From sequence record OP292654.1: a stretch of DNA of 64,000 nt. One strand, 5' to 3'. Both the position numbers and the translations under genes were made by a program. Below, piece after piece: positions 1 through 64,000 of this stretch. Every line of letters starts with the position of its first letter. Position 1 is the first letter of the stretch. Below the pieces are notes generated by a model that was not told where the DNA came from, did not search any database, and saw only the letters and a list, made by a program, of their open reading frames with translations.

Positions 1-71
1 AGAACATGGGCGAAGACGCCAACGGTGAACTCGTTATCCTGGACTACGGTCTACAAGATTAAAAAAAGTCC

Positions 72-100
72 TTGACAGGGCTTAACGATTCCGGTACTAT
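72..100 (+). promoter_or_regulatory. sigma70-type promoter
   Basis: TTGACA-N17-TACTAT preceded by A-tract/AAAAGTCC. Confidence 0.8.
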
Positions 101-191
101 GTACCACATCGACGGATGTAAAGCGTGATTATGGTACACTTCATGTCGAAGGTACTTATCTTATGAATAAAGAAAAAGGGCATTACAAAAC

Positions 192-407
192 ATGGCTAAA
201 AACACTATTACTGATATTGGCGAAGTAGAACGCAACGTGAACTACATTCAGTTCCAGATTGCTCAGGCAGAAGCACTGCTGGCTCCTTTCGCTAACAGCG
301 ATAAGCCAAAGATCTGCTACGCACATCTGCTGGACTGGAAGAAATCGTTGCAGACTGAACTGCACGAAATCCGTAAGGCTCAGCAAAAGGCACGTTACCA
401 CAAGTAA
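192..407 (+). CDS. hypothetical protein
   Basis: ORF with RBS downstream of promoter. Confidence 0.7.
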   Translation: MAKNTITDIGEVERNVNYIQFQIAQAEALLAPFANSDKPKICYAHLLDWKKSLQTELHEIRKAQQKARYHK

Positions 408-474
408 TTGCCAGCCGTTATGCCGTTAACGATGTTAGCGGCATCTTTTAAGTAAGTAATAGGGAAGACGTATC

Positions 475-717
475 ATGAAAAGTGCTACAGAACTGAAAAA
501 CCTACACAAACGAATTGAACTCTTGAAAGGTCAATTGGCGATGGTTAGTACCGAAATCAAAGAACTTGACGCTAAAGAGAACAAAACGAAAGACGAAACA
601 AAGCATCTTGCTAAGTCTCGTCAGTTACAAACCAACCTAATCTATGATATTCGTGGTCGTCAATTGGACTTCAACGATTTGAAAGAAGTGGTTATTTCTG
701 AAATCATCAACTCTTAA
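475..717 (+). CDS. hypothetical coiled-coil protein
   Basis: ORF with GGGAAG RBS. Confidence 0.7.
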   Translation: MKSATELKNLHKRIELLKGQLAMVSTEIKELDAKENKTKDETKHLAKSRQLQTNLIYDIRGRQLDFNDLKEVVISEIINS

Positions 718-729
718 CTGGAGAGAAAA

Positions 730-1206
730 ATGGCTGCTATAGCATTGTATTGTTTGCTGGGAGCTTTAGTACTGTTCATCTTGTGGATGTTGATTGTAAC
801 ATCATCTATGGGTACTGAACGTCTTAAAACCGCTCAGTTCTTAATGTCATCTTTGACTTATAACGAAGAAGCAACTATCAAGTTGAACCTTCTGATGGAT
901 AAGTATGAAGCTGGCCTATTAACTGTTCGCCGTGAACCAAAAGAACTTATCTTTACCGATAAGGAAACTGGTCAACGTGCGGGTGTGATTTGGGTTGGTA
1001 ACAAGTACTACTCTTATGGCAATCTGTACCGTTACGGTGCTAATGATAGTAAAGATTGGGCTTGTAACAAATCTGACATTAAAACTTTCAAGCGTGTGAT
1101 CAAGCTTGAAAAATCTCTGGATAACACTTCTGGTAATCAGGTTTCTCCTGACGCACCAAAACAGGCTACTAAACGTAGCTCAGATGAAGAAGTGATTCTG
1201 GACTAA
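730..1206 (+). CDS. hypothetical membrane-anchored protein
   Basis: N-terminal hydrophobic helix; GGAG RBS; terminator follows. Confidence 0.7.
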   Translation: MAAIALYCLLGALVLFILWMLIVTSSMGTERLKTAQFLMSSLTYNEEATIKLNLLMDKYEAGLLTVRREPKELIFTDKETGQRAGVIWVGNKYYSYGNLYRYGANDSKDWACNKSDIKTFKRVIKLEKSLDNTSGNQVSPDAPKQATKRSSDEEVILD

Positions 1207-1242
1207 GGGCGGCAACGCCCTATTTTAAATGAGAGGTACATC

Positions 1243-1926
1243 ATGAGTATCATTGAACGAGCAAAGCGTAATGTTTCTGTAAGTGAATTTGAAAACAATG
1301 TTGAACCAATTGAGTTATCGAAAGTTGATGTAGTATGTCCTTTTGATGAACAATATATCCTGCGTATGTGTGTATGTGCTGATGGTGAAAATCTGGTACT
1401 TCCTGATAATCTCCGTTGGATGACTCCAGTACTAGTAGAAGCCATTAACCATCAGAAGAATGCGATGGACGGCGATAAACAGTACTGCTACATTACTGTA
1501 CGCCACGGTGTTGTTAAATCTGTAACTGATGACGAATGGCATGTTGACGGTTTCAGTACTAAGGTCGCTCACGTTCCTGAACAGAACTACATTTGGACTA
1601 ACCGTATTCCGACAGAATACACCAATGTTTCTGTGAAGTTCCCTGATGATTTTGATCCACTGAAACACAATGTAAACCACTTCCTGGAACAGAACATCAC
1701 TGGAGAAGTAAAAAGTTGTAAAGAGAATGTTGTGTACTGTATGGACCCGTACATTCTTCATCGTCGTCCAAAGGTTAGTACTGGAAAGGTTCGCACGTTT
1801 ATTCGTGTATCCTTTGTACCAATCATGATCAACGATGTAAACAACACACAAAATCCAAAGTTGTTACAACAGTACACTCAAGATGGTGTACAATTTAGGA
1901 ACAAATTAGAAACATATGGCAGCTAA
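1243..1926 (+). CDS. putative 2OG-Fe(II) dioxygenase-like protein
   Basis: WHVDG (HxD) ... LHRRP (distal His) ... RTFIRVSF pattern. Confidence 0.6.
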   Translation: MSIIERAKRNVSVSEFENNVEPIELSKVDVVCPFDEQYILRMCVCADGENLVLPDNLRWMTPVLVEAINHQKNAMDGDKQYCYITVRHGVVKSVTDDEWHVDGFSTKVAHVPEQNYIWTNRIPTEYTNVSVKFPDDFDPLKHNVNHFLEQNITGEVKSCKENVVYCMDPYILHRRPKVSTGKVRTFIRVSFVPIMINDVNNTQNPKLLQQYTQDGVQFRNKLETYGS

Positions 1927-2338
1927 GATTATCTGCGGGTTTCCTGGTATTGGTAAAAGTACTGTAGTACAGAACAATGATAAAGTAATTGACTTAGATA
2001 GTTCTGGCTACAGTAAGATACAAACATTTCCATTGAACTATATTCAGGCTATTATTGATGCTGAGAATGATGGATATGAATATATACTGATCAGTACTCA
2101 TGCATCAGTTAGAAACTTGCTTCAAACACTTGGTATGAAGTATACCAATGTGTATCCTGAAATTGATTTAGGTGAAGAATATATAGAACGTTATAGAGAA
2201 CGTGGTTCTCCAGAAAGTTTTATTAACTTCCTTGAAGAAAATTGGGATGATTTCATCTTCGAATTACAGTATGATGAATCAGATTATATCGAACTTGAAC
2301 CTGGTCAATTTCTTTCAGATGTTTTGAAAAATATTTGA
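1916..2338 (+). CDS. P-loop nucleotide kinase-like protein
   Basis: N-terminal IICGFPGIGKS Walker A followed by IDLDSS. Confidence 0.65.
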   Translation: MAAKIICGFPGIGKSTVVQNNDKVIDLDSSGYSKIQTFPLNYIQAIIDAENDGYEYILISTHASVRNLLQTLGMKYTNVYPEIDLGEEYIERYRERGSPESFINFLEENWDDFIFELQYDESDYIELEPGQFLSDVLKNI

Positions 2339-2347
2339 AAAAAAGAT

Positions 2348-2375
2348 GAAACGATTCAAAAGTTTCTGGTATAAT
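2348..2375 (+). promoter_or_regulatory. GAAACG-N16-TATAAT class promoter
   Basis: GAAACG at 2348, TATAAT at 2370; repeated motif. Confidence 0.7.
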
Positions 2376-2392
2376 ATAGTACATAAGGCAGC

Positions 2393-2514
2393 GGAATCTT
2401 ACAGCAAAAATTAAACCTTTTGATGAAAACAAAACGACGGGGTTCAATTCCCCACCCACGAACATCTGCCTTATTCAAATAGTGGGAGCTTGGTGCTGGA
2501 TAAAAAGAGATTCC
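2393..2514 (+). ncRNA. CAGCAA-family element with permuted tRNA-like module
   Basis: GGAATCT/AGATTCC terminal stem, ACAGCAA, T-arm GGGG-TTCAATT-CCCC, closed acceptor-like CCCAC/GTGGG. Confidence 0.7.
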
Positions 2515-2537
2515 TGAATTTAATTAAGAAAATTTTT

Positions 2538-2565
2538 GAAACGAATCAAAAATTTGTGGTATAAT
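2538..2565 (+). promoter_or_regulatory. GAAACG-N16-TATAAT class promoter
   Basis: GAAACG at 2538, TGTGG-TATAAT at 2560. Confidence 0.7.
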
Positions 2566-2582
2566 AAAAGTATTAGCAACAC

Positions 2583-2698
2583 GAAATCTTACAGCAAACA
2601 AAACAATATTTTTTATGCGAAAAAAACGGTGCGGTTCGAATCCGCAGCAGCCATGTTGCTATGTAGGCTGTGCTTGGGGCCAGAAAAACAAAGATTTC
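2583..2698 (+). ncRNA. CAGCAA-family element with anticodon loop GCG and permuted tRNA-like module
   Basis: GAAATCTT/AAGATTTC stem; TTTTT-AT GCG AA-AAAAA; T-arm TGCGG-TTCGAAT-CCGCA; GCAGCC/GGCTGT acceptor-like stem. Confidence 0.75.
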
Positions 2699-2723
2699 AG
2701 TTTCCTCAAACAAGGATAACAAA

Positions 2724-2882
2724 ATGGCATCAGCAGAAGAAAACATGGTAATTGTTCGTAAAATCCTTAGTGGAATTGACAACAATAACCTTCCTGAAGT
2801 AATGTCTGAATTAGGTTTTGAAGTGACAAAGAGTACAGAAAAAAGTACAGAATGGTCATTGAAAGAATCTGAACAAACATAA
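2724..2882 (+). CDS. small hypothetical protein
   Basis: AAGGA RBS before ATG 2724 (track ORF start overlaps the ncRNA). Confidence 0.55.
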   Translation: MASAEENMVIVRKILSGIDNNNLPEVMSELGFEVTKSTEKSTEWSLKESEQT

Positions 2883-2884
2883 TT

Positions 2885-2956
2885 GTTCCCATCGTCTATC
2901 GGTTAGGACGCCTCCCTTTCAAGGAGGAAAGCGGAGTTCGATTCTCCGTGGGAACG
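2885..2956 (+). tRNA. trnE: tRNA-Glu(TTC)
   Basis: full cloverleaf, CCTCC-CT TTC AA-GGAGG, TTCGATT T-loop; CCA not encoded. Confidence 0.95.
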
Positions 2957-2960
2957 CTAA

Positions 2961-3066
2961 AAGAATCGTCCAGCAAACATAACTCTTTATATTTCATTTG
3001 GCGAAAAACACCTTCGGTTCGAATCCGATTTACCACTGGCTGTGGGGATAGAAAACAACGATTCTT
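2961..3066 (+). ncRNA. CAGCAA-family element with anticodon loop TTG and T-arm
   Basis: AAGAATCGT/ACGATTCTT stem; TTTC-AT TTG GC-GAAA; TCGG-TTCGAAT-CCGA; CCAC/GTGG. Confidence 0.75.
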
Positions 3067-3094
3067 GTCTTTTAATTAAACCGAATTAGCACTC

Positions 3095-3250
3095 GGATTC
3101 TGACAGCAACACATAAAATCTTAAAATCTATCAAATAATGAGATTGGATACTCGGACGTAAAACTCCCTTCGTGTCCACCTGGTAACTAGGGAGATAATA
3201 ATTAGTTATATTGAGCCGTGCTAGGTAGTTGCTCAATTAATAGAGAATCC
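3095..3250 (+). ncRNA. CAGCAA-family element, long divergent cargo
   Basis: GGATTCT/AGAATCC stem followed by GACAGCAA; about 135-nt interior without a clear T-arm. Confidence 0.5.
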
Positions 3251-3291
3251 AGCGTACAAAGTACTTAAATCCTATTGGACAGTACTTTTTT

Positions 3292-3384
3292 GGAAGATTG
3301 GCAGAGCTTGGCTTATTGTACCTGACTTGAAATCAGGCGGGGGTTAATAGCCCTCCGTGGGTTCGAATCCCACATCTTCCTCCA
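3292..3384 (+). tRNA. trnS: tRNA-Ser(TGA)
   Basis: cloverleaf with long variable arm, CCTGA-CT TGA AA-TCAGG, encoded CCA. Confidence 0.95.
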
Positions 3385-3392
3385 AAATTTAT

Positions 3393-3514
3393 GAGAAAGT
3401 AGCTCAGTTGGTAGAGCAGGTAGAAACCCAAAATTACAGTACTGTAATTTCGCAGCAACCATACTTCATCCACTTTTAATGGCCTGGTCGTTGGTTCGAG
3501 TCCAACCTTTCTCG
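3393..3514 (+). tRNA. trnK: tRNA-Lys(TTT) interrupted by a 49-nt insertion (3421-3469)
   Basis: removing 3421-3469 gives a perfect cloverleaf: GAGAAAG/CTTTCTC, GGCCA-CT TTT AA-TGGCC, GTTGG-TTCGAGT-CCAAC. Confidence 0.85.
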
Positions 3515-3516
3515 CA

Positions 3517-3577
3517 TAGAATCTAACAGCAAACATATTCTTATTCAATTGGTGAAAACAAAGATTATAGATTCTAG
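3517..3577 (+). ncRNA. CAGCAA-family minimal element (loop AA TTG GT)
   Basis: TAGAATCTA/TAGATTCTA stem, ACAGCAA, TTC-AATTGGT-GAAAAC. Confidence 0.7.
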
Positions 3578-3630
3578 TTTTTAATTTAGTTTAAAAATAC
3601 TAAATAAAGTTGAAGCCATTCAACAAACAT

Positions 3631-3727
3631 GGTAAAGTGGCAGAGCTTGGCTTATCGCAGTCGCCTGGAAAGCGGCCAGGTTAGGTAATCCCTAGCCTCG
3701 GAGGTTCAAATCCTCTCTTTACCGCCA
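3631..3727 (+). tRNA. trnS: tRNA-Ser(GGA)
   Basis: cloverleaf, long variable arm, CT GGA AA loop, encoded CCA. Confidence 0.93.
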
Positions 3728-3746
3728 ATACACACAAGGAAGAAAA

Positions 3747-3962
3747 ATGTTTTACGATTATTACTACAAAGTAGATGGTGCTTTGCGTCGTCATACTAGT
3801 GCTGAAGAATTGAATGACGAACAAGTTAGCAATATCTTCGGAGCACAAAAATCAGTAGTTCTACTTGAGCCAGTAGTTTTTGAACGTGAAGTTCAAGACG
3901 AAGAAACCAAGAAGAAAAGTACTGTTAAAGAACACGTTGGCTATATCGGCTACGTAGAATAA
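3747..3962 (+). CDS. hypothetical protein
   Basis: AAGGA RBS. Confidence 0.65.
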   Translation: MFYDYYYKVDGALRRHTSAEELNDEQVSNIFGAQKSVVLLEPVVFEREVQDEETKKKSTVKEHVGYIGYVE

Positions 3963-3969
3963 AAGAATT

Positions 3970-4028
3970 TGGAATCCTCCAGCAACCACACAAAAACTCA
4001 AACTTTTACTTTGACTATGTGGATTCCA
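3970..4028 (+). ncRNA. CAGCAA-family minimal element with Lys(TTT)-type anticodon stem-loop
   Basis: TGGAATCC/GGATTCCA stem, CCAGCAA, TCAAA-CT TTT AC-TTTGA. Confidence 0.75.
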
Positions 4029-4045
4029 GTATTAATTGAGAGATA

Positions 4046-4276
4046 ATGATTATGGATAATCAACATAAACAAATTAAAGGGTATCGAGACTTGAATCAGC
4101 AAGAAATTAATGCGATGAACGCAATTAAGGACTTGGCTGCTAAAGTGGGCGATATGATCGACGCACTTGAAGATCATCCTGATATTGATAAACGTTGGCT
4201 GGCTATAGCTAAGACTGACCTACAGAAAGGTTTCATGTCGGCAGTACGGAGCGTAGCAAAACCGGATTCATTCTAA
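4046..4276 (+). CDS. acb2: anti-CBASS cyclic-nucleotide sponge Acb2 homologue
   Basis: MDNQHKQIKGYRDL..EI..MN.IK ... RWLAIAKTDLQKGFM...R..AKPDSF closely resembles my recollection of the Acb2/Vs.4 family N- and C-terminal motifs. Confidence 0.85.
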   Translation: MIMDNQHKQIKGYRDLNQQEINAMNAIKDLAAKVGDMIDALEDHPDIDKRWLAIAKTDLQKGFMSAVRSVAKPDSF

Positions 4277-4744
4277 ATGAGCAAATACGATGTGTTATAC
4301 GAAATTGGAGAAGAATATTTCATTTCGTTATTACATACGCCGGAACGATGTAGATCAACTATTGATGGATTATCTAATACCGTGAATTTTAATGTAAATG
4401 ATCATTATTCTTCACGAGACGGGGTAATCCATTTTTATTTGTCGGACGAAAAGGAAAACACCTTTTCAGTTGTTGTTGACTTGTTAGCTAACAGGTTCAG
4501 CGTACACTACTGGAGCGATGATGACGATATTGATACTGACATATTCAAGGTCAATAAACTCCCTTACAATATTAGTGAGGAATGGCATTTCCAGTTGAGT
4601 ACTAAAGCAGAATTTCCGTTCAGTTATGAATTCATAACACGGTTACGCGAGTTCGTTAAGTACTTCGAAGATATGATGAATGTTAATCATAGCATAGACG
4701 CACTTAGGGAACATCATAACATTGTACCATATCCTTGTAGGTGA
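4277..4744 (+). CDS. hypothetical protein, EE-x-FQ-x-[ST] paralog family
   Basis: SEEWHFQLST motif shared with 9865, 10248, 17279, 17797. Confidence 0.7.
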   Translation: MSKYDVLYEIGEEYFISLLHTPERCRSTIDGLSNTVNFNVNDHYSSRDGVIHFYLSDEKENTFSVVVDLLANRFSVHYWSDDDDIDTDIFKVNKLPYNISEEWHFQLSTKAEFPFSYEFITRLREFVKYFEDMMNVNHSIDALREHHNIVPYPCR

Positions 4745-4748
4745 TATT

Positions 4749-4985
4749 ATGGAAACCATCGTAGATGAAATCCTGAATAGTGCTAATATGCACGAAGCTG
4801 TTCGTAAGTTTGTAGACGCAAACGAACGTTCAAATAATATTGATTTGTACCAAGCACTGACTTATGTGTTCTTTGAAATGGATGAAAAAGATCCTCGCTT
4901 CGAAGAACTGAACGATGTACTTGACGCAATGAGTGGTCATTGTAACAAAGCATGTTACATCGGCACTGGTGATTATGCCTGGTAA
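4749..4985 (+). CDS. hypothetical protein
   Basis: AGGTG RBS before ATG 4749. Confidence 0.65.
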   Translation: METIVDEILNSANMHEAVRKFVDANERSNNIDLYQALTYVFFEMDEKDPRFEELNDVLDAMSGHCNKACYIGTGDYAW

Positions 4986-4997
4986 CAGGCATTAAAT

Positions 4998-5070
4998 GGG
5001 AATATAATTCAGTTGGTAGAATGCTCGACCGATAATCGAGTCGTCGCTGGTTCGAGTCCAGCTATTCCCA
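4998..5070 (+). tRNA. trnI: tRNA-Ile(GAT)
   Basis: cloverleaf GGGAATA/TATTCCC, CTCGA-CC GAT AA-TCGAG. Confidence 0.9.
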
Positions 5071-5154
5071 CTAAGTAGTACTGTGAAATTATCCAACACA
5101 ATAGGTAGCACTTTGGATGAATCAGTAAGCCTATATCGTACTACAAATAAATTA

Positions 5155-5290
5155 AAGAATTCAACAGCAACTAAATGTTAACCCAAATAGCGGCCTTATG
5201 GCGTGTAGGTTCGAGTCCTACGATCTATGTCAGTACGAATAGTGATGGTGAAATAGGTAGACACGGCTATCCAATAAACGATGAATTCTT
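5155..5290 (+). ncRNA. CAGCAA-family element with circularly permuted class II (Leu-like) tRNA body
   Basis: AAGAATTCA/TGAATTCTT stem; 3' half (ATAGC, variable hairpin GCC-TTAT-GGC, GTAGG-TTCGAGT-CCTAC) precedes 5' half (GGTGAAATAGGTAGACAC D-arm, GCTAT). Confidence 0.75.
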
Positions 5291-5308
5291 GTATTAATTT
5301 GGAAAAAT

Positions 5309-5569
5309 ATGGATATTTTATACGCTAAAGTAACTGAGCTTAATGCTGGTTACGAAGGTGATCGAATAAACGCAAAAGCGTTAGACCCGGATCATTACTA
5401 CGTTGTTAGTTATGTTGATATGGGAAGTTCTAGTACTTCAATATACTTAGAAAATGACCGTAAATCATATAACTCTGTAAATTTTACTTTCTACACTATT
5501 GTTGACGGTAAACATAAAGAGTACAACATATTCAGTGACCCGAATTATAATCCGTACCTTAACCTATAA
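5309..5569 (+). CDS. hypothetical protein
   Basis: ORF with GGA RBS. Confidence 0.65.
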   Translation: MDILYAKVTELNAGYEGDRINAKALDPDHYYVVSYVDMGSSSTSIYLENDRKSYNSVNFTFYTIVDGKHKEYNIFSDPNYNPYLNL

Positions 5570-5578
5570 AGGTGATAT

Positions 5579-5719
5579 ATGTCAGGCAACGCACATAGCT
5601 CTAAACGTAACGACCATAGTTATGAAACGCTGAATCGCAATAATCCGCATCATTCGCGTCGTAATGACCATAGTTACGAAACCCTGAATCGTAATAACCC
5701 GCATCAACCTAAACGTTAA
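5579..5719 (+). CDS. 46-aa micropeptide with duplicated RNDHSYETLNRNNPH motif
   Basis: AAAGGTG RBS; 54-bp-period direct repeat differing mainly at synonymous positions. Confidence 0.65.
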   Translation: MSGNAHSSKRNDHSYETLNRNNPHHSRRNDHSYETLNRNNPHQPKR

Positions 5720-5736
5720 TGCGTTAGTAACAAATT

Positions 5737-5851
5737 TGGAATTTAACAGCAATCACTTTCTATCACGCAGCATGTCGCAGGTTCGAGTCCTGTCAGTACT
5801 AGTACTGTAGCTCAGTTGGGAGAGCAGCCGCCTAAAACGAAATAAATTCCA
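5737..5851 (+). ncRNA. CAGCAA-family element with circularly permuted tRNA-Asp-like body (anticodon ATC)
   Basis: TGGAATTTA/TAAATTCCA stem; CT ATC AC-GCAGC-ATGTC-GCAGG-TTCGAGT-CCTGT-CAGTACT then AGTACTG-TA-GCTC AGTTGGGA GAGC-A-GCCGC. Confidence 0.8.
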
Positions 5852-5974
5852 GTCTTAATCAAATTCACCAGGCGTACTATGGTGTGATACGGATAGCATG
5901 TTATCCTATAAGGTCAGAATAGAATACGTATTAGTCTCTTGAAAAGACTTCTGTAAACTCAATTTGTACTCATT

Positions 5975-6029
5975 TAGAATCTACCAGCAATTAAAACTTC
6001 TCGGATATAGAAAACAAAAATAGATTCTA
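5975..6029 (+). ncRNA. CAGCAA-family minimal element (loop CG GAT AT)
   Basis: TAGAATCTA/TAGATTCTA stem, CCAGCAA, TTCT-CGGATAT-AGAA AAC. Confidence 0.7.
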
Positions 6030-6053
6030 GCTTTAATTGAATAAAACCGGATT

Positions 6054-6115
6054 TGGAATCCAGCAGCAACCATAAATGAACTCAACTGTTAATTGAAAAC
6101 TCAAAATGGATTCCA
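6054..6115 (+). ncRNA. CAGCAA-family minimal element with Asn(GTT)-type anticodon stem-loop
   Basis: TGGAATCCA/TGGATTCCA stem, GCAGCAA, TCAA-CT GTT AA-TTGA AAAC. Confidence 0.8.
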
Positions 6116-6132
6116 GTATTTTTAAGTGAAAT

Positions 6133-6633
6133 ATGAGCAGAAAACTTGAAATTGATAATCGTGTAGTTCAGGAAATGATTTCACGAGGAAGTACTATTCA
6201 GCAAATAGCTAATACATGTAACGTATCAGCAACAACGATGAAAAAGTATTTCAAAGATTTGAGTTTAAAAACTCACACAATGATTCAACGTGAATCTTCA
6301 ATATGTTTAAAACACAATATTGAATTTTCACAACGAACAGACGGCAAACGTGTATGTATGAAATGTAATTCTGAAGGAGTTACAGAACATCGTAAACGAT
6401 TAAAGATAAAAGCCGTTGAATATCTTGGTGGTAAATGTGAACGATGCGGATATGATAAATCAATAGCTGCGTTAGACTTCCATCATAAAGACCCAAGTCA
6501 GAAAGATTTTGGAATTTCAGATGAAGGTGTTACCCGTTCATGGGAAGTTATTCAAAGTGAATTAGACAAATGTATGTTAGTTTGTGCTAATTGTCATCGA
6601 GAAATTCATGAAGAACTTAATTTAGAAAATTAA
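6133..6633 (+). CDS. HNH homing endonuclease
   Basis: GGKCERCGY...ALDFHHKDP...CMLVCANCHREIH; N-terminal HTH-like segment. Confidence 0.85.
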   Translation: MSRKLEIDNRVVQEMISRGSTIQQIANTCNVSATTMKKYFKDLSLKTHTMIQRESSICLKHNIEFSQRTDGKRVCMKCNSEGVTEHRKRLKIKAVEYLGGKCERCGYDKSIAALDFHHKDPSQKDFGISDEGVTRSWEVIQSELDKCMLVCANCHREIHEELNLEN

Positions 6634-6643
6634 GAAAAAAGAT

Positions 6644-6671
6644 GAAACGCCACAAGAAATTGTGGTATAAT
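6644..6671 (+). promoter_or_regulatory. GAAACG-N16-TATAAT class promoter
   Basis: GAAACG 6644, TGTGG-TATAAT 6666, upstream of tRNA-Asn. Confidence 0.7.
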
Positions 6672-6690
6672 ATAAGTAAGAAAAACAAAA

Positions 6691-6762
6691 GGTTGTGTCG
6701 TATAAAGGTTATTACGGAGAGCTGTTAACTCTTTTATCTTGGTTCGATTCCAAGCATAACCG
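6691..6762 (+). tRNA. trnN: tRNA-Asn(GTT)
   Basis: cloverleaf, GAGAG-CT GTT AA-CTCTT. Confidence 0.92.
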
Positions 6763-6810
6763 CAAAGTGATGTTTGGGCGGTTTGATAATATATAAATCC
6801 AAACAGAACA

Positions 6811-6856
6811 AAGAATCTTCCAGCAATTAAAACGGTTGAATAATATATAGATTCTT
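6811..6856 (+). ncRNA. CAGCAA-family minimal element
   Basis: AAGAATCT/AGATTCTT stem, CCAGCAA; short interior with only a weak hairpin. Confidence 0.6.
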
Positions 6857-6860
6857 GATT

Positions 6861-6936
6861 AGGCTCATGGTGTAATTGGCTAACACACCGGATTTTGATT
6901 CCGGCATTCTAGGTTCGAGTCCTAGTGGGCCTGCCA
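6861..6936 (+). tRNA. trnQ: tRNA-Gln(TTG)
   Basis: cloverleaf, CCGGA-TT TTG AT-TCCGG, encoded CCA. Confidence 0.95.
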
Positions 6937-7081
6937 ATTTAAAGATTTCATCACTTCCTGTGTGAAACAAGCTGGTATTTCCCCCTGCTTGTAAAATTAT
7001 CGAAAGGGAACCGAGTAGCACCTGTACAGGTCAGTTCGTAAAGAACAAGTATGTACAGTACTGACAGCGGCAGTACAACCT

Positions 7082-7154
7082 GCGAGTATCATATAGAGGC
7101 TTAATATGCTGTCCTTCCAAGTCGGTCACATCGGTTCGAATCCGATTACTCGCT
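7082..7154 (+). tRNA. trnG: tRNA-Gly(TCC)
   Basis: GCGAGTA/TACTCGC acceptor, CT TCC AA loop, one anticodon-stem mismatch. Confidence 0.88.
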
Positions 7155-7281
7155 CAGATTAAGTAAACAAACAAACAAAAAGGTAAATCCTATGATGCTA
7201 TAGAAATTCAGTACTGGTCCACCGGATAAAGTTAATTCAGAACAAAACACTAAATTAATTACTATCCAAAAGGAACATACT

Positions 7282-7608
7282 ATGTTGACCAAAGAACAAT
7301 TCATTACTGTAACAACAACCTGGAAACTTGAAAAAGAGCATACTGTACACGAGCATATTATCTATAATATTCTTCGGGGTAAGTCGGCTGATGAAGGTTT
7401 CGTGCCATTGACTGATTGGGGTCGCCTACATGCGAGTCAAAACAATCCTTGGTTTAACTATGACAATGCGATTCTTGAATTGCGTTACCGCTTGAATGAA
7501 AAGCGTTATGGTTATGAAGGTACAGTAAAACATTATTCCGAAGTTTTCGGCATTGATTTTACACCGGACTTAGTTGCTGCTATCGTCGCAGAACTTAAGA
7601 CCAAATAA
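7282..7608 (+). CDS. hypothetical protein
   Basis: AAGGA RBS. Confidence 0.7.
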   Translation: MLTKEQFITVTTTWKLEKEHTVHEHIIYNILRGKSADEGFVPLTDWGRLHASQNNPWFNYDNAILELRYRLNEKRYGYEGTVKHYSEVFGIDFTPDLVAAIVAELKTK

Positions 7609-7614
7609 CAAATT

Positions 7615-7678
7615 TAGAATCTAACAGCAAACACTATTTTATTTCACTTATCTTGAAAACCGAAAATAATAGATTCTA
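7615..7678 (+). ncRNA. CAGCAA-family minimal element with anticodon-like loop TAT
   Basis: TAGAATCTA/TAGATTCTA stem, ACAGCAA, TTCA-CT TAT CT-TGAA AAC. Confidence 0.75.
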
Positions 7679-7693
7679 GTCTTTATTCTCAAA

Positions 7694-7960
7694 ATGAGGA
7701 AAACTGATATGGCACGTGAGTTTATGCACTTTGCTTACTTCAAAGAAGTAACCAAAATGGAGCAAGCAAAATCTGGTATTAAACCACTAGAAATAGAAGA
7801 TTTTGCGAACCAAATCGAAGAAATGGTTCAAAAGATGATCGATGCTGGTGAAGATGAAGGTATGTTTCGTATAACTTTACCTGATAACTTACCGCCAGAA
7901 AAAGCAGTTGAGTTCATTGACGAAGTTATGCGTCGTCTAAATGATCGTTTCGGTGGATAA
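7694..7960 (+). CDS. hypothetical protein
   Basis: ORF in co-directional run. Confidence 0.6.
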   Translation: MRKTDMAREFMHFAYFKEVTKMEQAKSGIKPLEIEDFANQIEEMVQKMIDAGEDEGMFRITLPDNLPPEKAVEFIDEVMRRLNDRFGG

Positions 7961-8450
7961 CATGACTTCCTCTGAAATTTCTCAGGCAAGAACTGCGTTC
8001 GATATTCTCGTTAGAGATAAAGAACGCATGATTGATTTAATCAATCGTGATAAGTTACAGATTAATAGCGGTGCTAAGTTTGTAATTGAACAGTACTTAA
8101 ATGGTACACTTGAAAGTTTAGATACTTCTTTGTACTCCAATTCGGTACTGATTGCTATTGATTTACTGAAAAAAGCATTGGAAGAAAGTAAGCCAATTTA
8201 TGGTGACTTTTATCCTGAATTACGTCAACGTTACTTTGAAATATTAAATTGTCAACCAATTGAGAATTCAAACAACGCACTTACTGATAGTCATTTAGCG
8301 TGGATGTTAACTGAACTATCTAAACCAACTATGTCGGAAACAAAGAAACATCGTTGGCTTGGATACATTCAGGGTGTAATGGCTACAAAGTCTCACATTG
8401 TTGTAAACGAAGAACGTGACGCTACCCGCGACGTGTTTAAGGGGAAATGA
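7941..8450 (+). CDS. hypothetical phage protein
   Basis: C-terminal HLAWML...KKHRWLGYIQG motif recalled from phage proteins. Confidence 0.7.
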   Translation: MIVSVDNMTSSEISQARTAFDILVRDKERMIDLINRDKLQINSGAKFVIEQYLNGTLESLDTSLYSNSVLIAIDLLKKALEESKPIYGDFYPELRQRYFEILNCQPIENSNNALTDSHLAWMLTELSKPTMSETKKHRWLGYIQGVMATKSHIVVNEERDATRDVFKGK

Positions 8451-8662
8451 TGTTTAAGTACTTTGTTCGTTATGAATACACATACTTCAGGCGTGGTGCT
8501 TATTGGGAAGACAGTTCTGGTGAGCATGTAAAAGAAACTGATTCCATGATCATCAGTTCTGAAAAAGAACTAGATGAAATCTTTGAAGTACAGGATATTA
8601 TTAAGGAAAAACTTAATATGTCCCAAACATATTTTGATATTATTGCCATGAACAGGTTATAA
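8447..8662 (+). CDS. hypothetical protein
   Basis: ATGA overlap with upstream gene. Confidence 0.6.
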   Translation: MMFKYFVRYEYTYFRRGAYWEDSSGEHVKETDSMIISSEKELDEIFEVQDIIKEKLNMSQTYFDIIAMNRL

Positions 8663-8670
8663 TATCTGTT

Positions 8671-8742
8671 GGAGCCATCGTTTATCGGTTAGGATACTCC
8701 CCTGTCACGGGAGTGGGGCGGGTTCGATTCCCGCTGGTTCCG
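8671..8742 (+). tRNA. trnD: tRNA-Asp(GTC)
   Basis: cloverleaf, CTCCC-CT GTC AC-GGGAG. Confidence 0.95.
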
Positions 8743-8761
8743 CTAATTAATAAGGAAACTT

Positions 8762-9043
8762 ATGAATAAGAAAGCAAAGAAGCGTATCTTTGATGCAGTA
8801 ATGGCATCATCAGGTGAACATGTTCAAAACAATCACCGTTATCGTAATCTGGTAAAGAAAAGCATACTAATGCGTTCTCGTGGTCGTGGTCGCCGTAAGT
8901 ATAAAGGTGGCCTATGGACTGAAGCTGAAATCATTCATACAATGACTTGGCGACATAAAGAAACTTATCCCGAATGGGATGCTGAAGAAGCCGCACGTTT
9001 AGAACAAAGTGTTGGCTTGCTGTGTGGAAATCCAAATGCATAA
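8762..9043 (+). CDS. hypothetical basic protein
   Basis: TAAGGA RBS. Confidence 0.65.
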   Translation: MNKKAKKRIFDAVMASSGEHVQNNHRYRNLVKKSILMRSRGRGRRKYKGGLWTEAEIIHTMTWRHKETYPEWDAEEAARLEQSVGLLCGNPNA

Positions 9044-9556
9044 AGCAGTATTAATTTTCGAACATACTTGGTATGGCTACGATGGTGATTCTTCACGCGA
9101 AGACACTGTAGTACTGACAGCCGATAATCAAGCAGTTCTTAATCATCTTATTGAAAAAGAATGCCGTAATAAGGTGACTACCCAATATGGCGATTTTGGT
9201 CTAATGACACATCAATGCGTACTGAAAAGTACTGATACGTTTGAGACTAAATAAATGGTAACTTACGACGAGTTACAAGAAAATGGTGAATTAGTTTCAT
9301 CTGGTTCATCGCTTCATCTTTGGGATGAAGTTTATTTGTATAACGGTAAGAAATATCAAGTGATGGGTACTATTAGTGAACCTGATTACGTTGAAATAAC
9401 TGAAGTTTTATAAATAAAAATAAGAGCAGAGTACGAAAGTACACCTATAAGAAGCAACGGGTATGGTTATAGAAACCAATGTCTTAGGATACGATCTATA
9501 ATAAAGTGCCGCTTCAATGAACAGCCCCGAAGGGCTGTTTAACTATAATATAAATT

Positions 9557-9632
9557 GTTCGTGTAGCTCAGTTGGAATTAGAGCATTTGTCTACGAAACA
9601 AAGGGTCGCAGGTTCGAGTCCTGCCATGAACA
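9557..9632 (+). tRNA. trnR: tRNA-Arg(ACG)
   Basis: cloverleaf, TTTGT-CT ACG AA-ACAAA. Confidence 0.95.
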
Positions 9633-9653
9633 CTAAATCTAAGGATTAACGAA

Positions 9654-9872
9654 ATGAAAACATTGAAAGACATGGTGAAAGACAAAAAAGTCTATTTTAG
9701 CCATTATAAAGAAAATGAGTTATGGTATACTACTGAATGTGGCTTTATGTTCCCCGTTCCCGTAGCTGATACTGGTAACGCAGAATTTAAAAATGAAGAC
9801 AAAGCCACGTTCTTCATGCGTTGGATTCGTAAGCACTTAGAAATGATTGCTGCTGAGAAAGAGAATGCATGA
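9654..9872 (+). CDS. conserved hypothetical phage protein
   Basis: LWYTTECGFMFPVPV.DTGNA.F...DKA.FFMRWIRKH. Confidence 0.7.
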   Translation: MKTLKDMVKDKKVYFSHYKENELWYTTECGFMFPVPVADTGNAEFKNEDKATFFMRWIRKHLEMIAAEKENA

Positions 9873-10215
9873 TGAAAGTTGGAAGGATTATCCTGATAAA
9901 AGAGATTTTCCTTCCTCCGAGCAATGGACAAAGATACATTACGTACTTGAAGTATGCCAGAAGGTAGGCATTGAGTACTGTAGTTCATACTTCACGTATG
10001 AGTACTTTAGAAAGTACTGTTATCTACCGGATACGGGGTTTTGTTTTAACACACAATATGTGTATTTCGACGGAACTCCCCGATTTATAGATAAAGTACA
10101 TTCAGAAGAATCTTTCTTCCAGCAAAGTACAGTACATGATTATTACGATTTAACTTTCGAAGAGATCATGCTACTTAAACAGATCTATGAATTTATAGTA
10201 GGAGAGTTCCCATAA
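9865..10215 (+). CDS. hypothetical protein, EE-x-FQ-x-[ST] paralog family
   Basis: SEESFFQQSTVHD motif. Confidence 0.65.
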   Translation: MHDESWKDYPDKRDFPSSEQWTKIHYVLEVCQKVGIEYCSSYFTYEYFRKYCYLPDTGFCFNTQYVYFDGTPRFIDKVHSEESFFQQSTVHDYYDLTFEEIMLLKQIYEFIVGEFP

Positions 10216-10247
10216 AGGGTGCTCTCCTTTTTTATTTGGAGCAGTAA

Positions 10248-10682
10248 ATGGCAGCAAGGACATTAGTACAGAAATTTAAAGTCTATACTGAAGTAAATGA
10301 ACGTGACAGAGATACAATCTATGATTTTCTGTACGTTCAGAAAGCAGTTCTTTTACAAGGTAATACCTTTTCAATTGAAGCAAACATGATAGACCAACTA
10401 GCTATCACTGTAGATCAAGATGATTCAAGAACTATCGTTACTTGTCATCCTGATAATATGAGTGTTTGGGTAGGTCGTCATTATAGAGAAGCGAGTAGGT
10501 CAGGAGAATCTAATTGGAGTTCAGAACATGAATTCACAATTGATTACGATATTACTCCAGAATGGATGTTCCAGATTAGTACTCAATATGATTTGGGATT
10601 CTTAGAACATCGTTATATTAAGTACCTACGTAAACTTAATGAATTGTACGGTACTGAAGAAGAAGCTGAAGAAACAGCTTAA
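10248..10682 (+). CDS. hypothetical protein, EE-x-FQ-x-[ST] paralog family
   Basis: TPEWMFQISTQYD motif; GGAG RBS. Confidence 0.7.
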   Translation: MAARTLVQKFKVYTEVNERDRDTIYDFLYVQKAVLLQGNTFSIEANMIDQLAITVDQDDSRTIVTCHPDNMSVWVGRHYREASRSGESNWSSEHEFTIDYDITPEWMFQISTQYDLGFLEHRYIKYLRKLNELYGTEEEAEETA

Positions 10683-10690
10683 AATAAAAT

Positions 10691-10718
10691 GAAACGGCAC
10701 AAGAAATTGTGCTATAAT
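10691..10718 (+). promoter_or_regulatory. GAAACG-N16-TATAAT class promoter
   Basis: GAAACG 10691, TGTGC-TATAAT 10713, directly upstream of tRNA-Pro. Confidence 0.65.
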
Positions 10719-10793
10719 CGGAGTGTGGGCTAATTGGTTAGCCGCCTAGTTTGGGGCTAGGAGTTTATGTAGGTTCGAGTCCTATCATTCCGA
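10719..10793 (+). tRNA. trnP: tRNA-Pro(TGG)
   Basis: cloverleaf, CCTAG-TT TGG GG-CTAGG. Confidence 0.9.
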
Positions 10794-10799
10794 CTAATT

Positions 10800-10873
10800 G
10801 CTTGTTTAACTCAGTTGGTTAGAGTGCCATCTTTACACGGTGGAAGTCACAAGTTCGAATCTTGTAACAAGCA
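10800..10873 (+). tRNA. trnV: tRNA-Val(TAC)
   Basis: cloverleaf, CCATC-TT TAC AC-GGTGG. Confidence 0.93.
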
Positions 10874-10885
10874 CACAATACACTT

Positions 10886-10959
10886 CGGAGTGTAGCTCAG
10901 TCTGGTAGAGTGTTCCGTTTGGGGCGGAAAAGTCGCAGGTTCAACTCCTGTCACTCCGA
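10886..10959 (+). tRNA. trnP: tRNA-Pro(TGG), second copy
   Basis: cloverleaf, TTCCG-TT TGG GG-CGGAA. Confidence 0.93.
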
Positions 10960-11017
10960 CAAAATTTGAAAAGTAATTCATATCCAAAAGAAAAGACTAA
11001 ATACTCTAAACAAAGGA

Positions 11018-11584
11018 GTGTTTATGAAACAATTTTCAAAGGATGAATTATTAGAAGCTGCTAAATCAGCAACGACCAAAAAAGAAGTATATCTTAATTT
11101 GGGAATTACAACTATGAATGGTCGTTATACTAAGATATTAAAAGAACAATTTGAACTACATAATGTAGATTTAGATATGATAATTTTCAATAATCTTAAT
11201 ATTGAAAAAACATGTCCAGTTTGTAATAGTACGTTTATTGTATCACGTTCAGTTGATTTAACTAAGCCAAAAACAACTTGTTCATATAGTTGTGCGAATA
11301 CATATTTTAGAACAGGAACTGATCATCCAAACTTTGATTCAGATTCTACTTATGCTTACAGATTTATATGTTTTGCTAATCATGAAAAGAAATGTGTAGT
11401 ATGCGATGAACAAAATATTGTAGCAGTACATCATTATGATGAAAACCATCACAATAATGAACCATCGAATTTGGTTCCTATGTGTCCAACCCATCATAGT
11501 TATATGCATAGTAGTTTTAAACATTTAATTGAAGAACAAGTACATCAATATGTTCTTAAATGGAAAACAGAAAATGAAACGTAA
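11018..11584 (+). CDS. HNH homing endonuclease
   Basis: CPVC..CSYSCAN zinc finger; KCVVCD...VHHYDENHHNNEPSNLVPMCPTHH. Confidence 0.85.
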   Translation: MFMKQFSKDELLEAAKSATTKKEVYLNLGITTMNGRYTKILKEQFELHNVDLDMIIFNNLNIEKTCPVCNSTFIVSRSVDLTKPKTTCSYSCANTYFRTGTDHPNFDSDSTYAYRFICFANHEKKCVVCDEQNIVAVHHYDENHHNNEPSNLVPMCPTHHSYMHSSFKHLIEEQVHQYVLKWKTENET

Positions 11585-11888
11585 TAGACAAATGTTATTA
11601 AGTACTGAATCAGATACTGATATTAAAGTAACTAAAATTAAGAACCGCTGGCATGCAAGACTGTTCGTTAATGGTAAGTTAAGTGATGAAATGGCTTGTG
11701 AATTGCGATCAGATATTGGTTGGATATGCCGAGAAATGATGCGGTGGTGCGATAAGTTAGGTGCTGGTAATAAGCATACTAGTTCAGCCAGAACTCGTCA
11801 TAACAAAGATGATGCTCCACGTGGTAAAGTACTTTATTATGGTGAGATTCAAAATAATATTGCTAAGCATAAGGCGAAAAAGAAATAA
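11574..11888 (+). CDS. hypothetical protein
   Basis: ORF overlapping the HNH stop. Confidence 0.6.
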   Translation: MKRNRQMLLSTESDTDIKVTKIKNRWHARLFVNGKLSDEMACELRSDIGWICREMMRWCDKLGAGNKHTSSARTRHNKDDAPRGKVLYYGEIQNNIAKHKAKKK

Positions 11889-11901
11889 TCGAATAGTCAG
11901 T

Positions 11902-11976
11902 GGTGGCTGTGAGCGTAGTTGGTTAACGTTCCTGCCTGTGACGCAGATGACGTGGGTTCGAATCCCACCAGCCACA
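11902..11976 (+). tRNA. trnH: tRNA-His(GTG)
   Basis: G(-1)GTGGCTG/CAGCCAC acceptor, CT GTG AC loop. Confidence 0.88.
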
Positions 11977-12013
11977 CAAAACGATTGCACAACGTTTTAA
12001 ATTGTGCTAATCT

Positions 12014-12087
12014 GTACCTGTAGCTCAGTTGGTTAGAGCGTCGGTTTGAAAGTCCGAAGGTCGCGAGTTCGAATCTCGCTGGGTACA
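12014..12087 (+). tRNA. trnF: tRNA-Phe(GAA)
   Basis: cloverleaf, TT GAA AG loop. Confidence 0.92.
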
Positions 12088-12108
12088 CAAATTACTTTTA
12101 AATTGTCC

Positions 12109-12137
12109 TTGACAGGGCTACGTCTATATGATATACT
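12109..12137 (+). promoter_or_regulatory. sigma70-type promoter
   Basis: TTGACA-N17-TATACT with TG extension. Confidence 0.8.
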
Positions 12138-12168
12138 ACTGTCCTTAAATCAGAATGGGAAACCGGAA

Positions 12169-12636
12169 ATGAGCAAGATTAAAAGTACTATCAACTTAGT
12201 AAGTCTGTGGCCTCTTGAGAATCGTGTGGAAGACACGCCCGTAACGATTCTCTCGGCCTCTCAGAAAGAAGCGACTGAACAAGTCTCTGCTATTCTGGAT
12301 GCACGTACTACCACGGAACGTAACGCTGAAGGTGAAGTAACTTTCCAGTGTTATTGTAAAAGCGTAGATAAATCTGAAATCTACGAAGCGAAAATCTTTG
12401 ACATGTCAACTGCTTCTCAGCGTCTGACGGCTGAACAGATCCTGGACTTCATCGTTAATAACGGTGTTCGCCTGGTTCCAACGCCGCTGAATTGGGAAAC
12501 CAGTACTGGTGAGCCAGCCAGTTATGTAACTCATGACGTGTATGTAGGCAAGCGTCGTTATCAAGGTATGTCAGTTGTTGATGCAATTCATCAGCATCTG
12601 AATGATCCTGTAAAGGAATATAAAGACGCGGAATAA
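12169..12636 (+). CDS. hypothetical protein
   Basis: ATG 12169 downstream of promoter; terminator-like hairpin after stop. Confidence 0.7.
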   Translation: MSKIKSTINLVSLWPLENRVEDTPVTILSASQKEATEQVSAILDARTTTERNAEGEVTFQCYCKSVDKSEIYEAKIFDMSTASQRLTAEQILDFIVNNGVRLVPTPLNWETSTGEPASYVTHDVYVGKRRYQGMSVVDAIHQHLNDPVKEYKDAE

Positions 12637-12678
12637 TCGTCTACGTGGGGAACTACGGTTCCCCTAATAAGGAAAGTT

Positions 12679-12882
12679 ATGATTCTCAATCGTAAGCAAA
12701 TCGAACAACTTGCTAGAATGGCAGGTTATGAAGTAAAAGATATTTCTGGTTCAGAACCAGAAGAAGAATTCCAGTTATTCAAGGGAAGCTTGGTTGACCC
12801 TGAAAATGGAGAATTCATCGAAGGTATTATAGCATGTAGCTATGAATATCCAGATGAAATTATGGATATACTTGAGCCTTAA
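12679..12882 (+). CDS. hypothetical acidic protein
   Basis: TAAGGA RBS. Confidence 0.65.
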   Translation: MILNRKQIEQLARMAGYEVKDISGSEPEEEFQLFKGSLVDPENGEFIEGIIACSYEYPDEIMDILEP

Positions 12883-13052
12883 TATATGATGAAATTTTTC
12901 AAACAGCTATTTTGTGGGCATTATGTCAGTATGGAAGTTTGTAAAATTCATTATAAACCGAATCTTACAGAACTTGAATATCAACGCATCTGTAAGGATT
13001 GCGGTAAGAAAATTGGTAAAAGTACTATAAAATCAATCGCTAAGGTATAACC

Positions 13053-13265
13053 ATGAAAAAGAACAAAGGTTTAGAACAATTCATAGAACAAGCAATGAAT
13101 GTTGATGACGATCTGGTTCAACGTGGTCAGATACATGGTGATTTTAATCCAGAAGAAGTTGCTAAAACATTAAACCTCAACGGTGACACTATTCACCTTG
13201 AAGGTACTGTTGATGAAAAAGCTGACCAACTTCTGGACATGTTCAAGAAGTTGGACGAAAAATAA
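13053..13265 (+). CDS. hypothetical acidic protein
   Basis: TAAGGT RBS. Confidence 0.65.
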   Translation: MKKNKGLEQFIEQAMNVDDDLVQRGQIHGDFNPEEVAKTLNLNGDTIHLEGTVDEKADQLLDMFKKLDEK

Positions 13266-13277
13266 AAACAGAACTTA

Positions 13278-13351
13278 ATAGTAGTAAGTCAATTGGTAAC
13301 GACTCCCTATTAAGATTAGGAGAATGTGTGGTTCAAATCCCTCCTACTATT
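13278..13351 (+). pseudogene. degenerate tRNA-like gene, anticodon AAG
   Basis: ATAGTAG/CTACTAT acceptor, AGTC/GACT D-arm, CCTA-TT AAG AT-TAGG; T-stem largely mispaired. Confidence 0.6.
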
Positions 13352-13360
13352 AAGTACTAT

Positions 13361-13433
13361 GCCTCGTTAGCTCAGTTGGTAGAGCATCCGACTTTTAATC
13401 GGAGTGTCACTGGTTCAAGCCCAGTACGGGGTA
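13361..13433 (+). tRNA. trnK: tRNA-Lys(TTT)
   Basis: cloverleaf, TCCGA-CT TTT AA-TCGGA. Confidence 0.95.
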
Positions 13434-13450
13434 CTAACTTTGAGGTACAT

Positions 13451-13636
13451 ATGAAAAGCACAGAAGAACAATTTCTGAATTTATTATCCAAAGACATTGA
13501 TGAACATCCAGAGAACTTAGTACCAGTAAGTACTGAAATGTGGAATAGCATTAAAGAACTAACTGCTGGTGTTGAAGTTGATTTGGATTCACCTATAGAG
13601 GACGATGAAGATGAAACCGGAACAATGGATCATTGA
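13451..13636 (+). CDS. PrlF antitoxin C-terminal-domain-like peptide
   Basis: FLNLLSKDIDEHPENL...ELTAGVEVDLDSPIEDDE resembles the E. coli PrlF C-terminus (FLRFLDADIQNNPQ...KLVAGMDVNIDDEIGDDE, from memory); GAGG RBS. Confidence 0.65.
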   Translation: MKSTEEQFLNLLSKDIDEHPENLVPVSTEMWNSIKELTAGVEVDLDSPIEDDEDETGTMDH

Positions 13637-13740
13637 TGATATGCGAGCAATGCGTTCTATAAAAGAACGTACTTACGAACAACAAGCGTACCTTGAGTTA
13701 CTTCAATGGTATTGTTCAGTACTGAACGGGAAAGCATAAT

Positions 13741-14064
13741 ATGACGACGAATATCGTTTTGCTTATCGTTTCTGCTATGTTATTAGCCGCAGCGATGTTT
13801 ACGTACTTTGGTTATCTTAGGATTTCCAGTATTTTGTATGTTCGGTTGGTAGAACAACCAGAACCACCAAAACCTGGTGAATTAAAACAGTCTCCGTACC
13901 GTATAGCACGATATTGGAATACGTATCAAAACAAAGATCTGTATTACATCTATAAAGGTAATACAATGCATGTTGATAGGCGTTTCAGTACTGCTAAAGA
14001 AGCTCAAACATCACTGAATGAGTTAGAGCAGTTGGAAGGCTATACACATACTAAGGTGGTGTAA
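13741..14064 (+). CDS. single-pass membrane protein (SPY paralog trio)
   Basis: N-terminal TM helix; QSPYRI..YIYKG..FST.KEA..LNELE. Confidence 0.7.
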   Translation: MTTNIVLLIVSAMLLAAAMFTYFGYLRISSILYVRLVEQPEPPKPGELKQSPYRIARYWNTYQNKDLYYIYKGNTMHVDRRFSTAKEAQTSLNELEQLEGYTHTKVV

Positions 14065-14065
14065 A

Positions 14066-14392
14066 ATGCATCCATTACTAATCGCAGCTTTAGTTGTTTT
14101 TGGTGCGGTATGTTTGATGTACATTAATGTCAAAAGCATCGCAGCTACTATATACATCAAGACAGTACGGGTACATGAAGAAATTGATTCTGATTTACCT
14201 GAAAGTCCATATTCAATATATCCTGCTAAAACACAAGCAGGAAAAACTGGATTTACCATTTTGAAAAATGGTCGTTATATGACCATTGCTGGTAGTAGCC
14301 AATATACCGTCTATCACATATTAGAAGATGCGGTAATAGCCATGAACAAGTACGAAAAACTTGATCGTGTTCGTGTAACTAAATTGGATTGA
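14066..14392 (+). CDS. single-pass membrane protein (SPY paralog trio)
   Basis: N-terminal TM; ESPYSI..FTILKNG..LEDAV..MNKYE. Confidence 0.7.
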   Translation: MHPLLIAALVVFGAVCLMYINVKSIAATIYIKTVRVHEEIDSDLPESPYSIYPAKTQAGKTGFTILKNGRYMTIAGSSQYTVYHILEDAVIAMNKYEKLDRVRVTKLD

Positions 14393-14396
14393 TACT

Positions 14397-14711
14397 ATGA
14401 GTGACATTCAAGTACTGCTATTCTGTTGTCTCATTGCGTTTATTACCATTTGTATTGTTTACGTAATGAATAAAAAGACTGCCGCACGGTTATTCAACCA
14501 GGTAGTTAACCCTGAAGATGCGTTACCACCGAGTCCTTATGGGGTTTCTCGTGAACATGGTTCTGGCGGCTGGGGATACTGTATCACTAAAGATGGTGAA
14601 GTGATGTTCAGTGATAATAAATCCCGAATCTTTGGTTCAATTGAAGAAGTTGTTCGTGAGATCAACAAACTCGAAGGAGTTCAAGGATTCAGGAAAACTA
14701 AAATAAGGTAA
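14397..14711 (+). CDS. single-pass membrane protein (SPY paralog trio)
   Basis: N-terminal TM; PSPYGV..YCITKDG..FGSIEEVV.EINKLE. Confidence 0.7.
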   Translation: MSDIQVLLFCCLIAFITICIVYVMNKKTAARLFNQVVNPEDALPPSPYGVSREHGSGGWGYCITKDGEVMFSDNKSRIFGSIEEVVREINKLEGVQGFRKTKIR

Positions 14712-14715
14712 AATC

Positions 14716-14964
14716 ATGAAAGATTCTATTGGTGTTGTGTTCTTTGCGATTGTCGCATTTATCATAACAACAGTACAAGTATTCTTCGGTTCATTATGTA
14801 CTGGTGCGGTTATTGTTGCTCTTTGGCAGCTTTTTACCATCGGCCCAGCAGCAATGACCTTTGGATTCTTTGTATTAGGTGTGGTAAAATTTGCGGCATG
14901 GGTAACTGCTATTGCGATGACTATCATTTCAGGTGCGTTCCTAATCGGCAAACGAATATGGTAA
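14716..14964 (+). CDS. hypothetical membrane protein
   Basis: almost entirely hydrophobic; TAAGG RBS. Confidence 0.65.
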   Translation: MKDSIGVVFFAIVAFIITTVQVFFGSLCTGAVIVALWQLFTIGPAAMTFGFFVLGVVKFAAWVTAIAMTIISGAFLIGKRIW

Positions 14965-15396
14965 AGTTCAGCAAATGTCCTCTTTGTGGCTGCGAAGGGA
15001 TTCACGCATGTATGGGTGAAAACTCAGTTAACAATGGACTTGACTTGAACAATCCAGCCATGTATAATCGGTTGAAAGATGCGATAGAGCATATTCGAAA
15101 ATCTGAAGCGGAGCGTAAACATGACGACTCAAGTAGTAGCAGTTGATTACTATCATCGCTATGAAGATAGTTCTCATAAAGTACCGTTTAAAGTATTTGA
15201 GAACATTCAGGTGTTCGAAGAATATTGTCTAAAGAACAATATCCAAATTCTGAAAGGTGCGTTCGGTAGTACTTATTACGATCATGAGTACTGTTATTCT
15301 GTAAACCACGTGGAGTACGTTAAATGAAAGATGAACATCCTGACTTTTAACGAAAAACTTGATAGTACTGACACGATGTAGTACTATCATATAATT

Positions 15397-15484
15397 GGTA
15401 TGGTGGGTGAGTGGCTAAAACCACCTGACTGTAAATCAGGCGTCCGAAAGGGCTACGTAGGTTCGAATCCTACCCGTACCACCA
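15397..15484 (+). tRNA. trnY: tRNA-Tyr(GTA)
   Basis: cloverleaf with long variable arm, CCTGA-CT GTA AA-TCAGG, encoded CCA. Confidence 0.95.
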
Positions 15485-15553
15485 ATTACACTACGGCAAC
15501 TGCGAAAGCATCCGAGGCAATCAGACCCATCTTCTGTGTAGTGTTCCTATGTA

Positions 15554-15634
15554 GAGTATATAGCTTAATTATAGAGCAGCGATTTTAACAGGTAATGCTG
15601 GTCGTCAGTGTAGGTGGAACCCCTATTATACTCA
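15554..15634 (+). pseudogene. tRNA-like element with expanded (17-nt) anticodon loop and altered T-loop
   Basis: GAGTATA/TATACTC acceptor, GCTT/GAGC D-arm, GCGAT/GTCGT stem, GTAGG-TGGAACC-CCTAT. Confidence 0.6.
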
Positions 15635-15657
15635 ACTTTTAATAAAGAGAGAATATC

Positions 15658-16191
15658 ATGCCAACTATCAAGCCTATGCGTTCTGTTCTTATCTGTATCA
15701 GTCCTTCTTCTCGTATGCTAACCAGTAAAATGCTGGAAATTATTGCTACAGATTATGAAATGGGTAAAGAGATCGGTGACGTGTTCTACGAAGGTTCTGA
15801 AGTAGCACGTTGGATGCATTATGAAGGGAAACTTGATAAGATTCCAGCAGAAGTTGATATTTTAATTACTCCAACTTTTGATTGCGATGAAGTATATTAC
15901 GCTGATGTTATTCGTAATTATAATTCATATGACATTCCAAAATGGTTTGTTGCCAAATCTGAAGATCGTCGCGAATATATGCGTCAAGAAGATTTTCAGG
16001 TATGGAAAGATAATCAAAATCGCAAAGGTTCGGTAGTACAGAAACGTTCAGGTAAACCATTTAAAAGTGGTTTGTTCACTGCTACAGTGAAGACCTGTGA
16101 ACGCAATCCTTATACTGGATTGTGGGGATTCACCTTTGAAGAAGATGAATCAATCGTAGATATTAAACAGTTGAAAATTGTAGGAAGTTAA
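15658..16191 (+). CDS. hypothetical protein
   Basis: C-terminal KPFKSG...NPYTG..GFTF phage-type motif; GAGAG RBS. Confidence 0.7.
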   Translation: MPTIKPMRSVLICISPSSRMLTSKMLEIIATDYEMGKEIGDVFYEGSEVARWMHYEGKLDKIPAEVDILITPTFDCDEVYYADVIRNYNSYDIPKWFVAKSEDRREYMRQEDFQVWKDNQNRKGSVVQKRSGKPFKSGLFTATVKTCERNPYTGLWGFTFEEDESIVDIKQLKIVGS

Positions 16192-16392
16192 ATGTTCCAT
16201 GTAGTAAAATATATTGAATCAGAACGTGGCTGGGGTGGTGAAATCTGGCATCGTGGTTTTGACACGAAAGAAGAAGCTGACGCAGCCATTGCTGACTGTA
16301 ACAAAGACCTGCCTGAAGAAACGCCAGATTACTATATTGTAGCTCAGTACTTAGGTGAAATGGCAGAAATCCCAGGTGATTATAAACATTAA
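16192..16392 (+). CDS. hypothetical protein
   Basis: AGGAAG RBS, abuts upstream stop. Confidence 0.65.
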   Translation: MFHVVKYIESERGWGGEIWHRGFDTKEEADAAIADCNKDLPEETPDYYIVAQYLGEMAEIPGDYKH

Positions 16393-16404
16393 CAGGGTAT
16401 ATCA

Positions 16405-16953
16405 ATGAAACGTTTAGTAGTAGTTATGTCACTTGTTGTCATTATGACTTCAGCACTGTTATCTGGTTGTGAACCGTTTCCTTCAGATGCTCCGGTAACA
16501 TCGGCTGCTGCTGATAAACCAACTAAAACACCTGAACAAACGAAAGCACCAGCGGTTAATACTCCTACCACATCTGGTACGGAGAAACAGTCTGATGCGG
16601 CTCCTACTAAAAGTACTACAGCCAGTACTTCAGTAGATCAAGCTCCGGTTGTTGAACAAAAGGAAGTTCAAAGCACAAGTGCTGAGAATACTCCAGTAGC
16701 TAAACCGGAAGAACCTGAACCAGCAGAAGTTCAGCAAGAAGAACCAGAAGATGATTCACCTCAACTGGCTCCTAATGCTGGAAAGCTTCAGATTATCGGC
16801 TCAGCAGGTAAAGAGGTTTACTATATGAAAAAGGTTGAACAACCTGACGCTAACTGTTATGTTGTATCCAATAGTGTGACATGGGATACTTCAGTAAGTT
16901 GTGTTCCAGCAGATAATAAACCTCCTGTTACAACTGTTACAACTGGAAAATAA
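16405..16953 (+). CDS. putative lipoprotein with Pro/Thr/Ala-rich linker
   Basis: signal peptide with lipobox LLSG-C; low-complexity middle. Confidence 0.7.
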   Translation: MKRLVVVMSLVVIMTSALLSGCEPFPSDAPVTSAAADKPTKTPEQTKAPAVNTPTTSGTEKQSDAAPTKSTTASTSVDQAPVVEQKEVQSTSAENTPVAKPEEPEPAEVQQEEPEDDSPQLAPNAGKLQIIGSAGKEVYYMKKVEQPDANCYVVSNSVTWDTSVSCVPADNKPPVTTVTTGK

Positions 16954-17278
16954 AATTTACCTTCTATGTAAGTACTCTTGAATTAAATAATTAGCAGAAC
17001 AAAGTTCTGTTCATTTTAGGAGTACTTACATGAATCTATTAAGTAAAATTTGGTCTTGGATCAAATCAGTATTTGCCGCTTTAAACAAAGAGCCTGAAAA
17101 TTCAGTGCTTGATGTTGGTATCCCTGCCGATCCTAATGGCATCGATGCACCAAGTACTGATGAACCTACTGTTCAACCTGATGCTCCAGCACCAGCTACA
17201 CCAGTAGATCCAAGTCAAAACCAATCTAATTAATGATTAATGAAGGGAGCATATGCTCCCTATTTTTATAGGTACAAT

Positions 17279-17812
17279 ATGGAAGAAACCACTGTTACTA
17301 ATAATGAAGAATTTACAATAGCAGTACTTTCCGGTTTAGGTGAATTGTTGAACACATCTTTTGACTTGTATCAATACGAAATTGATCCAGATGGAACTAT
17401 ACGCCTTAGTTCTAATGAAGGATATTGTTTAGGAATTACTGATACAGAAGTTGAAGTTCGTGACATTTATGGGGATGCTTTAAACGATTCATTATCACAA
17501 CTTGGTTATGAACAAAGAAAAGTACAGTACGCCCATTATGCTGAAATTCTCAATTCAACATTAGATGAACAAACTGATCCTGCTATTCGAAATGTTATGG
17601 CATCTATGGTTAGAAACCAGGTAACATTATTAATTGGTGAACCGAAAAAACATGTTACCTATAAAAAGTATCGTTACTATGAAACTGAAGAACAATGGTT
17701 TCAACAAATGACAGTACATGATAATGTACTTCCATTTGAATGTCTTACTGATATTCGTAAAATAAAGGAAGCTGTATTAAAGGATTTAGAATCTAAATGG
17801 AAGATTCGTTAA
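17279..17812 (+). CDS. hypothetical protein, EE-x-FQ-x-[ST] paralog family
   Basis: TEEQWFQQMTVHD motif. Confidence 0.65.
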   Translation: MEETTVTNNEEFTIAVLSGLGELLNTSFDLYQYEIDPDGTIRLSSNEGYCLGITDTEVEVRDIYGDALNDSLSQLGYEQRKVQYAHYAEILNSTLDEQTDPAIRNVMASMVRNQVTLLIGEPKKHVTYKKYRYYETEEQWFQQMTVHDNVLPFECLTDIRKIKEAVLKDLESKWKIR

Positions 17813-18387
17813 TAAACAGAACTAACATTGTTAGGCGTTTCATTCGTGAAATGCCTAACATGGAAATATCAAGAGAACAGTCTAGTACTGAAAGAACAGT
17901 ACTTGAAACTGAAGAACTTGAAATAATTAGAATCATTGCTACCAATGAACTCATATTCAAAATGGTACTAGAATGTACAGTAACTGAAGAACAATATGTT
18001 GAACACAACTTTGTTGTTCCTGGTGGCGGTGGTTATAGAAAAGTACAGAATACTTATAAACAAAAAGTTGAAGTGATGAAATTCCTTGATGGAAAGTTCA
18101 GCATGGTTAATGCTGAATCTAACAGTAATTGGATAAGATTCTCATACGTTGCAAAACAGCGACCTGATGGTACTATCTATAATACTAAGGAACTTCAGAC
18201 TACATTAAATATTGGATACAAAGTACTTCCCAATTCAGAAGAATCACACTTCCAACGTATGACTACTGATGGTCTAGTACTGGAATTACCTGAATGTATT
18301 GCTATTTGGGAGATTTTAGAACGCTGTAAAGAGTTTGGTTCACTCGTACAAGCTACTCCTGATATAAAGGTACATCTGTACTTTTAA
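17797..18387 (+). CDS. hypothetical protein, EE-x-FQ-x-[ST] paralog family
   Basis: SEESHFQRMTTDG motif. Confidence 0.65.
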   Translation: MEDSLINRTNIVRRFIREMPNMEISREQSSTERTVLETEELEIIRIIATNELIFKMVLECTVTEEQYVEHNFVVPGGGGYRKVQNTYKQKVEVMKFLDGKFSMVNAESNSNWIRFSYVAKQRPDGTIYNTKELQTTLNIGYKVLPNSEESHFQRMTTDGLVLELPECIAIWEILERCKEFGSLVQATPDIKVHLYF

Positions 18388-18395
18388 AGAATCTA

Positions 18396-18472
18396 GCGTG
18401 GATGCCAGAGTCTGGTCAATTGGAACGGATTGCAAATCCGTAAAGTCGTGGGTTCAAATCCCTCTCCACGCT
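18396..18472 (+). tRNA. trnC: tRNA-Cys(GCA)
   Basis: GCGTGGA/TCCACGC, ACGGA-TT GCA AA-TCCGT. Confidence 0.9.
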
Positions 18473-18504
18473 CTAAACTGAACTGTATATATAAGGAAAT
18501 ATAT

Positions 18505-18867
18505 ATGAATGAACTACACTCACTAAAGGAAATAGCGAAGTTCTTCGATACTAACTATCATCATTTCTTACGTTATGAAGATGGAACTATTGATTATAAC
18601 GGTACTACGTACATTATGTACTTCGCAGAAGATGCTCCAGTACCATTGCTACGACTTGGATATTTTGATGATGAAGGTGATCTTCACATTCTAGTATGTG
18701 TTGTTGACTTTGGTCTATTACTAAACTTAGATGATTCAGGTGAAGACAAACTAAGTATTGTCGAGTATCGAGATATAGTGAAGGAAGAAAGGTTCGGTCT
18801 AACGTTTTATGATTGCTGTCGTTTCAATTATATTTTAACGAGAGCAGTACAGCATATGGGCTGTTAA
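18505..18867 (+). CDS. hypothetical protein
   Basis: TAAGGA RBS before ATG 18505. Confidence 0.65.
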   Translation: MNELHSLKEIAKFFDTNYHHFLRYEDGTIDYNGTTYIMYFAEDAPVPLLRLGYFDDEGDLHILVCVVDFGLLLNLDDSGEDKLSIVEYRDIVKEERFGLTFYDCCRFNYILTRAVQHMGC

Positions 18868-18934
18868 CTCAATCGGTTAGAGTAGCACTCTCTTAAAGTG
18901 AAGGTTCAGGGTTCGATTCCCTGACAGCCCACCA
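18858..18934 (+). tRNA. trnK: tRNA-Lys(CTT)
   Basis: GGGCTGT/ACAGCCC, CT CTT AA loop, encoded CCA; overlaps the end of the upstream ORF. Confidence 0.9.
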
Positions 18935-19201
18935 CTGTAAAAAGTCCTTGACGTAAGCAAGGCAACGTGTAATAATGCTTACACGTTTTAAGCGAGAGGA
19001 TAAAATCATGATCAGTCCAGAAAGGTTAGTCCAGATTGAAAGTGAATTAATGGCGTTACAACATGAGCTTCAGCAGTATATAATTGTTGATAGCTCCGTA
19101 CAGCCAGTTACCAGTCGTTATCAAAATGATGCGATAACTGCTATTAACAAAGCACGTGTAGACGTGAGTGCAATTGCTCACAACCTACGTAAGTATCCAA
19201 A

Positions 19202-19274
19202 GGTCAATTAGCTCAGTTGGTAGAGCACGACACTCATAATGTCGCTGTCACTGGTTCAAATCCAGTATTGACCA
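19202..19274 (+). tRNA. tRNA-CAT (elongator Met or Ile2)
   Basis: cloverleaf, CGACA-CT CAT AA-TGTCG. Confidence 0.9.
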
Positions 19275-19294
19275 CAAAAAACTTGAAAATATTT

Positions 19295-19322
19295 GGAACG
19301 ACTCAAAATTTTCTGGTATAAT
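19295..19322 (+). promoter_or_regulatory. GGAACG-N16-TATAAT class promoter
   Basis: GGAACG 19295, TATAAT 19317. Confidence 0.65.
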
Positions 19323-19329
19323 GATTACA

Positions 19330-19450
19330 TAAGACGGTTACTTGAATCTTCGGATTGCGTCTCGTTCCCTTGAAAGAGGTTAGTCCAGTACTGTAAAACG
19401 TCAAGCCCCATCTTCGGATGGCTGAGGCTGATAGAAAATATCAGCCGACT
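19330..19450 (+). ncRNA. candidate structured small RNA
   Basis: ORF-free, own promoter; AATC-TTCG-GATT and CATC-TTCG-GATG UUCG hairpins, GGCTGATA/TATCAGCC hairpin. Confidence 0.5.
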
Positions 19451-19472
19451 CCAAAAAAGTTTAAAAATTTTT

Positions 19473-19500
19473 GGAACGGAAACAAAAAGTGTGGTATAAT
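19473..19500 (+). promoter_or_regulatory. GGAACG-N16-TATAAT class promoter
   Basis: GGAACG 19473, TGTGG-TATAAT 19495, upstream of tRNA-Met. Confidence 0.65.
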
Positions 19501-19514
19501 AATCACATAGGAAT

Positions 19515-19589
19515 TGCGGAGTAGAGCAGCATGGTCAGCTTGCCAGGCTCATAACCTGGAGGTCGGTGGTTCAAATCCATCCTCCGCAT
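19515..19589 (+). tRNA. trnM: tRNA-Met(CAT), initiator-like
   Basis: TGCGGAG/CTCCGCA, CCAGG-CT CAT AA-CCTGG, fMet-like D-arm. Confidence 0.88.
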
Positions 19590-19670
19590 CAAACTTATAC
19601 AAAGCCAATGTGCTTCGGGGTGTATCACGTCTGCCCGAAAGCCGACTCGGTATAAGTCAGGACGTGATAA

Positions 19671-19743
19671 GGGGCTATAGCTCAGTTGGTAGAGCAACTG
19701 CCTTGCACGTAGTAGGTCTGCGGTTCAAATCCGCATAGCTCCA
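19671..19743 (+). tRNA. trnA: tRNA-Ala(TGC)
   Basis: GGGGCTA/TAGCTCC with G3:U70, CT TGC AC loop. Confidence 0.95.
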
Positions 19744-19998
19744 CTAGAAGATTGAAAAGTACGACTTACGGCTGGCTGCTGCCAGGGGTCAACACGATTG
19801 ACCATCTTCACGAAATTACGTATCGTCTAACGTTTAATCTTGCGTATTGTCCAAAGAAGGGATATAATGGATTAGATAGGATTCTGGTTCGCCCACGAGG
19901 GGTTCTGGGGATACAGGTGAAAATCCTGTTGCGTATGCCAAAAATTTGTAGTACAATGAATGTAACAAAGAAACTCAATAAACCAAAGAGGTAACACC

Positions 19999-20667
19999 AT
20001 GCAAGTTCAATTCAAAAACGCTCTGTTCGATTCCGCTCTGTTCGCTTTCGCCGTTGTTAACGGTTCAACCCTGACCATCGTTCTGGAAAACGCAGAAATC
20101 GATCTGGATTTCGACAGCGAAGCTGAAGCTCTGGAAGCTCAGGCTGAACTCGGCGAAGTACTGGACTCCGTAGGTTCCGTATCTAACGTAATCACCGACG
20201 CGGCAAACGCTGTATCCGGTCTGATTTCTGGCCTGTTCGGTACTGCGAAAGCAAAAGTGACCAAAGCAAGCACCGCGAAGTCTGCTGAAGACGTAGCAAC
20301 CACCCTGACCGACATTCTGGAGCAGGCTCTGGCTGGTCGTCCGGCTGCTACCCGCCCAGCGTCACGTTCTACCGCTTCCGAAGCGAATGACGTGTTCGGT
20401 ACTAACCGTACCTCTCGTGCTGATGCGGCTGACACTGTAGTGTCTGAACTGACCGACGCTGCCCTGCGTACCGCGATTGAAGACAAAGCAGCATCCCTGC
20501 TGGCGTCTGATGCTCGTGTCCAGGCAATGGTCGCTCAACTGCGTCGTTTCTACTCTGACGCACAGGTTGACGAAGTGATCGAAGTTCGTAAGTCTCAGGT
20601 GTTCGATTTCGCTCGTGCGAATGGCAATCTGACTCTGAACCAGATTGTTGCTCAAATCCTGCGTTAA
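19999..20667 (+). CDS. hypothetical, likely highly expressed Ala/Ser-rich protein
   Basis: GAGGT RBS; strong CTG/CGT/TTC/AAC codon bias, visibly GC-richer than neighbours. Confidence 0.8.
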   Translation: MQVQFKNALFDSALFAFAVVNGSTLTIVLENAEIDLDFDSEAEALEAQAELGEVLDSVGSVSNVITDAANAVSGLISGLFGTAKAKVTKASTAKSAEDVATTLTDILEQALAGRPAATRPASRSTASEANDVFGTNRTSRADAADTVVSELTDAALRTAIEDKAASLLASDARVQAMVAQLRRFYSDAQVDEVIEVRKSQVFDFARANGNLTLNQIVAQILR

Positions 20668-20682
20668 TTCGCAAACCAAAAC

Positions 20683-20707
20683 AAAGGGAGCCGATGGCTC
20701 CCTTTTT
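20683..20707 (+). terminator. intrinsic terminator
   Basis: AAAGGGAGCC-GAT-GGCTCCCTTTTT. Confidence 0.85.
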
Positions 20708-20721
20708 ACGTTTGAGGTTAT

Positions 20722-21261
20722 ATGAAAATAACTGAACAGTACCGAACGCTTGGCGTTCAAGAGTACTATCAAAATCCAAATACACAAGCTACATACGAAA
20801 ATCCACACCAAGATTACGTTAATGATTGCTTAATGAATTCGTTCTATCAGTACTTTACTGAAGACGCTTCAGTACTGGATCTAGCTTGCGGTAATGGACT
20901 CGTAAGTAATCTTCTTAAGCAATGCGGCGTATCTGATATTGAAGGTGCTGACAAATATATGCACGAACGATATACAGAGGAAACTGGATTTGTATGCTAT
21001 CCATATTCCTTTGAAGATATAGCCGATTTTAATTGTATCTTTGAAAAACGTTATGATGTAATTATATGTAGTTACGCATTCGATTTAGTTCCAGAATCAT
21101 ACAGGCAAAAGCTGTTGTACGCTTTAAGTACTTACACTGATACATTAATATTAATACGACCTAACTCACATATGGTTGAACCTACTATCTGGTTGGATGT
21201 TCATCAATGTAAGTTCCAGAAATCAAGAGCAATAGTATATCAAAAAGAAAGGCACTCATAA
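20722..21261 (+). CDS. class I SAM-dependent methyltransferase
   Basis: VLDLACGNG motif I; GAD; YDVIICSY. Confidence 0.8.
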   Translation: MKITEQYRTLGVQEYYQNPNTQATYENPHQDYVNDCLMNSFYQYFTEDASVLDLACGNGLVSNLLKQCGVSDIEGADKYMHERYTEETGFVCYPYSFEDIADFNCIFEKRYDVIICSYAFDLVPESYRQKLLYALSTYTDTLILIRPNSHMVEPTIWLDVHQCKFQKSRAIVYQKERHS

Positions 21262-21273
21262 GAGTGCCTTTTT
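21243..21273. terminator. bidirectional intrinsic terminator
   Basis: AAAGGCACTC-ATAA-GAGTGCCTTTTT between convergent genes. Confidence 0.8.
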
Positions 21274-21276
21274 GCG

Positions 21277-22410
21277 TTATGCGGTTACGCCAGTAATAAC
21301 AACTTTACCTGTGAAGTTCTCTGAACTTTCAAGAGTGATGTTATCTGAATTATCAATACTAACTAGTACTTGTACAAGATTACCAGCAGAATCATATACT
21401 GATAATGATGGGCTTTGTTTCAAGTGTGTGCTATATGGAATAGACATTGTAAAATCTGAACCACTAGATGACCAAACTAGAGAAGTACTGTAAACAGTTC
21501 TCACATTAGTTGGACCAACAATTATAATATCATAATCTGTATTATCAGTTTGAGTCACTGTGATGTTTCCAGAAGTATCTACGCTAACATCTGGATTATA
21601 GATAGTACCATTAATATTTTGAATCTGAACTACAACATTCGAGCCACGATTGTGAACTGTATTTGCTAATGTAAAGGTATATGTACCATCACCATTATCT
21701 GTCATTTGAGTTCCAGATACTGCGTACATAGTAACATAATCAGTATCAGCTTCACTTACAATAGGAACATCAACTTCCTTGGTATTGTATTTTGGTGATG
21801 TGATTGTAATTACTGCATTACCAGTTTCTGATACCACAACATCTGTGAATGTAAAGTTACGACCATCAAGTGTTGCTGTGTAAGTAACACCTTCGATTTC
21901 CATTGTAACAACCATTCCAGTAGTATCTAGAGAACCACTAACGGCACTAATAGTACCTGTAACAGTAGTAGTACCAATTGCGATAGTACTAACAGTTACT
22001 TCACCAATATCAATTGGGCCAATACTACATTCTGGTACATACATATCGAACATATATCTACCGTCTGCTAAACAGACTTTATTATTTTGGAAACGAATAA
22101 CGAATCCTGTTACGGACATGTCGCTATTATATCCACGAACAAAGAATGTATTGACTGGAATTTCATTTAAAAGTTCATCATCAGTTTTTGAATAATCAAG
22201 AACATCATTATTTGAATCATAACCGGTAATACGTACATATTGATAAATGACATTTGTATCATAGTCCATTAAATCAAAGATGTTTACTGAACGTTGTTTG
22301 AAAATGCGTATATTCTTTAACTTAACATTATTTTTAAGTAATGCCCCATCAACAATATAACCACATTCACCATATCTATATTCATTAACACCTGCTATTG
22401 GGTGAGCCAT
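21277..22410 (-). CDS. putative virion structural protein (Thr/Val-rich beta/Ig-like domains)
   Basis: 377 aa, GGAGG RBS, composition typical of tail/baseplate beta-sandwich proteins. Confidence 0.6.
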   Translation of the reverse strand: MAHPIAGVNEYRYGECGYIVDGALLKNNVKLKNIRIFKQRSVNIFDLMDYDTNVIYQYVRITGYDSNNDVLDYSKTDDELLNEIPVNTFFVRGYNSDMSVTGFVIRFQNNKVCLADGRYMFDMYVPECSIGPIDIGEVTVSTIAIGTTTVTGTISAVSGSLDTTGMVVTMEIEGVTYTATLDGRNFTFTDVVVSETGNAVITITSPKYNTKEVDVPIVSEADTDYVTMYAVSGTQMTDNGDGTYTFTLANTVHNRGSNVVVQIQNINGTIYNPDVSVDTSGNITVTQTDNTDYDIIIVGPTNVRTVYSTSLVWSSSGSDFTMSIPYSTHLKQSPSLSVYDSAGNLVQVLVSIDNSDNITLESSENFTGKVVITGVTA

Positions 22411-22588
22411 ATGGGTATCCTCCGAAGTTATTTCCAGTATTTATCCCGTTTTCCTTATTTTTCCTTGAATTTTCAGAGGGATTCTGGTATTATTTCGTGG
22501 AGTGCAAAAGAGCCTCCGATAATATTCCTCCTTGACGGGCAGGATAAGATTTTGTTATAATGGGGTTCAATTAATTGAGGTACAAAAT

Positions 22589-23167
22589 ATGACACGTTTA
22601 ATCATTCGTGAAGATAAAATGAAGATTCGTTTACATCACGACGAAGCTGAGTCCTTTATGGCTAAAGCAATTGCTAAGGCTGAGAAGTTCTCTAAAATCG
22701 CACCAGCAGGAAAGTCGCCTTATGGCTTCAATCATGCTCACTCTCACTTAGTGGGAATGGCTGCGGAACATGCGTCGTGGTTACTGTTCAATGAGATTGA
22801 AGCATTGACGAATCGTAATCTTAATATTGATCCTGCGTTCCAGGATGAAAAACGTGAAGGTGAATGTGATCTCTATGTAGGTGGAGTTCGCATTGAAGTA
22901 AAAGGTATTAAGTACGGTTCTTGGTTACGCTTCGGTCCATGTATTAGCTCTCGTCAGCTTCCTAAGATTCAAAAGAAAGCTGACATAGTACTATGGGCGT
23001 TGTATAACGAGAAGTGTCAGGAGTTCACTTTCGAAGGTTATAACCTCGTATCAGAAATTGCGGCAATTCCAACTATCATGACTGGTGCTGAAGGTCGTGA
23101 AAAGATTGAGAACTATCCGGTAATTAGTATTCTTAAGCCATTACAAGATCTTGCGTTAGGAGCATAA
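22589..23167 (+). CDS. putative PD-(D/E)xK nuclease-fold protein
   Basis: CDLYVGGVRIEVKG (D..EVK); GAGG RBS at ATG 22589; TTGACG promoter at 22532. Confidence 0.5.
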   Translation: MTRLIIREDKMKIRLHHDEAESFMAKAIAKAEKFSKIAPAGKSPYGFNHAHSHLVGMAAEHASWLLFNEIEALTNRNLNIDPAFQDEKREGECDLYVGGVRIEVKGIKYGSWLRFGPCISSRQLPKIQKKADIVLWALYNEKCQEFTFEGYNLVSEIAAIPTIMTGAEGREKIENYPVISILKPLQDLALGA

Positions 23168-23168
23168 A

Positions 23169-23474
23169 ATGAAATTCTGTACATTGCTTTTTATTATTCT
23201 GGTGGCGTGGATTATTACACCTGAATCAAAAGCAAGTGAGCTACATAACTATGCGTACTGTTCAGGGTACGCAGGTAAAATGTCTCAGGTATATAAGATG
23301 AAGTACTATCGCGACATGCAACAGTACTTTGATTCGAAAGTACAACAACCAGATGTAGATGCTATCACATCTGAGTACTACCAAAGTGGTGCTGAACTTG
23401 TTCGTACCGATGTTGGTATTGGTAAGAACCTAATTACGAAATGTGAAGAAGCCTATAAACGGAGGATGCCATGA
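23169..23474 (+). CDS. hypothetical secreted/periplasmic protein
   Basis: signal-peptide-like N-terminus, Cys pair. Confidence 0.65.
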   Translation: MKFCTLLFIILVAWIITPESKASELHNYAYCSGYAGKMSQVYKMKYYRDMQQYFDSKVQQPDVDAITSEYYQSGAELVRTDVGIGKNLITKCEEAYKRRMP

Positions 23475-23950
23475 CAATATTAGCATATACGTTTATGATC
23501 ATGTTTACTATTATTCATAGTTTCATGTGCGGCGGTTTTGCTTTTCGTTCAGTATATGCGTATAAAGTATCTAACTCAGTACTGGAGTTCATTAAGAACT
23601 ACTTTTGGTCTTATACTCTTACGTATAAACAAATACAAGAATCACAAACATTTATACCTGAAGTTAATGCTAAGCTAGAAAAATTATTATCACTAGCATT
23701 AATAGAGAAGGTGGGTGTAGGTTACTCTACAAGCTGGCGTGATGACGGGGCTAAAACACTTCGTATTCAAAAAGATCGTCTTTTAGATAATTCATCAGAA
23801 ACGGTACATTTTGGATTTCAACGAAGTGAAATAAATGGAACAACGTTTATACTTACTCCATCAGTGTTTTTCTTAGCACAAAAAGTGTACGAAAAACTGT
23901 TGGAAGAAGAAGAAAACGACAAAGAAGAACAGCGTAAGAATACAATATAA
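23471..23950 (+). CDS. hypothetical membrane-anchored protein
   Basis: GGAGG RBS, N-terminal TM. Confidence 0.65.
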   Translation: MTILAYTFMIMFTIIHSFMCGGFAFRSVYAYKVSNSVLEFIKNYFWSYTLTYKQIQESQTFIPEVNAKLEKLLSLALIEKVGVGYSTSWRDDGAKTLRIQKDRLLDNSSETVHFGFQRSEINGTTFILTPSVFFLAQKVYEKLLEEEENDKEEQRKNTI

Positions 23951-24020
23951 TTAGCGTATATCTGCTGTATATGGTATAATTAAGATGTAAACAAAATTTA
24001 ACTGTACGAGAGGTTCCGCT

Positions 24021-24554
24021 ATGTCATCTGTACTCGCAACTAAAATTACTAAAGCGATGATTAACCGTGCTGGTTATATCCCGCTGGAAACTATTACCGA
24101 TGAAGGTGGTTTCCTCGGCATCTTCGATGAAAGTTTTATGTACTATACTTTCAAAGATTGCCTCAAGGTTCAGGACGCGAACTTTAATAAGTGGGTTTGC
24201 TATTGGGAAGGTGTACCATTCGCAGTTGTCTGCGATGTGAAAGCAGATAAACTGGTTAATGGATTTGTTAAGATTGCTATTCTTAGCAAAACCGAAGTAC
24301 CGATTTCTGAAATTGGTGCAATGCCAGGTAACAGTAATACTACGTTTGGTCATATCGTTAACGGAAAATTCATGAACGCCAAAGCTGTTCAGAAGTTCGT
24401 TACTGAAGGTCTAAGTCGTGGTACTTCAGTTGGTGTTGATGTTCAGGTTGCTCAACCTGTTCAACGTAAAGCTGATAAAACAGTACTGAGCAACGACGAG
24501 ATTAAGAATCTCAAAGAAGCAATGGCGAAGAATTGGGGCGTAACCCTGAAATAA
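24021..24554 (+). CDS. hypothetical protein
   Basis: GAGG RBS, terminator follows. Confidence 0.7.
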   Translation: MSSVLATKITKAMINRAGYIPLETITDEGGFLGIFDESFMYYTFKDCLKVQDANFNKWVCYWEGVPFAVVCDVKADKLVNGFVKIAILSKTEVPISEIGAMPGNSNTTFGHIVNGKFMNAKAVQKFVTEGLSRGTSVGVDVQVAQPVQRKADKTVLSNDEIKNLKEAMAKNWGVTLK

Positions 24555-24595
24555 CAACAAGGGGAACTATGTTCCCCGTTTTAACTGGAGATGCT

Positions 24596-25060
24596 ATGAA
24601 GCGTTCTAATATTGTTCTCTTTACTTCCTTAGCTGCTGTAGTGGAATTGATCGTATTGGGTGTTGAATTCAATGAAAAGTTCCGTTTCGTTAACAGTACG
24701 CTGGAATTCAAATACTGGTTGGTATGTACTATCATGTACGTAGGTGCGACAATATTATCAGTGTTCCATCTGGTGACTCATGCTGATGATAGTGAGCGAA
24801 CTAAGAAACAAAACTACTTAGAAGCATTTGGAACTGAACATGTGAGCTTTTTGTTCACGTATCACTTCCTTCTGTTCGCAGTACTATGTTTCTATGTCAG
24901 TGCCTGGCCGTGGTTTATTATGGGCTGTGTTATGTTTTGGGTTCATAACTACGTTCATCGTGATAACCAGAACAACTATGCGTTAGAATACGCAATCGAA
25001 GAAGCAAAGATCGCAGCACGTAAACCTGTAGTTCTTAACAGTTCAGACGACTTATTGTAA
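24596..25060 (+). CDS. multi-pass membrane protein
   Basis: several hydrophobic helices; GGAG RBS. Confidence 0.65.
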   Translation: MKRSNIVLFTSLAAVVELIVLGVEFNEKFRFVNSTLEFKYWLVCTIMYVGATILSVFHLVTHADDSERTKKQNYLEAFGTEHVSFLFTYHFLLFAVLCFYVSAWPWFIMGCVMFWVHNYVHRDNQNNYALEYAIEEAKIAARKPVVLNSSDDLL

Positions 25061-25071
25061 GGAACAAAGCA

Positions 25072-25506
25072 ATGTCATATTCACGTACACTCAAAAATTC
25101 TCTTATCGGAGTATTCGCAATCCTTGCGATCTTCTTCTATAAATTCTGTGCTACTCAGTTCCATTTACCAACGTTCCTTTCTGGACAATGGTATACACTG
25201 ACAGCAGTACTAGTTTCGTTAATTTCACTGGCGTCATGGTGTTTGATACCATTTCACCTGTGTTTGTTATTCGAAGTCGATAAGTCATGCCGCGAAATGC
25301 GTGTATCATTATACAACGCATTAGGCGATAAACCACTTAGCATTGCGTGGCAAATCGTCGTATTCATTATGACTGGTATCTTGTTCCAATATGGTTACTA
25401 CATGGTAAGCATTGGTTTACTTGGTATTGGTTTTAATATCATGACTTTCCGTATGATGCATAATAGCATTATTCGTAAAGCATCAGTACAAGTACTAAAA
25501 ACCTAA
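25072..25506 (+). CDS. multi-pass membrane protein
   Basis: four hydrophobic helices. Confidence 0.7.
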   Translation: MSYSRTLKNSLIGVFAILAIFFYKFCATQFHLPTFLSGQWYTLTAVLVSLISLASWCLIPFHLCLLFEVDKSCREMRVSLYNALGDKPLSIAWQIVVFIMTGILFQYGYYMVSIGLLGIGFNIMTFRMMHNSIIRKASVQVLKT

Positions 25507-25516
25507 GAGGTAATTT

Positions 25517-26137
25517 ATGGCAGCATTCAATGTTGGCGAAGAAGTAGAAGTAGTAAGTACTGGCGAAACCAGTACTATTGAAGCAGTAACTAAAAATATC
25601 TGGCGTCAGGATCGTTATAAGATTTTTGGTAACAGTACTAAGTTCAAAGAAAGTGAACTGCGTCGTGTTACACAATCTGCGTATACTGGTGCTACCAGTG
25701 CTGATCTTGATGAACCAGATATTGTGTCTCAGGTAGTACTGGCAACTGTACTAATGGATCAGATGGATGATATTAATCAGGATGTAGCTAACCTGAATAG
25801 CACAATCCCTGAACCAGTAGTTCAGACTGAAGCCGTAATTCCAGAAACTGTTACTGAGAAAGTAACAAGCTACATGGAAGAACGCCAGACACAATGGGAA
25901 GCACCGGTAAGTACTGAATCGAAATCGGTTGATGTTGATACATCATACAGCCGTTCAAGTTCGGTAGATGATAGTTCATCTTCATGGCGTTCAAGTTCAG
26001 TTGATGACAGTTCATCCAGTTCTTCTCGTTGGAGTTCTTCAAGTGATGATTCAAGTTCATCTTGGAGTTCTTCAAGTTCAGATAGTTCTTCATATGACAG
26101 TGGTAGTTCATCATCGTCATCAAGTTCTGACTGGTAA
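25517..26137 (+). CDS. hypothetical protein with Ser/Asp-rich disordered tail
   Basis: GAGG RBS; C-terminal SSSSVDDSSSSW repeats. Confidence 0.7.
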   Translation: MAAFNVGEEVEVVSTGETSTIEAVTKNIWRQDRYKIFGNSTKFKESELRRVTQSAYTGATSADLDEPDIVSQVVLATVLMDQMDDINQDVANLNSTIPEPVVQTEAVIPETVTEKVTSYMEERQTQWEAPVSTESKSVDVDTSYSRSSSVDDSSSSWRSSSVDDSSSSSSRWSSSSDDSSSSWSSSSSDSSSYDSGSSSSSSSSDW

Positions 26138-26150
26138 TACGTAAAACCCG

Positions 26151-26179
26151 TTGACAGCCTGGCTGTGAGCGGGTATAAT
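26151..26179 (+). promoter_or_regulatory. sigma70-type promoter
   Basis: TTGACA-N17-TATAAT. Confidence 0.85.
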
Positions 26180-26213
26180 CGTATAATATTAAACAAGCAC
26201 TGGAGTTAGGAAA

Positions 26214-26459
26214 ATGGAACAGATTCTTGCCATCGCCCAAAATATCAAAGATACACAAGTACAAATCGAAGACATGAGTAATCGTGTCAAAGGTATGTTC
26301 GACGAAATCACAAATCGTTTTGTGGCATCTAATGGCATTCGTACATCCGAAATTGATCAACTGTACAAACAGATTGACAGTACCTTTAACGCTAAAGCAA
26401 AACTCGAAGCTCACGTTCGTTCACAAAAGAATGTGATCATGAAAACATTACTGGAGTAA
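26214..26459 (+). CDS. hypothetical coiled-coil protein
   Basis: AGGA RBS. Confidence 0.65.
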   Translation: MEQILAIAQNIKDTQVQIEDMSNRVKGMFDEITNRFVASNGIRTSEIDQLYKQIDSTFNAKAKLEAHVRSQKNVIMKTLLE

Positions 26460-26460
26460 T

Positions 26461-27174
26461 ATGTCATCGCTAATTAATCTTCTTACGAACCTAAGTTTCT
26501 CGAAATATGAGTATAACACTATTTTCGAAACTGCCCTTGAACAACTGGATCATCTGTTTCTTGTAATTGGAAATGGATATGATTATGATCCAGTACGTGG
26601 GCCAATCATTGATGGTAAAGGGTTACTTGAATCTCAGGTTCATGACTTTGATAAAGCTGTTGCTTATCATACTAAGCGTTTTAATGAAACTGCTACTCAG
26701 TATGACAAGTACTTAGCTGATTACGAAGACATGGAAGTACCTGAACGTATTCTTGAAATGGTTCGTGAAGCTAAAGAAATGTATGCGATTCCTGAATTTA
26801 AACTCATGGAAAGTGATTACTATTTCAATCCAGAAATAGTAGCTGCTGAAAGCATTGCGAAAACAAATTCAGAGAATAATAAACGTTGGGGTGGTGAACA
26901 CTGGCGTACTCCATATCCAATCAGTGAGTACTCATTCATTACTCTTGTTCGTAAGACGGATGATCCAGTACTGGTAGAGTTGGCACTCTGTACGGCAAAA
27001 GCCTGGAAAATTGTGCTTGACTACTACAAAGAAAATGGGTTATACTTGACGCAAGAACAGGTTGATAGTTCTTATAATCCTGGTGCTGTGTACTACCAAA
27101 GTATCATGCACATGGATAAAACGTATGCTGAGCTATCAGCAATCATAACTGAACTGGAGAAAGACGATGCTTAA
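26461..27174 (+). CDS. hypothetical protein
   Basis: 237-aa ORF, GGAG RBS. Confidence 0.75.
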   Translation: MSSLINLLTNLSFSKYEYNTIFETALEQLDHLFLVIGNGYDYDPVRGPIIDGKGLLESQVHDFDKAVAYHTKRFNETATQYDKYLADYEDMEVPERILEMVREAKEMYAIPEFKLMESDYYFNPEIVAAESIAKTNSENNKRWGGEHWRTPYPISEYSFITLVRKTDDPVLVELALCTAKAWKIVLDYYKENGLYLTQEQVDSSYNPGAVYYQSIMHMDKTYAELSAIITELEKDDA

Positions 27175-27288
27175 ACCACTGCTGTTAATCGCAATCATTG
27201 CCGCTGGTGCTGCCTATGGCGGTTATCAATTCGGTACTAAAGCCCCTACAATGGGTGACTGTGTGAACTCCATCCTGGGAGGCAAGTA

Positions 27289-27741
27289 ATGAGCCTTTCA
27301 CTAAGTAAGAGTTCGTTCGTTTATCGCATGACGGCTAAAGCATGGGGATTCTTTGACATTGATCCTTCGCCTTCACTGTGTGTATTCTTCTGGCAAATGG
27401 TACTCGCACCATTCATGATCCTGGTCGGTACTCTGATTGCGTTGGCTGCGGTGTGTGGTGTAGTATGGGTGCTTACCTATGCGGTAGGTGGTGTAGCAAT
27501 GCAAATGCTTCATTCATTCTTACCGGATTCATGGATTCTACCTAAAGGTGAATTCAACTGGCGTTATATCGTCGCATCACTACTGATCTGGTTCACTATT
27601 ATTGGTAGTGTTATGCTTCGCATCTACACTAACTATCGCCGTGAAGTTAAGATCGAAAACGGAACTTATAAACCTTCCGTAACGGTCGAGTTCATCAAGG
27701 CGAAGAAGCGTAAAATCTGCCCGTTCATTGATTTCAAGTAA
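27289..27741 (+). CDS. membrane protein
   Basis: SLCVFFW + TM helices + KICP C-terminus. Confidence 0.7.
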   Translation: MSLSLSKSSFVYRMTAKAWGFFDIDPSPSLCVFFWQMVLAPFMILVGTLIALAAVCGVVWVLTYAVGGVAMQMLHSFLPDSWILPKGEFNWRYIVASLLIWFTIIGSVMLRIYTNYRREVKIENGTYKPSVTVEFIKAKKRKICPFIDFK

Positions 27742-27794
27742 TTCCATTGTCCAGTACTTCAGTACTGGACATTTTTAATTGAGAGGATAATATT

Positions 27795-28361
27795 ATGTCA
27801 GATCTTGTAAAAATTGGTGATCAGATTCGCCTTAAAGACAAAAATCTATTCTGTGCGTTACATACGCAGAATACTGATATTGCTAAGGTAATTCGTGATA
27901 AGAAACTTCTTGTTTCTAAAGTTGATTCCGATGGTGCTGTTCGTGAAATTATTCTTGATGGTCAACAGCAACAACTTGGTATCTATGCTCGTGAAATACT
28001 TCTTTGCTTTGAAGTTATTCCACGATCATCTGAAGATGCAAATGAAACTTCAGTAGATGAATCTGGTTATGGTTCATTCAAAATCATTGTAACCTATCAA
28101 GATGGTAAAACCATCGAAGAAGAAGGGGTTACTGATATTACAATTAAACCTAAATCAGTTGCATATATGTACAACCGCAAGAAGTACGGATTCATTAAGT
28201 ACTCCGGTGAAGTAGCATTGGAATTGACTGATCTGAAACAGATCACAATCAGTACTCCAAATGCTGAGCGTGTATTCCATATCGAAGAAGGTGTTATCAT
28301 TCGTGAACATATCATGTATGATAATGAACGTAAGTTTAAATCATTCAGGATTGGTGGTTAA
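27795..28361 (+). CDS. hypothetical protein
   Basis: GAGG RBS. Confidence 0.75.
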   Translation: MSDLVKIGDQIRLKDKNLFCALHTQNTDIAKVIRDKKLLVSKVDSDGAVREIILDGQQQQLGIYAREILLCFEVIPRSSEDANETSVDESGYGSFKIIVTYQDGKTIEEEGVTDITIKPKSVAYMYNRKKYGFIKYSGEVALELTDLKQITISTPNAERVFHIEEGVIIREHIMYDNERKFKSFRIGG

Positions 28362-28362
28362 T

Positions 28363-28629
28363 ATGTTCTTCATTCGTGTTCAAACTGATTCTGATTATAA
28401 GTACATTCGTGAAGACCGCTGGGAGACTCCAGTACGCACTAATGTACAAAGTGATGCGAAGCTATTCGAAACGGCTTCAGACGCCGTAGAGTACGCCAGG
28501 AAGTTCATGCTGGTCAGTACTCACCATGTACATGAAGTTTTGGATTTACAAGACAATGTACACAGTACTTTACACTTCACCCCACGCCCAAATAGCAAAT
28601 GGGAGCTTGACGTGAAAAAGGTGAAGTGA
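28363..28629 (+). CDS. hypothetical protein
   Basis: GGTGG RBS before ATG 28363. Confidence 0.6.
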   Translation: MFFIRVQTDSDYKYIREDRWETPVRTNVQSDAKLFETASDAVEYARKFMLVSTHHVHEVLDLQDNVHSTLHFTPRPNSKWELDVKKVK

Positions 28630-28782
28630 TAAGATGCTCTACATCGAGGGGAAATATCCCCTCCTTTTAAGTGAGAAGAATTATGTCCTGGGGTGAAGAA
28701 TTAGTACTGATGATATTGATTATCATCCTGTTAGTTGTATCGCCTGAGATGCACATTCTGTAAAAAAAGATTCAAAAAGTCC

Positions 28783-28810
28783 TTGACACCATAAAGTGGT
28801 GTGATATACT
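28783..28810 (+). promoter_or_regulatory. sigma70-type promoter
   Basis: TTGACA-N16-TATACT with TG extension. Confidence 0.7.
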
Positions 28811-28898
28811 GGACACCTCAAGACAGGAAGCACACTCGCACTGTCTGGTACTGAAAAGTACTTAAGGGTGAAAAGTTGAAAGAAATAGAAAAAAGTAC

Positions 28899-28927
28899 TT
28901 GACAGCCGATTCGCTAGATAGTATTAT
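28899..28927 (+). promoter_or_regulatory. sigma70-type promoter
   Basis: TTGACA-N17-TATTAT. Confidence 0.75.
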
Positions 28928-28933
28928 GAAGAC

Positions 28934-30172
28934 TCTGAAGTGAACGTGAAAACGACGATAACTGACAAAGAGGATTGAACGCAGATGTAACAGATAATCT
29001 AAAACCAAACATTGATCTTAGAAAACTCTTGAATTTGCGGCTCTAAATGAGCAAAAGTCGCAGTACTACAGCGTGTAGACTGCCGTGTAGAACCCTAGCG
29101 GGAGCAGCGTCGCCCCGCGAACCGGAACTATAGGAGATCGCCATCATGAAGTAATTAACGTTTCATCCAAACTTACTTATAAATGATGCGAGTTCTTGTC
29201 TAACAGAGGTACGTTAAGCAAATACGTATGGCTCATAATGTAGAAAGAACTGACATATTGCGAATGAACTTGGGATACTATGAGATCCAAGGTGGAGATG
29301 AAGTTGGGATATTCCCGATAGAGAATCTGTGAAGCCTGTTCATGTCTGACTTCGCCCTTGAATAGTAAGGGCAACCAAATTTCGAGAATGGGATAATATT
29401 TCCGGTATAAAGAGGATAACTGTTTATAGCGTCGATACCTGAACTCGAATATACAATTCCCCGACAGATCCGTTCGGGGAATTGCGAAGAAGTAGTAAAC
29501 CCCGATGTAGCATACTGCCTGGATTGATTCCTGCCAGATAGCACTTTGGGAGATTGCGGGTAGTGTACGCCTTGTCCGATACCGCTTTGTGGGCTTAGTG
29601 CCAATTGATGGGTCGGAAGGGGTTTGCCAGTCGCATAGTATATGAGTAGAAACACGACTAACTGACCATAGTTAGATGAAGTCAACAGAGGACTTTCCCT
29701 AATCGTCTGATAGGGTACGGTGATAGACCATGCCGTGAGTGTTTCAGCATACATTATCAGTATAGCGTAGATACTGACCTCTTTCGAGAGTGCTTGATTA
29801 GCGATGTATGTCCGGTCTTTCCGAACAAAGACCAAACCAGGATTGAAGTACTACGAAGTTGTGTGCTATAATCTGTTCGGAGAGGACTAGCACATAGCGA
29901 TTCACAAACCATCGTCGAGCTTTGACATTCGCTTAGTGCTTGTGTTATTGTAAGACAGGTGGATAGTGAGCAAAATGAGTTGTCACTGCGATGTGTTCCA
30001 TAAGTCACATCTGGCCTTGACAACCAGGGAACAGCCGACTATACTGTAAAGCATAGATTCCCCGCTACCTGTGAGATGGTCTGCCCTCGTGCGGTAAAGG
30101 TGTTTCGGAGGGAGAGGTAGAAGCGAGTATCTACCATAACCCAACCCCGCCGGAGAAATCCGGCAACTTTTA
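28934..30172 (+). ncRNA. candidate giant structured ncRNA (about 1.2 kb)
   Basis: no plus-strand ORF >=60 aa; tandem promoters upstream; many hairpins; GCCGGA-GAAA-TCCGGC + T-rich end. Confidence 0.6.
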
Positions 30173-30200
30173 ATTGAACTTCATTAAGTAAGGTGTTATC

Positions 30201-30422
30201 ATGAGCAATCAAATTAAAACTCGTCTGGTTAATCTGATTAAAGTAACTGCTGCTGAGCAGTGTTTAGGTCAGCGTGATCTAGCACGTAAATTCGATCTTC
30301 ATCAGGCACGTGTTTCAAATCTGTTGGATGAACGTCTGTATATGTTCACCGTAGATGAACTGCTGAAGTGCGTAGAAGCCCTGGGCTTCAATGTTGAAAT
30401 CAACGTATCACCAAAGGGGTAA
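30201..30422 (+). CDS. XRE-family helix-turn-helix regulator
   Basis: LGQRDLARKFDLHQARVSNLL...FTVDELLKCVEALG. Confidence 0.8.
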   Translation: MSNQIKTRLVNLIKVTAAEQCLGQRDLARKFDLHQARVSNLLDERLYMFTVDELLKCVEALGFNVEINVSPKG

Positions 30423-30593
30423 TACCATGAAAGAATACATCGTTGAATACTTCCAGAAAGGTAGCTCCGTTCCTCTCAGTACTCGTCAGGGTGCTCGTTC
30501 ACCGGAAGAAGCACGTACCGCTGCGAAGCGTGAGAAAGGGAATGATATTATCATTCGTACCACTCGCGAAGCATAACAAATATTAAGAAAGAT

Positions 30594-30620
30594 AAAGGCC
30601 ATCAATTGATGGCCTTTTTT
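30594..30620 (+). terminator. intrinsic terminator
   Basis: AAAGGCCATC-AATT-GATGGCCTTTTTT. Confidence 0.85.
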
Positions 30621-30652
30621 ATTGGAAGTAAATTGTCGTACAAAATATATAC

Positions 30653-31648
30653 ATGGAGATTGCTGTGGGTCCGAAAAAACTAAACTTAGAAGAAATCCAA
30701 GATGAAGTACTGAATGAGTGCTTCGAAGATGAAAACAATGATCTTTTGGAATTGTCTGAAGATGACGATGAAGAAGGTTCAGATGATTCAGTTCCTGAAG
30801 GTGGTCTAACTCTGGATAAACTCAAAGCGGCGGTTAAATCGGAACAATATATCAGCAACGAAGAACTAGTAAAAATGGTTCAAGACGGTGTAAACGTTGA
30901 AGAAGCTAAAAACAAAATCATTCTGTTTAATAGCGGATTAGTTTACAACGAAGCGAAGAACTGTACCTGTAACATTCCTTTCCAGGATAAAGTGCAATAT
31001 GGGTTCGAAGGATTGATGAAAGCGATCTACGGATATAACGGTCAGTTCACTACACGTTTCAGTACTTACGCTACTACTACTATTCGTCAGCATATGTACC
31101 GTAATGGTAATAATGAAGTTCGTATGGTTGCGTTGCCTGAACATCTGTCACGTGATAACATTCGCATCCAAGCGTTCATTGAGCGTTACACGACTGAAAA
31201 TACTGGCTATCCAACGAATGAGCAAATCGCGGCGGGAACAGGCATTGACATTCGGGCAGTAAAGCGTATAATGAACTATAACGCCAACACATTCAGTATC
31301 GACACTCCGATGAATCGTGGTGAAGAAGGTTCAGAACAAACACTGAAAGATGTGATTACGTCTGATACCGCTGATTATGTAGTGGATGAACGTGTCATGA
31401 ACAAAGACTTCCTTACTGTGATGGATGAAATCATGGATCAGTTGGAAGAACATGAACGTGTGTTACTTGGTTTATGTCACGGTTTAGATGGTTACAAGAT
31501 GCATACCTTTGATGAAATTATTTCATCCGGTTATATTGACGGTAAAGGTAAGTTCGTAACTTCTAAAGCAACTCTATCTCGTCGTTACAATGATATGATG
31601 GACAAAGTACGTCGCATCGTTGAACGTAACAATATCAACTTTGATTAA
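30653..31648 (+). CDS. sigma70-family RNA polymerase sigma factor
   Basis: region 2 (GFEGLMKAI..RFSTYATTTIRQ), region 3 (VALPEHL, PTNEQIA, SIDTPM), region 4 (LEEHERVLLGLCHGLD..TFDEI). Confidence 0.88.
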   Translation: MEIAVGPKKLNLEEIQDEVLNECFEDENNDLLELSEDDDEEGSDDSVPEGGLTLDKLKAAVKSEQYISNEELVKMVQDGVNVEEAKNKIILFNSGLVYNEAKNCTCNIPFQDKVQYGFEGLMKAIYGYNGQFTTRFSTYATTTIRQHMYRNGNNEVRMVALPEHLSRDNIRIQAFIERYTTENTGYPTNEQIAAGTGIDIRAVKRIMNYNANTFSIDTPMNRGEEGSEQTLKDVITSDTADYVVDERVMNKDFLTVMDEIMDQLEEHERVLLGLCHGLDGYKMHTFDEIISSGYIDGKGKFVTSKATLSRRYNDMMDKVRRIVERNNINFD

Positions 31649-31659
31649 AGGTATATATT

Positions 31660-32157
31660 ATGGCTGGTGGTCGTCGCGGTTTAGTATCAAGTATCAACAA
31701 TTTCACAATTGAAGAACTTGCTAATAAAATGCTTGTTGATCCTCAACTGGAAAACAAAGTAAAGCTGTACAGTAATAACCAAAACATGAATGACAAAACT
31801 CGTGAACATGCGAAACTGTCATATGACTTGTTCCGTATCTTGCGTCGTGAACGTTGGAAAGTTCGTAAAGCAGATACAGCAGCACGTGTAGAAGCTGCTA
31901 AACAGGCAAGGCGTGAACAATGGGCTGAAAACAACCCAACGTCATTACGATTCAAAACAGTACCTCAGATTCTGGAAGCTATTGAATCTGATAAAGTAAC
32001 ACGTAATAAGGTAAGTTCCTATTTGTCTAATTCAAATAGTAATCTTTCTGAAGATTTCAAAAAGCGGTTACGCTTGGCTATGATTGCGTACTACATGAAA
32101 ACCAATCCGAATAGTCCAGTACTGACTAAACATCTGAACAAACTGATGCCGGAGTAA
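31660..32157 (+). CDS. hypothetical basic protein
   Basis: AAGGT RBS. Confidence 0.7.
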   Translation: MAGGRRGLVSSINNFTIEELANKMLVDPQLENKVKLYSNNQNMNDKTREHAKLSYDLFRILRRERWKVRKADTAARVEAAKQARREQWAENNPTSLRFKTVPQILEAIESDKVTRNKVSSYLSNSNSNLSEDFKKRLRLAMIAYYMKTNPNSPVLTKHLNKLMPE

Positions 32158-32160
32158 TAC

Positions 32161-32868
32161 ATGACACACAAAGATAAACGCTCAGTAGCTACTGATGCTC
32201 TGGAAACTCTCGGTACTATTCATACTCGCGAAGAACGTCGCGACGCAATTCACTTAGGTGTTGAACCAGTGGAAGCTGGTGAAGACCTTACCGTTGGTTC
32301 AAACATCGGTATTGGCGAAGATGGTAAAGCATATGGTTCAGATTTCAACAAGTACATTAAACCTGTTGGTATCGTCGATCCATTTCTGACTGAGAAAGTA
32401 CAGAAAGGTGAGAAGTTCTGGCTCGTAGTATATCCTCGCCAGATTACTTCACTTGCCCATGTATGGGAACACCCGGACTTCCCAAGTTCAGTTAAAGAAA
32501 AATCAGTATCTGAAATGAGCAGTGAAGAACTGATGGCAGAAATTCAGAAACGCCTGGCTCAGAACAACACTGTTAGTACTGTAGCAGAACCAGTTAATAC
32601 TGAACTTCTGGAAGCACAAAAACGTGCCAGTACTGAGCAAGCATCTATTCAATGGATCAATCAATACGCCGACAATCTCGGTATTGATTACGATGTACTG
32701 ATGGATTACGCAGATCGTTGGGTACAAGGTTATCATGACTATCTGTGTTATGGTGGACTGTTAGAAGGTGAATACGTCTCTGACGAATTCTGGAACCATT
32801 ATGATATTGTCCGTGGTCGCACCACTGATGATCGTGATCGTGGTTCATTCTTTACCTGTTCATGTTAA
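32161..32868 (+). CDS. conserved hypothetical phage protein
   Basis: RDAIHL..GIVDPFL...FWLVVYP..ITSLAHVWEHPDF. Confidence 0.75.
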   Translation: MTHKDKRSVATDALETLGTIHTREERRDAIHLGVEPVEAGEDLTVGSNIGIGEDGKAYGSDFNKYIKPVGIVDPFLTEKVQKGEKFWLVVYPRQITSLAHVWEHPDFPSSVKEKSVSEMSSEELMAEIQKRLAQNNTVSTVAEPVNTELLEAQKRASTEQASIQWINQYADNLGIDYDVLMDYADRWVQGYHDYLCYGGLLEGEYVSDEFWNHYDIVRGRTTDDRDRGSFFTCSC

Positions 32869-32909
32869 TAATTGTGGGGCATTAGCCCCACATTCTTTAG
32901 GAAACTATT

Positions 32910-33272
32910 ATGAGAAAAATTCTTTTAGGTATTGCTCTACTGAGTGCTTCATTCTTCAGTACTGCTTCTATGAATCCATCCCCAGGCGTATATAACCTGA
33001 ATTGTGTAAAAGAAGCTGATAAACCATCAGTGACAAATGTACAGGCAAACACTAATGACGGTTCATTTGTATTTGGTGCTGAGAAGTACTACAACGCAGG
33101 TGAGCAAGTTAGCGGTACAGCAATTGCCATTACCTACAAATCTCAATACACAAAGAACAGTATTCTTCTGTTGATTGATACTGTATCAAATACATCTCGC
33201 TATATGATTAGTGATGGTAAGAAGGTATTTGAAAACGGTGTTTGTATGTTCGATAATTCGGTACTTATTTGA
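32910..33272 (+). CDS. hypothetical secreted protein
   Basis: signal peptide MRKILLGIALLSASFFSTA. Confidence 0.65.
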   Translation: MRKILLGIALLSASFFSTASMNPSPGVYNLNCVKEADKPSVTNVQANTNDGSFVFGAEKYYNAGEQVSGTAIAITYKSQYTKNSILLLIDTVSNTSRYMISDGKKVFENGVCMFDNSVLI

Positions 33273-33768
33273 TAACTGAGGTAACTCATGAACCCAAGTG
33301 AAGCGAAAGCTAAACAAAAGAAAAGGTATAATGAGATAGCAGTACTAGTAGCTAACGGAAGGTTAGGTTATATTCCTGCTAATAAATCTCGTTTCAGTAA
33401 ATCAGCTTCAAATAAATTTGCTCAAGATATTAGTTTCAATTAAGGAAGTACTATGAAACAATTCTGTATAGCTTTTTTAGTAGTGCTGGTCTTTTTTGCT
33501 GGTGAAATTTTATTGCTATCCATTCACACTCCTAAACCAGAAACGTCTAAAGTAACGCCATATAGCGAGATACAAGCTAAGCAGAAGCGTTTAGAACAAG
33601 CTAAAGCTGAACTTGACGATGATTGCTCTATCGCGATGTGTAGTGCGTTTGGTGGCGGTATAGCAGGGGATACCCTAGCCATTCAATTTATGAATGGTGA
33701 TTGAAAGTCCTTGACGGGGCTGAACCATAATGATAAGATGTACTCACTATCAAGGCGAGGACATTATT

Positions 33769-34137
33769 ATGTATGAATTCAACCCTGTTATTTTAAGTGA
33801 GCGTAATATCAAAGAAACCCATACTGCTTTAAGTACGGGGAAACTGAGTTATCATGATGAACGCATTGAGCGTGAATTAACTGACGCAATTCAGATGATT
33901 ACTGATGCGTTTCATAACCGCTTAAATGGTTGGAAAGAGCGTGAGTTCTGGCGGGGCATGGTTGAAACTTTACTGGTTCAATTCAGTAAAGAAGAACCAG
34001 AAGTTACGGTAATGTTCATTCGTGGAATTACCAATAATGATGTTAATATCACATATCGTGAATTTCCATTGTTCCGTCCATTTGTATTAGTATATGGACC
34101 ATTACTTCGTCGTGCTCGTTGCTATAAAGGAGTCTAA
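33769..34137 (+). CDS. hypothetical protein
   Basis: GAGG RBS; promoter TTGACG-N17-TAAGAT at 33711. Confidence 0.65.
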   Translation: MYEFNPVILSERNIKETHTALSTGKLSYHDERIERELTDAIQMITDAFHNRLNGWKEREFWRGMVETLLVQFSKEEPEVTVMFIRGITNNDVNITYREFPLFRPFVLVYGPLLRRARCYKGV

Positions 34138-34396
34138 CATGACTATCATCCATATGTACGCTGTTGTTGACAACGATACCAATCAAGTTATTGGTAAAAA
34201 AGTTAGTCCCTTCGCACCACCAAAGATGCAAAACATCAACTACACGTTGACTTTTCCTGATGGTACTGAAGTTCAGGGTAAAGCTTTTCTGTCTAAAGCA
34301 GTGAAGTACTGGAACGTAGTTAAAGATCCTTTGTATCTGGTTCAGCCGGGTATTCAAGAGATTGAACTGAAACTGGAAGGCTTTTAAGGTGATTCT

Positions 34397-34762
34397 ATGT
34401 CAATCTTAGATGTGGATATAAATGAAACACAAATTCTGTTCGATGTTGTCAAAGGAGACGGAGAATTTGAATTTAACAGTTTAGTCTTCGTCCCAAAATA
34501 TCATTGGGAAAAAAATAACGAACTGATTGATTGTGTAACATATCAATCCGTTGGTTTTTCTGAAGGTGAAAACGATTTTGGTTATACTATTGTAGATTGT
34601 AATAGTGTAGTATGTGCTATTCATCCCAATGGTTCAGATAGTACTTCACTTTTTGATATTCAAAAGTTAATCAATATCTTAGAGGAAATGGGGTTTCAAT
34701 ATGAACCTGGTTTGATCGCGGCGTATGATAACGATTGCAACTTTTACATCAATAATTATTGA
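34397..34762 (+). CDS. hypothetical acidic protein
   Basis: TAAGGTG RBS. Confidence 0.65.
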   Translation: MSILDVDINETQILFDVVKGDGEFEFNSLVFVPKYHWEKNNELIDCVTYQSVGFSEGENDFGYTIVDCNSVVCAIHPNGSDSTSLFDIQKLINILEEMGFQYEPGLIAAYDNDCNFYINNY

Positions 34763-35058
34763 AGGCTTTATTTAATGATTACCTTAGACCCAAATAACAT
34801 ACCAGAAGGATTCACCGATAATTATTCATTTCAGTATGATACCAAAGAGTATTTTAAAAATACCGATCTGAAAAACAAATTGAATAAATTATTTGGTTCA
34901 TCTTTTAAGGCAGTTTACAGTACTGTTAAAGACTACGATCTTGATGGTGACACCATTGATTTAAGTGGTGATACTATTCTGATTTTTAATCATAAAGGTG
35001 AACTTATTAAAGTGAACAATTCTGAATGGTTGTTTATCACAAAACTTTAATAAAATCT

Positions 35059-35086
35059 GAAACGGCACGAATTTCTGTGCTATAAT
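35059..35086 (+). promoter_or_regulatory. GAAACG-N16-TATAAT class promoter
   Basis: GAAACG 35059, TGTGC-TATAAT 35081. Confidence 0.65.
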
Positions 35087-35094
35087 GTACCAAT

Positions 35095-35620
35095 ACAATT
35101 CTGTTTGATAGGGGCATCCAGCCCCTAATGTTGTAACCCTAATCCGATGAAAACGTAATTGGATAGTTGAGAAGTTCAAGCAGTTCAAAGAGCAAAAGAA
35201 ACCCGTCAGGAATCGGCATAGTTTGTACCGTCCACGGCAATGCGGCTCTATAAAGAAGTACTACAATCGTAATGTACTTCCTAGATAGACATATAAGGAT
35301 GCTACCTTACCAATAACCGATAAGGGAGAAAGCACCGATATTTGTACAATATAGATCCGTCCAAATTTTGCTGTTTTCAAGTACTAGATTTGATTGTATA
35401 GATTTAGTACTAAGCGAGCTAAGACCTCGACCGTTGTTAGAACTGAGATAAGAAGAATACCGAACAACCCGCTTCTGCACTTCTCCAAAAGTAATTCTCA
35501 ATACAATAATGCCGACGACTATCATCGTCAGGTTTCAAGCCCCCAGCGGGGGGATGAAAATGCCTCAACAAATCTCGTCAGATATGAATGAGGTAAGTTA
35601 GATTTTAATTTAGATTTTCT
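35095..35620 (+). ncRNA. candidate large ncRNA (about 0.5 kb)
   Basis: no convincing ORF; follows a stable-RNA-type promoter; hairpins such as TAGGGGC-ATCCA-GCCCCTA. Confidence 0.5.
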
Positions 35621-35643
35621 TGCTGCGAAGCGAAAGAAAATCC

Positions 35644-35672
35644 TTGACTCGCTCAGGCGAGGCGAGTATAGT
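35644..35672 (+). promoter_or_regulatory. sigma70-type promoter
   Basis: TTGACT-N17-TATAGT. Confidence 0.7.
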
Positions 35673-35727
35673 ACGATTCCATCAACGAAATTCAACTGGT
35701 TCATTATAGGAAAGAGGTACAACAATA

Positions 35728-36531
35728 ATGGGTACTATCTATTTGAAAGCGGATTTGGCTAATGTTACCGCAGAGAACATTAATCAATTCAATATCGGAC
35801 AACTGGAGTGCGATGAAGTAAACGATTTTATTCGTGCTGGTCATCGTCATCTGTTACTTCAGATCCCAACCACAGTACATGTTCAGTACTACATTCATCG
35901 CAATAGTCGTTTAACTAAAGAAGAGTGTGAACAAATTATCCGTAATAGTACTGAACTATGGGATGATATTGGTCAATTCCATGAGTACAGTGCGGAGTTC
36001 CTTATGGAGCACGGTGAAAAGTTGGCTCGTATCAATATCGAAGGTCAGCGTAATATCACTCCTGAATTCGCCCGTTTACATATGGATCGCCTGAGTATTG
36101 GTACACTACTTCAGTACCGTGAACGTATCGGTGATGTACTGGACTTCTTAGTAACTCCAGAAATTTGCGGTCGCTATCTGCGTCGTCATATGTCATGGAG
36201 TTCAAGTAAAGAATCTTTACTCCAGGCAATAGCAAACTGTGGTATTGAAGGTGAAAAACTTCAGACCATTCATCAGTTCATTAATAACTGGTATGATACT
36301 CCAGTTGACGCAGAACGTCTGGTTGCTGATTATCAGGATCAGGATCGTGCTCAGTACTCAATTGGTGTGGTTACTGACTTCTGGCGTAACAACTCACGTA
36401 AACAGAAGTATGCGAATTGGGAAGAATACGCAGAAGAATGCAAACAAACTCATGCTGATGGGTTAGCGAATACTTGGTACAGTTCATTCTTCCGTGAACC
36501 GATGGCAGATCTTCTTGGCTATAACGACTAA
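35728..36531 (+). CDS. helical-repeat protein, CxxG/W(N/D/E)E paralog family (divergent)
   Basis: GAGG RBS; ANWEEY segment similar to paralogs. Confidence 0.7.
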   Translation: MGTIYLKADLANVTAENINQFNIGQLECDEVNDFIRAGHRHLLLQIPTTVHVQYYIHRNSRLTKEECEQIIRNSTELWDDIGQFHEYSAEFLMEHGEKLARINIEGQRNITPEFARLHMDRLSIGTLLQYRERIGDVLDFLVTPEICGRYLRRHMSWSSSKESLLQAIANCGIEGEKLQTIHQFINNWYDTPVDAERLVADYQDQDRAQYSIGVVTDFWRNNSRKQKYANWEEYAEECKQTHADGLANTWYSSFFREPMADLLGYND

Positions 36532-36548
36532 CAAACAGGACAATAAAC

Positions 36549-37754
36549 ATGTTAACAGTAACGTCTGAAAAGACAAGTTTACGTGATTTGACAATCGCAG
36601 AACTTCGCCGTGTCGCTTGGGAACATATCGATCCAAGCGAATTTGTTGAGGATTTCAATGATTTGAATTTCCTCGCTCGTGTAAACTATGCGTCACGTCG
36701 CACTATTGCGAATTGGGTTGATTGGGGTTCTATCCTTTGTGTGATGAATGAACCTGCACTTGATTTCGTCATCAGTACTCGTAAACAGGTATCTCGCTCT
36801 CGTTTCTATCTAGATAGTGAAATGTGGGGTTATGAAAAGCAATATAGTCTGGAATTCCTGACTAAACATGCTAAACACCTGTATCTGAATGGTGCTCACC
36901 AGCAGAAGTGTATTACTCCTGAGTTCTTGGAGAAATTCGAAGATCATATCAATTATAGTCACTTCTTTGAACGTTTCCTTCAGACACGTGACATTGATGT
37001 ACTTCGTGAGTTCCTGATGTATAAAGATGGTTTGTTCCGTCGTTATATTATGCAATCACGTAGTATGCGTTACCTGAACCGTGAAGCACTGGAAGAACTG
37101 AATCAGCCAGTACCGGACTATTACGATACAGTGATCACTGAACAACGTATCATGTCTGGTCAGCCGTGCGATGATGGTCAGCGTTCATTCACTATTTGGC
37201 TGCGTAAGTTCCGTCGCGTTACTGGTCGTCCGAACGACTATCCAACATGGAACGAAATGTTGACTCTGATGAAATCACATCCTCGTTTGAACCAGAACGG
37301 ATATGTCGATTGGATCATGGGTCGCTGCCTGGAGAATACACCAGAGGAAGTTGCTCAGTATCCAGAACGTTTGAGCTTCAATCCTAAGCGTGTAGAACGT
37401 GATGCGTATCGGCACATCACTGGTACTGATGAAACTACTGGTGACGCAGATTTCAATATTGAATTTGCTGATGTGATTAACCCACAACCAGTACAGACTC
37501 AGGCTGAAAGTACTGAAAGTACTGAAAGTACTGGTAATTCAGAACAAGCAGAATCACCAATGGCAGCACTTGATCGGGCTATTGCTGCGATGATCGAAGG
37601 TCGTGTAACACCACAAATGGTACAGCCGATGGCAGCACCAATCACCTTCGCCAATCTTCGTATGCCTAGCTTCATGGCTTTCCAAACTGAAAGTACTGAC
37701 CACCCAGCATCATCTGACGATGGTGATTCGGGAAGTGATGAACCTGAAGCCTAA
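36549..37754 (+). CDS. helical-repeat protein, CxxG paralog family
   Basis: QPCDDG...PTWNEM; acidic disordered tail. Confidence 0.8.
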   Translation: MLTVTSEKTSLRDLTIAELRRVAWEHIDPSEFVEDFNDLNFLARVNYASRRTIANWVDWGSILCVMNEPALDFVISTRKQVSRSRFYLDSEMWGYEKQYSLEFLTKHAKHLYLNGAHQQKCITPEFLEKFEDHINYSHFFERFLQTRDIDVLREFLMYKDGLFRRYIMQSRSMRYLNREALEELNQPVPDYYDTVITEQRIMSGQPCDDGQRSFTIWLRKFRRVTGRPNDYPTWNEMLTLMKSHPRLNQNGYVDWIMGRCLENTPEEVAQYPERLSFNPKRVERDAYRHITGTDETTGDADFNIEFADVINPQPVQTQAESTESTESTGNSEQAESPMAALDRAIAAMIEGRVTPQMVQPMAAPITFANLRMPSFMAFQTESTDHPASSDDGDSGSDEPEA

Positions 37755-37762
37755 GTATCTAC

Positions 37763-37786
37763 AAGCCCAACTATGTTGGGCTTTTT
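37763..37786 (+). terminator. intrinsic terminator
   Basis: AAGCCCAAC-TAT-GTTGGGCTTTTT. Confidence 0.8.
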
Positions 37787-37810
37787 AATTGAGTAAACAA
37801 AGGAAGCAAC

Positions 37811-38335
37811 ATGGCAACAATCACCGCAATTAAAACAGTTGGCATCAATTCAATCAATGAGATTGTAGCCGCTGGACGTAACTTTGGTTTTGACAATATT
37901 ACGTGTTCCTGGTTCTCTGAGATTATCGAGGATTCAGTACAACATGGCTTTACTGTTGAAGCATATACTGAAGTATTTGAAAAAGCAAATGATGAAACTC
38001 TACGAGCAATGCTTACTTCTGCATTCCGTAATAATACATTTCTCGCACAGTTCGCTGATAAAGCTAATATTTCAGTACAGCAATTGGTTGAAGAACTTAC
38101 CAACAAGACAATCGAGAAGAAACTGTTCATCGAGATTCCATCTCTGGACGTAAGTATCGAACAACTGAATACCTTAGCAGAACATGAACTAATTTCACTG
38201 TATCATGTTGAACGTGTTAAAAGTATCGACGTAGCATTTGTTCAGAAGTATCACGAACAACTGGATATGCGTAGTCTCTTACGTGTATCAGAAAAGAACG
38301 ACGTTCGTGAAGAAGTACTGAAAATTTTAGCATAA
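37811..38335 (+). CDS. hypothetical helical protein
   Basis: AAGGA RBS. Confidence 0.7.
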   Translation: MATITAIKTVGINSINEIVAAGRNFGFDNITCSWFSEIIEDSVQHGFTVEAYTEVFEKANDETLRAMLTSAFRNNTFLAQFADKANISVQQLVEELTNKTIEKKLFIEIPSLDVSIEQLNTLAEHELISLYHVERVKSIDVAFVQKYHEQLDMRSLLRVSEKNDVREEVLKILA

Positions 38336-38351
38336 AGGAAAGTAGTATATA

Positions 38352-39146
38352 ATGGCTCATATTCAAATCACTGGTCAATTCGATATCGTAGAAGTAGCTC
38401 AGAATATCGAAGATTACCGTTTCGAATCACCAATCTCCGTAGAGGAATTCACACAACTTTTCGAGAACATGAATCCCCGTCAGTACCGTCATCTGGTATA
38501 TCAGGATGTACTTCAGAATGTACAAGAAGAAATCCCTGATGCAGTTGTAGAAGTACTTGTATCTTCAGGTTTGTATTACAATGACTTTGTATATCAGGCA
38601 AAACTGAAACCTAGTATGATCAAAAAGCTCATTGCTTCAACTGACATTGAATATGATCGCACTGGTCTTATTTCTAAACAGAATCTGTCTCTTGCACAAT
38701 TCAAAACAATTATCACTACAAGTGAATACTTCGATCCAGAAGAACTTGCTGACGCAGTAGGTGAAGCACGTAATCCTGATTGGGCGAAATTCATTGTGAA
38801 GTCATGGAATGAATTACCTGCTACTAAGGATGAAGAACTTAACGTCTTCCAGTACTATCTGTTTATTTCATTCGGTTCTCTGATTCTGTCAGATAACGAT
38901 AGTCGTAAACTGTTTGGTAAAGTTCGTCCACCTATGAGTTCTGAAGAACTACGTGCTCATGAGCCTTGTGCTGAAGGTTGGAAGCGTACACTGAAGTGGG
39001 CTGGGCGTTCTGATGTTCAGTACTCATGGAACGAGTTTATTGCTCGTCATATCATGGCAAGTACTGATGCGGTTGATTCTGCTAAGAGTGACCTGGAATG
39101 GCTGGCTGAATCCGTTGCCGATGAACTGGATTTATTCGACATGTAA
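38352..39146 (+). CDS. helical-repeat protein, CxxG paralog family
   Basis: LRAHEPCAEGWKR...YSWNEF. Confidence 0.75.
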   Translation: MAHIQITGQFDIVEVAQNIEDYRFESPISVEEFTQLFENMNPRQYRHLVYQDVLQNVQEEIPDAVVEVLVSSGLYYNDFVYQAKLKPSMIKKLIASTDIEYDRTGLISKQNLSLAQFKTIITTSEYFDPEELADAVGEARNPDWAKFIVKSWNELPATKDEELNVFQYYLFISFGSLILSDNDSRKLFGKVRPPMSSEELRAHEPCAEGWKRTLKWAGRSDVQYSWNEFIARHIMASTDAVDSAKSDLEWLAESVADELDLFDM

Positions 39147-39221
39147 TGTGTAAAAAGGGGTTGACAAACGCCAATCCCGTATATAAAATGGACTCCTATT
39201 CAACGTGAAGGGAGTCCATCA

Positions 39222-39764
39222 ATGATTAATGAAGCCATTATATATCGTAATACATGCTGTGCTTGCTGTGGTATCCCGCAGGTTTCGCCTAAGTACTTCC
39301 AAAAACTGGATGGTACATTAGTTCGGCACACGCTTGACCATGACAAACTTCGCTCACTTGGTGGTTCAAATTCAGTTGACAACCTCGTGTCCATGTGCTA
39401 CGATTGTAATCAAACTCGTGCTGATTTATTTGCTGGACTTCAGGAATATATTGACTGGTACTGGTCAGATGAACCATTACCTAAAGTCAAAAACTTCTCA
39501 TACTTACGTGAGAGGCCAAAGAGTACTGAGATCTTTGTTAAACGTGGTGCTTCCGTTAAACGTAGCGGATCGTACCTTCGTCTTAATAAAGGGTTCAAAG
39601 AATCAAAAAGCACTGATAGTACTGATAGTACTGAAAATAATATTCCAGTACTTCCGAGTCAGAATAAATCAGTTCCTACACGTATCGTAGAAATGAATGG
39701 TGTTAAGTATCAGGAATACAAACATCCATTATTCGGTACTTCACTTATCAAGATTGAGGATTAA
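39222..39764 (+). CDS. HNH endonuclease-domain protein
   Basis: CACCG...TLDHDKLRSLGGSNSVDNLVSMCYDCN; promoter TTGACA-N17-TAAAAT at 39161. Confidence 0.75.
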   Translation: MINEAIIYRNTCCACCGIPQVSPKYFQKLDGTLVRHTLDHDKLRSLGGSNSVDNLVSMCYDCNQTRADLFAGLQEYIDWYWSDEPLPKVKNFSYLRERPKSTEIFVKRGASVKRSGSYLRLNKGFKESKSTDSTDSTENNIPVLPSQNKSVPTRIVEMNGVKYQEYKHPLFGTSLIKIED

Positions 39765-39767
39765 GAT

Positions 39768-40598
39768 ATGGCTAAGATTAAGTTGCTCGTTAAAACTGAT
39801 TCGAATTTCAATGAACTGAAGCGTAAAGAAGTCCAAAATATTGATTGGTCGTCTTTTCCATTTGACGAACAGATGCAATACCTCGATGCTGAAACGTACA
39901 GCAAACTGACTATTGAAGGTCGTCAATGGGTTAATGGTCATCTGAATGATTACACTTCTAAGCCATTGGCTTTCTGGAATGTGGTTGCTGCGTTTAATGA
40001 AACTTCTGTTGCTCAACAGTTGTGGCGTACAGCAAATCTGGAAACCAAAGGTACTATGATGACGAATCATTCTGAGTGGTTCTCAGCATTTGAATTCGCC
40101 TATAAAGTCGAAACTGGTGAAGTTGATGGTGAATCGGTAACTGCGTTCGTTCATGAACATGGTGATCAATTCCAGTATGAAACCGATGGTTACTGGTTCC
40201 TCGCGAATCCGAAAATCCCGCTGGATGAATTCAACGCACCATTTGCGTTTGATGGTGTTCTGTATCCATCATTGCTTAATTACATCTATGAAGTACTGGA
40301 AGATGCTTATGAGCACGACGAGTATCCAGTACTGGTACATAACCACATGCTGAAATCGGCAGGTTATACACCTATTTGCGATCTGTCTCCTGCGTTCCTG
40401 CGTCGTCGTGATGCTTGTGACCACGGAACTCGGATTGCGAAGAAATGGATCGCAACAGTAACTAATGGTCAGAAAGACTCCATTACGTGGGATGAAGCAG
40501 TGAACTACATTCGTGCTAATCCTGAGTCATATGAAAACCATGAAATCATGGAACATCTGTGTTGGTGGTGGTCAAATGCCATCTTCGGCGGTAATTAA
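39768..40598 (+). CDS. protein of CxxG paralog family
   Basis: LRRRDACDHGTR...ITWDEAV. Confidence 0.75.
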   Translation: MAKIKLLVKTDSNFNELKRKEVQNIDWSSFPFDEQMQYLDAETYSKLTIEGRQWVNGHLNDYTSKPLAFWNVVAAFNETSVAQQLWRTANLETKGTMMTNHSEWFSAFEFAYKVETGEVDGESVTAFVHEHGDQFQYETDGYWFLANPKIPLDEFNAPFAFDGVLYPSLLNYIYEVLEDAYEHDEYPVLVHNHMLKSAGYTPICDLSPAFLRRRDACDHGTRIAKKWIATVTNGQKDSITWDEAVNYIRANPESYENHEIMEHLCWWWSNAIFGGN

Positions 40599-40924
40599 TG
40601 ACCATCTTTGGATTTGTGGTTGGTACTACATTGGTTAACAGTTTATTCCTGTTCGATTTGTACGTAACCAAATTCCAGCAACGTAAGTCATTGTGGGGTT
40701 CCACAATGACCGTTGTAGTGGGGTTATCGCCGTTAGCGTCGCTAATCCCGTTCTATACACTTGCCGTATTATGGTTCTTTGGACTAATATTCGGTAACTA
40801 CATCACCGCTTTCCAGGTAGTAGCCTCATTACTATTCTGGTTGTGGTATATTACAATGTACAGTATCAGTACTTACCTGTACTACAAATGGAAAGTACCA
40901 GATTTAAAGAAAGAGAATGAGTAA
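40598..40924 (+). CDS. membrane protein
   Basis: three hydrophobic helices. Confidence 0.65.
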   Translation: MTIFGFVVGTTLVNSLFLFDLYVTKFQQRKSLWGSTMTVVVGLSPLASLIPFYTLAVLWFFGLIFGNYITAFQVVASLLFWLWYITMYSISTYLYYKWKVPDLKKENE

Positions 40925-42107
40925 CTTTTTACGAAACTATCTTGCTGAGGCAGGTATCAGTATTAAAATTGAAACCCCTCAGCATCAACGTACCGCAATA
41001 GATTTAAACCCCGTTCCGAGGATCGAATTACCCGATATGACCAATCTATCACAATCAGTACGTGAACAAGTACAAGATATTGTTCACGCATCTCTTGAGT
41101 ATTCAAATAACCTGCGTTTCCGTGACGTAGTTCGTTATAAACTGGCTGGACGTTTCATTAACTCTCATAGTGAAACTATCTATTACGTCAGTGAGAACGA
41201 AAAAGAAGGTAAGAAAACCTATAAAGAAGTAATCCAGAAGTTCTGTGAAGAACATAATCTCGGTGCTGTAAGCATGGGATTCCAGGAACTTATCTATAGT
41301 GAAAATGAAGTACATGGTTGTATTGAATTCAACTACTGTACAGATAAGACCTTCGGGTTTACCTTCATGCTGGATGTTGCTCTGGCAGATGATTTCAAAA
41401 CTGCTATTAGCAATCGTGAGAACATCAACGATACACCTATCCTTACCCGTCTAAGTATGGATAACCGTGGGAACATGGTAGAGAATAGTATCCTGTTCAA
41501 CGCACCAAAAATCAATATGCCAGCGAATATCATGTATCCGTGGTTCGATGAAACTCCAGAAGATTTCGCACGTGCGTTCATGGCAGCATCACCCAACGTA
41601 CTAGTACTGTACGGTGATCCGGGTACGGGCAAAACTACGTTTATTAAACGTATGTTACAAGGTATCGGGTTTGAAGATGAACGTACCATTAGTGTTATCG
41701 ACACACCTGGGGTTATGAACTCACCTGAACTCGTTAACAATATCTACACATCTAAGCACAAAGATATTTTCATCTTTGAAGATGTGGACCGTCACCTTTA
41801 TTCACGTGAAGAAGGTAACGATATTATGGCGGGTCTGTTGAACGCAGCAGAAGGTCTAGCATCACCAGATGTTAAGATCATTATCAGTACTAACATCAAG
41901 AATCTGTCAGATATTGACAGTGCGTTGATTCGTCCTGGTCGTTGCTTTAAAACTCTTGAGTTCCTTAAGCTCGAAAAAGAACAGCAGTTCAATGTTCGCC
42001 AGTTCCTGGGTCTTGATGTTGAAGTATGTACCGCAGAACATCAATCACTTGCGGAAGTTATGAACGAACGTGCCACCGAAGGCATGACTGGTTCAGGTTT
42101 CATGTAA
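40917..42107 (+). CDS. AAA+ ATPase
   Basis: Walker A GDPGTGKT, Walker B IFIFEDVD, SRH IDSALIRPGR. Confidence 0.9.
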   Translation: MSNFLRNYLAEAGISIKIETPQHQRTAIDLNPVPRIELPDMTNLSQSVREQVQDIVHASLEYSNNLRFRDVVRYKLAGRFINSHSETIYYVSENEKEGKKTYKEVIQKFCEEHNLGAVSMGFQELIYSENEVHGCIEFNYCTDKTFGFTFMLDVALADDFKTAISNRENINDTPILTRLSMDNRGNMVENSILFNAPKINMPANIMYPWFDETPEDFARAFMAASPNVLVLYGDPGTGKTTFIKRMLQGIGFEDERTISVIDTPGVMNSPELVNNIYTSKHKDIFIFEDVDRHLYSREEGNDIMAGLLNAAEGLASPDVKIIISTNIKNLSDIDSALIRPGRCFKTLEFLKLEKEQQFNVRQFLGLDVEVCTAEHQSLAEVMNERATEGMTGSGFM

Positions 42108-42115
42108 TCAATCTT

Positions 42116-42140
42116 AGGGATACTTCGGTATCCCTTTTTT
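42116..42140 (+). terminator. intrinsic terminator
   Basis: AGGGATAC-TTCG-GTATCCCTTTTT. Confidence 0.85.
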
Positions 42141-43598
42141 ATAGGAAAATATAAATGGAATTTATTCTATCAGCAATTCTAATTATTGCTATCATTCCAG
42201 CAGCACTATTCTTATATGCTAATCTAAGTAATCTCGTTCAGATTATCTTTAATAATAATTTCGATGAACCTAAGTTTAAAAAGAAATGGCAGCTAAATAG
42301 CTATGCATCATATACATTAGTTGGTATTGGTATTGTGAACTTCCTTAATGTTATTTTTATTAAAAGCATTGGGTTAGATTCTTGTATTAGCGTTGCCCTT
42401 GTGGTAGGATCTTATTGGTATCTATTGATGCTAATTAAGAACTATTTTTCAAAAGAAACTGCTTGACAAGGATAACATTTCATGTTAGTATACAATGTAC
42501 TTCTAAAAGGTTTAAAGTTCGGTGAAGATATATATGAAGAAATTCCTATTCAGATCCGTGCTGAAACAGAACAGGAAGCTGATGCCTTAATCGCAGATGC
42601 TATCTATACAGTACGTTTAGATAATCTGTACTATAAAATGAAATACGTATCTAAGGTGAAATGTGATGAAACGGAGCGTAACAGCGGCGATGAATAAGTA
42701 CAAGGCTTCATGGACAACACGCCATGAGGTTAACAGTACTATTCAGCAGTTGAAAGATAAATTAGTACTTCTACAGAAGACCCGTAATAAGGAACTGCGG
42801 AATGCTAAAACTGAAACTGAGAAAGCTAAAGTACGCTCCAGGTATGACGACGAAATCAAGTATTATGATTACTTGTTGTACCTTATTAATTTAGAGTACT
42901 ATGATATTATCGGGAAACTTAAAAATGTTTAGCAAAGAAACATTCAATGAATTGAATCGCATATTAGAAGAAGATGATTTCTTTGAAATGCCCTCTGGAT
43001 TAAGCAGAGAAGAAAAGCGTCAATTCATTATTGACTGTGCCAATGGGTTAATTGAACCATCAACTAAAGGAACTAAACGTGATTTACCAGATGATAATCA
43101 AACACCTTAAAGAGATGCAAGAACGAGGAGAAGACATTGGAAATGCTATTCGTTTTTGTTCAGATAATATTGGCACATTCGACTTAACACTTCCTATATC
43201 GGAATTAGTTAACATATGTTTAACTAATAAATAAATTAGATTAAAATCATTAAAGGGATTTAAAATGATACATACTAATTTCGAAGCAGTAAAATCATGG
43301 AAGGACATTCCAATATCAAAATTGGGCGATTTGTTAAAGACACAAGGTTTTCAATTTGTAAAAACATTCAGTACGGACGAGCATCGTATTTTCGTTAATC
43401 AAGAAAATACACTCATGGTAGTGTTTGAACGTAATGTTGGAAAAGTATATAGTACTCGTAATAAAAAAGAAGTACTCCATACTTTCAATGTTATTGCTGA
43501 TTTGCCTAAATTAAATCAGGTCAAACGACCAGAATAAATTCAAAAAAAAGGGTTGACGTGAGTCAGCCCTTTTGCTATTATGAAGTCTATTAAATTAA

Positions 43599-43934
43599 TT
43601 GGAGAACATCATGGAAAAGTTTGAAGCTGGTAAACTGTTTTTGAAAATGTTGACTGAATATACTCAGGACTTCACTGTAAAATCTGATAGTGATGGTCGC
43701 TCTGAATCGTATTTTATTCAACATGTCCGTACCGGAACTCGCGTTCTCATTTCCATCTCAGGTAAACCACATTGTTATGTTGCTGATTCAGAAACTGATC
43801 TGAATTATATTGATTCAGAAACTGCTACTGCTTTAGCACTTTTCGCTCGTGATTATCTTGAAAAACAACGGGAACAATCGCTTATCAATAAAGATAATAA
43901 GCTGGTGTACAACATCACCGCACTTTATGTTTAA
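43599..43934 (+). CDS. hypothetical protein
   Basis: GGAG RBS; promoter TTGACG-N17-TATTAT at 43553. Confidence 0.7.
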   Translation: MENIMEKFEAGKLFLKMLTEYTQDFTVKSDSDGRSESYFIQHVRTGTRVLISISGKPHCYVADSETDLNYIDSETATALALFARDYLEKQREQSLINKDNKLVYNITALYV

Positions 43935-44016
43935 TTGAAAATTGAATAAAAAAGGGTTGACGAGAGTCAGCCCTTTTTGTTATACTTTTCGTACTGAAAT
44001 TTAAGAGAGAAATGAA

Positions 44017-44556
44017 ATGACCCGTATTAATCTGATACCTGTTACTGAACTTGCTGACCAACATCTTATGGCTGAATATCGTGAATTACCACGTGTGTTC
44101 GGTGCTGTACGTAAACACGTACAAGAAGGTAAACGTAAAAGTTCTTTCAAGATCAATAGCACTTATATTTTAGGTACTGGTCATGTTACATTCTTCTATG
44201 ATAAGCTTCTATTCCTTAAACAACGGCACGAAGATTTAGTTACTGAATGTTTACGCCGTGGTATCAAAATTACCAATACTGCTATTAACAGTATTAGTGA
44301 TTTGCCAGCAGAATTCTGTAATGATTATAATCCTACAGAATCCGAGATTAAGTTGTCTCGTGATCGTATTATTGAAAAACTCTTACTGAAACCAACTTGG
44401 TATAAGTATACTGATGTTGAGTTTCCTCAGTACTATATTGATATTTTGAAATCATATATCAGTACTGACAATGAATCGACTGGACAATCAATTAATATTG
44501 ACGATGAATATGAAGATGTTGAACGTCAAATTAAAGAAGAAATGAATAATTATTGA
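44017..44556 (+). CDS. denV: pyrimidine-dimer DNA glycosylase / endonuclease V
   Basis: [25 protein letters not shown]...[13 protein letters not shown], the T4 DenV signature. Confidence 0.95.
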
Positions 44557-44616
44557 TTGACAGCCCCTGAGCTATCGTGTAAGATAGCTCTATCTTAACT
44601 GAGAGGATAAAGCATC

Positions 44617-45003
44617 ATGACCGACGAAGAAATTCGTGCCAAAATCGCTGCCATTACAATTGACCTGAACAAAGCGTTCCTTCAAATTGTTGAAAAACAT
44701 GGTTTGGATAAGATGGAACGCGGTCGCTGTACTTTCACCGATGATGGTTTTCAAATGAAAATCTCAGGCGTATTCAGTGGTGGTGATAGTTCTGAAATGG
44801 CTAAACTCCGTGCTAATACGGTTGTGCTCGGTCTTAAAGATTCAGCGGTAGGTGCGGTAATCAACTTCGGTGGTGAACACTACGAACTGATCGGAATGAA
44901 GCAGAAGAACCTTGTTCTTCGTAAAGGTGAAAAGAACTACATAGCATCCATCGACAATGTGGTTGCTGCGATTAAACGAAATCATCCAGACCTGGTTCTG
45001 TAA
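44617..45003 (+). CDS. hypothetical protein
   Basis: GAGG RBS; promoter TTGACA-N17-TAAGAT at 44557. Confidence 0.7.
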   Translation: MTDEEIRAKIAAITIDLNKAFLQIVEKHGLDKMERGRCTFTDDGFQMKISGVFSGGDSSEMAKLRANTVVLGLKDSAVGAVINFGGEHYELIGMKQKNLVLRKGEKNYIASIDNVVAAIKRNHPDLVL

Positions 45004-45727
45004 TCAATAAAGCCCAACAATGTTGGGCTTTTTATTTTAGAGGATAGTACTATGGAAGATCACAACAAAGATCTATTACCGAATGGCCCGTTACTTAATG
45101 AGGAAGTATCTAAAGCTTTCTCTAAAACTGTACAGGATACATTCAATGCTCTATTTGCGAAGGGATATTCTCGTTCCGAAATAGCAGAGTATCTGTTCAC
45201 TGAAGTAAGTTCTAATGTTGCTCACGCATGTATTAAACTACGTTGTGAGCGTAATCGTAATCTCCGTTCTCCATTTGGTGAGGAATCATAATGCTCCAAA
45301 ACATAATCGACATTTCTAATGTCGTCGCACCTTTTGTTGTGTGCACATTCATTCTGTATATCTGCTGTGGCTGGATACTTGTATTCTTTAAACGTGATAC
45401 CTTAGTATCTAAGTACTTCACCAATGATATTGATATGCGTCTGTCATCAGTACTGTACGTGTTAATGGCAGTCGCTATGCTCGTAGTTCAGATGTGTACT
45501 AAACTTAAACCAGACGAACTAACCCCATTAGGATTTATGTTCTTAATGTGTTTGTGCGGAGTTGGTGGAATAGGTGGGGTTGTGTACATTATCAAAGGTC
45601 TAATCAAGTACCGTAACTCGCTCACTCCACAATAAATCTCAAAAAGGGCTTGCCATGCGGCGAGCCTTTTGCTATTATATCTGTACTGAAACGGAATCCT
45701 CCCTGTAAATTTTAAGAGAGAACTGAT

Positions 45728-46726
45728 ATGAAAGCATTAGCAGATACCATGAACAATGTGAAAGTAAAAGCTCAGTACGTTCTGGATAACACTGAAGCAG
45801 TACGTTCACAGATCAAAATCACCAGCGGAAACTTAATGCTGATCAACATTGCTAAACGCGATGGTTTGAAATGTGACTGTTGTGGTGATGACAAACTGTA
45901 CTTCACCATTCATGAACAAAATGGTTTAGTACTGGTATCTTCTCAGTTGTATAAGAAGAAACCAACTGCCATGACTATGGATCATGATACCCTGAAATCA
46001 CTGGCAGGTCCAGACACTCTGGAAAACCAGCATTTGTTGTGCGAACGCTGTAACAGTACTCGCGGTAATTTGTTCGCGGAGTATTCAGAGTTTAAAGCAT
46101 GGTTCAAAGAACAATTATCATTTGGTCGTAACCCGTACAATGCCGCACGTTCTCTGGTACAAAACTTCTGTTATCTTGATTTCAATAAGAATATTGGATC
46201 AATGAAAGACCTGGAACATTTAGCGAAAGGTTCAGTTTTTCCACCAGCACTTCGTAAATATCTCGTAGAGATGTATATGAAACAAGGTAAGTTCGTTCGC
46301 AATTCAAAAGATTCGCATAACGCATTTAACTACACCAGTGATTTACTGCTGACCCGTTACAACACGGATGCGTGGAATGACCTGATGAATGAACTGGTGG
46401 TACGTATTATCGAACGTGAGCATAAGTTCCGTATCGAGAATCCGAAAGTTAACTTCTCGGTGTACAAGACGTACAACAAAAAGAAAATGTCTGCTGAGGA
46501 TTTCCTGAATCTAATTCATAATAAGATTCAATCATCAGTATTCGAGTTGGGTAAAAACGCTGTTGCTCAACGCCGTGATGCTATCCGTAAGCAGAACATT
46601 GCCAGTACTGAACGTCAGGCAGTAGAGATGCAACAGAAGGTTCAGGAACAACATATGGTTCTGATTCCGGTTGAACTGAACTGGTGGCAGAAGATTGTTA
46701 AAGCGGTCAAAGCAATGATCGCGTAA
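45728..46726 (+). CDS. HNH endonuclease-domain protein (paralog of 39222)
   Basis: CDCCG...TMDHDTLKSLAGPDTLENQHLLCERCN. Confidence 0.7.
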   Translation: MKALADTMNNVKVKAQYVLDNTEAVRSQIKITSGNLMLINIAKRDGLKCDCCGDDKLYFTIHEQNGLVLVSSQLYKKKPTAMTMDHDTLKSLAGPDTLENQHLLCERCNSTRGNLFAEYSEFKAWFKEQLSFGRNPYNAARSLVQNFCYLDFNKNIGSMKDLEHLAKGSVFPPALRKYLVEMYMKQGKFVRNSKDSHNAFNYTSDLLLTRYNTDAWNDLMNELVVRIIEREHKFRIENPKVNFSVYKTYNKKKMSAEDFLNLIHNKIQSSVFELGKNAVAQRRDAIRKQNIASTERQAVEMQQKVQEQHMVLIPVELNWWQKIVKAVKAMIA

Positions 46727-46728
46727 AG

Positions 46729-46755
46729 AAAAGGGAGCCACAGGCTCCCTTTTTT
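46729..46755 (+). terminator. intrinsic terminator
   Basis: AAGGGAGCC-ACA-GGCTCCCTTTTTT. Confidence 0.85.
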
Positions 46756-46821
46756 CGTTTTGGGCTTGACGTAGGCTTACCAGGATGATACAATTATTCC
46801 CGTTAAGTGAGAGAGGTCAAA

Positions 46822-47592
46822 ATGTCTTTACATCGTGAAAAACTGAAATTACGTATCGCAGAAAACTTCGACGCAATGATGGATATGTTAGAATGTATCC
46901 TGAATCCGTTCAACCCTATCAAGTCTATGACTGTAACGGGTGCTAGTGGTATTGGTAAATCATACAATGTCATTAAGCGTTTAGAAGAAGCTCATGATAC
47001 TGGTTTCTGTAACTACTTTTACCTGAATGGTAAATGTACTGGTTTAGGTTTATACCAGGCGTTGTATAATGCTCGTCATATGGGTTCAGTACTGTTACTC
47101 GATGATGTTGACGTATTTGATACAGAAGACAAGCTGAACCTTCTGAAAGCATCACTGGAATCTGATGATAAGCGTATCATCACTTACATGAGTTCTTCTC
47201 AGGTACTTCGTGACGCTGGTATTCCTACTCAGTTCGAGTTCAATGGTAAAGTAGTATTCATTACGAACAAAGATCTGGTTAAGATTTCTAAAGGTCGTAG
47301 TGCTTTAGCTCCACATGTTTGTGCTCTGATGACTCGTGGTGCGTTCATTGATCTGGAAATCCACGACAATGAAAGTGTGATGATTCATATTGAGAATATC
47401 ATGCGTACTACTAACATCGTTAAGAGTCTTGGTGTTGACCAGAAAGGTGCGGATCTTATCCTTGATTTTATGTTGAAAAATTGTGATAAGCTGCGTATGC
47501 CTTCATTGCGTATGCCAGTTCAAATCAGTGGTTTATACAAACAATTTCCCGGTAAATGGGAGAAACACGCAGAGAAAATTTGTTTAGAATGA
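46822..47592 (+). CDS. P-loop NTPase (AAA-like)
   Basis: GASGIGKS Walker A, LLLDDVD Walker B, VFITN; promoter TTGACG-N17-TACAAT at 46766. Confidence 0.8.
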   Translation: MSLHREKLKLRIAENFDAMMDMLECILNPFNPIKSMTVTGASGIGKSYNVIKRLEEAHDTGFCNYFYLNGKCTGLGLYQALYNARHMGSVLLLDDVDVFDTEDKLNLLKASLESDDKRIITYMSSSQVLRDAGIPTQFEFNGKVVFITNKDLVKISKGRSALAPHVCALMTRGAFIDLEIHDNESVMIHIENIMRTTNIVKSLGVDQKGADLILDFMLKNCDKLRMPSLRMPVQISGLYKQFPGKWEKHAEKICLE

Positions 47593-48188
47593 AAATAAAC
47601 AATTTAGATGAATCAGTTACCTACCGTGACGAACACGGTAGGAAACATAATTTTGATTGGTATAATTCATGGAATGCTATGCATTCTAGAACTGAAGAAG
47701 TGTATCAATCAAAGTTTCCAACATACATTGGTTGTACTGTTTGTGAAGAATGGAACTTACTTTCTAATTATAAAAAGTTCTATGAAGATAATTATAGTAC
47801 TGGATATGTTTTAGATAAAGATTTATTAGTATTTGGTAATAAAGTATATTCACCTGATACCTGTGTATTTGTTCCTGAATATGTTAATGCGGTAATTAGT
47901 TTAAAACACAATAATACATTAATGAAAGGTGTTTATTTTGTATCTAATAAAAATATATATCATTCACGTGGGTATTTAAATGGTAAACGCATAAGCTTAG
48001 GTTATTACAAAACTGAATTAGAAGCACATCAAGCATGGCAGAAACACAAAATTATGTCAATCCATAATGTAATTGAAAAATATAAGTGCGAAGAAAAACC
48101 CTTAGAATCAGTTATAACCGCTTTACAATTGCGTATCAATATGATACAGTCCAATCTTGACAATAATACATCAACTGATAGGATTTGA
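47589..48188 (+). CDS. HNH-type homing endonuclease
   Basis: W..MHSR...YIGCTVCEEW...LDKDLLVFGNKVYSPDTCVFVP. Confidence 0.8.
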   Translation: MKINNLDESVTYRDEHGRKHNFDWYNSWNAMHSRTEEVYQSKFPTYIGCTVCEEWNLLSNYKKFYEDNYSTGYVLDKDLLVFGNKVYSPDTCVFVPEYVNAVISLKHNNTLMKGVYFVSNKNIYHSRGYLNGKRISLGYYKTELEAHQAWQKHKIMSIHNVIEKYKCEEKPLESVITALQLRINMIQSNLDNNTSTDRI

Positions 48189-48523
48189 TTATGGAAATCT
48201 ATGGTTTAATTGTGACACATTTGTGGTTGGTATCGTTGGTAGTACTGTACATTGGTTACTTGACCTATGCAGATTATTATGATAAGTTCTCAGATGAATT
48301 CATGATGGATTACAAAATTCTTTCATTAGTAACAACTGTAATATCCTTTGTGATATTCGCTGCTGCTTTACCAGATGCTGCTAAAAAAGTAAGTCCCTGG
48401 GAAATGTACGTTGGCATTAGTTGCCTATGTTCATGGATACTATCAATCGGCACTGTAGTACTGTTCGTTCGTCATTCTGGTGGCATTCGTCAGTACTTCG
48501 GACGTAAACGCAATAAGGTGTAA
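48185..48523 (+). CDS. membrane protein, ADYY..KRG paralog array #1
   Basis: YLTYADYYDKF; three TM helices; YFGRKR. Confidence 0.7.
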   Translation: MIMEIYGLIVTHLWLVSLVVLYIGYLTYADYYDKFSDEFMMDYKILSLVTTVISFVIFAAALPDAAKKVSPWEMYVGISCLCSWILSIGTVVLFVRHSGGIRQYFGRKRNKV

Positions 48524-48525
48524 CT

Positions 48526-48864
48526 ATGTATGATCTGTTAGCTCCACTCAATTTCATTTTGTGGATTGGAATCACCATAATTTATTTTGTCGGGAACTTG
48601 ACATACGCCGACTATTATACTAAACTGTCTGCCGATACACGTCAAGTGTTCAACATGATAATTGGTATTCAAGCTGGATGCTTTCTGGCTAACTTTACGT
48701 TAGTTGCCTTAGTCGAACAAAGCATTTACAAAGGCTTTCGTTATGGCTTAGGATGGTGTACTGGTTTATCCTTATTCATATACGCAATAGGTATTGGATT
48801 CGGTTTATATTATGGTTTTAAAGAACTGAAACAGTACTTTGGTAAAAAGCGGGGTAAACTATAA
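48526..48864 (+). CDS. membrane protein, paralog array #2
   Basis: NLTYADYYTKL; YFGKKRGKL. Confidence 0.7.
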   Translation: MYDLLAPLNFILWIGITIIYFVGNLTYADYYTKLSADTRQVFNMIIGIQAGCFLANFTLVALVEQSIYKGFRYGLGWCTGLSLFIYAIGIGFGLYYGFKELKQYFGKKRGKL

Positions 48865-49202
48865 TGTTTATTGAAATCTGTGTCGCTTTATCTTATTCAG
48901 TACTAGCATTCTTGATGGTAGTCTTTATTGGTTACTGGACAGGAGCTAACTACTTCTTTAAGCTGAATAAAGATTTCATACAATTTCTTTCAGCTTTTAA
49001 TGCTGTAGCTTGGTTTTTCTTTTTATTTGTTCGTGGTCTAGCTGCGATTGCACAAACACGGTCAGAAGAGTTTACATATAACCTTTCATATGGTATTGTA
49101 GGTGTTGTAAACATGGTATTGATTGGATTGTTCATAGCTGCTAATCTGTTTGAATGGTTCGAAATCTCACGTAAGTACTTCTGGTCTAAACGTGGTCGTT
49201 AA
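48864..49202 (+). CDS. membrane protein, paralog array #3
   Basis: YWTGANYFFKL; YFWSKRGR. Confidence 0.7.
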   Translation: MFIEICVALSYSVLAFLMVVFIGYWTGANYFFKLNKDFIQFLSAFNAVAWFFFLFVRGLAAIAQTRSEEFTYNLSYGIVGVVNMVLIGLFIAANLFEWFEISRKYFWSKRGR

Positions 49203-49222
49203 ACTTTAACTTCGTAAGGGTA

Positions 49223-50011
49223 GTGAAAATGATTAAACTTCAAATTGAAGACGCAACACTCGTAACTCTGGATAAAGCATTACTGCCACACGTACAATGG
49301 AAATCCATTCGTATCTGTGATCTGGAAGGTGTAGACACTGAAGTACTGAACACGTATCTGTTCAAAATGTCTAAGCCGATCATCAAATCACTGATCAAAA
49401 ACAATCGTGTGAATCCAACCAACCTCAGTGCTGAACAGTGGGTTGAGATCCTGGAAGTCGCATACTATCAGGATGGCTGGGATGTACTGGCAAACGTACA
49501 AATGCCGTACAGCGTTATTCGTGAAATCCTGGATAACAACCGTTTGGCTCGTCGTTTTGGATCACAAATCGCCCGTTCACAAGATGCGATTCCAGTTGCT
49601 GAAGCACTGAAACTTCTGGAATGGCGTGAATTCAACGATATTCTGATCAGTTCTCGCAATCCGGCGATCCGCCACTTCATGTTTACTGATGAAGGGTTAG
49701 CGATCCTGAAGTCACGCAGCGATAACATTATTCGCAATCTGCGTTACCTGACTACCGAAGAATTTGCTAAGGTAGGTCGCCAGTTCAGGAACCGTAGTAT
49801 CAGCGTTCGTGCGTTGAACCGTGCTGGTGCGTGTGATGCTGGTCAGCGTTACTGTCGCGATGTGCTGACTGAATTGAACCGCACTTCCATTACCTGGAAC
49901 GAAGCAGTTCATGAAATCCGCACGAATCCGGCTCTGCGTAAACGTACCCATCTGCTCCACTACATGGACTGGATCTACGAACGCAGCGAATACCTGGAAG
50001 AAGCAAAATAA
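49223..50011 (+). CDS. helical-repeat protein, CxxG paralog family
   Basis: LNRAGACDAGQRY...ITWNEAV. Confidence 0.75.
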   Translation: MKMIKLQIEDATLVTLDKALLPHVQWKSIRICDLEGVDTEVLNTYLFKMSKPIIKSLIKNNRVNPTNLSAEQWVEILEVAYYQDGWDVLANVQMPYSVIREILDNNRLARRFGSQIARSQDAIPVAEALKLLEWREFNDILISSRNPAIRHFMFTDEGLAILKSRSDNIIRNLRYLTTEEFAKVGRQFRNRSISVRALNRAGACDAGQRYCRDVLTELNRTSITWNEAVHEIRTNPALRKRTHLLHYMDWIYERSEYLEEAK

Positions 50012-50059
50012 AATCTAATGAACTCCCTTCGGGGAGTTCTTTATTAACTGGACTTAAAC

Positions 50060-50398
50060 ATGACAAACATATTTGAAGTACTAGAACTAATTTGTTTATT
50101 CCTGAACATCGCATCACTTGTAGTACTTGGTATTGGTTGGTTAACATGTGCTGACTATTACTTTAAAGTGGTAGATATTAATGATGGACTACCAGCATTC
50201 ATGCATGTGTTGTTTGGTGTTTCGTTAAGTTTCGCCACAATAGTAGTTGGTTCGTCATTCAATGGGATTGGTAAAGCTCCATACGTAAATCTCGGATACT
50301 TTTGTATTTGGATATTAATCGGAGTATCAATATTCGGTTATGATAAAATATCCAATCTCCGTAAGTACTTCGCAACTAAACGAGGTCGTCGCATATGA
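50060..50398 (+). CDS. membrane protein, paralog array #4
   Basis: WLTCADYYFKV; YFATKRGRR. Confidence 0.7.
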   Translation: MTNIFEVLELICLFLNIASLVVLGIGWLTCADYYFKVVDINDGLPAFMHVLFGVSLSFATIVVGSSFNGIGKAPYVNLGYFCIWILIGVSIFGYDKISNLRKYFATKRGRRI

Positions 50399-50739
50399 TC
50401 AGTAATATCTGGTTATTCGTAGAACCATACATCTATGTTCCTTCAGCCATCTATGTAGTACTGACACTGTTAGTATACATGATGTGGCTTTTCGGTACTG
50501 ACTGGTATGATCGTTTCAAAAAGTTATGGTGGAACTCACTTGACTTTATGAAAGTGTACTTCTGGTGGGCATTAGTAGTCAATGCCATTGGATTTATCTT
50601 CACTGAACATGTCATCTATGGTTGGGCAGCCTTTAACTTCTGGTGTTCACTTGTACTGATACTATATGGTATTCGGTTAGTTCATCACCTTCTACATTCA
50701 TTCAACGCCTGGTGCTTAGTAAAGCGGGGTAAACTATAA
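50395..50739 (+). CDS. membrane protein, paralog array #5
   Basis: WLFGTDWYDRF; WCLVKRGKL. Confidence 0.7.
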   Translation: MISNIWLFVEPYIYVPSAIYVVLTLLVYMMWLFGTDWYDRFKKLWWNSLDFMKVYFWWALVVNAIGFIFTEHVIYGWAAFNFWCSLVLILYGIRLVHHLLHSFNAWCLVKRGKL

Positions 50740-51089
50740 TGTATAATTTCTTTCTGACATATGGGGCAGTGCCATCATATATCATCATGGGTATGGCAGT
50801 AATAGTATTAGTACTGTGGACTCTAGGAACTGATCTCTATGACTTCTTAGAAGAAACATTTTTCGATACAGATGATGCTGTCGGTACTTGTATTCTTCAT
50901 GTAGTACTGTCAGTTATTTTCACTATACCATTTGTTTTATGGGGTGCTGAAGCTCCACCAGTTGCGTTCTTCTATGCTATCTGGACAGGTTGGCTATGTT
51001 TAGTAGTACTGGTAGTCAGTGTAATAATCTTTCTTTCTATCCTTTCCTGTATTCGGGATTGGTGCTTATCTAAACGAGGTAAAAAGTAA
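50739..51089 (+). CDS. membrane protein, paralog array #6
   Basis: WTLGTDLYDFL; WCLSKRGKK. Confidence 0.7.
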   Translation: MYNFFLTYGAVPSYIIMGMAVIVLVLWTLGTDLYDFLEETFFDTDDAVGTCILHVVLSVIFTIPFVLWGAEAPPVAFFYAIWTGWLCLVVLVVSVIIFLSILSCIRDWCLSKRGKK

Positions 51090-51487
51090 TGTTCAATCCT
51101 ATTCTTGAAAACATCGCCAGTGTATATCAGTGGTTCTGGATTGGTGTATTTGTTTTGTTCGTTGTTGATTGGTCATTCGGGTTTGATAAAGTCAGTGACG
51201 CAATGAATAAACTTTTTGATTTCTATGGTCGTTATGTACCAATTGAATCATCTGGTCCATTGGTATTACTAACTGTAGTTGGTTGCTTCTGTAAATTAAT
51301 GACTATTCCATTCGATCCCGTATTCTTTGGCCTAATGGCTAATCTATTCGGTATTCTGGTTATCGCATTCATCGTGTTTATGTCAGTATTCGCAGTACTG
51401 TATAAGGGGCTAACTACCCTGCGTAAGACTAGCATAGCACGGCGGGAAGAAAAAGCCCGTAAAAAGTCCTTGACGGACTCCGAGTGA
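51089..51487 (+). CDS. membrane protein, paralog array #7 (divergent)
   Basis: WSFGFD; three TM helices; basic C-terminus. Confidence 0.65.
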   Translation: MFNPILENIASVYQWFWIGVFVLFVVDWSFGFDKVSDAMNKLFDFYGRYVPIESSGPLVLLTVVGCFCKLMTIPFDPVFFGLMANLFGILVIAFIVFMSVFAVLYKGLTTLRKTSIARREEKARKKSLTDSE

Positions 51488-51529
51488 TCCCGTATACTAC
51501 GTATATCAACTGAACGAGAGGAAATAAAG

Positions 51530-51853
51530 ATGGACGAGAACAGCAAAGATGTAGTAGTACTGGTAGGTAAGCGTGTACTGAAAGAAGCGAAGGCTGAGTT
51601 TTCTCAGTTCACTGAATGCTCTCCAGTGTACATCGCACTCGCACTGAGCGGCCTGCTGTGGGCTTCCTGGATTGGCATCTTCCTGCTGATCATCGTGTAC
51701 TTCGGATACCTGGCGTATCAGGAATACAAAGCCGTAGAACTCGAAATTCTGTTCGATGTTGAATCGGCAAAACGCGATGAATCTCCAGTTGAATCTGCTC
51801 CGGTTCAGCCGTCTGAAACTGCTGAAGAAGTTAAACCAACTGATAAGCAGTAA
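51530..51853 (+). CDS. membrane protein
   Basis: GAGG RBS; promoter TTGACG-N17-TATACT at 51470. Confidence 0.7.
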   Translation: MDENSKDVVVLVGKRVLKEAKAEFSQFTECSPVYIALALSGLLWASWIGIFLLIIVYFGYLAYQEYKAVELEILFDVESAKRDESPVESAPVQPSETAEEVKPTDKQ

Positions 51854-52071
51854 CATCTATCCCCGTACAATGTACGGGGATCTTTTAATTAAGAGAGGTA
51901 CACAATGAATAAATCTGAAATGGATCGCATGGTACTTCAAACACTAACTTTAGCGATGGCTGGTACTGCTCAAGTACTGCGACCATCACCACGCGAGTAT
52001 TACGCTAATGAGCGTGGTAAAGTTGGTTCAAACCGTCCTAAAAAGAAAAAGAAATTCGGGAAGAAAAAGAA

Positions 52072-52737
52072 ATGAAACGTACTAAAGTAATGAACTATGA
52101 TCGTTTTCGCAAAGTACGCACCTTCTGGAAATATAGTGCTATCTTCCTTGCGGTAGGTGGTTCTATGTTTATTGCTGGATGCGACGATTCAGAAAACGTG
52201 TCTGTGTACAAAACAATCCAGGACTGCGAAAGTTCTGCCGCAAACCAGGCAGCTAAAGATCGCTGTGCTCTGGATTACCAAAACGCATTAGCACAAAACG
52301 CAAAAGTCGCACCTAAGTATTCTTCGCAGAAAGATTGTGAAGATGAATTCGGTATAGGACAATGTAACGTACAGCAAAGTACTGCTAATAATGTCAGTAC
52401 TTCTAATGGTTCCCATAGTTCCTTTATGTGGTTCCCGTTAATGTCCGGTTATAGTTCTTCACATGCGAACTATCCGAGTCAACCACTGTACAGTTCACGG
52501 AGCTATAACTCTCCGATGTATGGTAAGTTCGTAGATAGTAAAGGTACTTCATTCGGTTCCTTTACTTCTAAAGGTACTGCTAGTGTTCCTAAAAGTTCAC
52601 TCGCACCTAAAGCAGCAACTACTACCACAACAACACGTGGTGGATTTGGTGGCACTGTAAGTAAAATGAGTTCATCATCGCATAGCTCAAGTTCTTTCAG
52701 TTCTCATTCTTCTGGTTCACGTAGCTTTGGTGGATAA
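52072..52737 (+). CDS. ygiB: YgiB/DUF1190-family lipoprotein
   Basis: MKRTK...AGC lipobox, VSVY...DC...APKY.S..DC..EFG.GQC, FMWFPLMSGY, APK.ATTTTTTRGGFG, SRSFGG resemble E. coli YgiB. Confidence 0.88.
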   Translation: MKRTKVMNYDRFRKVRTFWKYSAIFLAVGGSMFIAGCDDSENVSVYKTIQDCESSAANQAAKDRCALDYQNALAQNAKVAPKYSSQKDCEDEFGIGQCNVQQSTANNVSTSNGSHSSFMWFPLMSGYSSSHANYPSQPLYSSRSYNSPMYGKFVDSKGTSFGSFTSKGTASVPKSSLAPKAATTTTTTRGGFGGTVSKMSSSSHSSSSFSSHSSGSRSFGG

Positions 52738-53254
52738 AATGAAAATGAATATCATCAGTACTAATAAGTTTCCAGAACGTGTACGTACTACATTCTATAT
52801 CAGTAAAGATAATGATGCTAGTACTGTTCTGTTCGATACAATGGGCGGTTATCGCTTTGTAAGCCTCAGCGAACGCGACCGTGAATGGCAAGATCCTTTG
52901 TCGTTCAATACCATTGAAGAAGCACAATCTAAGCTCAAAGAACTTCATGATGAAAATAAAGAAATCACATTGAAGTATAAGCTACAGATTGTAAAAATTA
53001 CTCATACTGAAACAATTAAGCATGAGTTCTATCAGACGTACCGCACTACCTCTCAACATAAAGATATTCGAATGATTAATTTATTTGAGCCATTCGAAAA
53101 GTTTTATGCTGGTAACAGTACTGGATATACTGAAGGGCAGTTGATTGGCCTTCGTCGTAATGAGTACGGTGAAGTTGGCTATAATGACTCGATGATTAAC
53201 GCTGCTTTTAAACGTTATGTTGAGTTGGTTGAATCTCTGCCATCTGTCCAATAA
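52727..53254 (+). CDS. hypothetical protein
   Basis: overlaps the ygiB stop. Confidence 0.65.
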   Translation: MVDKMKMNIISTNKFPERVRTTFYISKDNDASTVLFDTMGGYRFVSLSERDREWQDPLSFNTIEEAQSKLKELHDENKEITLKYKLQIVKITHTETIKHEFYQTYRTTSQHKDIRMINLFEPFEKFYAGNSTGYTEGQLIGLRRNEYGEVGYNDSMINAAFKRYVELVESLPSVQ

Positions 53255-53255
53255 C

Positions 53256-53285
53256 AAAAAAAACCCGCCTTGAGCGGGTTTTTTT
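53256..53285. terminator. bidirectional terminator
   Basis: A-tract-CCCGC-CTTGA-GCGGG-T-tract between convergent operons. Confidence 0.9.
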
Positions 53286-53292
53286 ATTTGCA

Positions 53293-54438
53293 TTATTCCG
53301 GTAATGATAGTGGAACAAAAGTTGTTTGTGTTGTCGTATAATCTGGAAAATAGTTACTATTACCAGATACATACATAGTCCTTCCATCATTCTTTAATAT
53401 GAATGAACAATAACCAGTAATTTCAAGTGATTCGATTTCCGATACCTGAATACCTGAAGGTAATGTCATTTTAGTATATGAACCTACATTACTTGTACTA
53501 CCAATAGATAACTGACCAGAATCATTTCTACCAGTAACATAAATTCCAGTTCCAGTTCTGAACCATGTATTCCATGCTTTAGTACTATTAATTGTAGTAT
53601 CTGTAATAGCACTTGGTAGACCATTGTTTAATGATGTATAAGCATTGACAACAGCACTTGTGCTTGTAGTATGCCCATTACCAATAGCACCATAAGCATC
53701 GTCACCAGTACTGAATACAGAACCACTCGATGAAACATATGATGATGTATACCTACCTGTAAAAATAGTATTCGGCACTATACCAGAACTAATCCACGAT
53801 GTACTGGCTGGGTTTGAGCCATATCCTATTTGACCATATTGGTTCCATCCTGCTCTATATAATATTCCAGTACTTAGATCTATAGCAAGGGAAAATACAA
53901 TACCTAAGCAAAAATCTTTTGTGTTAGTTCTGGAAACAATAAAAGATGATTGACTAACAGTGCTACCAGTACCAATGTTCCCTTGACTGTTATAACCCAT
54001 TTGATATAATGTGTTATTAGTACAAAGAACTCCAATAGCAGTACCAGCGATTTGAATCTTTTTAATGGTAAGACTGTTATTAGCAAAGTAATTCATTGCT
54101 GTTAAATTTGTCCAGGTATTAACATATACTGGATCAGAATCAGTTGTTCCTGATAGTCTTTGGTTCCCTGCATATTGCCATGTTCCAGAATTTAATTTAA
54201 CTAAACAACATTCTGAACCAGCATAAAAATCAGCAACATTAGTATTACATAGTTGCCATGTTTTGTATACCGCATTAACTGTGCCTACACCAAATTGTTT
54301 ATATGTATTATGACCAATGGCATATAAATTTCCTGAAGCGAATAAGACAAATAATGATTCAGTGGTTGCTTGTATCTTCACTATAGATCTAGGAAGAATT
54401 GTATTTCCATATTGTACTAATTGTGGAAATGGTAACAT
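53293..54438 (-). CDS. MLPFP-array protein, RCC1/BLIP-II-like beta-propeller
   Basis: repeated Y..G.N..GQ.G motifs. Confidence 0.75.
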   Translation of the reverse strand: MLPFPQLVQYGNTILPRSIVKIQATTESLFVLFASGNLYAIGHNTYKQFGVGTVNAVYKTWQLCNTNVADFYAGSECCLVKLNSGTWQYAGNQRLSGTTDSDPVYVNTWTNLTAMNYFANNSLTIKKIQIAGTAIGVLCTNNTLYQMGYNSQGNIGTGSTVSQSSFIVSRTNTKDFCLGIVFSLAIDLSTGILYRAGWNQYGQIGYGSNPASTSWISSGIVPNTIFTGRYTSSYVSSSGSVFSTGDDAYGAIGNGHTTSTSAVVNAYTSLNNGLPSAITDTTINSTKAWNTWFRTGTGIYVTGRNDSGQLSIGSTSNVGSYTKMTLPSGIQVSEIESLEITGYCSFILKNDGRTMYVSGNSNYFPDYTTTQTTFVPLSLPE

Positions 54439-54447
54439 TTTATCTCC

Positions 54448-55074
54448 TTATGATGACATTGTTATGTTGAAGCTATCTATAATACCATTAAAAGGATAAG
54501 CATTATCAGTACTGTCACCTACAGTAAATGGATTTGATTGATTCATAAAACCTAATGTCATAGTTAATGTACCAATCAATACTCCATCAACTTCACATGT
54601 CAAATTAGTACCTAATCGCTGTAATTTAATGTGATGCCATGTGTTAGGTGAAATAGTTGCTTGATTTGTGAAATGAAAACGTTGAACTGAACCAGTGGTA
54701 CTAAATCCATCCAAAGCGACTACAGAGTTATCCTGGAATGTATTATTGATAACCATCCACCATGAACCTGTACCATTATTTTGAAGATTACCACATAAAA
54801 TACGTGTACCAGTACTGCTTAACTTAATGTAAGTCTCTATAATAAAATTAGTACTATTACCAATTTGCCATATAGATGGAATACCGCTTGAGCCAACTTG
54901 TATTTTTGCTGAGGTTGGTTTAAATTGAATGGCATTATATGATTCAGTGTAAAAATCTGTTGGAGTTTTATTAATATTTGATTCAATTAATGTTCCACCA
55001 GTTTTTAATAGTGTAATAATAGTATTTTCTGACGGAACTATTGTTGTTTTAGATATAATCGGAAAAGGTAACAT
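54448..55074 (-). CDS. MLPFP-array protein, LamG/concanavalin-like
   Basis: NTWHHIKLQR...FNGIIDSFNI. Confidence 0.75.
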   Translation of the reverse strand: MLPFPIISKTTIVPSENTIITLLKTGGTLIESNINKTPTDFYTESYNAIQFKPTSAKIQVGSSGIPSIWQIGNSTNFIIETYIKLSSTGTRILCGNLQNNGTGSWWMVINNTFQDNSVVALDGFSTTGSVQRFHFTNQATISPNTWHHIKLQRLGTNLTCEVDGVLIGTLTMTLGFMNQSNPFTVGDSTDNAYPFNGIIDSFNITMSS

Positions 55075-55083
55075 ATTAAATCC

Positions 55084-55713
55084 TTAAAAATCTATTATTA
55101 TTCTAGCAAGATAGCAAACACTTGAACCAACAGTAATTGAGGTTTGATTTGATATATTAGCTGTATTTGCTATTTGTGTGTTTGTGTATGAAGTACTAGT
55201 ACCAAGTGAAAAAGTTTGCTGAACATCATTGAGATAGATTTTTTCTACACCACTCTTTCTTTCTATTTTTATTTTAATCACTTTCTGATAATCAGATGGT
55301 CTAGTGTATGGTATACTATGAACTGAATTACCACTAGAATAACCAAAAAAACCAGCTAATCGCCATGCATAGCCAGCATCACTGTACTGAAATCCAGTTA
55401 ATGTACCTGATCCTAATGCCCCAAAAGATGCGATAGAACCATACCCACTATTCACATTAGAAGCACAATAATATGTAGCTTCAATGATACAATCAGAACT
55501 ACCAATATTAAATGATGTTGTCAGTGTACCTGCTGAAGCACCACGAGTATAGCCATATGTGTTAGTTGGAACTGCTGGAATCGTACCAAATGAACCTCCT
55601 GTCCATGTGGCATTTATTGAACCATTTGATGTGTTAGCATTAAAATCATAATCTATTTTGTATCTAGGAATAACAATATTCCCATATTGACTTATACGAG
55701 GAAATGGTAACAT
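55084..55713 (-). CDS. MLPFP-array protein, concanavalin-like beta-sandwich
   Basis: ERKSG.EKIYLN; paralog of 59268. Confidence 0.7.
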   Translation of the reverse strand: MLPFPRISQYGNIVIPRYKIDYDFNANTSNGSINATWTGGSFGTIPAVPTNTYGYTRGASAGTLTTSFNIGSSDCIIEATYYCASNVNSGYGSIASFGALGSGTLTGFQYSDAGYAWRLAGFFGYSSGNSVHSIPYTRPSDYQKVIKIKIERKSGVEKIYLNDVQQTFSLGTSTSYTNTQIANTANISNQTSITVGSSVCYLARIIIDF

Positions 55714-55722
55714 GTTTTCTCC

Positions 55723-56484
55723 TTAGTTTCCATTATAGATAGTACTGGTATCAAAGTTGGAAGTCCATACTGCTTTCTTGCGTATTCTGAATCTTTCTAT
55801 ACATGATACATGAGCATTACCATTGACGAATTGATAACCATATATACCAGTTTGTAATGATACAGGATTTATAATAGTATATGTGAAAGTTTGTTTCAAT
55901 ACTCCATTTATAAAGAACCTAAAGGTTCCTGAACCATTGTAAACCAAAGCTATATGATGCCATGTCGTGCTAATAACTTCATCATTACGTGATGTTGCTG
56001 TTCTTGGTGGAGTAGTATTATTATTCCATAAACTTAAGTACAGTGACCTATCTGAATCTTGTTGAACTAATAAACGTTGAGTATAGTTAGTGCCTTGAAT
56101 TATATTAGCATTAACAAATAGATAACTCATATTAGCATAAAAGTTATTAGTGATTACTGTATCAAGTCTATGCCAATAATCCACTGTCCATGCTCCAACC
56201 CATGTTGATGATGGTATTGATGATGTATATGTAGCACCACGGAAATTCATTTTAATACCTTTCCCATATTGAAATGTATTATCGTTGTATATTGCTGGAT
56301 AAGCCCCTATAGTACCTAGAACATTATTAATTACTGTTTGTGATGCACCCGCATAATCAGTGAATCCTGATTGACTGAAGTTTTTACTATCATAAGCTGA
56401 TAACAGAGAACCATCAGTTTCATCGTACCAATGTGTCGTTGGTGCGATATTCCCATATTGTACTAATTGTGGAAATGGTAACAT
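55723..56484 (-). CDS. MLPFP-array protein, LamG-like
   Basis: WTVDYW...TTWHHIALVYNG..RFFING..IERFRI. Confidence 0.75.
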   Translation of the reverse strand: MLPFPQLVQYGNIAPTTHWYDETDGSLLSAYDSKNFSQSGFTDYAGASQTVINNVLGTIGAYPAIYNDNTFQYGKGIKMNFRGATYTSSIPSSTWVGAWTVDYWHRLDTVITNNFYANMSYLFVNANIIQGTNYTQRLLVQQDSDRSLYLSLWNNNTTPPRTATSRNDEVISTTWHHIALVYNGSGTFRFFINGVLKQTFTYTIINPVSLQTGIYGYQFVNGNAHVSCIERFRIRKKAVWTSNFDTSTIYNGN

Positions 56485-56493
56485 TTTGTCTCC

Positions 56494-57342
56494 TTATGCT
56501 ACTACTGCTATAGTATTGTTTGTAAACATGGCATATAATTTATTATTATAAAAATTCATACCAACACAAACTCTTGTATCTGAAGTTAGCGATGTTACTA
56601 ATGAACCTTCACCAGTATCAGCATTATATTTGTACAATCCATTAGCATTGCTCCACAAATAAATCCATTTGTTATACCCACAAAAAATTGGATTCGCAGT
56701 AGTATTATTCATTGTGTAAGCTGTGCTCCATGTATTAGTACTTACTGTGTATTTCATTAATCGACGTGGACTATTATTATTAATATAAACAGCACCATTG
56801 TAGTAATATCCATTTGATGTACCACCAAATCCAGGTGCTGTTAAATTTGTCCAGGATGAACCATTCCAGTAACTAAAAACTGTACCAGTACCGTTACCAC
56901 TAGGAGCATGAACCAAATAAAAAGTACTATCAGTAACTGATATTAATGTCACATTCCATGTGGAAGATGGAATAGTACCTATTTGTGTCCATGTTGTACT
57001 TGCTGGTGAATAAGAATCAAATCTGTTGCTTCCAACTCCACCACTATTATTATAACCTCCAGCCAGTACAAAATTGCCACTTGGTGTAGTAGCTATACCA
57101 GAGTTTCGTAATGTACTTACTGGTCTAGTTGTTATTTGTGACCATGTGTTAGCATCAGCATTATATCTGTACTGTGAACCAACTTGGTTAGTCATATACA
57201 TGTACTGACCGTTCCCGCAAAAACGGTTCTCAGCAGCAGCAGCACCAGGAGCCGTAGTTCCCGATGTTATTGTGCCAACAATTCCAGGATCAGGATACGC
57301 AATAGTATTCCCGTACTGGACTAATTGTGGAAAAGGTAACAT
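56494..57342 (-). CDS. MLPFP-array protein, Kelch beta-propeller
   Basis: VLAGG..FDSYSPASTTWT; KYTVSTNTWS; start corrected to the MLPFP ATG at 57342. Confidence 0.75.
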   Translation of the reverse strand: MLPFPQLVQYGNTIAYPDPGIVGTITSGTTAPGAAAAENRFCGNGQYMYMTNQVGSQYRYNADANTWSQITTRPVSTLRNSGIATTPSGNFVLAGGYNNSGGVGSNRFDSYSPASTTWTQIGTIPSSTWNVTLISVTDSTFYLVHAPSGNGTGTVFSYWNGSSWTNLTAPGFGGTSNGYYYNGAVYINNNSPRRLMKYTVSTNTWSTAYTMNNTTANPIFCGYNKWIYLWSNANGLYKYNADTGEGSLVTSLTSDTRVCVGMNFYNNKLYAMFTNNTIAVVA

Positions 57343-57353
57343 TATTATTCTCC

Positions 57354-58520
57354 TTAAGTGTATTTCGCTGGTAAAACTACTTCTTGAAATGTTGTATTTG
57401 AACCAGTACCGCCAAATGCTGTACCAATTATCCAAAGTTTTCTTGTTCCAGCACCAGTATCATATAACGCATACATTGATCTAGATGAAGCTTCACAGAA
57501 TTTTAATGAATCTATATTAACAACATCAGGCACATTTCTCAATAAATGTGGAGACTGATTTCCTGTATTACTAGTATCCAATGGCATCATATTATTTGCT
57601 GACCATCCATACATAGCCCCACTTCTTCTTATGTGCATAGCTATTGATGTTCCGGCTAGTATATAAAGTAAATTGTTAGATGAACTTCCTGAACCATTAA
57701 ACACTGCATAAGCATTTATTGTGTTATTAATGTTAGCAGTATTAACAACTCCACTAATACCACTATAATACATAATATTATCAGTACTTTTGAATATACA
57801 AAAGTTTGACCCGAATTGAATATCCGTAAATGTTTTACTTGATATTGTTGGAGTCCATGTAGTATATGTTCCAGAACCAGTATTTGATATTTGTTTCCAT
57901 CCATCATAACCAATACCAAAAGCATGTCCGGTACTATCTAAACCCATCCAAACATCATTATATCCAGTAGATAAAGGATATGAAAAAATCTTTACCAATG
58001 GAGTACTAGGAGTATTAATTCTCCAACCAGTATATCCAGTACTTGTTATTGTTGTTCCAGTCATTATACTCGATGGAACAGTAGTATAGATATTGCCATC
58101 TGAACATAAAAATGCTACATAATTATATGAGAATTTAACATCAATTACAATATTACCAGATACAGGTATCCTATCACTTATATTAGTGTAAGTACTTATT
58201 GGTGATGTTCCTAGTGATGGTGAACCCAAAGTAGCAGATCTTAATACGCCACAAAACCAAATAGTACCATCATTCTTTATAGCTATACTACTATCTGAAC
58301 CATTCATGAATACATCACGAACATCAGTTAATGTAGAATCATACCATCCTAATGATGTACTTGTACTTCCTGTTCCTAAATTTCCAGACGGATTTGTGCC
58401 ATAACCAGTCAATGTTCCATCTGAACCCAATATTGTTAAATTACTACCACCAATAACCATTTTCTTTATTGAAGCAACTGGAACAATATTCGTATTACTT
58501 ATAATCGGAAAAGGTAACAT
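57354..58520 (-). CDS. MLPFP-array protein, RCC1-like beta-propeller
   Basis: DGTLTGYGTNPSGNLG; DGTIWFCG. Confidence 0.75.
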   Translation of the reverse strand: MLPFPIISNTNIVPVASIKKMVIGGSNLTILGSDGTLTGYGTNPSGNLGTGSTSTSLGWYDSTLTDVRDVFMNGSDSSIAIKNDGTIWFCGVLRSATLGSPSLGTSPISTYTNISDRIPVSGNIVIDVKFSYNYVAFLCSDGNIYTTVPSSIMTGTTITSTGYTGWRINTPSTPLVKIFSYPLSTGYNDVWMGLDSTGHAFGIGYDGWKQISNTGSGTYTTWTPTISSKTFTDIQFGSNFCIFKSTDNIMYYSGISGVVNTANINNTINAYAVFNGSGSSSNNLLYILAGTSIAMHIRRSGAMYGWSANNMMPLDTSNTGNQSPHLLRNVPDVVNIDSLKFCEASSRSMYALYDTGAGTRKLWIIGTAFGGTGSNTTFQEVVLPAKYT

Positions 58521-58603
58521 TTATCCCCCTTTTAATTCTTATTACTGTATTTACCTATATAAACAAGAAAAGCCCGACCTAAATCGAGCCTTTATTGAGT
58601 ATA

Positions 58604-59257
58604 TCATAGTACTGCGTCTATTCTTATTCTTTGTATTTGACCCTGGAAATTAGCATTACCAGCACCACGTACATAACTAGCACCGATGGCAAATTGTGTA
58701 CCATTGCCAAATCCTGCCGGTACTGTACCACTGAATACATTTGTATTACTATCGTTATCGTGGATAATCATTGTCTTGGTAGTCGGAATCCATTCGATAG
58801 TTAAATCTCTCCAAGTACTAACTGTGTAAGAGAATTGACACCTGGTAAAAGTACCAGCACTGTCAGTACAGAATAATTGAGTACCAGTAGCATTGAACAA
58901 CGTTAGTAATATACCACCAACAATTGAACCACTAGAATAAAAATCACCAGTACTGAATACCATGTTTTCAGATGATACAGTACTCTTGAATACTATTCGC
59001 ATCTTAAAATGTAAATTACTTAATGATATGTTGCTTACCATTGGTGTAGTAAAATATGATGAACCACTGAATTGCATAACATTACCTTTAGTGGCATCAT
59101 TAACTACTGATGCTGCTCCCGTTCCTACCTTCGTAAAAACATGTCCAGCAGCATCAGTAACTGTAGTACTTCCAACAGAACTATTATTAAAATTAATATC
59201 CATTAATGCTGTCTGAACAACATTTCCGTACTGTACTAATTGTGGAAATGGTAACAT
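58604..59257 (-). CDS. MLPFP-array protein, LamG-like
   Basis: GNVMQFSG...TWRDLTIEW...NFQGQIQRIRI. Confidence 0.75.
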   Translation of the reverse strand: MLPFPQLVQYGNVVQTALMDINFNNSSVGSTTVTDAAGHVFTKVGTGAASVVNDATKGNVMQFSGSSYFTTPMVSNISLSNLHFKMRIVFKSTVSSENMVFSTGDFYSSGSIVGGILLTLFNATGTQLFCTDSAGTFTRCQFSYTVSTWRDLTIEWIPTTKTMIIHDNDSNTNVFSGTVPAGFGNGTQFAIGASYVRGAGNANFQGQIQRIRIDAVL

Positions 59258-59267
59258 TTACTTCTCC

Positions 59268-59876
59268 TTAAAAGTTTAATTTAACATTTATTAATGCCAT
59301 ACCAGTACTACCTAAATTTAATGAAGTTAATGTAGTATAGTTGATAGTATCAACAATCTGTGTATTACTATATGAAGTGCTTGTTCCAACAGCAAAGTTA
59401 GTCTGTACACCATTAACATAAAACTTAGATATTCCAGACTTTCTCTCCCATCTCAATTTAAATACCTGCTGGTAAGTACTGAAACGAGTATCTGGAATCG
59501 CGTACTGTAATGTCTGATTACCAGCATCAGCAGCGTACTGTATGCGGTTCCCATAACCACTATCACCATATCTTAAACCAGTGTTCTGATTAAATGTAGC
59601 AATAATGCTGTACCCAACTGTATTGTTATTATTGTAATACTCAGCCTCTAAGTAATAATCTCCAGTACTAATAGGTAAAGCACTTGGAAAGGTTAATGTA
59701 GCACCACCAATCCCTGTACTATATCCACTTACAGGTACTGAAATATAGGAACCACCACTTACAGTTCCAGATAACAATCCAGAACTAACCGTTGTATTGT
59801 TCGAAAATGTATACTCATATTTCGGGATATTCAGTACTGTATTGCCGTACTGTAGCATTCTTGGAAATGGTAACAT
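59268..59876 (-). CDS. MLPFP-array protein, concanavalin-like beta-sandwich
   Basis: WERKSGISKFYVNG; shares GTSTSY.NTQI with 55084. Confidence 0.7.
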   Translation of the reverse strand: MLPFPRMLQYGNTVLNIPKYEYTFSNNTTVSSGLLSGTVSGGSYISVPVSGYSTGIGGATLTFPSALPISTGDYYLEAEYYNNNNTVGYSIIATFNQNTGLRYGDSGYGNRIQYAADAGNQTLQYAIPDTRFSTYQQVFKLRWERKSGISKFYVNGVQTNFAVGTSTSYSNTQIVDTINYTTLTSLNLGSTGMALINVKLNF

Positions 59877-59885
59877 ATATACCCC

Positions 59886-60626
59886 TTAAATATTTTTAAC
59901 AAATATAGGCCACCAAAAATTGATAGCTTGAGTCCATAATGGTGCTATACTCGTAGTACAGATTTGTGAGAATTCATAATCCCCACCAGAACTTGCTGTA
60001 TCAAATCTACCGCGACCTAATGAACGTGGAGAAGTTCTTGAACCATCTGAACCCTGACATAAAGCCCAACGCCTAGTACTAGAACTATAGGTGAATCGAG
60101 GAACTTTATCTGAAGTCTGAACCGTATATCCAGAAGTAAATGAAGATGGTGTATTACTCCAAATACTATAAAAGAATCTCTCCCAATCAGTCATTGGATT
60201 ATAGTACTGTGGATCATTACTCAAAAAATTAGATACAGTACTTGTTGGTGCTCCAGTAGGTAACATGATTTTATATACTGAACCTTCTATAGTAATAGTT
60301 TGACTCTGTATTGTCAATGCTATACCACTAGAACTGTCAAATATATCTGGCCCATTATCATTTGAACCATATACCATACCTTTTTCATATACTTCCTTAT
60401 ATGAAGCAATAGCAAAAGGTTGACTTGGTATAATATAGTACTTACTGTTATAAACAAATTTAAAACATCTAAATGAACCCTGCTGTGAAACCCTAGTACC
60501 ACTAGGATTTAATGTATCCATTATGGTACTATATAAATTAGTACTGACTAATCCCACATATTGATCTGTCAGTACAGGAGGAACTACAACGTTCCCATAT
60601 TCTATTAATTGCGGAAATGGTAACAT
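59886..60626 (-). CDS. MLPFP-array protein, unknown domain (putative virion protein)
   Basis: FKFVYNSKYYIIP...WERFFY; shared N-terminal peptide. Confidence 0.65.
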   Translation of the reverse strand: MLPFPQLIEYGNVVVPPVLTDQYVGLVSTNLYSTIMDTLNPSGTRVSQQGSFRCFKFVYNSKYYIIPSQPFAIASYKEVYEKGMVYGSNDNGPDIFDSSSGIALTIQSQTITIEGSVYKIMLPTGAPTSTVSNFLSNDPQYYNPMTDWERFFYSIWSNTPSSFTSGYTVQTSDKVPRFTYSSSTRRWALCQGSDGSRTSPRSLGRGRFDTASSGGDYEFSQICTTSIAPLWTQAINFWWPIFVKNI

Positions 60627-60638
60627 ATTTTTTATCCT

Positions 60639-61565
60639 TTATGTCAATTTAAATGCTTGTGAAGTAACAGGTGATTTTCCACCTAATGTCAATATGAAGT
60701 TATCCTGTACTGAAGCAAATATATTCGCGTCAATAGCATAACCTGGTATAGTACTCAAAAATATTAAATTACTTAAATCAGATTTGTATAATGAACCAGT
60801 ATCAAATCCCATTAACGCAACCGTACCTTTAAAATATTCAATACGCCCTATCTGTGTTGAAGTACTGAACATTATATTCCAAACATTACTATCAGTACTG
60901 TACCTCATTAAATGATATGTACCTCCTGAACCTGGTGTTCCTGAACCACCCTGTACACCCATACTGTAAAAGTCTGAACCAATCATAAACGATGAACTCG
61001 CATAGGACATTGGATAAGGCGATGTAGCTAATGTACTCCAAGTATTAGAAGCAATATCATATGAATGCATTGTATTCGCAGATGCCTGTGTATAGTAATC
61101 ACCGAACAAATATAACTTCCCATTGTAGTACTGCATTGTACTATGTACCCTAGCCGCCGGTAAAGTTCCTGAACCTACTATAGCTGAACTCCAAGTTCCT
61201 GTATCAATACTATATCTGTACATGTCATTACGCTTCGTACTCAATGACGGAGTTCCAGTACTTCCACCAAAAACATATATCATGTTATTAACAGAATCAT
61301 GTGCCATTGCTGACCCACCACGAACACCCTGTGGATGCTGTAATAAAGAACTCCACGTATCAGTACTAGCTGTGTACTTCCAAAAGTCTCTGTAGTATGT
61401 AGTACTGTTAACTCCACCTAAAGCATATATGTCTCCTGATGGAGTCCTACAATATCCCATCTCAGCACGTACCGACATTGCCGAATAAGTATTTGCTTCA
61501 TAATTACCTAAGAATGTTGGTACTACAACGTTCCCGTACTCTACTAATTGTGGAAATGGTAACAT
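60639..61565 (-). CDS. MLPFP-array protein, Kelch beta-propeller
   Basis: IYALGG..YTASTDTWS; IYVFGG..YSIDTGTWS; LYLFG..YDIASNTWS. Confidence 0.8.
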   Translation of the reverse strand: MLPFPQLVEYGNVVVPTFLGNYEANTYSAMSVRAEMGYCRTPSGDIYALGGVNSTTYYRDFWKYTASTDTWSSLLQHPQGVRGGSAMAHDSVNNMIYVFGGSTGTPSLSTKRNDMYRYSIDTGTWSSAIVGSGTLPAARVHSTMQYYNGKLYLFGDYYTQASANTMHSYDIASNTWSTLATSPYPMSYASSSFMIGSDFYSMGVQGGSGTPGSGGTYHLMRYSTDSNVWNIMFSTSTQIGRIEYFKGTVALMGFDTGSLYKSDLSNLIFLSTIPGYAIDANIFASVQDNFILTLGGKSPVTSQAFKLT

Positions 61566-61575
61566 CTATTTCTCC

Positions 61576-63642
61576 TTATTGTACCTTCCATGTGTTTGTA
61601 CTCGCAGAAGAAGAACTTCCACCAATCCAGTATACCTTACCTTGATTAGTACTAGCTCCTAATACAAATCTGTCACCCATCGTAGTTCCTGAACCTACTA
61701 CACTCCATAAGTTAGAAGCTAATCTGTACGCACGTAATTGAGCACCACTCGTACTTAACTGATAGATAAATCCATTACAATATACCATCCTCGCAGTTCC
61801 TGAACCCTTAGCTGATAATAATACCCACATACTCTTACTAACTATGTATTTGTAAAACGTTGAGTTCGTTGTACAAATGTATAAATCAGTACCGTCAGTA
61901 ACCATATCTGTATTAACATCCTGTGTGCCTATATCACTAGGTACTGTAGATATTAATGTGAATGTATTCGTACCAGGATCAAATCTGTAAAAGTTATTCG
62001 AAGTACTAAATCCTGTACCACCAAATATATAGATGGACGCACCAATAGCACACATCTTAGCAAAATCCCTCGCCCCTGGCGTTCCCGTAGTACTCAATAA
62101 CGTAAACACTCCAGTACTCAAATCTACACTATGCATCGTGTTTGTAGTACTTCCACCTGTACTCGTGATTCGTCCACCAAATATGTATAACTTATCATTG
62201 TATACCGTTATACATGCCCCGTACTTCGCAATAGCACTTGCATCCATAGGAACCTGTGTCCAAGCATCTGTCGGAACATCATATATCCATATGTCACTCT
62301 GCATCGTGTTACCACTAACTAAAGCACCACCATAGACTATAAACTTGTCAGTACCATATGGACATACAGCATGACCATATCTAGCCATGTTCGGTACTGT
62401 AGTACTTATATTACTGTACGCACCACTTATAGGTGCTTCACTTGTCCATAATACCGATTGCGGTGTACTCATTAATGTCCATGTCGTCGCATTCGCCGAT
62501 AACAATGAATTAGCAGTACTACCAGTTACATAGACTTCATCCTTCACTACAGCATAAGCATTAGATGGATTGTTACATAAGTATCTAATATCCGCTGTGT
62601 CTAATCTGCTCATTGCTCCAGTACTAGCATTGATTAATGTAGTAGTAGGATTCGTCGCAATACCTGTTCCTAACAAATAACTGTTGTTCAATCCTACTGC
62701 CTTTAATCCTGAACTCGTTCCTATAAAAGTACTGTAATAATACCCACTAGATGAAATGATATTATTCGCTCCAGATGTAACAGGTATGTATGGACTCGAT
62801 ACATATGTACTAGGTGATGTTGTTCCATTACCTGCTTGATATTGCCCATTATTACCATATATACGAACACCACCATCAGTTCCCAATATCCATAAATTAT
62901 AATCATTTACAGATAACTTCTGTATTCCTACAGTACCATTGATAGTGTACTGCTGAAATGTCGTTCTTACACTGCTCGTAGTACTGTCAGCTAAGGTTCC
63001 ATATGTATTTGTACCACATCTCCAATATGTCCCGTCCAACTTCTTTATCCATGTAACGTTCTGACCAAAATAAACCTCAGAAACATTATCACCATTAGGA
63101 ATCTGTACTAACGTATAAATCGAAGCAGTACTAGTAGCATTACCTAACGCATTGTATTGATTACTTCCTATACCCCATAAATGATTGTTAACATCAATTA
63201 CATAAAAACGAGAAGGACTGTTCTCATACAAATATATCGCCTTAATTGTAGATATATCAAATGTACTAAACACTGAAGTCATATCAGTCCATGTACTTGT
63301 GTTAACTAAACCATATCCCTGACCCGCCGAGTTCGCAAAAGCATTCGTTATATTACCTGAATACCAAGCAGTATTATCCTTCTTTATAATAACAGTACTA
63401 ACATTCGAACTAGCACATAAACGTACATTAGTATTAACTCTACTCCAAGCACCACTAATAGCTGTAGTATTCCCCGTTCCAAATAAACTGTTACTTGAAC
63501 CATTAAACCCTAAAGCATACAAATCACCATTGTCATATAGGATAGTTTGGGCTGAATTGTACGTAACATTAAATTGCTTTATAAGCTTTATCTCAGGAAT
63601 AATGTTGTTCCCGTAATAAACTAATTGTGGAAAAGGTAACAT
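61576..63642 (-). CDS. MLPFP-array protein, RCC1-like + Kelch double propeller
   Basis: N-half LWGIGSNQY/YGNNGQYQAG repeats; C-half IVYGG/LYIFGG Kelch repeats; start corrected to 63642. Confidence 0.8.
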   Translation of the reverse strand: MLPFPQLVYYGNNIIPEIKLIKQFNVTYNSAQTILYDNGDLYALGFNGSSNSLFGTGNTTAISGAWSRVNTNVRLCASSNVSTVIIKKDNTAWYSGNITNAFANSAGQGYGLVNTSTWTDMTSVFSTFDISTIKAIYLYENSPSRFYVIDVNNHLWGIGSNQYNALGNATSTASIYTLVQIPNGDNVSEVYFGQNVTWIKKLDGTYWRCGTNTYGTLADSTTSSVRTTFQQYTINGTVGIQKLSVNDYNLWILGTDGGVRIYGNNGQYQAGNGTTSPSTYVSSPYIPVTSGANNIISSSGYYYSTFIGTSSGLKAVGLNNSYLLGTGIATNPTTTLINASTGAMSRLDTADIRYLCNNPSNAYAVVKDEVYVTGSTANSLLSANATTWTLMSTPQSVLWTSEAPISGAYSNISTTVPNMARYGHAVCPYGTDKFIVYGGALVSGNTMQSDIWIYDVPTDAWTQVPMDASAIAKYGACITVYNDKLYIFGGRITSTGGSTTNTMHSVDLSTGVFTLLSTTGTPGARDFAKMCAIGASIYIFGGTGFSTSNNFYRFDPGTNTFTLISTVPSDIGTQDVNTDMVTDGTDLYICTTNSTFYKYIVSKSMWVLLSAKGSGTARMVYCNGFIYQLSTSGAQLRAYRLASNLWSVVGSGTTMGDRFVLGASTNQGKVYWIGGSSSSASTNTWKVQ

Positions 63643-64000
63643 CTTTATCTCCTTATAAAAATTCTTACATGTACTATCATGCACTGATAGTACGTAGTAT
63701 ACGTATTTACCTGCATAGACAGTACTAGACACCTCTTAGAACATCATCTATAATACCCCTATAACCTCCTAGAACGCTCTGTAACGCATCGGTTTGATTC
63801 CTGTAGTATCGCTATTGCGATATCGAAAGGATTCAAACTAGCTAAAATAGCGTTCGCGATATTCTATGTATTAATATACAGTACTGTAAAAATACACAAT
63901 ATGTATAAGCTAACAGTACTATTGAATACTTTAACAGGCACGAGATACTAATGTCAATCCCTTGTATAGTACTGTACCAGTACTGAACCCCCTTCCACTA

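Follow-up and report, generated by a model that had tools for sequence, protein, structure and literature searches.

What could a 61-residue piece of a bacterial antitoxin do in the genome of a lytic jumbo phage that carries no cognate toxin? The question is raised by Xanthomonas phage XbC2 (OP292654.1), a Mimasvirus with a genome of 367,901 bp (≈368 kb). XbC2 is lytic by prediction and forms clear plaques, and the paper that describes it does not discuss the gene considered here (PMC11273794). We analyzed a 64,000-nucleotide stretch of this record, hereafter the window, in which a position equals the record coordinate minus 303,901. The initial annotation, made from the letters of the window, had read the gene as the isolated C-terminal domain of a PrlF-like antitoxin and had proposed that it counters YhaV-like toxins from within a cluster of tRNA and anti-defense genes.

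The PrlF-like ORF and its genomic setting

The PrlF-like ORF occupies positions 13451–13636 of the plus strand, stop included, and runs from an ATG through 61 codons to a TGA; its translation includes the stretches quoted in the initial annotation. A GAGG ribosome-binding site (13442–13445, plus strand) lies 5 nt before the ATG. Further upstream, across a 16-nt gap from the ATG, is a tRNA-Lys(ttt) gene at 13361–13434 on the same strand, called by ARAGORN and scoring 67.6 bits against Rfam. The same order of tRNA and ribosome-binding site is kept in Erwinia phage Kaldavass, which by megablast is 90% identical to XbC2 over this region, in phage GAP32, and in L121, a relative that encodes a longer form of the protein.

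GenBank gives this locus a different extent. Its CDS XbC2_499 (13328–13636), labeled "type II toxin-antitoxin system," begins at a GTG and as annotated crosses the tRNA-Lys(ttt) gene, a tRNA left unannotated in the GenBank record. The homologs in Kaldavass (61 aa) and GAP32 (60 aa) both begin at the ATG, which identifies the short ORF as the correct one; the start of the XbC2_499 CDS is over-extended.

The window contains 21 tRNA genes, spanning 2.9–19.7 kb. We also saw a weak tRNA-like element at 13278–13351. Its Rfam score is 33.6 bits, where the gathering score is 29. ARAGORN needs a lowered threshold to report it, as a Leu(aag) whose D and T arms are poor, and GenBank enters it as tRNA-Leu (AGG). 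This element may be a decayed tRNA. The proposed setting in a tRNA and anti-defense cluster is borne out in its tRNA part, whereas the anti-defense part found no support among the neighbors: a Pfam scan of 10 neighboring ORFs returned nothing at E ≤ 0.01, three further ORFs gave sub-threshold Pfam matches only, and PADLOC found no match for the downstream small ORF, the sole neighbor scanned with it.

That downstream ORF belongs to phrog_27942 (E = 1e-34) and lies on the plus strand at 13611–13739 (42 codons) or, if read from the ATG at 13605, spans 44 codons, so that it shares 26–32 nt with the end of the PrlF-like ORF. Its counterparts are GAP32_458 and CBB_478. In Pectobacterium phage CBB a different gene precedes it, so that a functional link between the two ORFs is conjectural. 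Beyond it we observed three tandem ORFs of ≈105 aa each (13741–14064, 14066–14392, and 14397–14711), in each of which an N-terminal hydrophobic segment is apparent and which, by eye, seem to have a central motif in common. The first of the three matches phrog_8184, and the trio is also found 3′ of the PrlF-like gene in Kaldavass, GAP32, CBB, and L121.

We found no promoter-like site between the tRNA-Lys gene and the ATG of the PrlF-like ORF. The nearest strong promoter-like site on the plus strand is at 12109–12137, although such sites are no commoner than in shuffled sequence, and the first terminator-like site downstream on this strand is at 14745. With no promoter-like site to itself, the PrlF-like ORF is probably co-transcribed with the array of tRNAs and small ORFs. 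In the CBB genome paper, the genes of the homologous region are counted as suspected early genes (PMC5259590).

Homology to the C-terminal half of PrlF

The resemblance to PrlF proposed in the initial annotation is borne out by a profile comparison. Residues 6–52 of the phage protein (13466–13606, plus strand) match positions 53–99 of the 99 in the Pfam family PrlF_antitoxin (PF15937) with 39.8 bits, above the gathering score of 32 (E = 5.4e-10). The NCBIfam model NF007429 is matched at positions 66–113 of 114 with 43.7 bits, far under its full-length equivalog cut-off of 125. Profile positions 1–52 of PF15937, the AbrB/MazE-type half, are unmatched in the phage protein. The match leaves only five residues before it, and farther upstream the frame crosses a tRNA gene, in agreement with the earlier statement that the N-terminal AbrB domain is absent. 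The PrlF_antitoxin match is likewise confined to the C-terminal half in GAP32_457 and CBB_476. By comparison, PrlF of Erwinia phyllosphaerae covers Pfam positions 1–99, and its N-terminal half is also recognized as MazE_antitoxin (PF04014).

Gap-free alignments link the phage protein to antitoxins that stand beside a toxin gene: it is 57% identical to residues 69–114 of a RefSeq PrlF from an Enterobacter cloacae conjugative plasmid and 59% identical to PrlF of Pantoea sp. B65, each of which adjoins a YhaV gene. We then compared it with a bacterial set, obtained by scanning one genome per species for the motif L[TVL]xGVEVDLD, that comprises 80 confirmed loci. The columns conserved in this set at positions not imposed by the search motif are F8 (76/80), L9 (79/80), L12 (77/80), D15 (78/80), and P20 (80/80), and the phage copies retain every one of them. 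On this homology, the phage ORF is a stand-alone counterpart of the C-terminal half of PrlF. It resembles PrlF (SohA) of the PrlF-YhaV module in its C-terminal ≈47 residues, with all family-conserved positions kept, and differs from it in lacking the AbrB/MazE half and a YhaV neighbor, in falling under the NCBIfam full-length cut-off, and in being encoded by a lytic jumbo phage.

The homology of the PrlF domain was already known from GenBank, from IMG, and from the 2017 CBB paper (PMC5259590); what is new is its reading as counter-defense. From the PrlF domain match, the authors of that paper suggested that CBB_476 helps override host transcription (PMC5259590). This proposal fails because the DNA-binding AbrB/MazE half is precisely the part that is missing, and we hold it to be exceedingly improbable.

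The phage protein is acidic (pI 4.05), with 18 D/E residues and 3 K/R residues. An AlphaFold2 model built with 27 homologs has a mean pLDDT of 82.5, and its blocks 11–40 are above 90. A first predicted helix (residues 5–18; 13463–13504, plus strand) carries the family-conserved F8, L9, L12, and D15, and a second (residues 28–37; 13532–13561, plus strand) carries W31 and L37. An extended acidic tail follows (13562–13633, plus strand), which includes GVEVDLD at residues 40–46 and in which confidence drops toward the end. The shape of the model would suit a segment that wraps around a partner. Foldseek comparison of the model with the PDB gave nothing below E = 5. By sequence, the phage protein and a profile of the 27 sequences likewise found no meaningful match in the PDB and no structure of PrlF or of PrlF-YhaV. 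As the PDB holds no PrlF structure, the fold search is neutral evidence.

The closest bacterial matches are those of Pantoea sp. B65 (59%), Candidatus Symbiopectobacterium (57%), and the Enterobacter plasmid PrlF (57%), after which other Enterobacterales appear amid a scatter of other phyla. Residue W31 is present in 10/10 phage copies, as opposed to 8/80 bacterial copies; six of these eight are from Enterobacterales, an order with seven members in the set. Judged by these comparisons, the nearest cellular relatives of the phage domain are Enterobacterales PrlFs. They belong to the host clade of the phage group, since the sister phages of XbC2 infect Erwinia, Cronobacter, and Pectobacterium. 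No Xanthomonas locus is found among the 80 best bacterial loci. The window itself has a GC content of 38% and is, over this region, 90% identical to an Erwinia phage; all other relatives infect Enterobacterales. Xanthomonas genomes are far richer in GC than this window, and the low GC together with the Enterobacterales-infecting relatives makes the reported Xanthomonas host unusual for the phage group.

Toxin linkage, carriers, and forms of the domain

Whether the phage retains a toxin was addressed with two kinds of search, both of which agree with the earlier observation that no toxin gene is adjacent. From 76 bacterial YhaV ORFs we built a profile, which matched nothing in any frame of the window and nothing in the flanks of the stand-alone phage and plasmid copies described below. 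A tblastn search of 50,697 phage records with two YhaV proteins, from Verrucomicrobia and Pantoea, found none in XbC2 or its relatives; the one match was a 3.7-kb Vibrio fragment, to which a permissive cut-off adds a chance match.

In bacteria the two genes are closely tied. At 72 of the 80 loci a YhaV ORF immediately follows in the same orientation, and in these linked loci the domain forms the C-terminal end of an ORF of at least 110 aa. The YhaV frame is fragmented or truncated in three of the 72. Across the whole set, the domain is in the C-terminal part of its frame, after at least 38 residues, at 78 loci and near the N-terminus at two, both among those without YhaV. The Pantoea neighbor scores 179 bits against Pfam Toxin_YhaV. 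YhaV is also found on 323 PLSDB plasmids, 173 of them conjugative, and the Pantoea-type protein recurs at 77–83% identity on plasmids of Enterobacter, Citrobacter, Klebsiella, and E. coli. No PADLOC model matches the phage protein, full PrlF, or the two YhaV proteins, and in the literature searched we found no description of YhaV-PrlF as an anti-phage system, although absence from either source is not evidence of absence.

This linkage bears on one alternative target, the Lon protease. Phages are known to target Lon, as with PinA of T4 and Gp4.5 of T7, and the XbC2 protein might similarly be a decoy substrate or modulator that diverts Lon from host antitoxins or phage proteins. A review states that Lon-dependent phenotypes are activated both by ectopic expression of prlF and by the prlF1 allele (PMC5408214), which also counts for such a role. 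The linkage of the PrlF C-terminal domain to YhaV at 72 of 80 loci, however, favors toxin binding as what this half is conserved for, and we consider action on Lon decidedly unlikely.

To see how widely the domain occurs by itself, we drew on a profile search of 1.84 billion representative proteins, which gave 399 matches at E ≤ 0.001, many of the top ones 50–72 aa long. One such match, a 53-aa Verrucomicrobia protein, turned out to have its start set wrongly: the gene encodes a full PrlF of 133 aa beside YhaV. The 87 matches of at most 72 aa, counted in a protein set made up mostly of the best 150 of the 399, are therefore an upper bound. By tblastn, the sequenced phages that carry the domain are XbC2, Kaldavass, GAP32, and CBB alone, and many related jumbo phages lack the gene. 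Further copies, on the phage and unclassified contigs and the Pantoea-type plasmids described next, were checked directly: their frames measure at most 75 codons from stop to stop, except for a 308-aa fusion, and no YhaV flanks them. Stand-alone copies are present on three further jumbo-phage contigs (L004, L021, and L027), on a 227-kb unclassified contig, and on a 245-kb phage-like contig (L122) that carries a phage-type clamp loader and has no megablast match to phages. An unrelated 58-kb phage contig encodes a 51-aa copy inside an RNA-repair cassette (L007, 4427–7650), where it is surrounded by a phosphoesterase/RNA-ligase gene, a T4 Rnl1-like ligase, and a P-loop kinase. The 308-aa fusion is a phage protein with the domain at its N-terminus.

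Plasmids carry the domain as well. Copies of 58–60 aa stand alone on Pantoea-type plasmids of 83–87 kb; one of them, a 58-aa orphan on an 83-kb Rep3 plasmid, lies 240 nt downstream of a gene for a 154-aa PemK_toxin-domain protein of the PemK/MazF family (both at L130, 5296–6177), and a related plasmid has the orphan and lacks the PemK gene. In IMG/VR, four variants of the motif yielded 12 real matches, of which three are complete PrlF-YhaV modules and the rest orphans. A 106-aa metagenomic protein (P0044; L128, 536–856) joins the PrlF C-terminal domain to the C-terminal part of a TacA antitoxin, and the DNA-binding domain is absent from both halves; its gene is on a short contig beside an HTH_3/MqsA-like (antitoxin-like) gene and IS66. 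The carriers seen in this analysis are jumbo phages, one other phage that has an RNA-repair cassette, and plasmids of Enterobacterales.

Within the jumbo phages, the domain occurs in a short form, as in XbC2, and in a long form. In CBB and several metagenomic relatives it is the tail of a 156–165-aa protein whose first ≈105 residues form a separate N-terminal domain, corresponding to the N-terminal part of phrog_23380. That family is the only match of the N-terminal domain, for which neither Pfam nor the PDB gave any. The ≈105-residue domain is also found alone (P0170) and, in the gene next to CBB_476, fused to a Cys-rich module (CBB_477; both genes at L003, 2692–3676). An AlphaFold2 model of a long form (P0010) reached a mean pLDDT of only 35.7 and was left out of the fold search. 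We also observed the ≈105-residue domain at the same genome position in Yersinia, Serratia, and Erwinia jumbo phages. No such domain was found in the window, and a tblastn search of phage records found none in XbC2.

DNA alignments relate the two forms directly. Common to both are the upstream tRNA and ribosome-binding site and everything from the E-E-Q-F codons onward, and removing the segment that separates the two copies of a 9-bp direct repeat from an L129-type long form yields the short form, so that the two differ by a clean in-frame indel of ≈104 codons. As read from these alignments, the short form descends from a longer phage protein that lost an unrelated N-terminal domain in frame. 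The tail of XbC2 is nearest to the long-form relatives L121 and L010, and that of GAP32 is nearest to that of CBB (dS 0.15), so short and long forms are intermixed. A clean in-frame indel between intermixed forms indicates that the PrlF domain works without its N-terminal partner. Together with the TacA fusion, in which the tail is joined, in this one case, to a TacA toxin-binding part, the pattern suggests a modular PrlF tail, which can be acquired or lost and can be fused to other domains, here to the ≈105-residue phage domain.

A gene shortened in this way could be a functionless leftover, whether its source was an antitoxin taken up by the phage or the longer phage protein, and the patchy occurrence noted above, with four sequenced phages by tblastn and many related jumbo phages lacking the gene, is compatible with such a fate. 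The state of the gene argues against it. Over the domain, dN/dS is 0.12 between XbC2 and Kaldavass, 0.14 between XbC2 and L010, and 0.16 between XbC2 and L121. The start codon and ribosome-binding site are intact and conserved, and the motif positions are unchanged while identity among the phage copies spans 93% down to ≈54%. The GC content of the ORF (35.5%) and its GC3 (24%) fit an AT-rich phage and not a recent capture. These comparisons identify the ORF as an intact gene under purifying selection, present in several lytic jumbo phages, and make a leftover very improbable.

The fusions and the plasmid copies raise a further alternative, namely that the protein is a generic acidic clamp of helix and tail that has been retargeted to a partner other than YhaV. 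Such a partner might have another toxin fold, as do PemK/MazF-family proteins or different RNase toxins, or might be a protein of the phage. The PemK/MazF-family gene just upstream of one plasmid orphan makes another partner possible, the eight bacterial loci without YhaV are compatible with one, and the sister phages fuse the PrlF tail to a ≈105-residue domain that itself occurs alone or with a Cys-rich module; the role of this fusion domain may redefine the function of the tail. Yet the related plasmid retains its orphan without the PemK gene, XbC2 has neither a detectable ≈105-residue domain nor a detectable YhaV, and the positions conserved in YhaV-linked PrlFs are all present in the phage copies. 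We regard a partner of this kind as unlikely.

A possible surrogate antitoxin for host YhaV

The reading we favor, to which we assign a probability of about one half, is that the ORF encodes a PrlF derivative reduced to its toxin-binding domain, a surrogate antitoxin that would keep host YhaV inactive during infection. The C-terminal half is taken as the toxin-binding half because this is the general layout of type II antitoxins of the AbrB/MazE type. In the scenario we envisage, infection would halt host gene expression and the labile host PrlF would decay, and the freed YhaV, an mRNA-cleaving RNase of the RelE family, would then cut phage messages. The phage protein, probably made early from the tRNA/small-ORF transcript, would bind YhaV by means of its two helices and extended acidic tail, in the manner of host PrlF, so that the bound toxin would stay inactive. 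Without a DNA-binding half, it would neutralize the toxin and repress nothing. Type II antitoxins are usually highly specific for their own toxin (PMC11825919), and the phage copy is only 57–59% identical to the nearest host PrlF tail, which counts against YhaV binding; that YhaV-PrlF is not an established anti-phage system counts against the defense side of the scenario. Counter-defense against YhaV-like toxins nevertheless seems to us the most economical reading. The interpretation offered at the outset stands in its descriptive half, a C-terminal PrlF homolog with neither a DNA-binding domain nor a YhaV gene; the anti-defense setting found no support, and we offer the function as an interpretation.

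T4 Dmd, which acts on RnlA and LsoA, and T4 TifA, which acts on ToxN, are small phage proteins that directly block a host toxin-antitoxin RNase, and the XbC2 protein, if it acts as we propose, would be comparable to them. To our knowledge, however, neither Dmd nor TifA is a sequence homolog of a host antitoxin, whereas the homology of the XbC2 protein is clear.

A closer precedent is AdfN of T-even phages, a DarG1-like protein that counters DarTG1 and with which an antitoxin homolog was first shown, in 2025, to serve as phage counter-defense (PMC11825919). Both proteins are homologs of a host antitoxin encoded by a lytic phage without the cognate toxin, and in both an N-terminal domain of the bacterial counterpart has been lost. 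They differ in that AdfN derives from a type IV system and is an enzyme that reverses the product of the toxin, whereas the XbC2 protein would be a stoichiometric binder of type II descent; the function of AdfN rests on experiment and that of the XbC2 protein on our interpretation. A November 2026 review lists AdfN, Gp145, and TifA and includes no type II derivative.

The orphans also recall the "anti-addiction" idea, in which an antitoxin without a toxin is kept to neutralize an incoming toxin-antitoxin module, an idea with limited experimental support (PMC11825919). The 58–60-aa copies on Pantoea-type plasmids fit it. Anti-addiction modules, unlike the XbC2 gene, are borne by plasmids and chromosomes and not by lytic phages.

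These comparisons lead us to a broader and more tentative proposal, which we think somewhat doubtful as a whole: that proteins consisting of the PrlF toxin-binding domain are recurrent mobile devices against toxin-antitoxin systems, that the XbC2 protein would be the first type II-derived counter-defense of a lytic phage, and that YhaV-PrlF would act in abortive infection against large phages. If this is true, the principle by which a phage steals the antitoxin would extend from the enzymatic, type IV AdfN to the far larger world of type II systems, and the toxin-binding half alone would suffice. It would also suggest a rule for finding more such proteins, namely to search mobile elements for the C-terminal domain of an antitoxin that stands without its DNA-binding domain and without a toxin. 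YhaV-PrlF, for its part, would gain a role in phage defense, and its presence on the conjugative plasmids of Enterobacterales would have a reason.

Follow-up and report, generated by a model that had tools for sequence, protein, structure and literature searches.

The window analyzed here is a stretch of 64,000 nucleotides in sequence record OP292654.1, from the genome of Xanthomonas phage XbC2, a jumbo phage of 368 kb in the genus Mimasvirus. On its plus strand, gene XbC2_535 ends at position 28629 and the next gene, XbC2_536, begins at 30201, and a scan of the stretch found no conserved open reading frame (ORF) at 28630-30200. XbC2_536 (30201-30422) encodes an HTH_37 DNA-binding protein (PF13744, E 8.9e-16) and is followed on the same strand by a gene for a conserved 49-amino-acid protein (30427-30576; phrog_36312), a strong bidirectional terminator (30594-30617) and the gene for a phage sigma-70-family factor, XbC2_538 (30653-31648). 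The 49-amino-acid protein is encoded by every phage that bears the conserved 5′ block described below, and its predicted fold resembles the T7 RNA-polymerase inhibitor Gp2, although not significantly (E = 0.47, for a very small fold). The G+C content of the intergenic region is 0.43-0.47 compared with 0.35-0.41 for most adjoining segments.

Coding content of the region

The first-pass annotation had seen no plus-strand ORF of ≥60 amino acids between 28629 and 30201, and this holds, with the only plus-strand ORFs encoding 30 amino acids (28671-28763) and, at the longest, 34 amino acids (29228-29332). The minus strand carries ORFs of 185, 88, and 65 amino acids which have no Pfam match and which vary in position, frame, and length among the 12 homologues compared. 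Mismatches between XbC2 and GAP32 are spread evenly over the three codon positions (modulo 3), both across the region (67/61/69) and in its 3′ domain, module B (22/18/18), compared with 58/40/136 for the sigma gene. Insertions and deletions are mostly of 1-2 nt here and multiples of 3 in genes. Overall, this substitution and indel pattern supports a non-coding region. Hypothetical proteins have nonetheless been annotated across it in GenBank (seven in Kaldavass, as well as GAP32_487A, BF_0505, and pEaSNUABM49_00542), and thus several records annotate spurious proteins over what we interpret as an RNA gene.

Promoters and terminators

A terminator-like hairpin (28646-28663, plus strand) closes XbC2_535, is conserved in the alignment with Kaldavass and GAP32, and is predicted from its sequence to insulate the RNA unit against upstream transcription. 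Two sigma70 promoters, first reported at 28783 and 28899, do lead into the region, each near-consensus with 11 of 12 matches. P1 (28762-28810) consists of an A-rich UP-like tract followed by TTGACA-16-TATACT (28783-28810) with a TG before the -10 element, and both hexamers are invariant in 7 phages. P2 (28878-28927) lies 116 bp further on, where an A-rich tract precedes TTGACA-17-TATTAT (28899-28927), with a predicted start near 28932-28934; the two promoters form a repeat (D1) with a spacing of 116. RpoD-like promoters with UP-like elements have been described in the early region of phage CBB (PMC5259590).

The unit is closed at 30149-30172 by a hairpin, GCCGGA-GAAA-UCCGGC (30149-30164), a 3-nt spacer, and the T-run AACTTTTAAT (UUUUAAUU in the RNA), in agreement with the GNRA-capped exit hairpin noted initially. 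The stem is present in every homologue with a different sequence and an unchanged tail, and the terminator is probably leaky given the spacer before the U-run. A sequence scan found no plus-strand terminator inside the unit. Promoter-like sites do occur within it, at 29843-29872, 29922-29951, and 30017-30045 (P3, 11/12 matches), so shorter RNAs may be made; in all, five plus-strand sites that match the consensus at 10 or more of 12 positions fall within 1.4 kb. The region holds 11 promoter-like sites vs. 4.4 ± 2.3 in shuffled sequences and five terminator-like sites vs. 1.6 ± 1.3. At the level of sequence, the unit therefore has a promoter and a terminator of its own, both kept among relatives, as is expected of a structured non-coding RNA (ncRNA) gene. 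GAP32, L023, L031, and Yen9-04 lack a consensus promoter in the interval that separates the RNA from the gene after it, and in these the RNA may double as a leader.

Conservation among phages

Fourteen phage records contain the RNA locus, as do Yen9-04 and at least six metagenomic lineages. A matching unannotated gap lies upstream of the genes for the HTH regulator, 49-amino-acid protein, and sigma factor in GAP32, CBB, BF, Erwinia and Yersinia jumbo phages, and several metagenomic giant phages. The RNA is at least as conserved as its protein-coding neighbors, with a nucleotide identity to GAP32 of 77-81% vs. 59-65% for the adjoining small genes. Its length ranges from ~0.3 to 1.2 kb across the family, with modules gained and lost independently between lineages. 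The gene after the RNA encodes a membrane protein in pEa50 and L014, where it replaces or precedes the HTH gene, and the retention of the RNA in this setting indicates that it does not depend on which gene lies downstream.

The sigma-factor loci of 121Q, Munch, XaC1, L026, L023, and L036 were searched with nhmmer profiles of four modules and two covariance models, and module B was detected in none of them; XaC1 and L026 have the 5′ core alone in common with the XbC2 RNA. The 20-nt core of the 5′ block had a single match among 185,579 bacterial and archaeal genomes, in Kordiimonas, which lies within a protein-coding gene and was dismissed as chance. Nothing similar to the RNA was found in E. 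coli genomes.

Secondary structure of the RNA

The minimum free energy (MFE) fold of 28934-29915 has a z-score of -5.1 and alifold energies lie 12 to 23 sd under those of column-shuffled alignments. In the pair-counting test none of 500 shuffles equalled the observed number of compensatory pairs or covariation score, although it should be noted that with 10-12 available lineages, several closely related, such shuffle tests overstate significance. G-U pairs far outnumber A-C pairs (75 vs. 7), which identifies the plus strand as the RNA strand. Covariance models score ~110 bits on this strand vs. ~14 bits on the minus strand, and the divergent L031 still fits both models. Compensatory pairing on one strand in excess of controls, together with the lack of a conserved reading frame, supports the earlier proposal of a large structured RNA, and the five stems which had been named in that proposal are all present and conserved with compensatory changes in related phages.

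Support for the fold is strongest in module B, the 3′ domain of 250-290 nt, in which 73 pairs are 96.4% paired with 39 compensatory changes vs. 4-10 in slid controls. Its first part (29648-29746) is a multi-way junction in which the closing helix GAAACAC/GUGUUUC surrounds four hairpins; the 28 pairs are 97.4% paired, 16 of them compensatory vs. 1-3 in slid controls, and 0 of 500 shuffles scored as high. In the second part (29747-29811) the helix GCAUACAUU/GAUGUAUGU, with seven of its nine pairs compensatory, encloses three hairpins, one bearing a UUCG loop; hairpin 29758-29776 has three compensatory pairs. The third part (29814-29898) comprises hairpins 29814-29833 and 29858-29898, with five and four compensatory pairs, respectively, and its 27 pairs, including a kissing loop, are 100% paired with 11 compensatory. 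The kissing interaction joins loop CCGAAC (29821-29826) to loop GUUCGG (29875-29880) through 6 bp (inverted repeat I12) and covaries in one lineage, being CCAAAC/GUUUGG in Yen9-04. This part also contains the invariant unpaired UUGAAGUACUACGAAGUU (29843-29860) and UGCUAUAAU (29864-29872), which matches an extended -10 element.

At the 5′ end, a putative 4-bp terminal helix, CUCU/AGAG (28933-28936/28969-28972), would enclose a variable hairpin; it is 97% paired with no compensatory changes, and the MFE fold gives the same helix. The most conserved 5′ block in the lineage alignment, GAGGATTGAACGCAGATGTAACAG (28970-28993), is identical in all lineages but two, save for A/G at one position, the exceptions being XaC1, whose likeness to the XbC2 RNA is confined to this block, with one extra substitution, and L031 with a variant. 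Within the block, a Shine-Dalgarno-like AAGAGGA precedes ATG-TAA (28985-28990). Helix P_a, GCAG-A-UGU/ACAUAUUGC (28981-28988/29253-29261; 7 bp, 98% paired), is plausible, with weak covariation in which changes are of the G-U/A-U kinds only. It would close a 264-nt insert domain in XbC2, and L026 keeps both strands ~28 nt apart. This variable insert of module A (28992-29252) contains a hairpin (29060-29083), helices at 29191-29196/29246-29251 and 29210-29235, and an invariant AGGAG (29132-29136) followed by ATG-AAG-TAA (29146-29154).

Helix P_b, AUGAAC/GUUCAU (29264-29269/29338-29343), encloses the conserved AGGUGGAGAU and a hairpin (29273-29288) whose four pairs are all compensatory. P_b is itself compensated as AAGAAC/GUUCUU in CBB and L024 and as GUGAGC/GCUCAU in L031, and it was preferred to the alifold pairing of AUGAA (29298-29302) with UUCAU because it alone accounts for the changes in CBB and L031. 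Downstream, the invariant GUCUGACUUC is followed by hairpin GCCCUUG/UAAGGGC (29354-29372), with two compensatory pairs. Two long-range pairings were rejected, one between the 5′ block and 30004-30013 (inverted repeat I14), whose 3′ strand lacks conservation and instead belongs to a covarying local helix, and one between 29121-29131 and 29396-29406 (I8), which is unsupported in CBB. Within the window, the search of the complementary strand for trans targets of the invariant AGTACTACGAAGTT gave none beyond chance.

The middle domain (29381-29635) is confined to Mimasvirus-type members; CBB, Eneladusvirus, L023, and L031 have a reduced version or none at all. It consists of helices at 29381-29449, a hairpin at 29454-29484 (9 bp in the consensus), and a long hairpin at 29555-29635, with 70 pairs that are 98% paired and 10 compensatory; a 52-nt insertion (29501-29552) is seen in XbC2 only. 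Module C (29979-30094) contains hairpins 29979-30024, 29990-30011, and 30027-30062, and a helix at 30069-30094. P3 lies inside its helices, GGGAA/UUCCC is replaced by GAGCA/UGCUC in pEa50, and the module is absent from GAP32, Yen9-04, L023, and L031. The helices of modules A and C rest on few compensatory changes.

Comparison with known RNAs

The Rfam 15 models were run against the whole window with their gathering thresholds, against 28600-30300 with E allowed up to 10, and against seven homologous loci with E up to 5, and none of the families gave a match above chance, including GOLLD (RF01998), ROOL (RF03087), OLE (RF01071), group I/II introns, RNase P, 6S, and tmRNA. The first-pass annotation had proposed such a cmscan comparison and could neither assign the RNA to GOLLD or ROOL nor see a group II domain V, a reservation which the scans bear out; its suggestion of a possibly new RNA beside an HTH regulator and sigma factor is likewise supported. 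Introns are further opposed by flanks that are complete, separate genes in all relatives. ARAGORN found nothing in the region, and matches to SNORD38 (E 8) and sroH (E 0.89) are at chance level, the latter without backing from any E. coli genome. In the literature consulted we found no description of the XbC2 RNA, fragments of which could be among the 10,006 unnamed candidates of PMC10690425.

The closest parallels are GOLLD and ROOL, which are also large (0.5-0.8 kb), multi-domain RNAs with modular variable and conserved halves supported by covariation. They are often phage-carried, and the demonstrated likeness is one of size and phage origin. The XbC2 RNA differs in reaching 1.24 kb, in belonging to jumbo phages of Enterobacterales and Xanthomonas, and in its fixed site upstream of a regulator and sigma-factor cluster. 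GOLLD and ROOL sometimes occur near tRNA genes, an association raised in the first annotation; here the nearest tRNA gene ends at 19744, ~9 kb upstream, and the RNA is therefore near, yet not adjacent to, the tRNA cluster. Both RNAs have been reported to form RNA-only assemblies by cryo-EM (PMC12286853).

OLE and other large bacterial ncRNAs share the length and ornate folding of the XbC2 RNA, as well as its numerous conserved nucleotides outside helices. OLE is found on the chromosomes of Bacillota and functions together with proteins dedicated to it, whereas for the XbC2 RNA no such partner gene was recognized and the OLE covariance model gave no match. Comparison may also be made with long structured leaders and processive antitermination RNAs such as lambda nut, HK022 put, and the boxA of rRNA leaders, since the XbC2 RNA likewise has a conserved block 40-60 nt after strong promoters and ahead of terminators and regulatory genes; the P1-P2 spacing of rrn operons resembles the 116-bp gap seen here. 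However, the conserved block mismatches the boxA consensus by eye, and put and nut elements are <100 nt. The two Shine-Dalgarno-like motifs followed by ATG-TAA or ATG-AAG-TAA recall lambda bar minigenes, start-stop ORFs, and the 5′ polypurine stabilizer from Bacillus phage SP82, and an RNA could be stabilized by a ribosome retained close to its 5′ end. In the XbC2 RNA, unlike in these systems, the spacer between Shine-Dalgarno and ATG is itself invariant, a pairing between the Shine-Dalgarno-like AGAG and the 5′ end is predicted, and L031 alters the first such block.

Alternative explanations

The most credible alternative, although an improbable one, is that the RNA acts in cis, as a giant leader or attenuator for the HTH and 49-amino-acid protein genes and perhaps for the sigma gene, and sets read-through at 30149-30172 or shields the long untranslated transcript from Rho and RNases. 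In every case the RNA precedes the regulator cluster on a shared strand, including in XaC1 and L026, which retain just the 5′ core, and both the probably leaky terminator and the four genomes without an intervening consensus promoter fit such a role. However, with 0.7-1.2 kb, multi-way junctions, and a kissing loop it far exceeds, in size and fold, any bacterial leader that we know of, and it is retained where a membrane-protein gene follows. Mimasvirus members also bear a near-consensus promoter for the downstream genes, P3, within the 3′ module of the RNA. Attenuation would require a competing structure, and while UCGGA (30105-30109) could pair with the 3′ arm of the terminator, this complementarity is lost in CBB and L024.

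It is unlikely that the region is a cluster of separate smaller RNAs, made from P1/P2, from the extended -10 site at 29843-29872, and as a ~120-nt RNA from P3 to the terminator. The density of promoter-like sites, the independent gain and loss of modules, and the conservation of the P3 hexamers in Mimasvirus members would suit this arrangement, but no terminator separates the modules, and the pairing in P_a and P_b bridges 264 and 68 nt, respectively. In addition, the P3 and extended -10 sequences lie inside covarying helices, and pEa50 loses the P3 hexamers but keeps the helix.

A trans-acting role could take the specific form of a 6S-like decoy which mimics a promoter and binds the host sigma70 holoenzyme so that transcription passes to the phage sigma factor, whose gene lies 0.5 kb downstream, and we give this version a similarly small chance. 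Like 6S, the XbC2 RNA is possibly an abundant RNA acting on the sigma70 holoenzyme, and it clusters with an HTH regulator and a sigma gene and with the 49-amino-acid protein. Part of the invariant extended -10 consensus UGCUAUAAU lies unpaired within an internal loop, and UUGAAG precedes it by 18 nt, a pattern which L031 keeps as UUGAUU ... UGUUAUCAU. Against this, there is no match to the Rfam 6S model (RF00013), the RNA is ~six times longer than 6S, and its consensus folds show branched domains of several hairpins in place of the extended rod and central bubble of 6S. The motif may be a plain DNA promoter or a chance resemblance, and the likeness of the neighboring protein to Gp2 falls short of significance.

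A transcription-primed replication origin, at which the promoters give an R-loop or pre-primer RNA, is very improbable. Tandem strong promoters followed by non-coding DNA are indeed shared with the T7 primary origin and the ColE1 RNA II pre-primer, but covariation with many G-U pairs reflects selection on an RNA fold, not on DNA; iterons, an AT-rich unwinding stretch, and a GC-skew inflection are absent, the direct repeats suggest no array, and G+C is above that of the flanks. Finally, that the region encodes small proteins or a decayed gene is hardly credible despite the GenBank annotations, the 185-amino-acid minus-strand ORF, and the two conserved Shine-Dalgarno and ATG motifs, which meet a stop after 0 or 1 codon, since ORFs vary in strand, frame, and length among homologues, codon periodicity and Pfam matches are absent, indels shift the frame, and a decayed gene would not retain compensatory base pairs.

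Proposed mechanism and significance

The best explanation for 28932-30172 (plus strand) is that it represents an uncatalogued family of large, modular, structured ncRNAs of Mimasvirus, Eneladusvirus, and related jumbo phages. That the structured RNA is real and functional, and that its family is missing from Rfam, we consider nearly certain. On our best reading, it would be made as a discrete early unit by host RNA polymerase, within a cluster devoted to transcription takeover. The host sigma70 polymerase would transcribe it early and strongly from the two tandem promoters with their UP-like A-tracts. A short helix would close the 5′ end, followed by the conserved 5′ core (P_a and P_b), lineage-specific insert domains, and the 3′ domain, which folds into the multi-way junction, three-hairpin domain, and kissing contact revealed by covariation. 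Most transcripts would then stop at the conserved, sub-optimal terminator to give a discrete RNA, and a read-through share would carry the HTH and 49-amino-acid protein genes. The ends, abundance, and stability of the transcript are predictions of this kind. We conjecture that the folded RNA works in trans during host takeover, scaffolding a protein partner or acting as a decoy for it, a role that seems likelier than that of an antisense regulator or mere leader, and the gene neighborhood makes the transcription machinery the leading candidate partner. Taken as a whole, this chain, ending in a discrete and mainly trans-acting RNA, is somewhat favored.

To our knowledge, very few bacterial or phage RNAs of >500 nt with complex conserved folds have been described. 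RNase P, group I/II introns, tmRNA, OLE, GOLLD, and ROOL each revealed new biochemistry or, in recent work, surprising RNA-only architectures. The family described here is represented in cultivated phages that grow on ordinary laboratory hosts (GAP32, CBB, BF, Erwinia phages, and XbC2), has clear promoters and a clear terminator as well as a well-supported 3′ domain with a kissing loop, and includes natural variants from ~0.3 to 1.2 kb in size which delimit a minimal core, and the RNA is therefore directly testable. More tentatively, jumbo phages may make a new class of kilobase-long, ornate RNA at the start of infection, which folds and perhaps oligomerizes as ROOL and GOLLD do and acts as an RNA or RNA-protein machine that reprograms the host. 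The most plausible target of such a machine would be the host transcription apparatus, because the RNA is fixed beside genes for an HTH regulator, a small Gp2-like protein, and a phage sigma factor.

The locus and its transcription signals

The candidate structured RNA (about 28932-30172, + strand) lies within a stretch (28630-30200) that corresponds, at 100% identity, to record positions 332531-334101 of Xanthomonas phage XbC2 (OP292654.1, 367,901 bp, genus Mimasvirus). The XbC2 record carries no annotation from the end of XbC2_535 (28629) to the start of the HTH gene XbC2_536 (30201), a gap within a long run of small + strand genes; a study of the related phage CBB describes this gene run as the early host-takeover region, served by RpoD-like promoters bearing UP-like elements (PMC5259590). 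The first-pass annotation held that no + strand ORF of at least 60 aa exists at 28629-30201, and indeed only ORFs of 30 and 34 aa are present. A consensus scan also recovered its two sigma70 promoters, P1 (TTGACA-16-TATACT, 28783-28810) and P2 (TTGACA-17-TATTAT, 28899-28927), each with 11/12 matches, spaced 116 bp and preceded by an A-tract, as well as its GNRA-capped hairpin with T-run (GCCGGA-GAAA-TCCGGC at 30149-30164, then AACTTTTAAT); all five stems that it named were found in the sequence. The tRNA cluster is not adjacent to the RNA: it ends at 19744, 9 kb distant. This cluster has 24 Rfam matches and 21 ARAGORN predictions; Rfam tRNA matches without an ARAGORN call lie at 3393-3514 (46.1 bits), 13278-13351 (33.6) and 15554-15634 (40.8), and the first, which spans 122 nt, could be either a tRNA interrupted by an insertion or intron or some tRNA-like element.

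A terminator at 28646-28663 (+ strand, scan) closes the upstream gene. Promoter-like sigma70 sites on the + strand are enriched, with 11 in 2.3 kb (shuffled sequences, 4.4 +/- 2.3), and some fall inside the RNA (29843-29872, 29922-29951 and P3 at 30017-30045, the last with 11/12 matches), two of them within covarying helices. P3 is kept in Mimasvirus members and lost in pEa50, where its helix is retained. The G+C content of the region is 0.43-0.47 vs. 0.35-0.41 in most neighboring windows, and the fold of a 982-nt core is 5.1 sd more stable than those of dinucleotide-shuffled sequences.

A conserved fold read from the + strand

The region encodes a structured RNA read from the + strand, and the strongest evidence for this is module B, the 3' domain (29623-29909), in which RNAalifold on ten sequences gave 73 pairs with 96.4% of cells paired, 39 of these pairs showing compensatory double changes (4-10 when the pairing partner was shifted by 1-3 columns as a control), and an energy 22 sd below column shuffles. 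Pair counting on model-based alignments that included the divergent metagenomic locus L031, with 500 shuffles and slid controls, supported a multi-way junction at 29648-29746 (28 pairs, 97.4% paired, 16 compensatory) and a second element at 29813-29901 (21 pairs, 100% paired, 12 compensatory); no shuffle scored as high for either (0/500 each), and slid controls reached 1-3. The + strand structure contains 75 G-U vs. 7 A-C pairs, and covariance models score about 110 bits on this strand vs. about 14 on the other. Two hairpin loops of module B have complementary sequences, CCGAAC (29821-29826) and GUUCGG (29875-29880), which are invariant except in Yen9-04, where they change jointly to CCAAAC and GUUUGG; when this kissing contact is included as a pseudoknot, the structure totals 27 pairs, all of them 100% paired across ten sequences. 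Among six Mimasvirus-type sequences, the middle domain (29348-29663) shows 70 pairs at 98% pairing, 10 of them compensatory. Module C (29896-30175) has 37 pairs, of which 8 are compensatory. Many unpaired nucleotides are also invariant, for example UUGAAGUACUACGAAGUU at 29843-29860.

Module A, at the 5' end, was harder to align than the other modules, with 62 pairs, 16 of them compensatory (alifold). Comparison of all lineages nonetheless points to a consistent 5' core composed of a short terminal helix (CUCU/AGAG), the most conserved segment, the 5' block (28970-28993, GAGGATTGAACGCAGATGTAACAG), helix P_a (GCAG-A-UGU with ACAUAUUGC, 29253-29261) and, directly after it, helix P_b (AUGAAC 29264-29269 / GUUCAU 29338-29343). 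P_b shows two independent compensatory changes, AAGAAC/GUUCUU (CBB and L024) and GUGAGC/GCUCAU (L031). P_a is putative and unproven because it is nearly invariant; in the metagenomic locus L026 both of its strands are kept with a separation of about 28 nt, compared with 264 nt in XbC2, as would be expected of a helix hosting a variable insert. Module A also carries a 14-nt direct repeat (29264-29277 and 29298-29311, ATGAACTTGGGATA / ATGAAGTTGGGATA, 34 nt apart), and GUUCAU at 29338-29343 is a potential pairing partner for either copy, a hint that Mimasvirus members may adopt alternative conformations. Two Shine-Dalgarno-like motifs precede minimal frames in the 5' region: AAGAGGA, 11 nt, then ATG-TAA (28967-28990, conserved), and AGGAG, 9 nt, then ATG-AAG-TAA (29132-29154, invariant in seven phages). 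These resemble start-stop sites and the lambda bar minigenes.

The region is not coding. Mismatches are spread evenly over the three positions (67/61/69 vs. GAP32, 105/106/120 vs. pEa50, and 22/18/18 for module B vs. GAP32), compared with 58/40/136 in the sigma gene and 15/15/29 in the 49-aa gene vs. GAP32. Indels are mainly 1-2 nt, with 2/15 being multiples of three vs. GAP32, while those in flanking genes are all multiples of three. The longest ORFs in 12 homologues vary in length, strand, frame, and place, and the minus-strand ORFs of XbC2 have no match in Pfam. At 77-81% nucleotide identity to GAP32, the RNA is as conserved as the sigma gene (76%) and more so than neighboring small genes (59-65%).

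Distribution and modularity

A blastn search found the RNA region in 14 phage records, which include XbC2 itself, Erwinia phage Kaldavass (89% identity), Cronobacter phage GAP32 (77% across 60% of the query), Pectobacterium phage CBB, and Serratia phage BF with six Erwinia pEa_SNUABM phages (73-74%). Every matched record examined has an ORF-poor gap of 1.0-1.5 kb at the equivalent site, followed downstream by a small gene (HTH or other), the 49-aa gene and a sigma-70-family gene. Exact-pattern and sigma-factor-guided scans added Yersinia phage fHe-Yen9-04, Xanthomonas phage XaC1 and metagenomic contigs of 349-371 kb (L009, L014, L023, L024, L025, L026, L031); the 121Q, Munch and L036 loci showed no similarity. 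Other ORF-free gaps of 570-720 nt lie slightly downstream of the sigma-factor gene in 121Q (L018:5829-6550), Munch (L016:9035-9609) and fHe-Yen9-04 (L015:6603-7286); these bear no likeness to the RNA and might contain other RNAs.

Existing annotation of the locus is inconsistent. Kaldavass has seven hypothetical proteins across it, mostly minus strand (L002:3042-4516), GAP32 has one on the + strand (GAP32_487A, L003:3432-3599), BF has one on the minus strand (BF_0505, L006:3501-3869) and pEaSNUABM49_00542 is also placed across it (L007:3272-3589); XbC2, CBB and pEa50 have none. Such conflict in strand and frame typically arises when gene callers are forced over an RNA, and these proteins are probably spurious.

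The span between the 5' block and the next gene differs greatly among lineages, from about 1230 nt in XbC2 through 1000 (GAP32, CBB), 930 (Eneladusvirus BF group), 730 (L031), 645 (Yen9-04) and 545 (L023) to about 385 nt in L026, and XaC1 retains the 5' block alone. Module B is confined to the Mimasvirus/Eneladusvirus group and L031; GAP32, Yen9-04, L023 and L031 all lack module C, and a 52-nt insertion (29501-29552) is found only in XbC2. Every lineage has the terminal hairpin, with a differing stem sequence and a common tail (spacer, UUUUAAUU).

Relationship to known RNA families

At gathering threshold, Rfam 15 detected only tRNAs in the whole window; at E up to 10 the RNA region gave two chance-level matches, and seven homologous loci gave no consistent match. 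These results rule out membership of the families GOLLD, ROOL, OLE, group I/II introns, RNase P, tmRNA, 6S and T-box. ARAGORN made no prediction in the region. A weak match to the E. coli sRNA sroH (29996-30110, 14.9 bits, E 0.89), whose model has no structure, is probably due to chance, as blastn against 5,426 E. coli genomes found no similar sequence. When one genome per prokaryotic species was searched with the 5' block core, the sole match lay inside a gene, by chance. We found no description of the RNA in the literature examined, though pieces are possibly among the unnamed bulk candidates of a viral screen (PMC10690425). The suggestion of a large structured RNA, possibly new, beside an HTH regulator and a sigma factor is supported by sequence comparison. 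The feature is real and represents a new family of a kind already known, the large ornate RNAs of phages.

Possible roles

Sequence comparison shows the promoters, fold, strand, terminator and synteny. Host RNA polymerase would transcribe the RNA early and strongly from P1 and P2 with their A-tracts, and the terminator would yield a discrete RNA. Part of the polymerases may continue into the HTH (30201-30422) and 49-aa genes, because the terminator U-run is set back by three nucleotides. We favor a putative trans-acting folded RNA over a leader of the next genes, given its size and tertiary complexity, its many invariant unpaired nucleotides, the universal terminator and the retention of the RNA where another gene stands downstream (pEa50, L014). 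In these lineages the RNA is followed by a membrane-protein gene of 138-155 aa, taking the place of the HTH gene in BF-type Erwinia phages (L005:4016-4483) and standing ahead of it in L014 (minus strand, 1357-1773 of the extracted stretch). A leader role may nevertheless coexist with a trans-acting one, as GAP32, L023, L031 and Yen9-04 have no obvious separate promoter for the next gene. A 6S-like decoy mechanism is improbable; one hairpin carries an invariant UGCUAUAAU, which matches the extended -10 consensus and is preceded, 18 nt upstream, by UUGAAG, a pattern that could reflect an embedded DNA promoter, promoter mimicry or coincidence.

All phages with the 5' block encode the 49-aa protein (30427-30576, phrog_36312) between their HTH and sigma genes. 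Its confident AlphaFold model (pLDDT 91.9) has a beta-beta-alpha-beta fold. Its Foldseek neighbors include T7 Gp2 from a complex with E. coli RNA polymerase (TM 0.77/0.75, rmsd 1.8, non-significant E 0.47), archaeal ribosomal protein LX, and neck proteins of phages, and no neighbor reaches significance. The proximity of this protein, the HTH_37 protein and the sigma factor (from 30653) suggests that the process served by the putative trans-acting RNA is host transcription takeover.

What the first reader, a model, noticed from the sequence alone, without database searches (positions are those of the whole stretch)
53293..63642. Eleven-gene cassette array: one conserved N-terminal peptide fused to diverse binding domains
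Seen: 11 consecutive minus-strand genes all start MLPFP, nine continuing (Q/R)xxxYGN and two IIS. They then diverge into RCC1/BLIP-II-like propellers (53293, 57354), Kelch propellers (56494, 60639), a RCC1+Kelch fusion (61576), LamG/ConA-like sandwiches (54448, 55084, 55723, 58604, 59268) and one unknown domain (59886). Established: these folds bind sugars or proteins and occur in phage receptor-binding and tail-associated proteins. Inference: the roughly 13-aa tag is a docking peptide that loads interchangeable adhesin heads on a common virion scaffold (fibres or whiskers), giving a multivalent, modular host-range apparatus.
Basis: partly seen in the sequence, partly recalled or inferred. Interest (0 to 1): 0.75.

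Follow-up and report, generated by a model that had tools for sequence, protein, structure and literature searches.

The report
Shared address peptide on phage adhesins
Eleven neighbouring genes of a giant Xanthomonas phage all begin with the same 12–16-residue peptide, followed by unrelated sugar- or protein-binding domains. Relatives carry the same system and incorporate such proteins into the virus particle, so the peptide is most likely an address tag that plugs interchangeable binding heads into the virion.

Summary
The window is the end of Xanthomonas phage XbC2 (368 kb, RaK2/GAP32-like). Genes XbC2_581–591 all start MLPFP: nine continue …YGN and two …IIS. LPFP occurs 11 times in all six frames (0.74 expected), always at these starts and nowhere else in the genome.

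The heads are RCC1-like propellers (3), Kelch propellers (3, one fused to an RCC1-like propeller) and LamG/ConA-like jelly-rolls (3 verified, 2 unverified). One head has no recognisable fold.

Evidence gathered here:
- The tag is conserved across at least five phage lineages (71 tagged ORFs, at least 10 head families).
- It is a flexible extension outside the fold in two AlphaFold models.
- It varies at synonymous sites.
- It tracks the genome rather than the head family.
- The same head family elsewhere carries a different short tag.

Published proteomics found 7 of 9 tagged CBB proteins, 8 phAPEC6 array proteins and GAP32 gp001 in virions.

The best reading is a virion-incorporation (docking) peptide for accessory adhesin heads, probably displayed on the outside. 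The docking partner, the location and any host-range role are not shown. The main rival is a T4-style capsid-targeting signal on internal proteins. I rate this a new variant of a known kind.

The parts
53293..54438 (-). XbC2_581, 381 aa: tag (MLPFPQLVQYGN…) plus an RCC1-like beta-propeller head.
   Evidence: Pfam RCC1 47.4 bits (cut-off 21.7), RCC1_2 and WD40_RLD. phrog_4219. PDB sequence hits to HERC2, UVR8 and RPGR RCC1-like domains.
54448..55074 (-). XbC2_582, 208 aa: IIS-subtype tag (MLPFPIISKTT…) plus a LamG/ConA-like head.
   Evidence: Pfam Laminin_G_3 45.8 bits (cut-off 27.6). An orthologue with the same tag subtype occurs in a metagenomic array.
55084..55713 (-). XbC2_583, 209 aa: tag plus a head with no assigned fold. 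Paralogue of XbC2_588.
   Evidence: 39% identity to 588. No Pfam or PHROG hit. The LamG-like assignment is inconclusive.
55723..56484 (-). XbC2_584, 253 aa: tag plus a LamG/ConA-like head.
   Evidence: Pfam Laminin_G_3 42.5 bits (cut-off 27.6). phrog_3545.
56494..57342 (-). XbC2_585, 282 aa: tag plus a Kelch beta-propeller head. The mechanical ORF runs upstream to a TTG at 57435, but the family supports the MLPFP start.
   Evidence: Pfam Kelch_4, Kelch_6, Kelch_3 and Kelch_1 all above cut-off. phrog_12615 aligned from residue 1..
57354..58520 (-). XbC2_586, 388 aa: IIS-subtype tag (MLPFPIISNTN…) plus an RCC1-like propeller. First gene of the second sub-operon.
   Evidence: Pfam RCC1_2 24.3 bits (cut-off 22) and WD40_RLD. 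phrog_4219.
58604..59257 (-). XbC2_587, 217 aa: tag plus a LamG/ConA-like jelly-roll. This is the member most widely shared among relatives.
   Evidence: phrog_6011 'virion structural protein', aligned over the full length. AlphaFold2 pLDDT 94.1 and pTM 0.88, with the sandwich starting at residue 15 and residues 1–10 averaging pLDDT 54. Foldseek best hit 5hon_A, E 2e-9, TM 0.68. BFVD hits to CBB structural proteins and to tail-fibre and baseplate LamG proteins. The orthologues CBB_549 and CBB_553 were detected in virions by MS.
59268..59876 (-). XbC2_588, 202 aa: tag plus a head with no assigned fold. Paralogue of XbC2_583.
   Evidence: Weak hit to phrog_3545. hhalign to the 587 family gives E 1.5e-7, but only over residues 1–84, which include the tag.
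59886..60626 (-). XbC2_589, 246 aa: tag plus a head of unknown fold.
   Evidence: No Pfam hit. phrog_1062 and phrog_3589. No PDB sequence hit. AlphaFold2 pTM 0.70 with residues 1–16 below pLDDT 50. All Foldseek PDB hits have E > 1. Thirteen orthologues found, all carrying the tag.
60639..61565 (-). XbC2_590, 308 aa: tag plus a Kelch beta-propeller head.
   Evidence: Pfam Kelch_KLHDC2_KLHL20_DRC7 86 bits (cut-off 50) and Kelch_1 69.6 bits. phrog_12615 aligned from residue 1.
61576..63642 (-). XbC2_591, 688 aa: tag plus an RCC1-like propeller followed by a Kelch propeller. First gene of the array.
   Evidence: Pfam WD40_RLD over residues 30–276 and Kelch families over residues 365–649.
63703..63712 (-). 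AGGTAAATAC, a promoter-like element 61–70 nt upstream of the XbC2_591 start codon.
   Evidence: One of only two exact copies in the 368-kb record. A related GGTAAATA lies 35–85 nt upstream of array starts in most of the relatives checked, and about 170–220 nt upstream in CBB and XaC1. It shares the TAAATA core of T4-type late promoters; the late-promoter reading is inference.
58547..58556 (-). Second exact copy of AGGTAAATAC, 27–36 nt upstream of the XbC2_586 start codon.
58568..58593 (-). Terminator-like hairpin with a T-run in the only sizeable gap of the array. It splits the array into units 591–587 and 586–581.
53257..53285 (.). Bidirectional intrinsic terminator closing the array and the converging plus-strand genes.

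Best explanation
XbC2_581–591 encode a family of accessory virion proteins built from two separable modules.

Module 1 is an N-terminal address peptide of about 12–16 residues. It starts with Met, a hydrophobic residue, Pro, a hydrophobic residue and a small residue or Pro. A short hydrophobic stretch follows, then a polar turn (…YGN or …S/N-x-T), then a second short hydrophobic stretch that often ends in Pro. Module 2 is one globular ligand-binding head: an RCC1-like or Kelch propeller, a LamG/ConA-like jelly-roll, or an unknown fold.

The peptide does not belong to the head fold. It is the common element by which every head is recruited to one conserved, genome-specific site in the virion. 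That site is most likely on the outside, at the bases or tips of the hair- or whisker-like fibres, or at sheath, capsid or baseplate sites seen in relatives. The particle would then display a mixed, low-copy set of lectin-like and propeller heads that make weak or secondary contacts with cell-surface glycans or proteins. The array evolves by birth, death and exchange of heads behind a constant tag.

Shown: the tag exists and is conserved at peptide level; it is independent of the head fold; tag and head are separable; tag variants follow the genome; homologues are present in virions.

Inferred: the docking function, the external location, the adhesin role and the identity of the partner.
For: 1. 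The tag is real and specific: 11 occurrences against 0.74 expected, and none elsewhere in the genome.
2. Selection acts on the peptide. In 34% of codon pairs that encode the same tag residue, the codons differ.
3. The tag is conserved across Mimasvirus (CBB, GAP32), Eneladusvirus (BF), Asteriusvirus (phAPEC6), XaC1 and four metagenomic contigs. That makes 71 tagged ORFs in at least 10 BLAST head clusters, with M1 and P3 at 100%, L2 79%, F4 85%, Y10 70% and G11 65%.
4. The heads belong to unrelated folds, so the tag was joined to them by recombination and not inherited by divergence.
5. In AlphaFold2 models the tag is a low-confidence free extension. Residues 1–16 of 589 are below pLDDT 50, and residues 1–10 of 587 average pLDDT 54 while the rest of the protein is at 90 or above.
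6. Orthologues of the 587 head carry the YGN subtype, the IIS/IIN subtype or an unrelated 'M-x-E-x-L-L' N-terminus. Of 76 stand-alone representatives about 215 aa long, 26 have the first kind of tag and 43 the second.
7. Tag identity is 0.70 between unrelated heads of the same genome and 0.43 between homologous heads of different genomes, with 0 of 2000 permutations reaching the observed value. This is what co-evolution with one partner per genome would give.
8. Virion mass spectrometry in relatives detected 7 of 9 tagged CBB proteins, 8 phAPEC6 array proteins and GAP32 gp001.
9. Arguments for an outside location. LamG-like fold matches include tail-fibre, tail and baseplate proteins. The rV5-like phage phAPEC8 has an 891-aa protein in its tail-fibre module that starts with a tag-like MFPIPIF, continues with an RCC1-like region and ends in a domain related to the RcGTA head-spike fibre. 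The heads are near-neutral and rich in S/T/N/G. Four of the six MS-detected CBB structural proteins that GAP32 lacks are tagged, and CBB, phAPEC6 and 121Q, which have large arrays, are the relatives reported to bear hairs or fibres on sheath and capsid.
10. There is a precedent for the mechanism. In Klebsiella podophages a conserved N-terminal peptide of 29 residues docks a second receptor-binding protein onto the first.
Against: - No docking partner was identified. Pfam finds nothing in the large XbC2 structural proteins tested, including the 3339-aa XbC2_233, and no multimer modelling was available.
- There are no virion data for XbC2 itself. Its published micrographs mention no hairs and its tested host range is narrow.
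- Peptide counts in phAPEC6 are low, at 1–5 per protein.
- The heads are small globular domains with a very short linker. They cannot themselves form the roughly 119-nm hairs described for CBB.
- The genome-specific uniformity of tags could also come from gene conversion between adjacent genes.
- Mass spectrometry cannot separate the outside of the particle from the inside, and the phAPEC6 authors suggested an internal role for the RCC1-like proteins.
- For the propeller heads, a structural role of the first residues in closing the propeller was not tested.
Confidence: 0.5

Rival explanations
1. The peptide is a capsid-targeting signal. As with the T4 internal proteins, it would direct a diverse set of proteins into the prohead core. 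They would travel inside the head and be ejected into the cell, where the propeller and lectin-like heads would bind host targets, for example defence proteins.
For: [quoted passage not shown] That is the same gene architecture.
- RaK2-like phages share T4 core genes.
- The proteins are in virions.
- phAPEC6 has an inner-body rod, and its authors proposed the RCC1-like proteins as candidates for it.
- Array content varies between relatives, as it would under an arms race.
Against: - The Glu-ended cleavage motif that T4-type prohead proteases use (general knowledge) is not conserved. Glu sits at tag position 9 in only 17% of 71 tags and in 2 of the 11 in XbC2.
- The proteins are 200–690 aa, near-neutral and low in abundance, unlike small, charged, abundant internal proteins.
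- LamG/ConA-like carbohydrate-binding folds, and the tagged tail-module protein of phAPEC8 with its adhesin-like C-terminus, point to the outside of the particle.
- Two tag subtypes coexist within a single genome.
Confidence: 0.2
2. The peptide is a recognition handle for an assembly or quality-control factor and not a structural docking element. The factor could be a phage chaperone or co-chaperonin, or the phage-encoded Clp-type unfoldase and protease. It would then control folding, timing or turnover of the heads.
For: XbC2 is annotated with two GroES-like co-chaperonins, ClpP-like subunits and a ClpA-like ATPase. The ATPase gene lies within the structural gene block (XbC2_92, 122, 232, 264, 315). 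The tag is exposed, N-terminal and hydrophobic.
Against: This idea rests on gene annotations alone and no link to the array was found. The tagged proteins persist in mature virions of relatives. A handle for a factor and a docking role do not exclude each other.
Confidence: 0.08
3. The shared start has no function at protein level. It would be a relic of tandem duplication, or a conserved translation-initiation or recombination sequence kept at DNA or RNA level.
For: - Tandem duplication is the published explanation for gene arrays in 121Q and phAPEC6.
- Every gene has the same tight layout of stop codon, Shine-Dalgarno sequence and ATG.
- Up to about 26 nt are identical between some genes, and that could support recombination.
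Against: - The heads are unrelated folds, so duplication followed by divergence cannot explain a shared start.
- Conservation is at amino-acid level, with synonymous variation, and it holds across genera with different codons.
- M1 and P3 are invariant in all 71 ORFs.
- A second, unrelated tag class on the same head family shows that selection acts on N-terminal peptides as such.
Confidence: 0.05

Closest known systems
The conserved N-terminal 'docking peptide' of the secondary receptor-binding protein in Klebsiella podophages KP32, K11 and KP34, which binds the T4 gp10-like branching domain of the primary receptor-binding protein (PMC13352976)
   Same: In both, a short conserved N-terminal peptide (29 residues in KP32) is the only shared element. 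It is dispensable for folding of the head and responsible for incorporation into the virion. Heads can differ behind the same peptide.
   Different: KP32 has one secondary protein per phage, against up to 11–13 here. KP32 heads are trimeric beta-helix depolymerases. The heads here are propellers and jelly-rolls, folds that are usually monomeric. KP32 is a small podophage and XbC2 a giant myovirus. No gp10-like branching partner was found here. The peptides were not compared, because no tool supplied the KP32 sequence.
T4 internal proteins (IPI, IPII, IPIII and the variable IP loci of T-even phages) with their capsid-targeting sequence
   Same: Both are sets of otherwise unrelated proteins that share only a short N-terminal peptide. 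Both vary between related phages and both end up in the virion.
   Different: The T4 peptide targets the prohead core and is cut off by the prohead protease, and the T4 proteins are small and abundant. Here no conserved Glu cleavage position exists, the proteins are large and near-neutral, the folds are lectin-like or propellers, and one tagged relative sits in a tail-fibre module.
Multi-copy RCC1-like ('DNA condensation') and Kelch virion proteins of RaK2-like phages: GAP32 gp001, 121Q_234–248, PBECO4 286–296, phAPEC6 gp001–010 and gp549–551, CBB_550, 552 and 554
   Same: These are the same gene family at the same locus, and XbC2_581, 586, 585 and 590 are homologues. Virion presence was shown by MS.
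   Different: The published descriptions treat RCC1-like, Kelch and LamG proteins separately. They speculate on DNA condensation or an inner body and list only two paralogue pairs in CBB. I found no paper in the searchable library that reports the common N-terminal peptide uniting all of them.
Branched tail-spike complexes of CBA120 and RaK2, assembled through conserved N-terminal D1, D2, XD and anchor domains
   Same: Both use conserved N-terminal modules to mount several different heads on one virion.
   Different: Those modules are folded domains of about 50–110 residues or more on trimeric enzymes. The RaK2 cluster (gp525–534) is syntenic with XbC2_139–141, not with this array. RaK2 has no converging array at the syntenic DUF1190 site, and no tag was found in the 59 kb of RaK2 examined.

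Membership tests
RaK2-like phage terminal array of RCC1-like, Kelch and LamG virion proteins (GAP32 gp001/gp002 family) | Sequence homology of the heads to GAP32, CBB, BF and phAPEC6 array proteins | tested here: met
   tblastn hits of 587 and 581 to CBB, GAP32, BF, phAPEC6 and others. PHROG families shared from residue 1.
RaK2-like phage terminal array of RCC1-like, Kelch and LamG virion proteins (GAP32 gp001/gp002 family) | Conserved genomic position: the array converges on a DUF1190 lipoprotein gene and a family of ~112-aa membrane-protein paralogues | tested here: met
   Seen in the window, CBB, BF and the metagenomic contigs.
RaK2-like phage terminal array of RCC1-like, Kelch and LamG virion proteins (GAP32 gp001/gp002 family) | Presence of the proteins in purified virions | not testable with these tools
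   Shown only for relatives by published MS. No proteome exists for XbC2.
KP32-type docking peptide and branching-domain system | A short conserved N-terminal peptide outside the head fold, shared by heads that otherwise differ | tested here: met
KP32-type docking peptide and branching-domain system | A partner protein carrying a T4 gp10-like branching domain | tested here: inconclusive
   Pfam found no domains in nine of the ten XbC2 proteins tested (139, 221, 231, 233, 234, 238, 306, 307); the tenth, XbC2_222, matched only DUF4376. The search was neither exhaustive nor structure-based.
KP32-type docking peptide and branching-domain system | Heads are trimeric beta-helix depolymerases | tested here: not met
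   The heads are RCC1-like or Kelch propellers and LamG-like jelly-rolls.
T4-type capsid-targeting sequence on internal proteins | A diverse set of proteins sharing only an N-terminal peptide of about 10 residues | tested here: met
   the concept comes.
T4-type capsid-targeting sequence on internal proteins | The peptide ends in a conserved prohead-protease site with Glu at the cleavage position (general knowledge of T4) | tested here: not met
   Glu is at position 9 in 17% of 71 tags and in 2 of 11 in XbC2. No other conserved acidic residue exists in the tag.
T4-type capsid-targeting sequence on internal proteins | Location inside the capsid and ejection with the DNA | not testable with these tools
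   Mass spectrometry of whole virions does not resolve location.
Pfam RCC1 / Kelch / Laminin_G_3 domain families | Score above the curated gathering threshold | tested here: met
   581: RCC1 47.4 against 21.7. 586: RCC1_2 24.3 against 22. 585, 590 and 591: several Kelch models above cut-off. 582 and 584: Laminin_G_3 45.8 and 42.5 against 27.6. Not met for 583, 587, 588 and 589; of these, 587 is assigned by structure.

The most novel reading that the evidence does not exclude
Giant RaK2-like phages, and with a second unrelated tag the ~150-kb rV5-like phages, may use a general plug-and-socket system. A peptide of 12–16 residues, tuned to each genome, would load a changing repertoire of up to a dozen lectin-like and propeller heads (folds that are usually monomeric) onto the hair- or whisker-like fibres that coat the capsid and sheath. 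This would answer two open questions from the CBB and phAPEC6 papers: what the hairs carry, and what the 'DNA condensation' RCC1-like proteins do. It would define a class of virion decoration distinct from trimeric tail fibres and spikes.
Probability: 0.35. Interest if true: 0.8.

Novelty: new variant of a known kind. Interest (0 to 1): 0.62.

Why it matters
Two published studies of related giant phages left open which genes make or decorate the unusual hairs on tail and capsid. They also left open why these phages carry a dozen 'chromosome-condensation-like' genes. The shared address peptide groups RCC1-like, Kelch, LamG-like and unknown proteins into one system. It predicts a single conserved partner and gives a concrete feature to look for in virion maps and proteomes. 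The genome-specific tag variants give a co-variation signal that could point to the partner from sequence alone. The finding also corrects routine annotations such as 'DNA condensation' or 'regulator of chromosome condensation' for what are more probably virion surface-binding proteins. Finally, it shows that short N-terminal tags on exchangeable heads occur well beyond the small podophages where they were first demonstrated.

Tried and rejected
- **IMG/VR scan.** A degenerate DNA back-translation of the tag gave one hit with no matching ORF, which I treat as chance.
- **Literature.** A search for the peptide and for functional work on phage RCC1-like proteins found nothing beyond the CBB and phAPEC6 papers.
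- **XbC2_589.** It has no Pfam or PDB hit, and Foldseek on a medium-confidence model gave only E > 1. The fold remains unknown.
- **XbC2_583 and 588.** Profile comparison with the LamG-like family is significant only over a stretch that includes the tag, so I left the fold unassigned.
- **Docking partner.** Pfam scans of large XbC2 structural and baseplate proteins returned nothing useful.
- **Synteny with RaK2.** My guess that RaK2's depolymerase fibre cluster occupies the syntenic locus was wrong. That cluster follows nrdD/nrdG and corresponds to XbC2_139–141. The true syntenic site in RaK2 has no array.
- **Late promoter.** The canonical T4 late-promoter core TATAAATA is absent near the array. 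The GGTAAATA element is shared by arrays of relatives but is not exclusive to them, because it also precedes the unrelated pair XbC2_307/306.
- **MS supplements.** The CBB supplements hold no peptide lists, so whether the N-terminus is retained could not be checked.

Full report
**Identity of the window.** The region matches Xanthomonas phage XbC2 (OP292654.1, 367,901 bp, genus Mimasvirus) at 100% identity. Window base 1 is record base 303,902, and the window ends at the record end. XbC2 is a RaK2/GAP32-like giant myovirus. The window also holds 21 tRNA genes and many small plus-strand genes. The finding corresponds to the annotated genes XbC2_581–591, variously labelled 'DNA condensation', 'LamG domain protein', 'regulator of chromosome condensation', 'structural protein', 'kelch-like protein' and 'hypothetical'.

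**The observation.** All eleven minus-strand genes begin MLPFP. Nine continue (Q/R)xxxYGN and two continue IIS. LPFP occurs 11 times in the six-frame translation of the window against 0.74 expected, always at these starts. I read the rest of the public record in separate pieces and scanned each piece. The full tag occurs nowhere else in the genome. Each gene has a Shine-Dalgarno sequence 5–7 nt upstream, mostly TAAGGAG overlapping the preceding stop. Spacing is 9–12 nt except for one 83-nt gap. None of the eleven genes is interrupted.

**Level of selection on the tag.** The tag codons vary at synonymous positions (CCA/CCT/CCG, CAA/CAG, TAT/TAC, GGA/GGG/GGC, AAT/AAC). In 34% of codon pairs that encode the same tag residue the codons differ. 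Selection is therefore on the peptide.

**The heads.**
- Pfam confirms RCC1-like repeats in 581, 586 and the first half of 591.
- Pfam confirms Kelch repeats in 585, 590 and the second half of 591.
- Pfam confirms Laminin_G_3 in 582 and 584.
- XbC2_587 has no Pfam hit. With a 63-sequence alignment AlphaFold2 gives a confident all-beta sandwich (pLDDT 94, pTM 0.88). Its best PDB match is the carbohydrate-binding domain 4 of the arabinanase AbnA (E 2e-9, TM 0.68). The other matches are to the generic lectin-like jelly-roll sub-domain that occurs in many proteins, including the receptor-binding halves of clostridial neurotoxins, at 12–18% identity. This is a shared fold and nothing more.
- In the viral structure library the same model matches CBB structural proteins and LamG-like domains of tail-fibre, tail, minor-tail and baseplate-wedge proteins.
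- XbC2_583 and 588 are paralogues at 39% identity. Their LamG-like assignment rests on a weak PHROG hit and on a profile match that includes the tag, so I leave it open.
- XbC2_589 has 13 tagged orthologues but no recognisable fold.

Beyond residue 16, only proteins of the same fold class show any similarity to one another.

**The tag is a separate module.** Four results support this.
1. In both AlphaFold2 models the first residues form a low-confidence extension ahead of the fold. Residues 1–16 of 589 are below pLDDT 50. Residues 1–10 of 587 average pLDDT 54, and the first strand starts at residue 15.
2. The tag is conserved well beyond XbC2:
   - CBB has 9 tagged genes.
   - GAP32 has 2 at the end of the record that I examined.
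   - Serratia phage BF has 9, mostly of the IIS subtype.
   - phAPEC6 has at least 11.
   - XaC1 has 3 that start MFPIP and combine …IIS with …YGN.
   - Four metagenomic contigs have 4–9 each.

   With XbC2's own 11 genes and the single tagged protein of phAPEC8, this gives 71 tagged ORFs in at least 10 BLAST head clusters. Column shares are M1 100%, L2 79%, P3 100%, F4 85%, P5 58%, R6 52% or I6 34%, Y10 70%, G11 65%, N12 58%, I/V13 53%, and Pro at position 15 or 16 in 34% and 23%.
3. Orthologues of a single head carry different tags. A full profile search of 1.84 billion representative proteins with the 587 family returned 74 proteins, almost all stand-alone and 210–230 aa long. Of 76 such proteins (counting the earlier hits), 26 start with the MLPF-type tag and 43 start with an unrelated 'M-x-E-x-L-L' peptide. 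The second kind is the one seen in the rV5-like phage GAP31.
4. Tag variants follow the genome and not the head. Identity over positions 2–12 is 0.70 between unrelated heads of one genome and 0.43 between homologous heads of different genomes. None of 2000 label permutations reached the observed value. Co-evolution with one partner per genome would produce this pattern, although gene conversion between neighbouring genes could add to it.

**Virion association.** XbC2 has no proteome, but its relatives do.
- In CBB, ESI-MS/MS detected CBB_536, 537, 548, 549, 551, 552 and 553. By coordinates these are 7 of the 9 tagged genes.
- Four of them (536, 537, 551, 552) are among the only six MS-detected structural proteins that GAP32 lacks. 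The CBB authors reasoned that such proteins should account for CBB's tail hairs, but could not name the genes.
- In phAPEC6, eight array proteins annotated 'DNA condensation protein' or hypothetical were found in virions at 1–5 peptides each.
- GAP32 gp001 was also MS-positive.

CBB, phAPEC6 and 121Q, which all have large arrays, are the members of the group reported to have hair-like fibres on the sheath. For phAPEC6 and 121Q the fibres are also on the capsid. RaK2 has branched depolymerase fibres and no reported hairs. It has no converging array at the syntenic DUF1190 site, and no tag in the 59 kb I examined. This correlation is suggestive and is based on few phages.

**Inside or outside the particle?** The phAPEC6 authors speculated that the RCC1-like proteins build the inner body. 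The T4 internal proteins are described as a diverse set with only a capsid-targeting sequence in common. That is the strongest rival.

Against it:
- The tag has no conserved acidic residue at the place where a T4-type protease site would lie. Glu is at position 9 in 17% of tags.
- The proteins are 200–690 residues long, near-neutral, rich in S/T/N/G and low in abundance.
- The verified folds are those of carbohydrate-binding and tail-associated modules.
- In the rV5-like phage phAPEC8, an 891-residue protein sits directly after the tail-fibre genes. It starts with a tag-like MFPIPIF, continues with an RCC1-like region and ends in a domain related to the head-spike fibre of the Rhodobacter gene transfer agent.

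I therefore favour display on the outside, but it has not been shown.

**Mechanistic precedent.** In Klebsiella podophages the first 29 residues of the second receptor-binding protein form a 'conserved peptide' that docks onto the branching domain of the first. Without this peptide the second protein still folds but is not incorporated. The XbC2 system works like this in outline. It is not a member of that family, because the heads are not trimeric depolymerases and no gp10-like partner was found. The heads here follow the tag after only a few residues. They would sit directly on their socket, and they cannot themselves be the roughly 119-nm hairs.

**Expression signals.**
- A bidirectional terminator (53257–53285) closes the array.
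- A terminator-like hairpin (58568–58593) in the only large gap splits the array into units 591–587 and 586–581.
- The 10-mer AGGTAAATAC occurs exactly twice in the 368-kb genome, once upstream of each unit.
- GGTAAATA lies 35–85 nt upstream of array starts or internal gaps in BF, GAP32 and three metagenomic contigs, and about 170–220 nt upstream in CBB and XaC1. It is rare in XbC2, with 6 copies.
- It shares the TAAATA core of the canonical late-promoter box, which precedes several XbC2 structural genes. Late expression is plausible but is an inference. The element is not exclusive to the array.

**Evolution of the array.** Position is constant and content is not. XbC2 has 5 propeller genes, 3 verified LamG-like genes, the 583/588 pair and 589. 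BF and phAPEC6 are dominated by RCC1-like genes. One metagenomic contig has six different head types. One short tag-bearing remnant each was seen in BF and CBB. This fits birth, death and exchange of heads behind a constant tag.

**Novelty.** The multi-copy RCC1-like genes and the virion presence of some of them are published. I found no paper in the searchable library reporting the shared N-terminal peptide that unites RCC1-like, Kelch, LamG-like and unknown heads, its two subtypes, its genome-specific variants, or the alternative tag on the same head family. The CBB paralogue table lists only the pairs 536–537 and 549–553. I rate the finding a new variant of a known kind, namely modular virion proteins with a conserved N-terminal attachment element.

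Noticed in passing
window 48185–51487 (+), with 52072–52737 (+): Seven paralogous genes of about 112–132 aa encode three-helix membrane proteins that end in a shared basic '…KRGK/R' C-terminus. Two genes of about 262 aa are interspersed. A DUF1190 lipoprotein gene follows. This block flanks the tag array in every relative examined, and it is present in RaK2 without the array.
   Followed up: partly
L006 7953–8603 and 9159–9770 (GAP31_108 and GAP31_106); proteins P0028–P0097: A second, unrelated N-terminal tag class (Met, variable residue, Glu, variable residue, Leu/Met, Leu/Met) heads 43 of 76 stand-alone LamG-like proteins of the 587 family, including two neighbouring genes in the rV5-like phage GAP31. 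One of the two is annotated as a virion structural protein. This may be a parallel address system in another phage lineage.
   Followed up: partly
L007 6001–8676 (phAPEC8 gp180): An 891-aa protein lies directly downstream of the tail-fibre genes. It begins with a tag-like MFPIPIF, has an RCC1-like N-terminal region, and has a C-terminal domain related to the RcGTA head-spike fibre Rcc01080 (E 6e-14). Homologues in other phages are annotated 'tail protein'.
   Followed up: partly
window 58547–58556 and 63703–63712 (-); record about 227650 (-): GGTAAATA is under-represented in XbC2, with 6 copies. Three of the six lie 35–69 nt upstream of minus-strand gene starts: the two array units and the unrelated membrane-anchored pair XbC2_307/306. 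It may be a distinct promoter class related to the T4 late box.
   Followed up: partly
window 2885–19744 (+): Twenty-one tRNA genes lie within 17 kb, interleaved with small ORFs. The record annotates further tRNAs upstream of the window, including one labelled tRNA-Pyl (CTA).
   Followed up: no
L008 (phAPEC6 record start): Four full-length ORFs that carry the tag are not annotated in the record. The annotated gp002 starts upstream of an internal tag, so its start is probably placed too early.
   Followed up: no
L005 and L003: One short remnant carrying the tag was seen in each of BF (an annotated 32-aa ORF) and CBB (an unannotated short ORF ahead of the array). These are signs of cassette decay. 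None of the 11 XbC2 genes is broken.
   Followed up: no
whole window: The phage has 33–43% G+C, and all close relatives infect Enterobacterales. The reported host genus Xanthomonas is G+C-rich (general knowledge), and only 3 of 28 tested strains were lysed. The natural host range may be incompletely known.
   Followed up: no
L016 36461–44674 (XbC2_139–141) and L022 (RaK2 gp525–534): Three paralogous genes of about 900 aa follow nrdD/nrdG in XbC2. They occupy the position of RaK2's branched depolymerase fibre cluster and are candidates for XbC2's own long-fibre or branch proteins. Pfam finds no domain in XbC2_139.
   Followed up: partly
window 56494–57435 (-): The mechanical ORF of XbC2_585 extends 31 codons upstream to a TTG and overlaps the end of XbC2_586. 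The family-wide tag and the Shine-Dalgarno sequence support the annotated ATG at 57342.
   Followed up: yes
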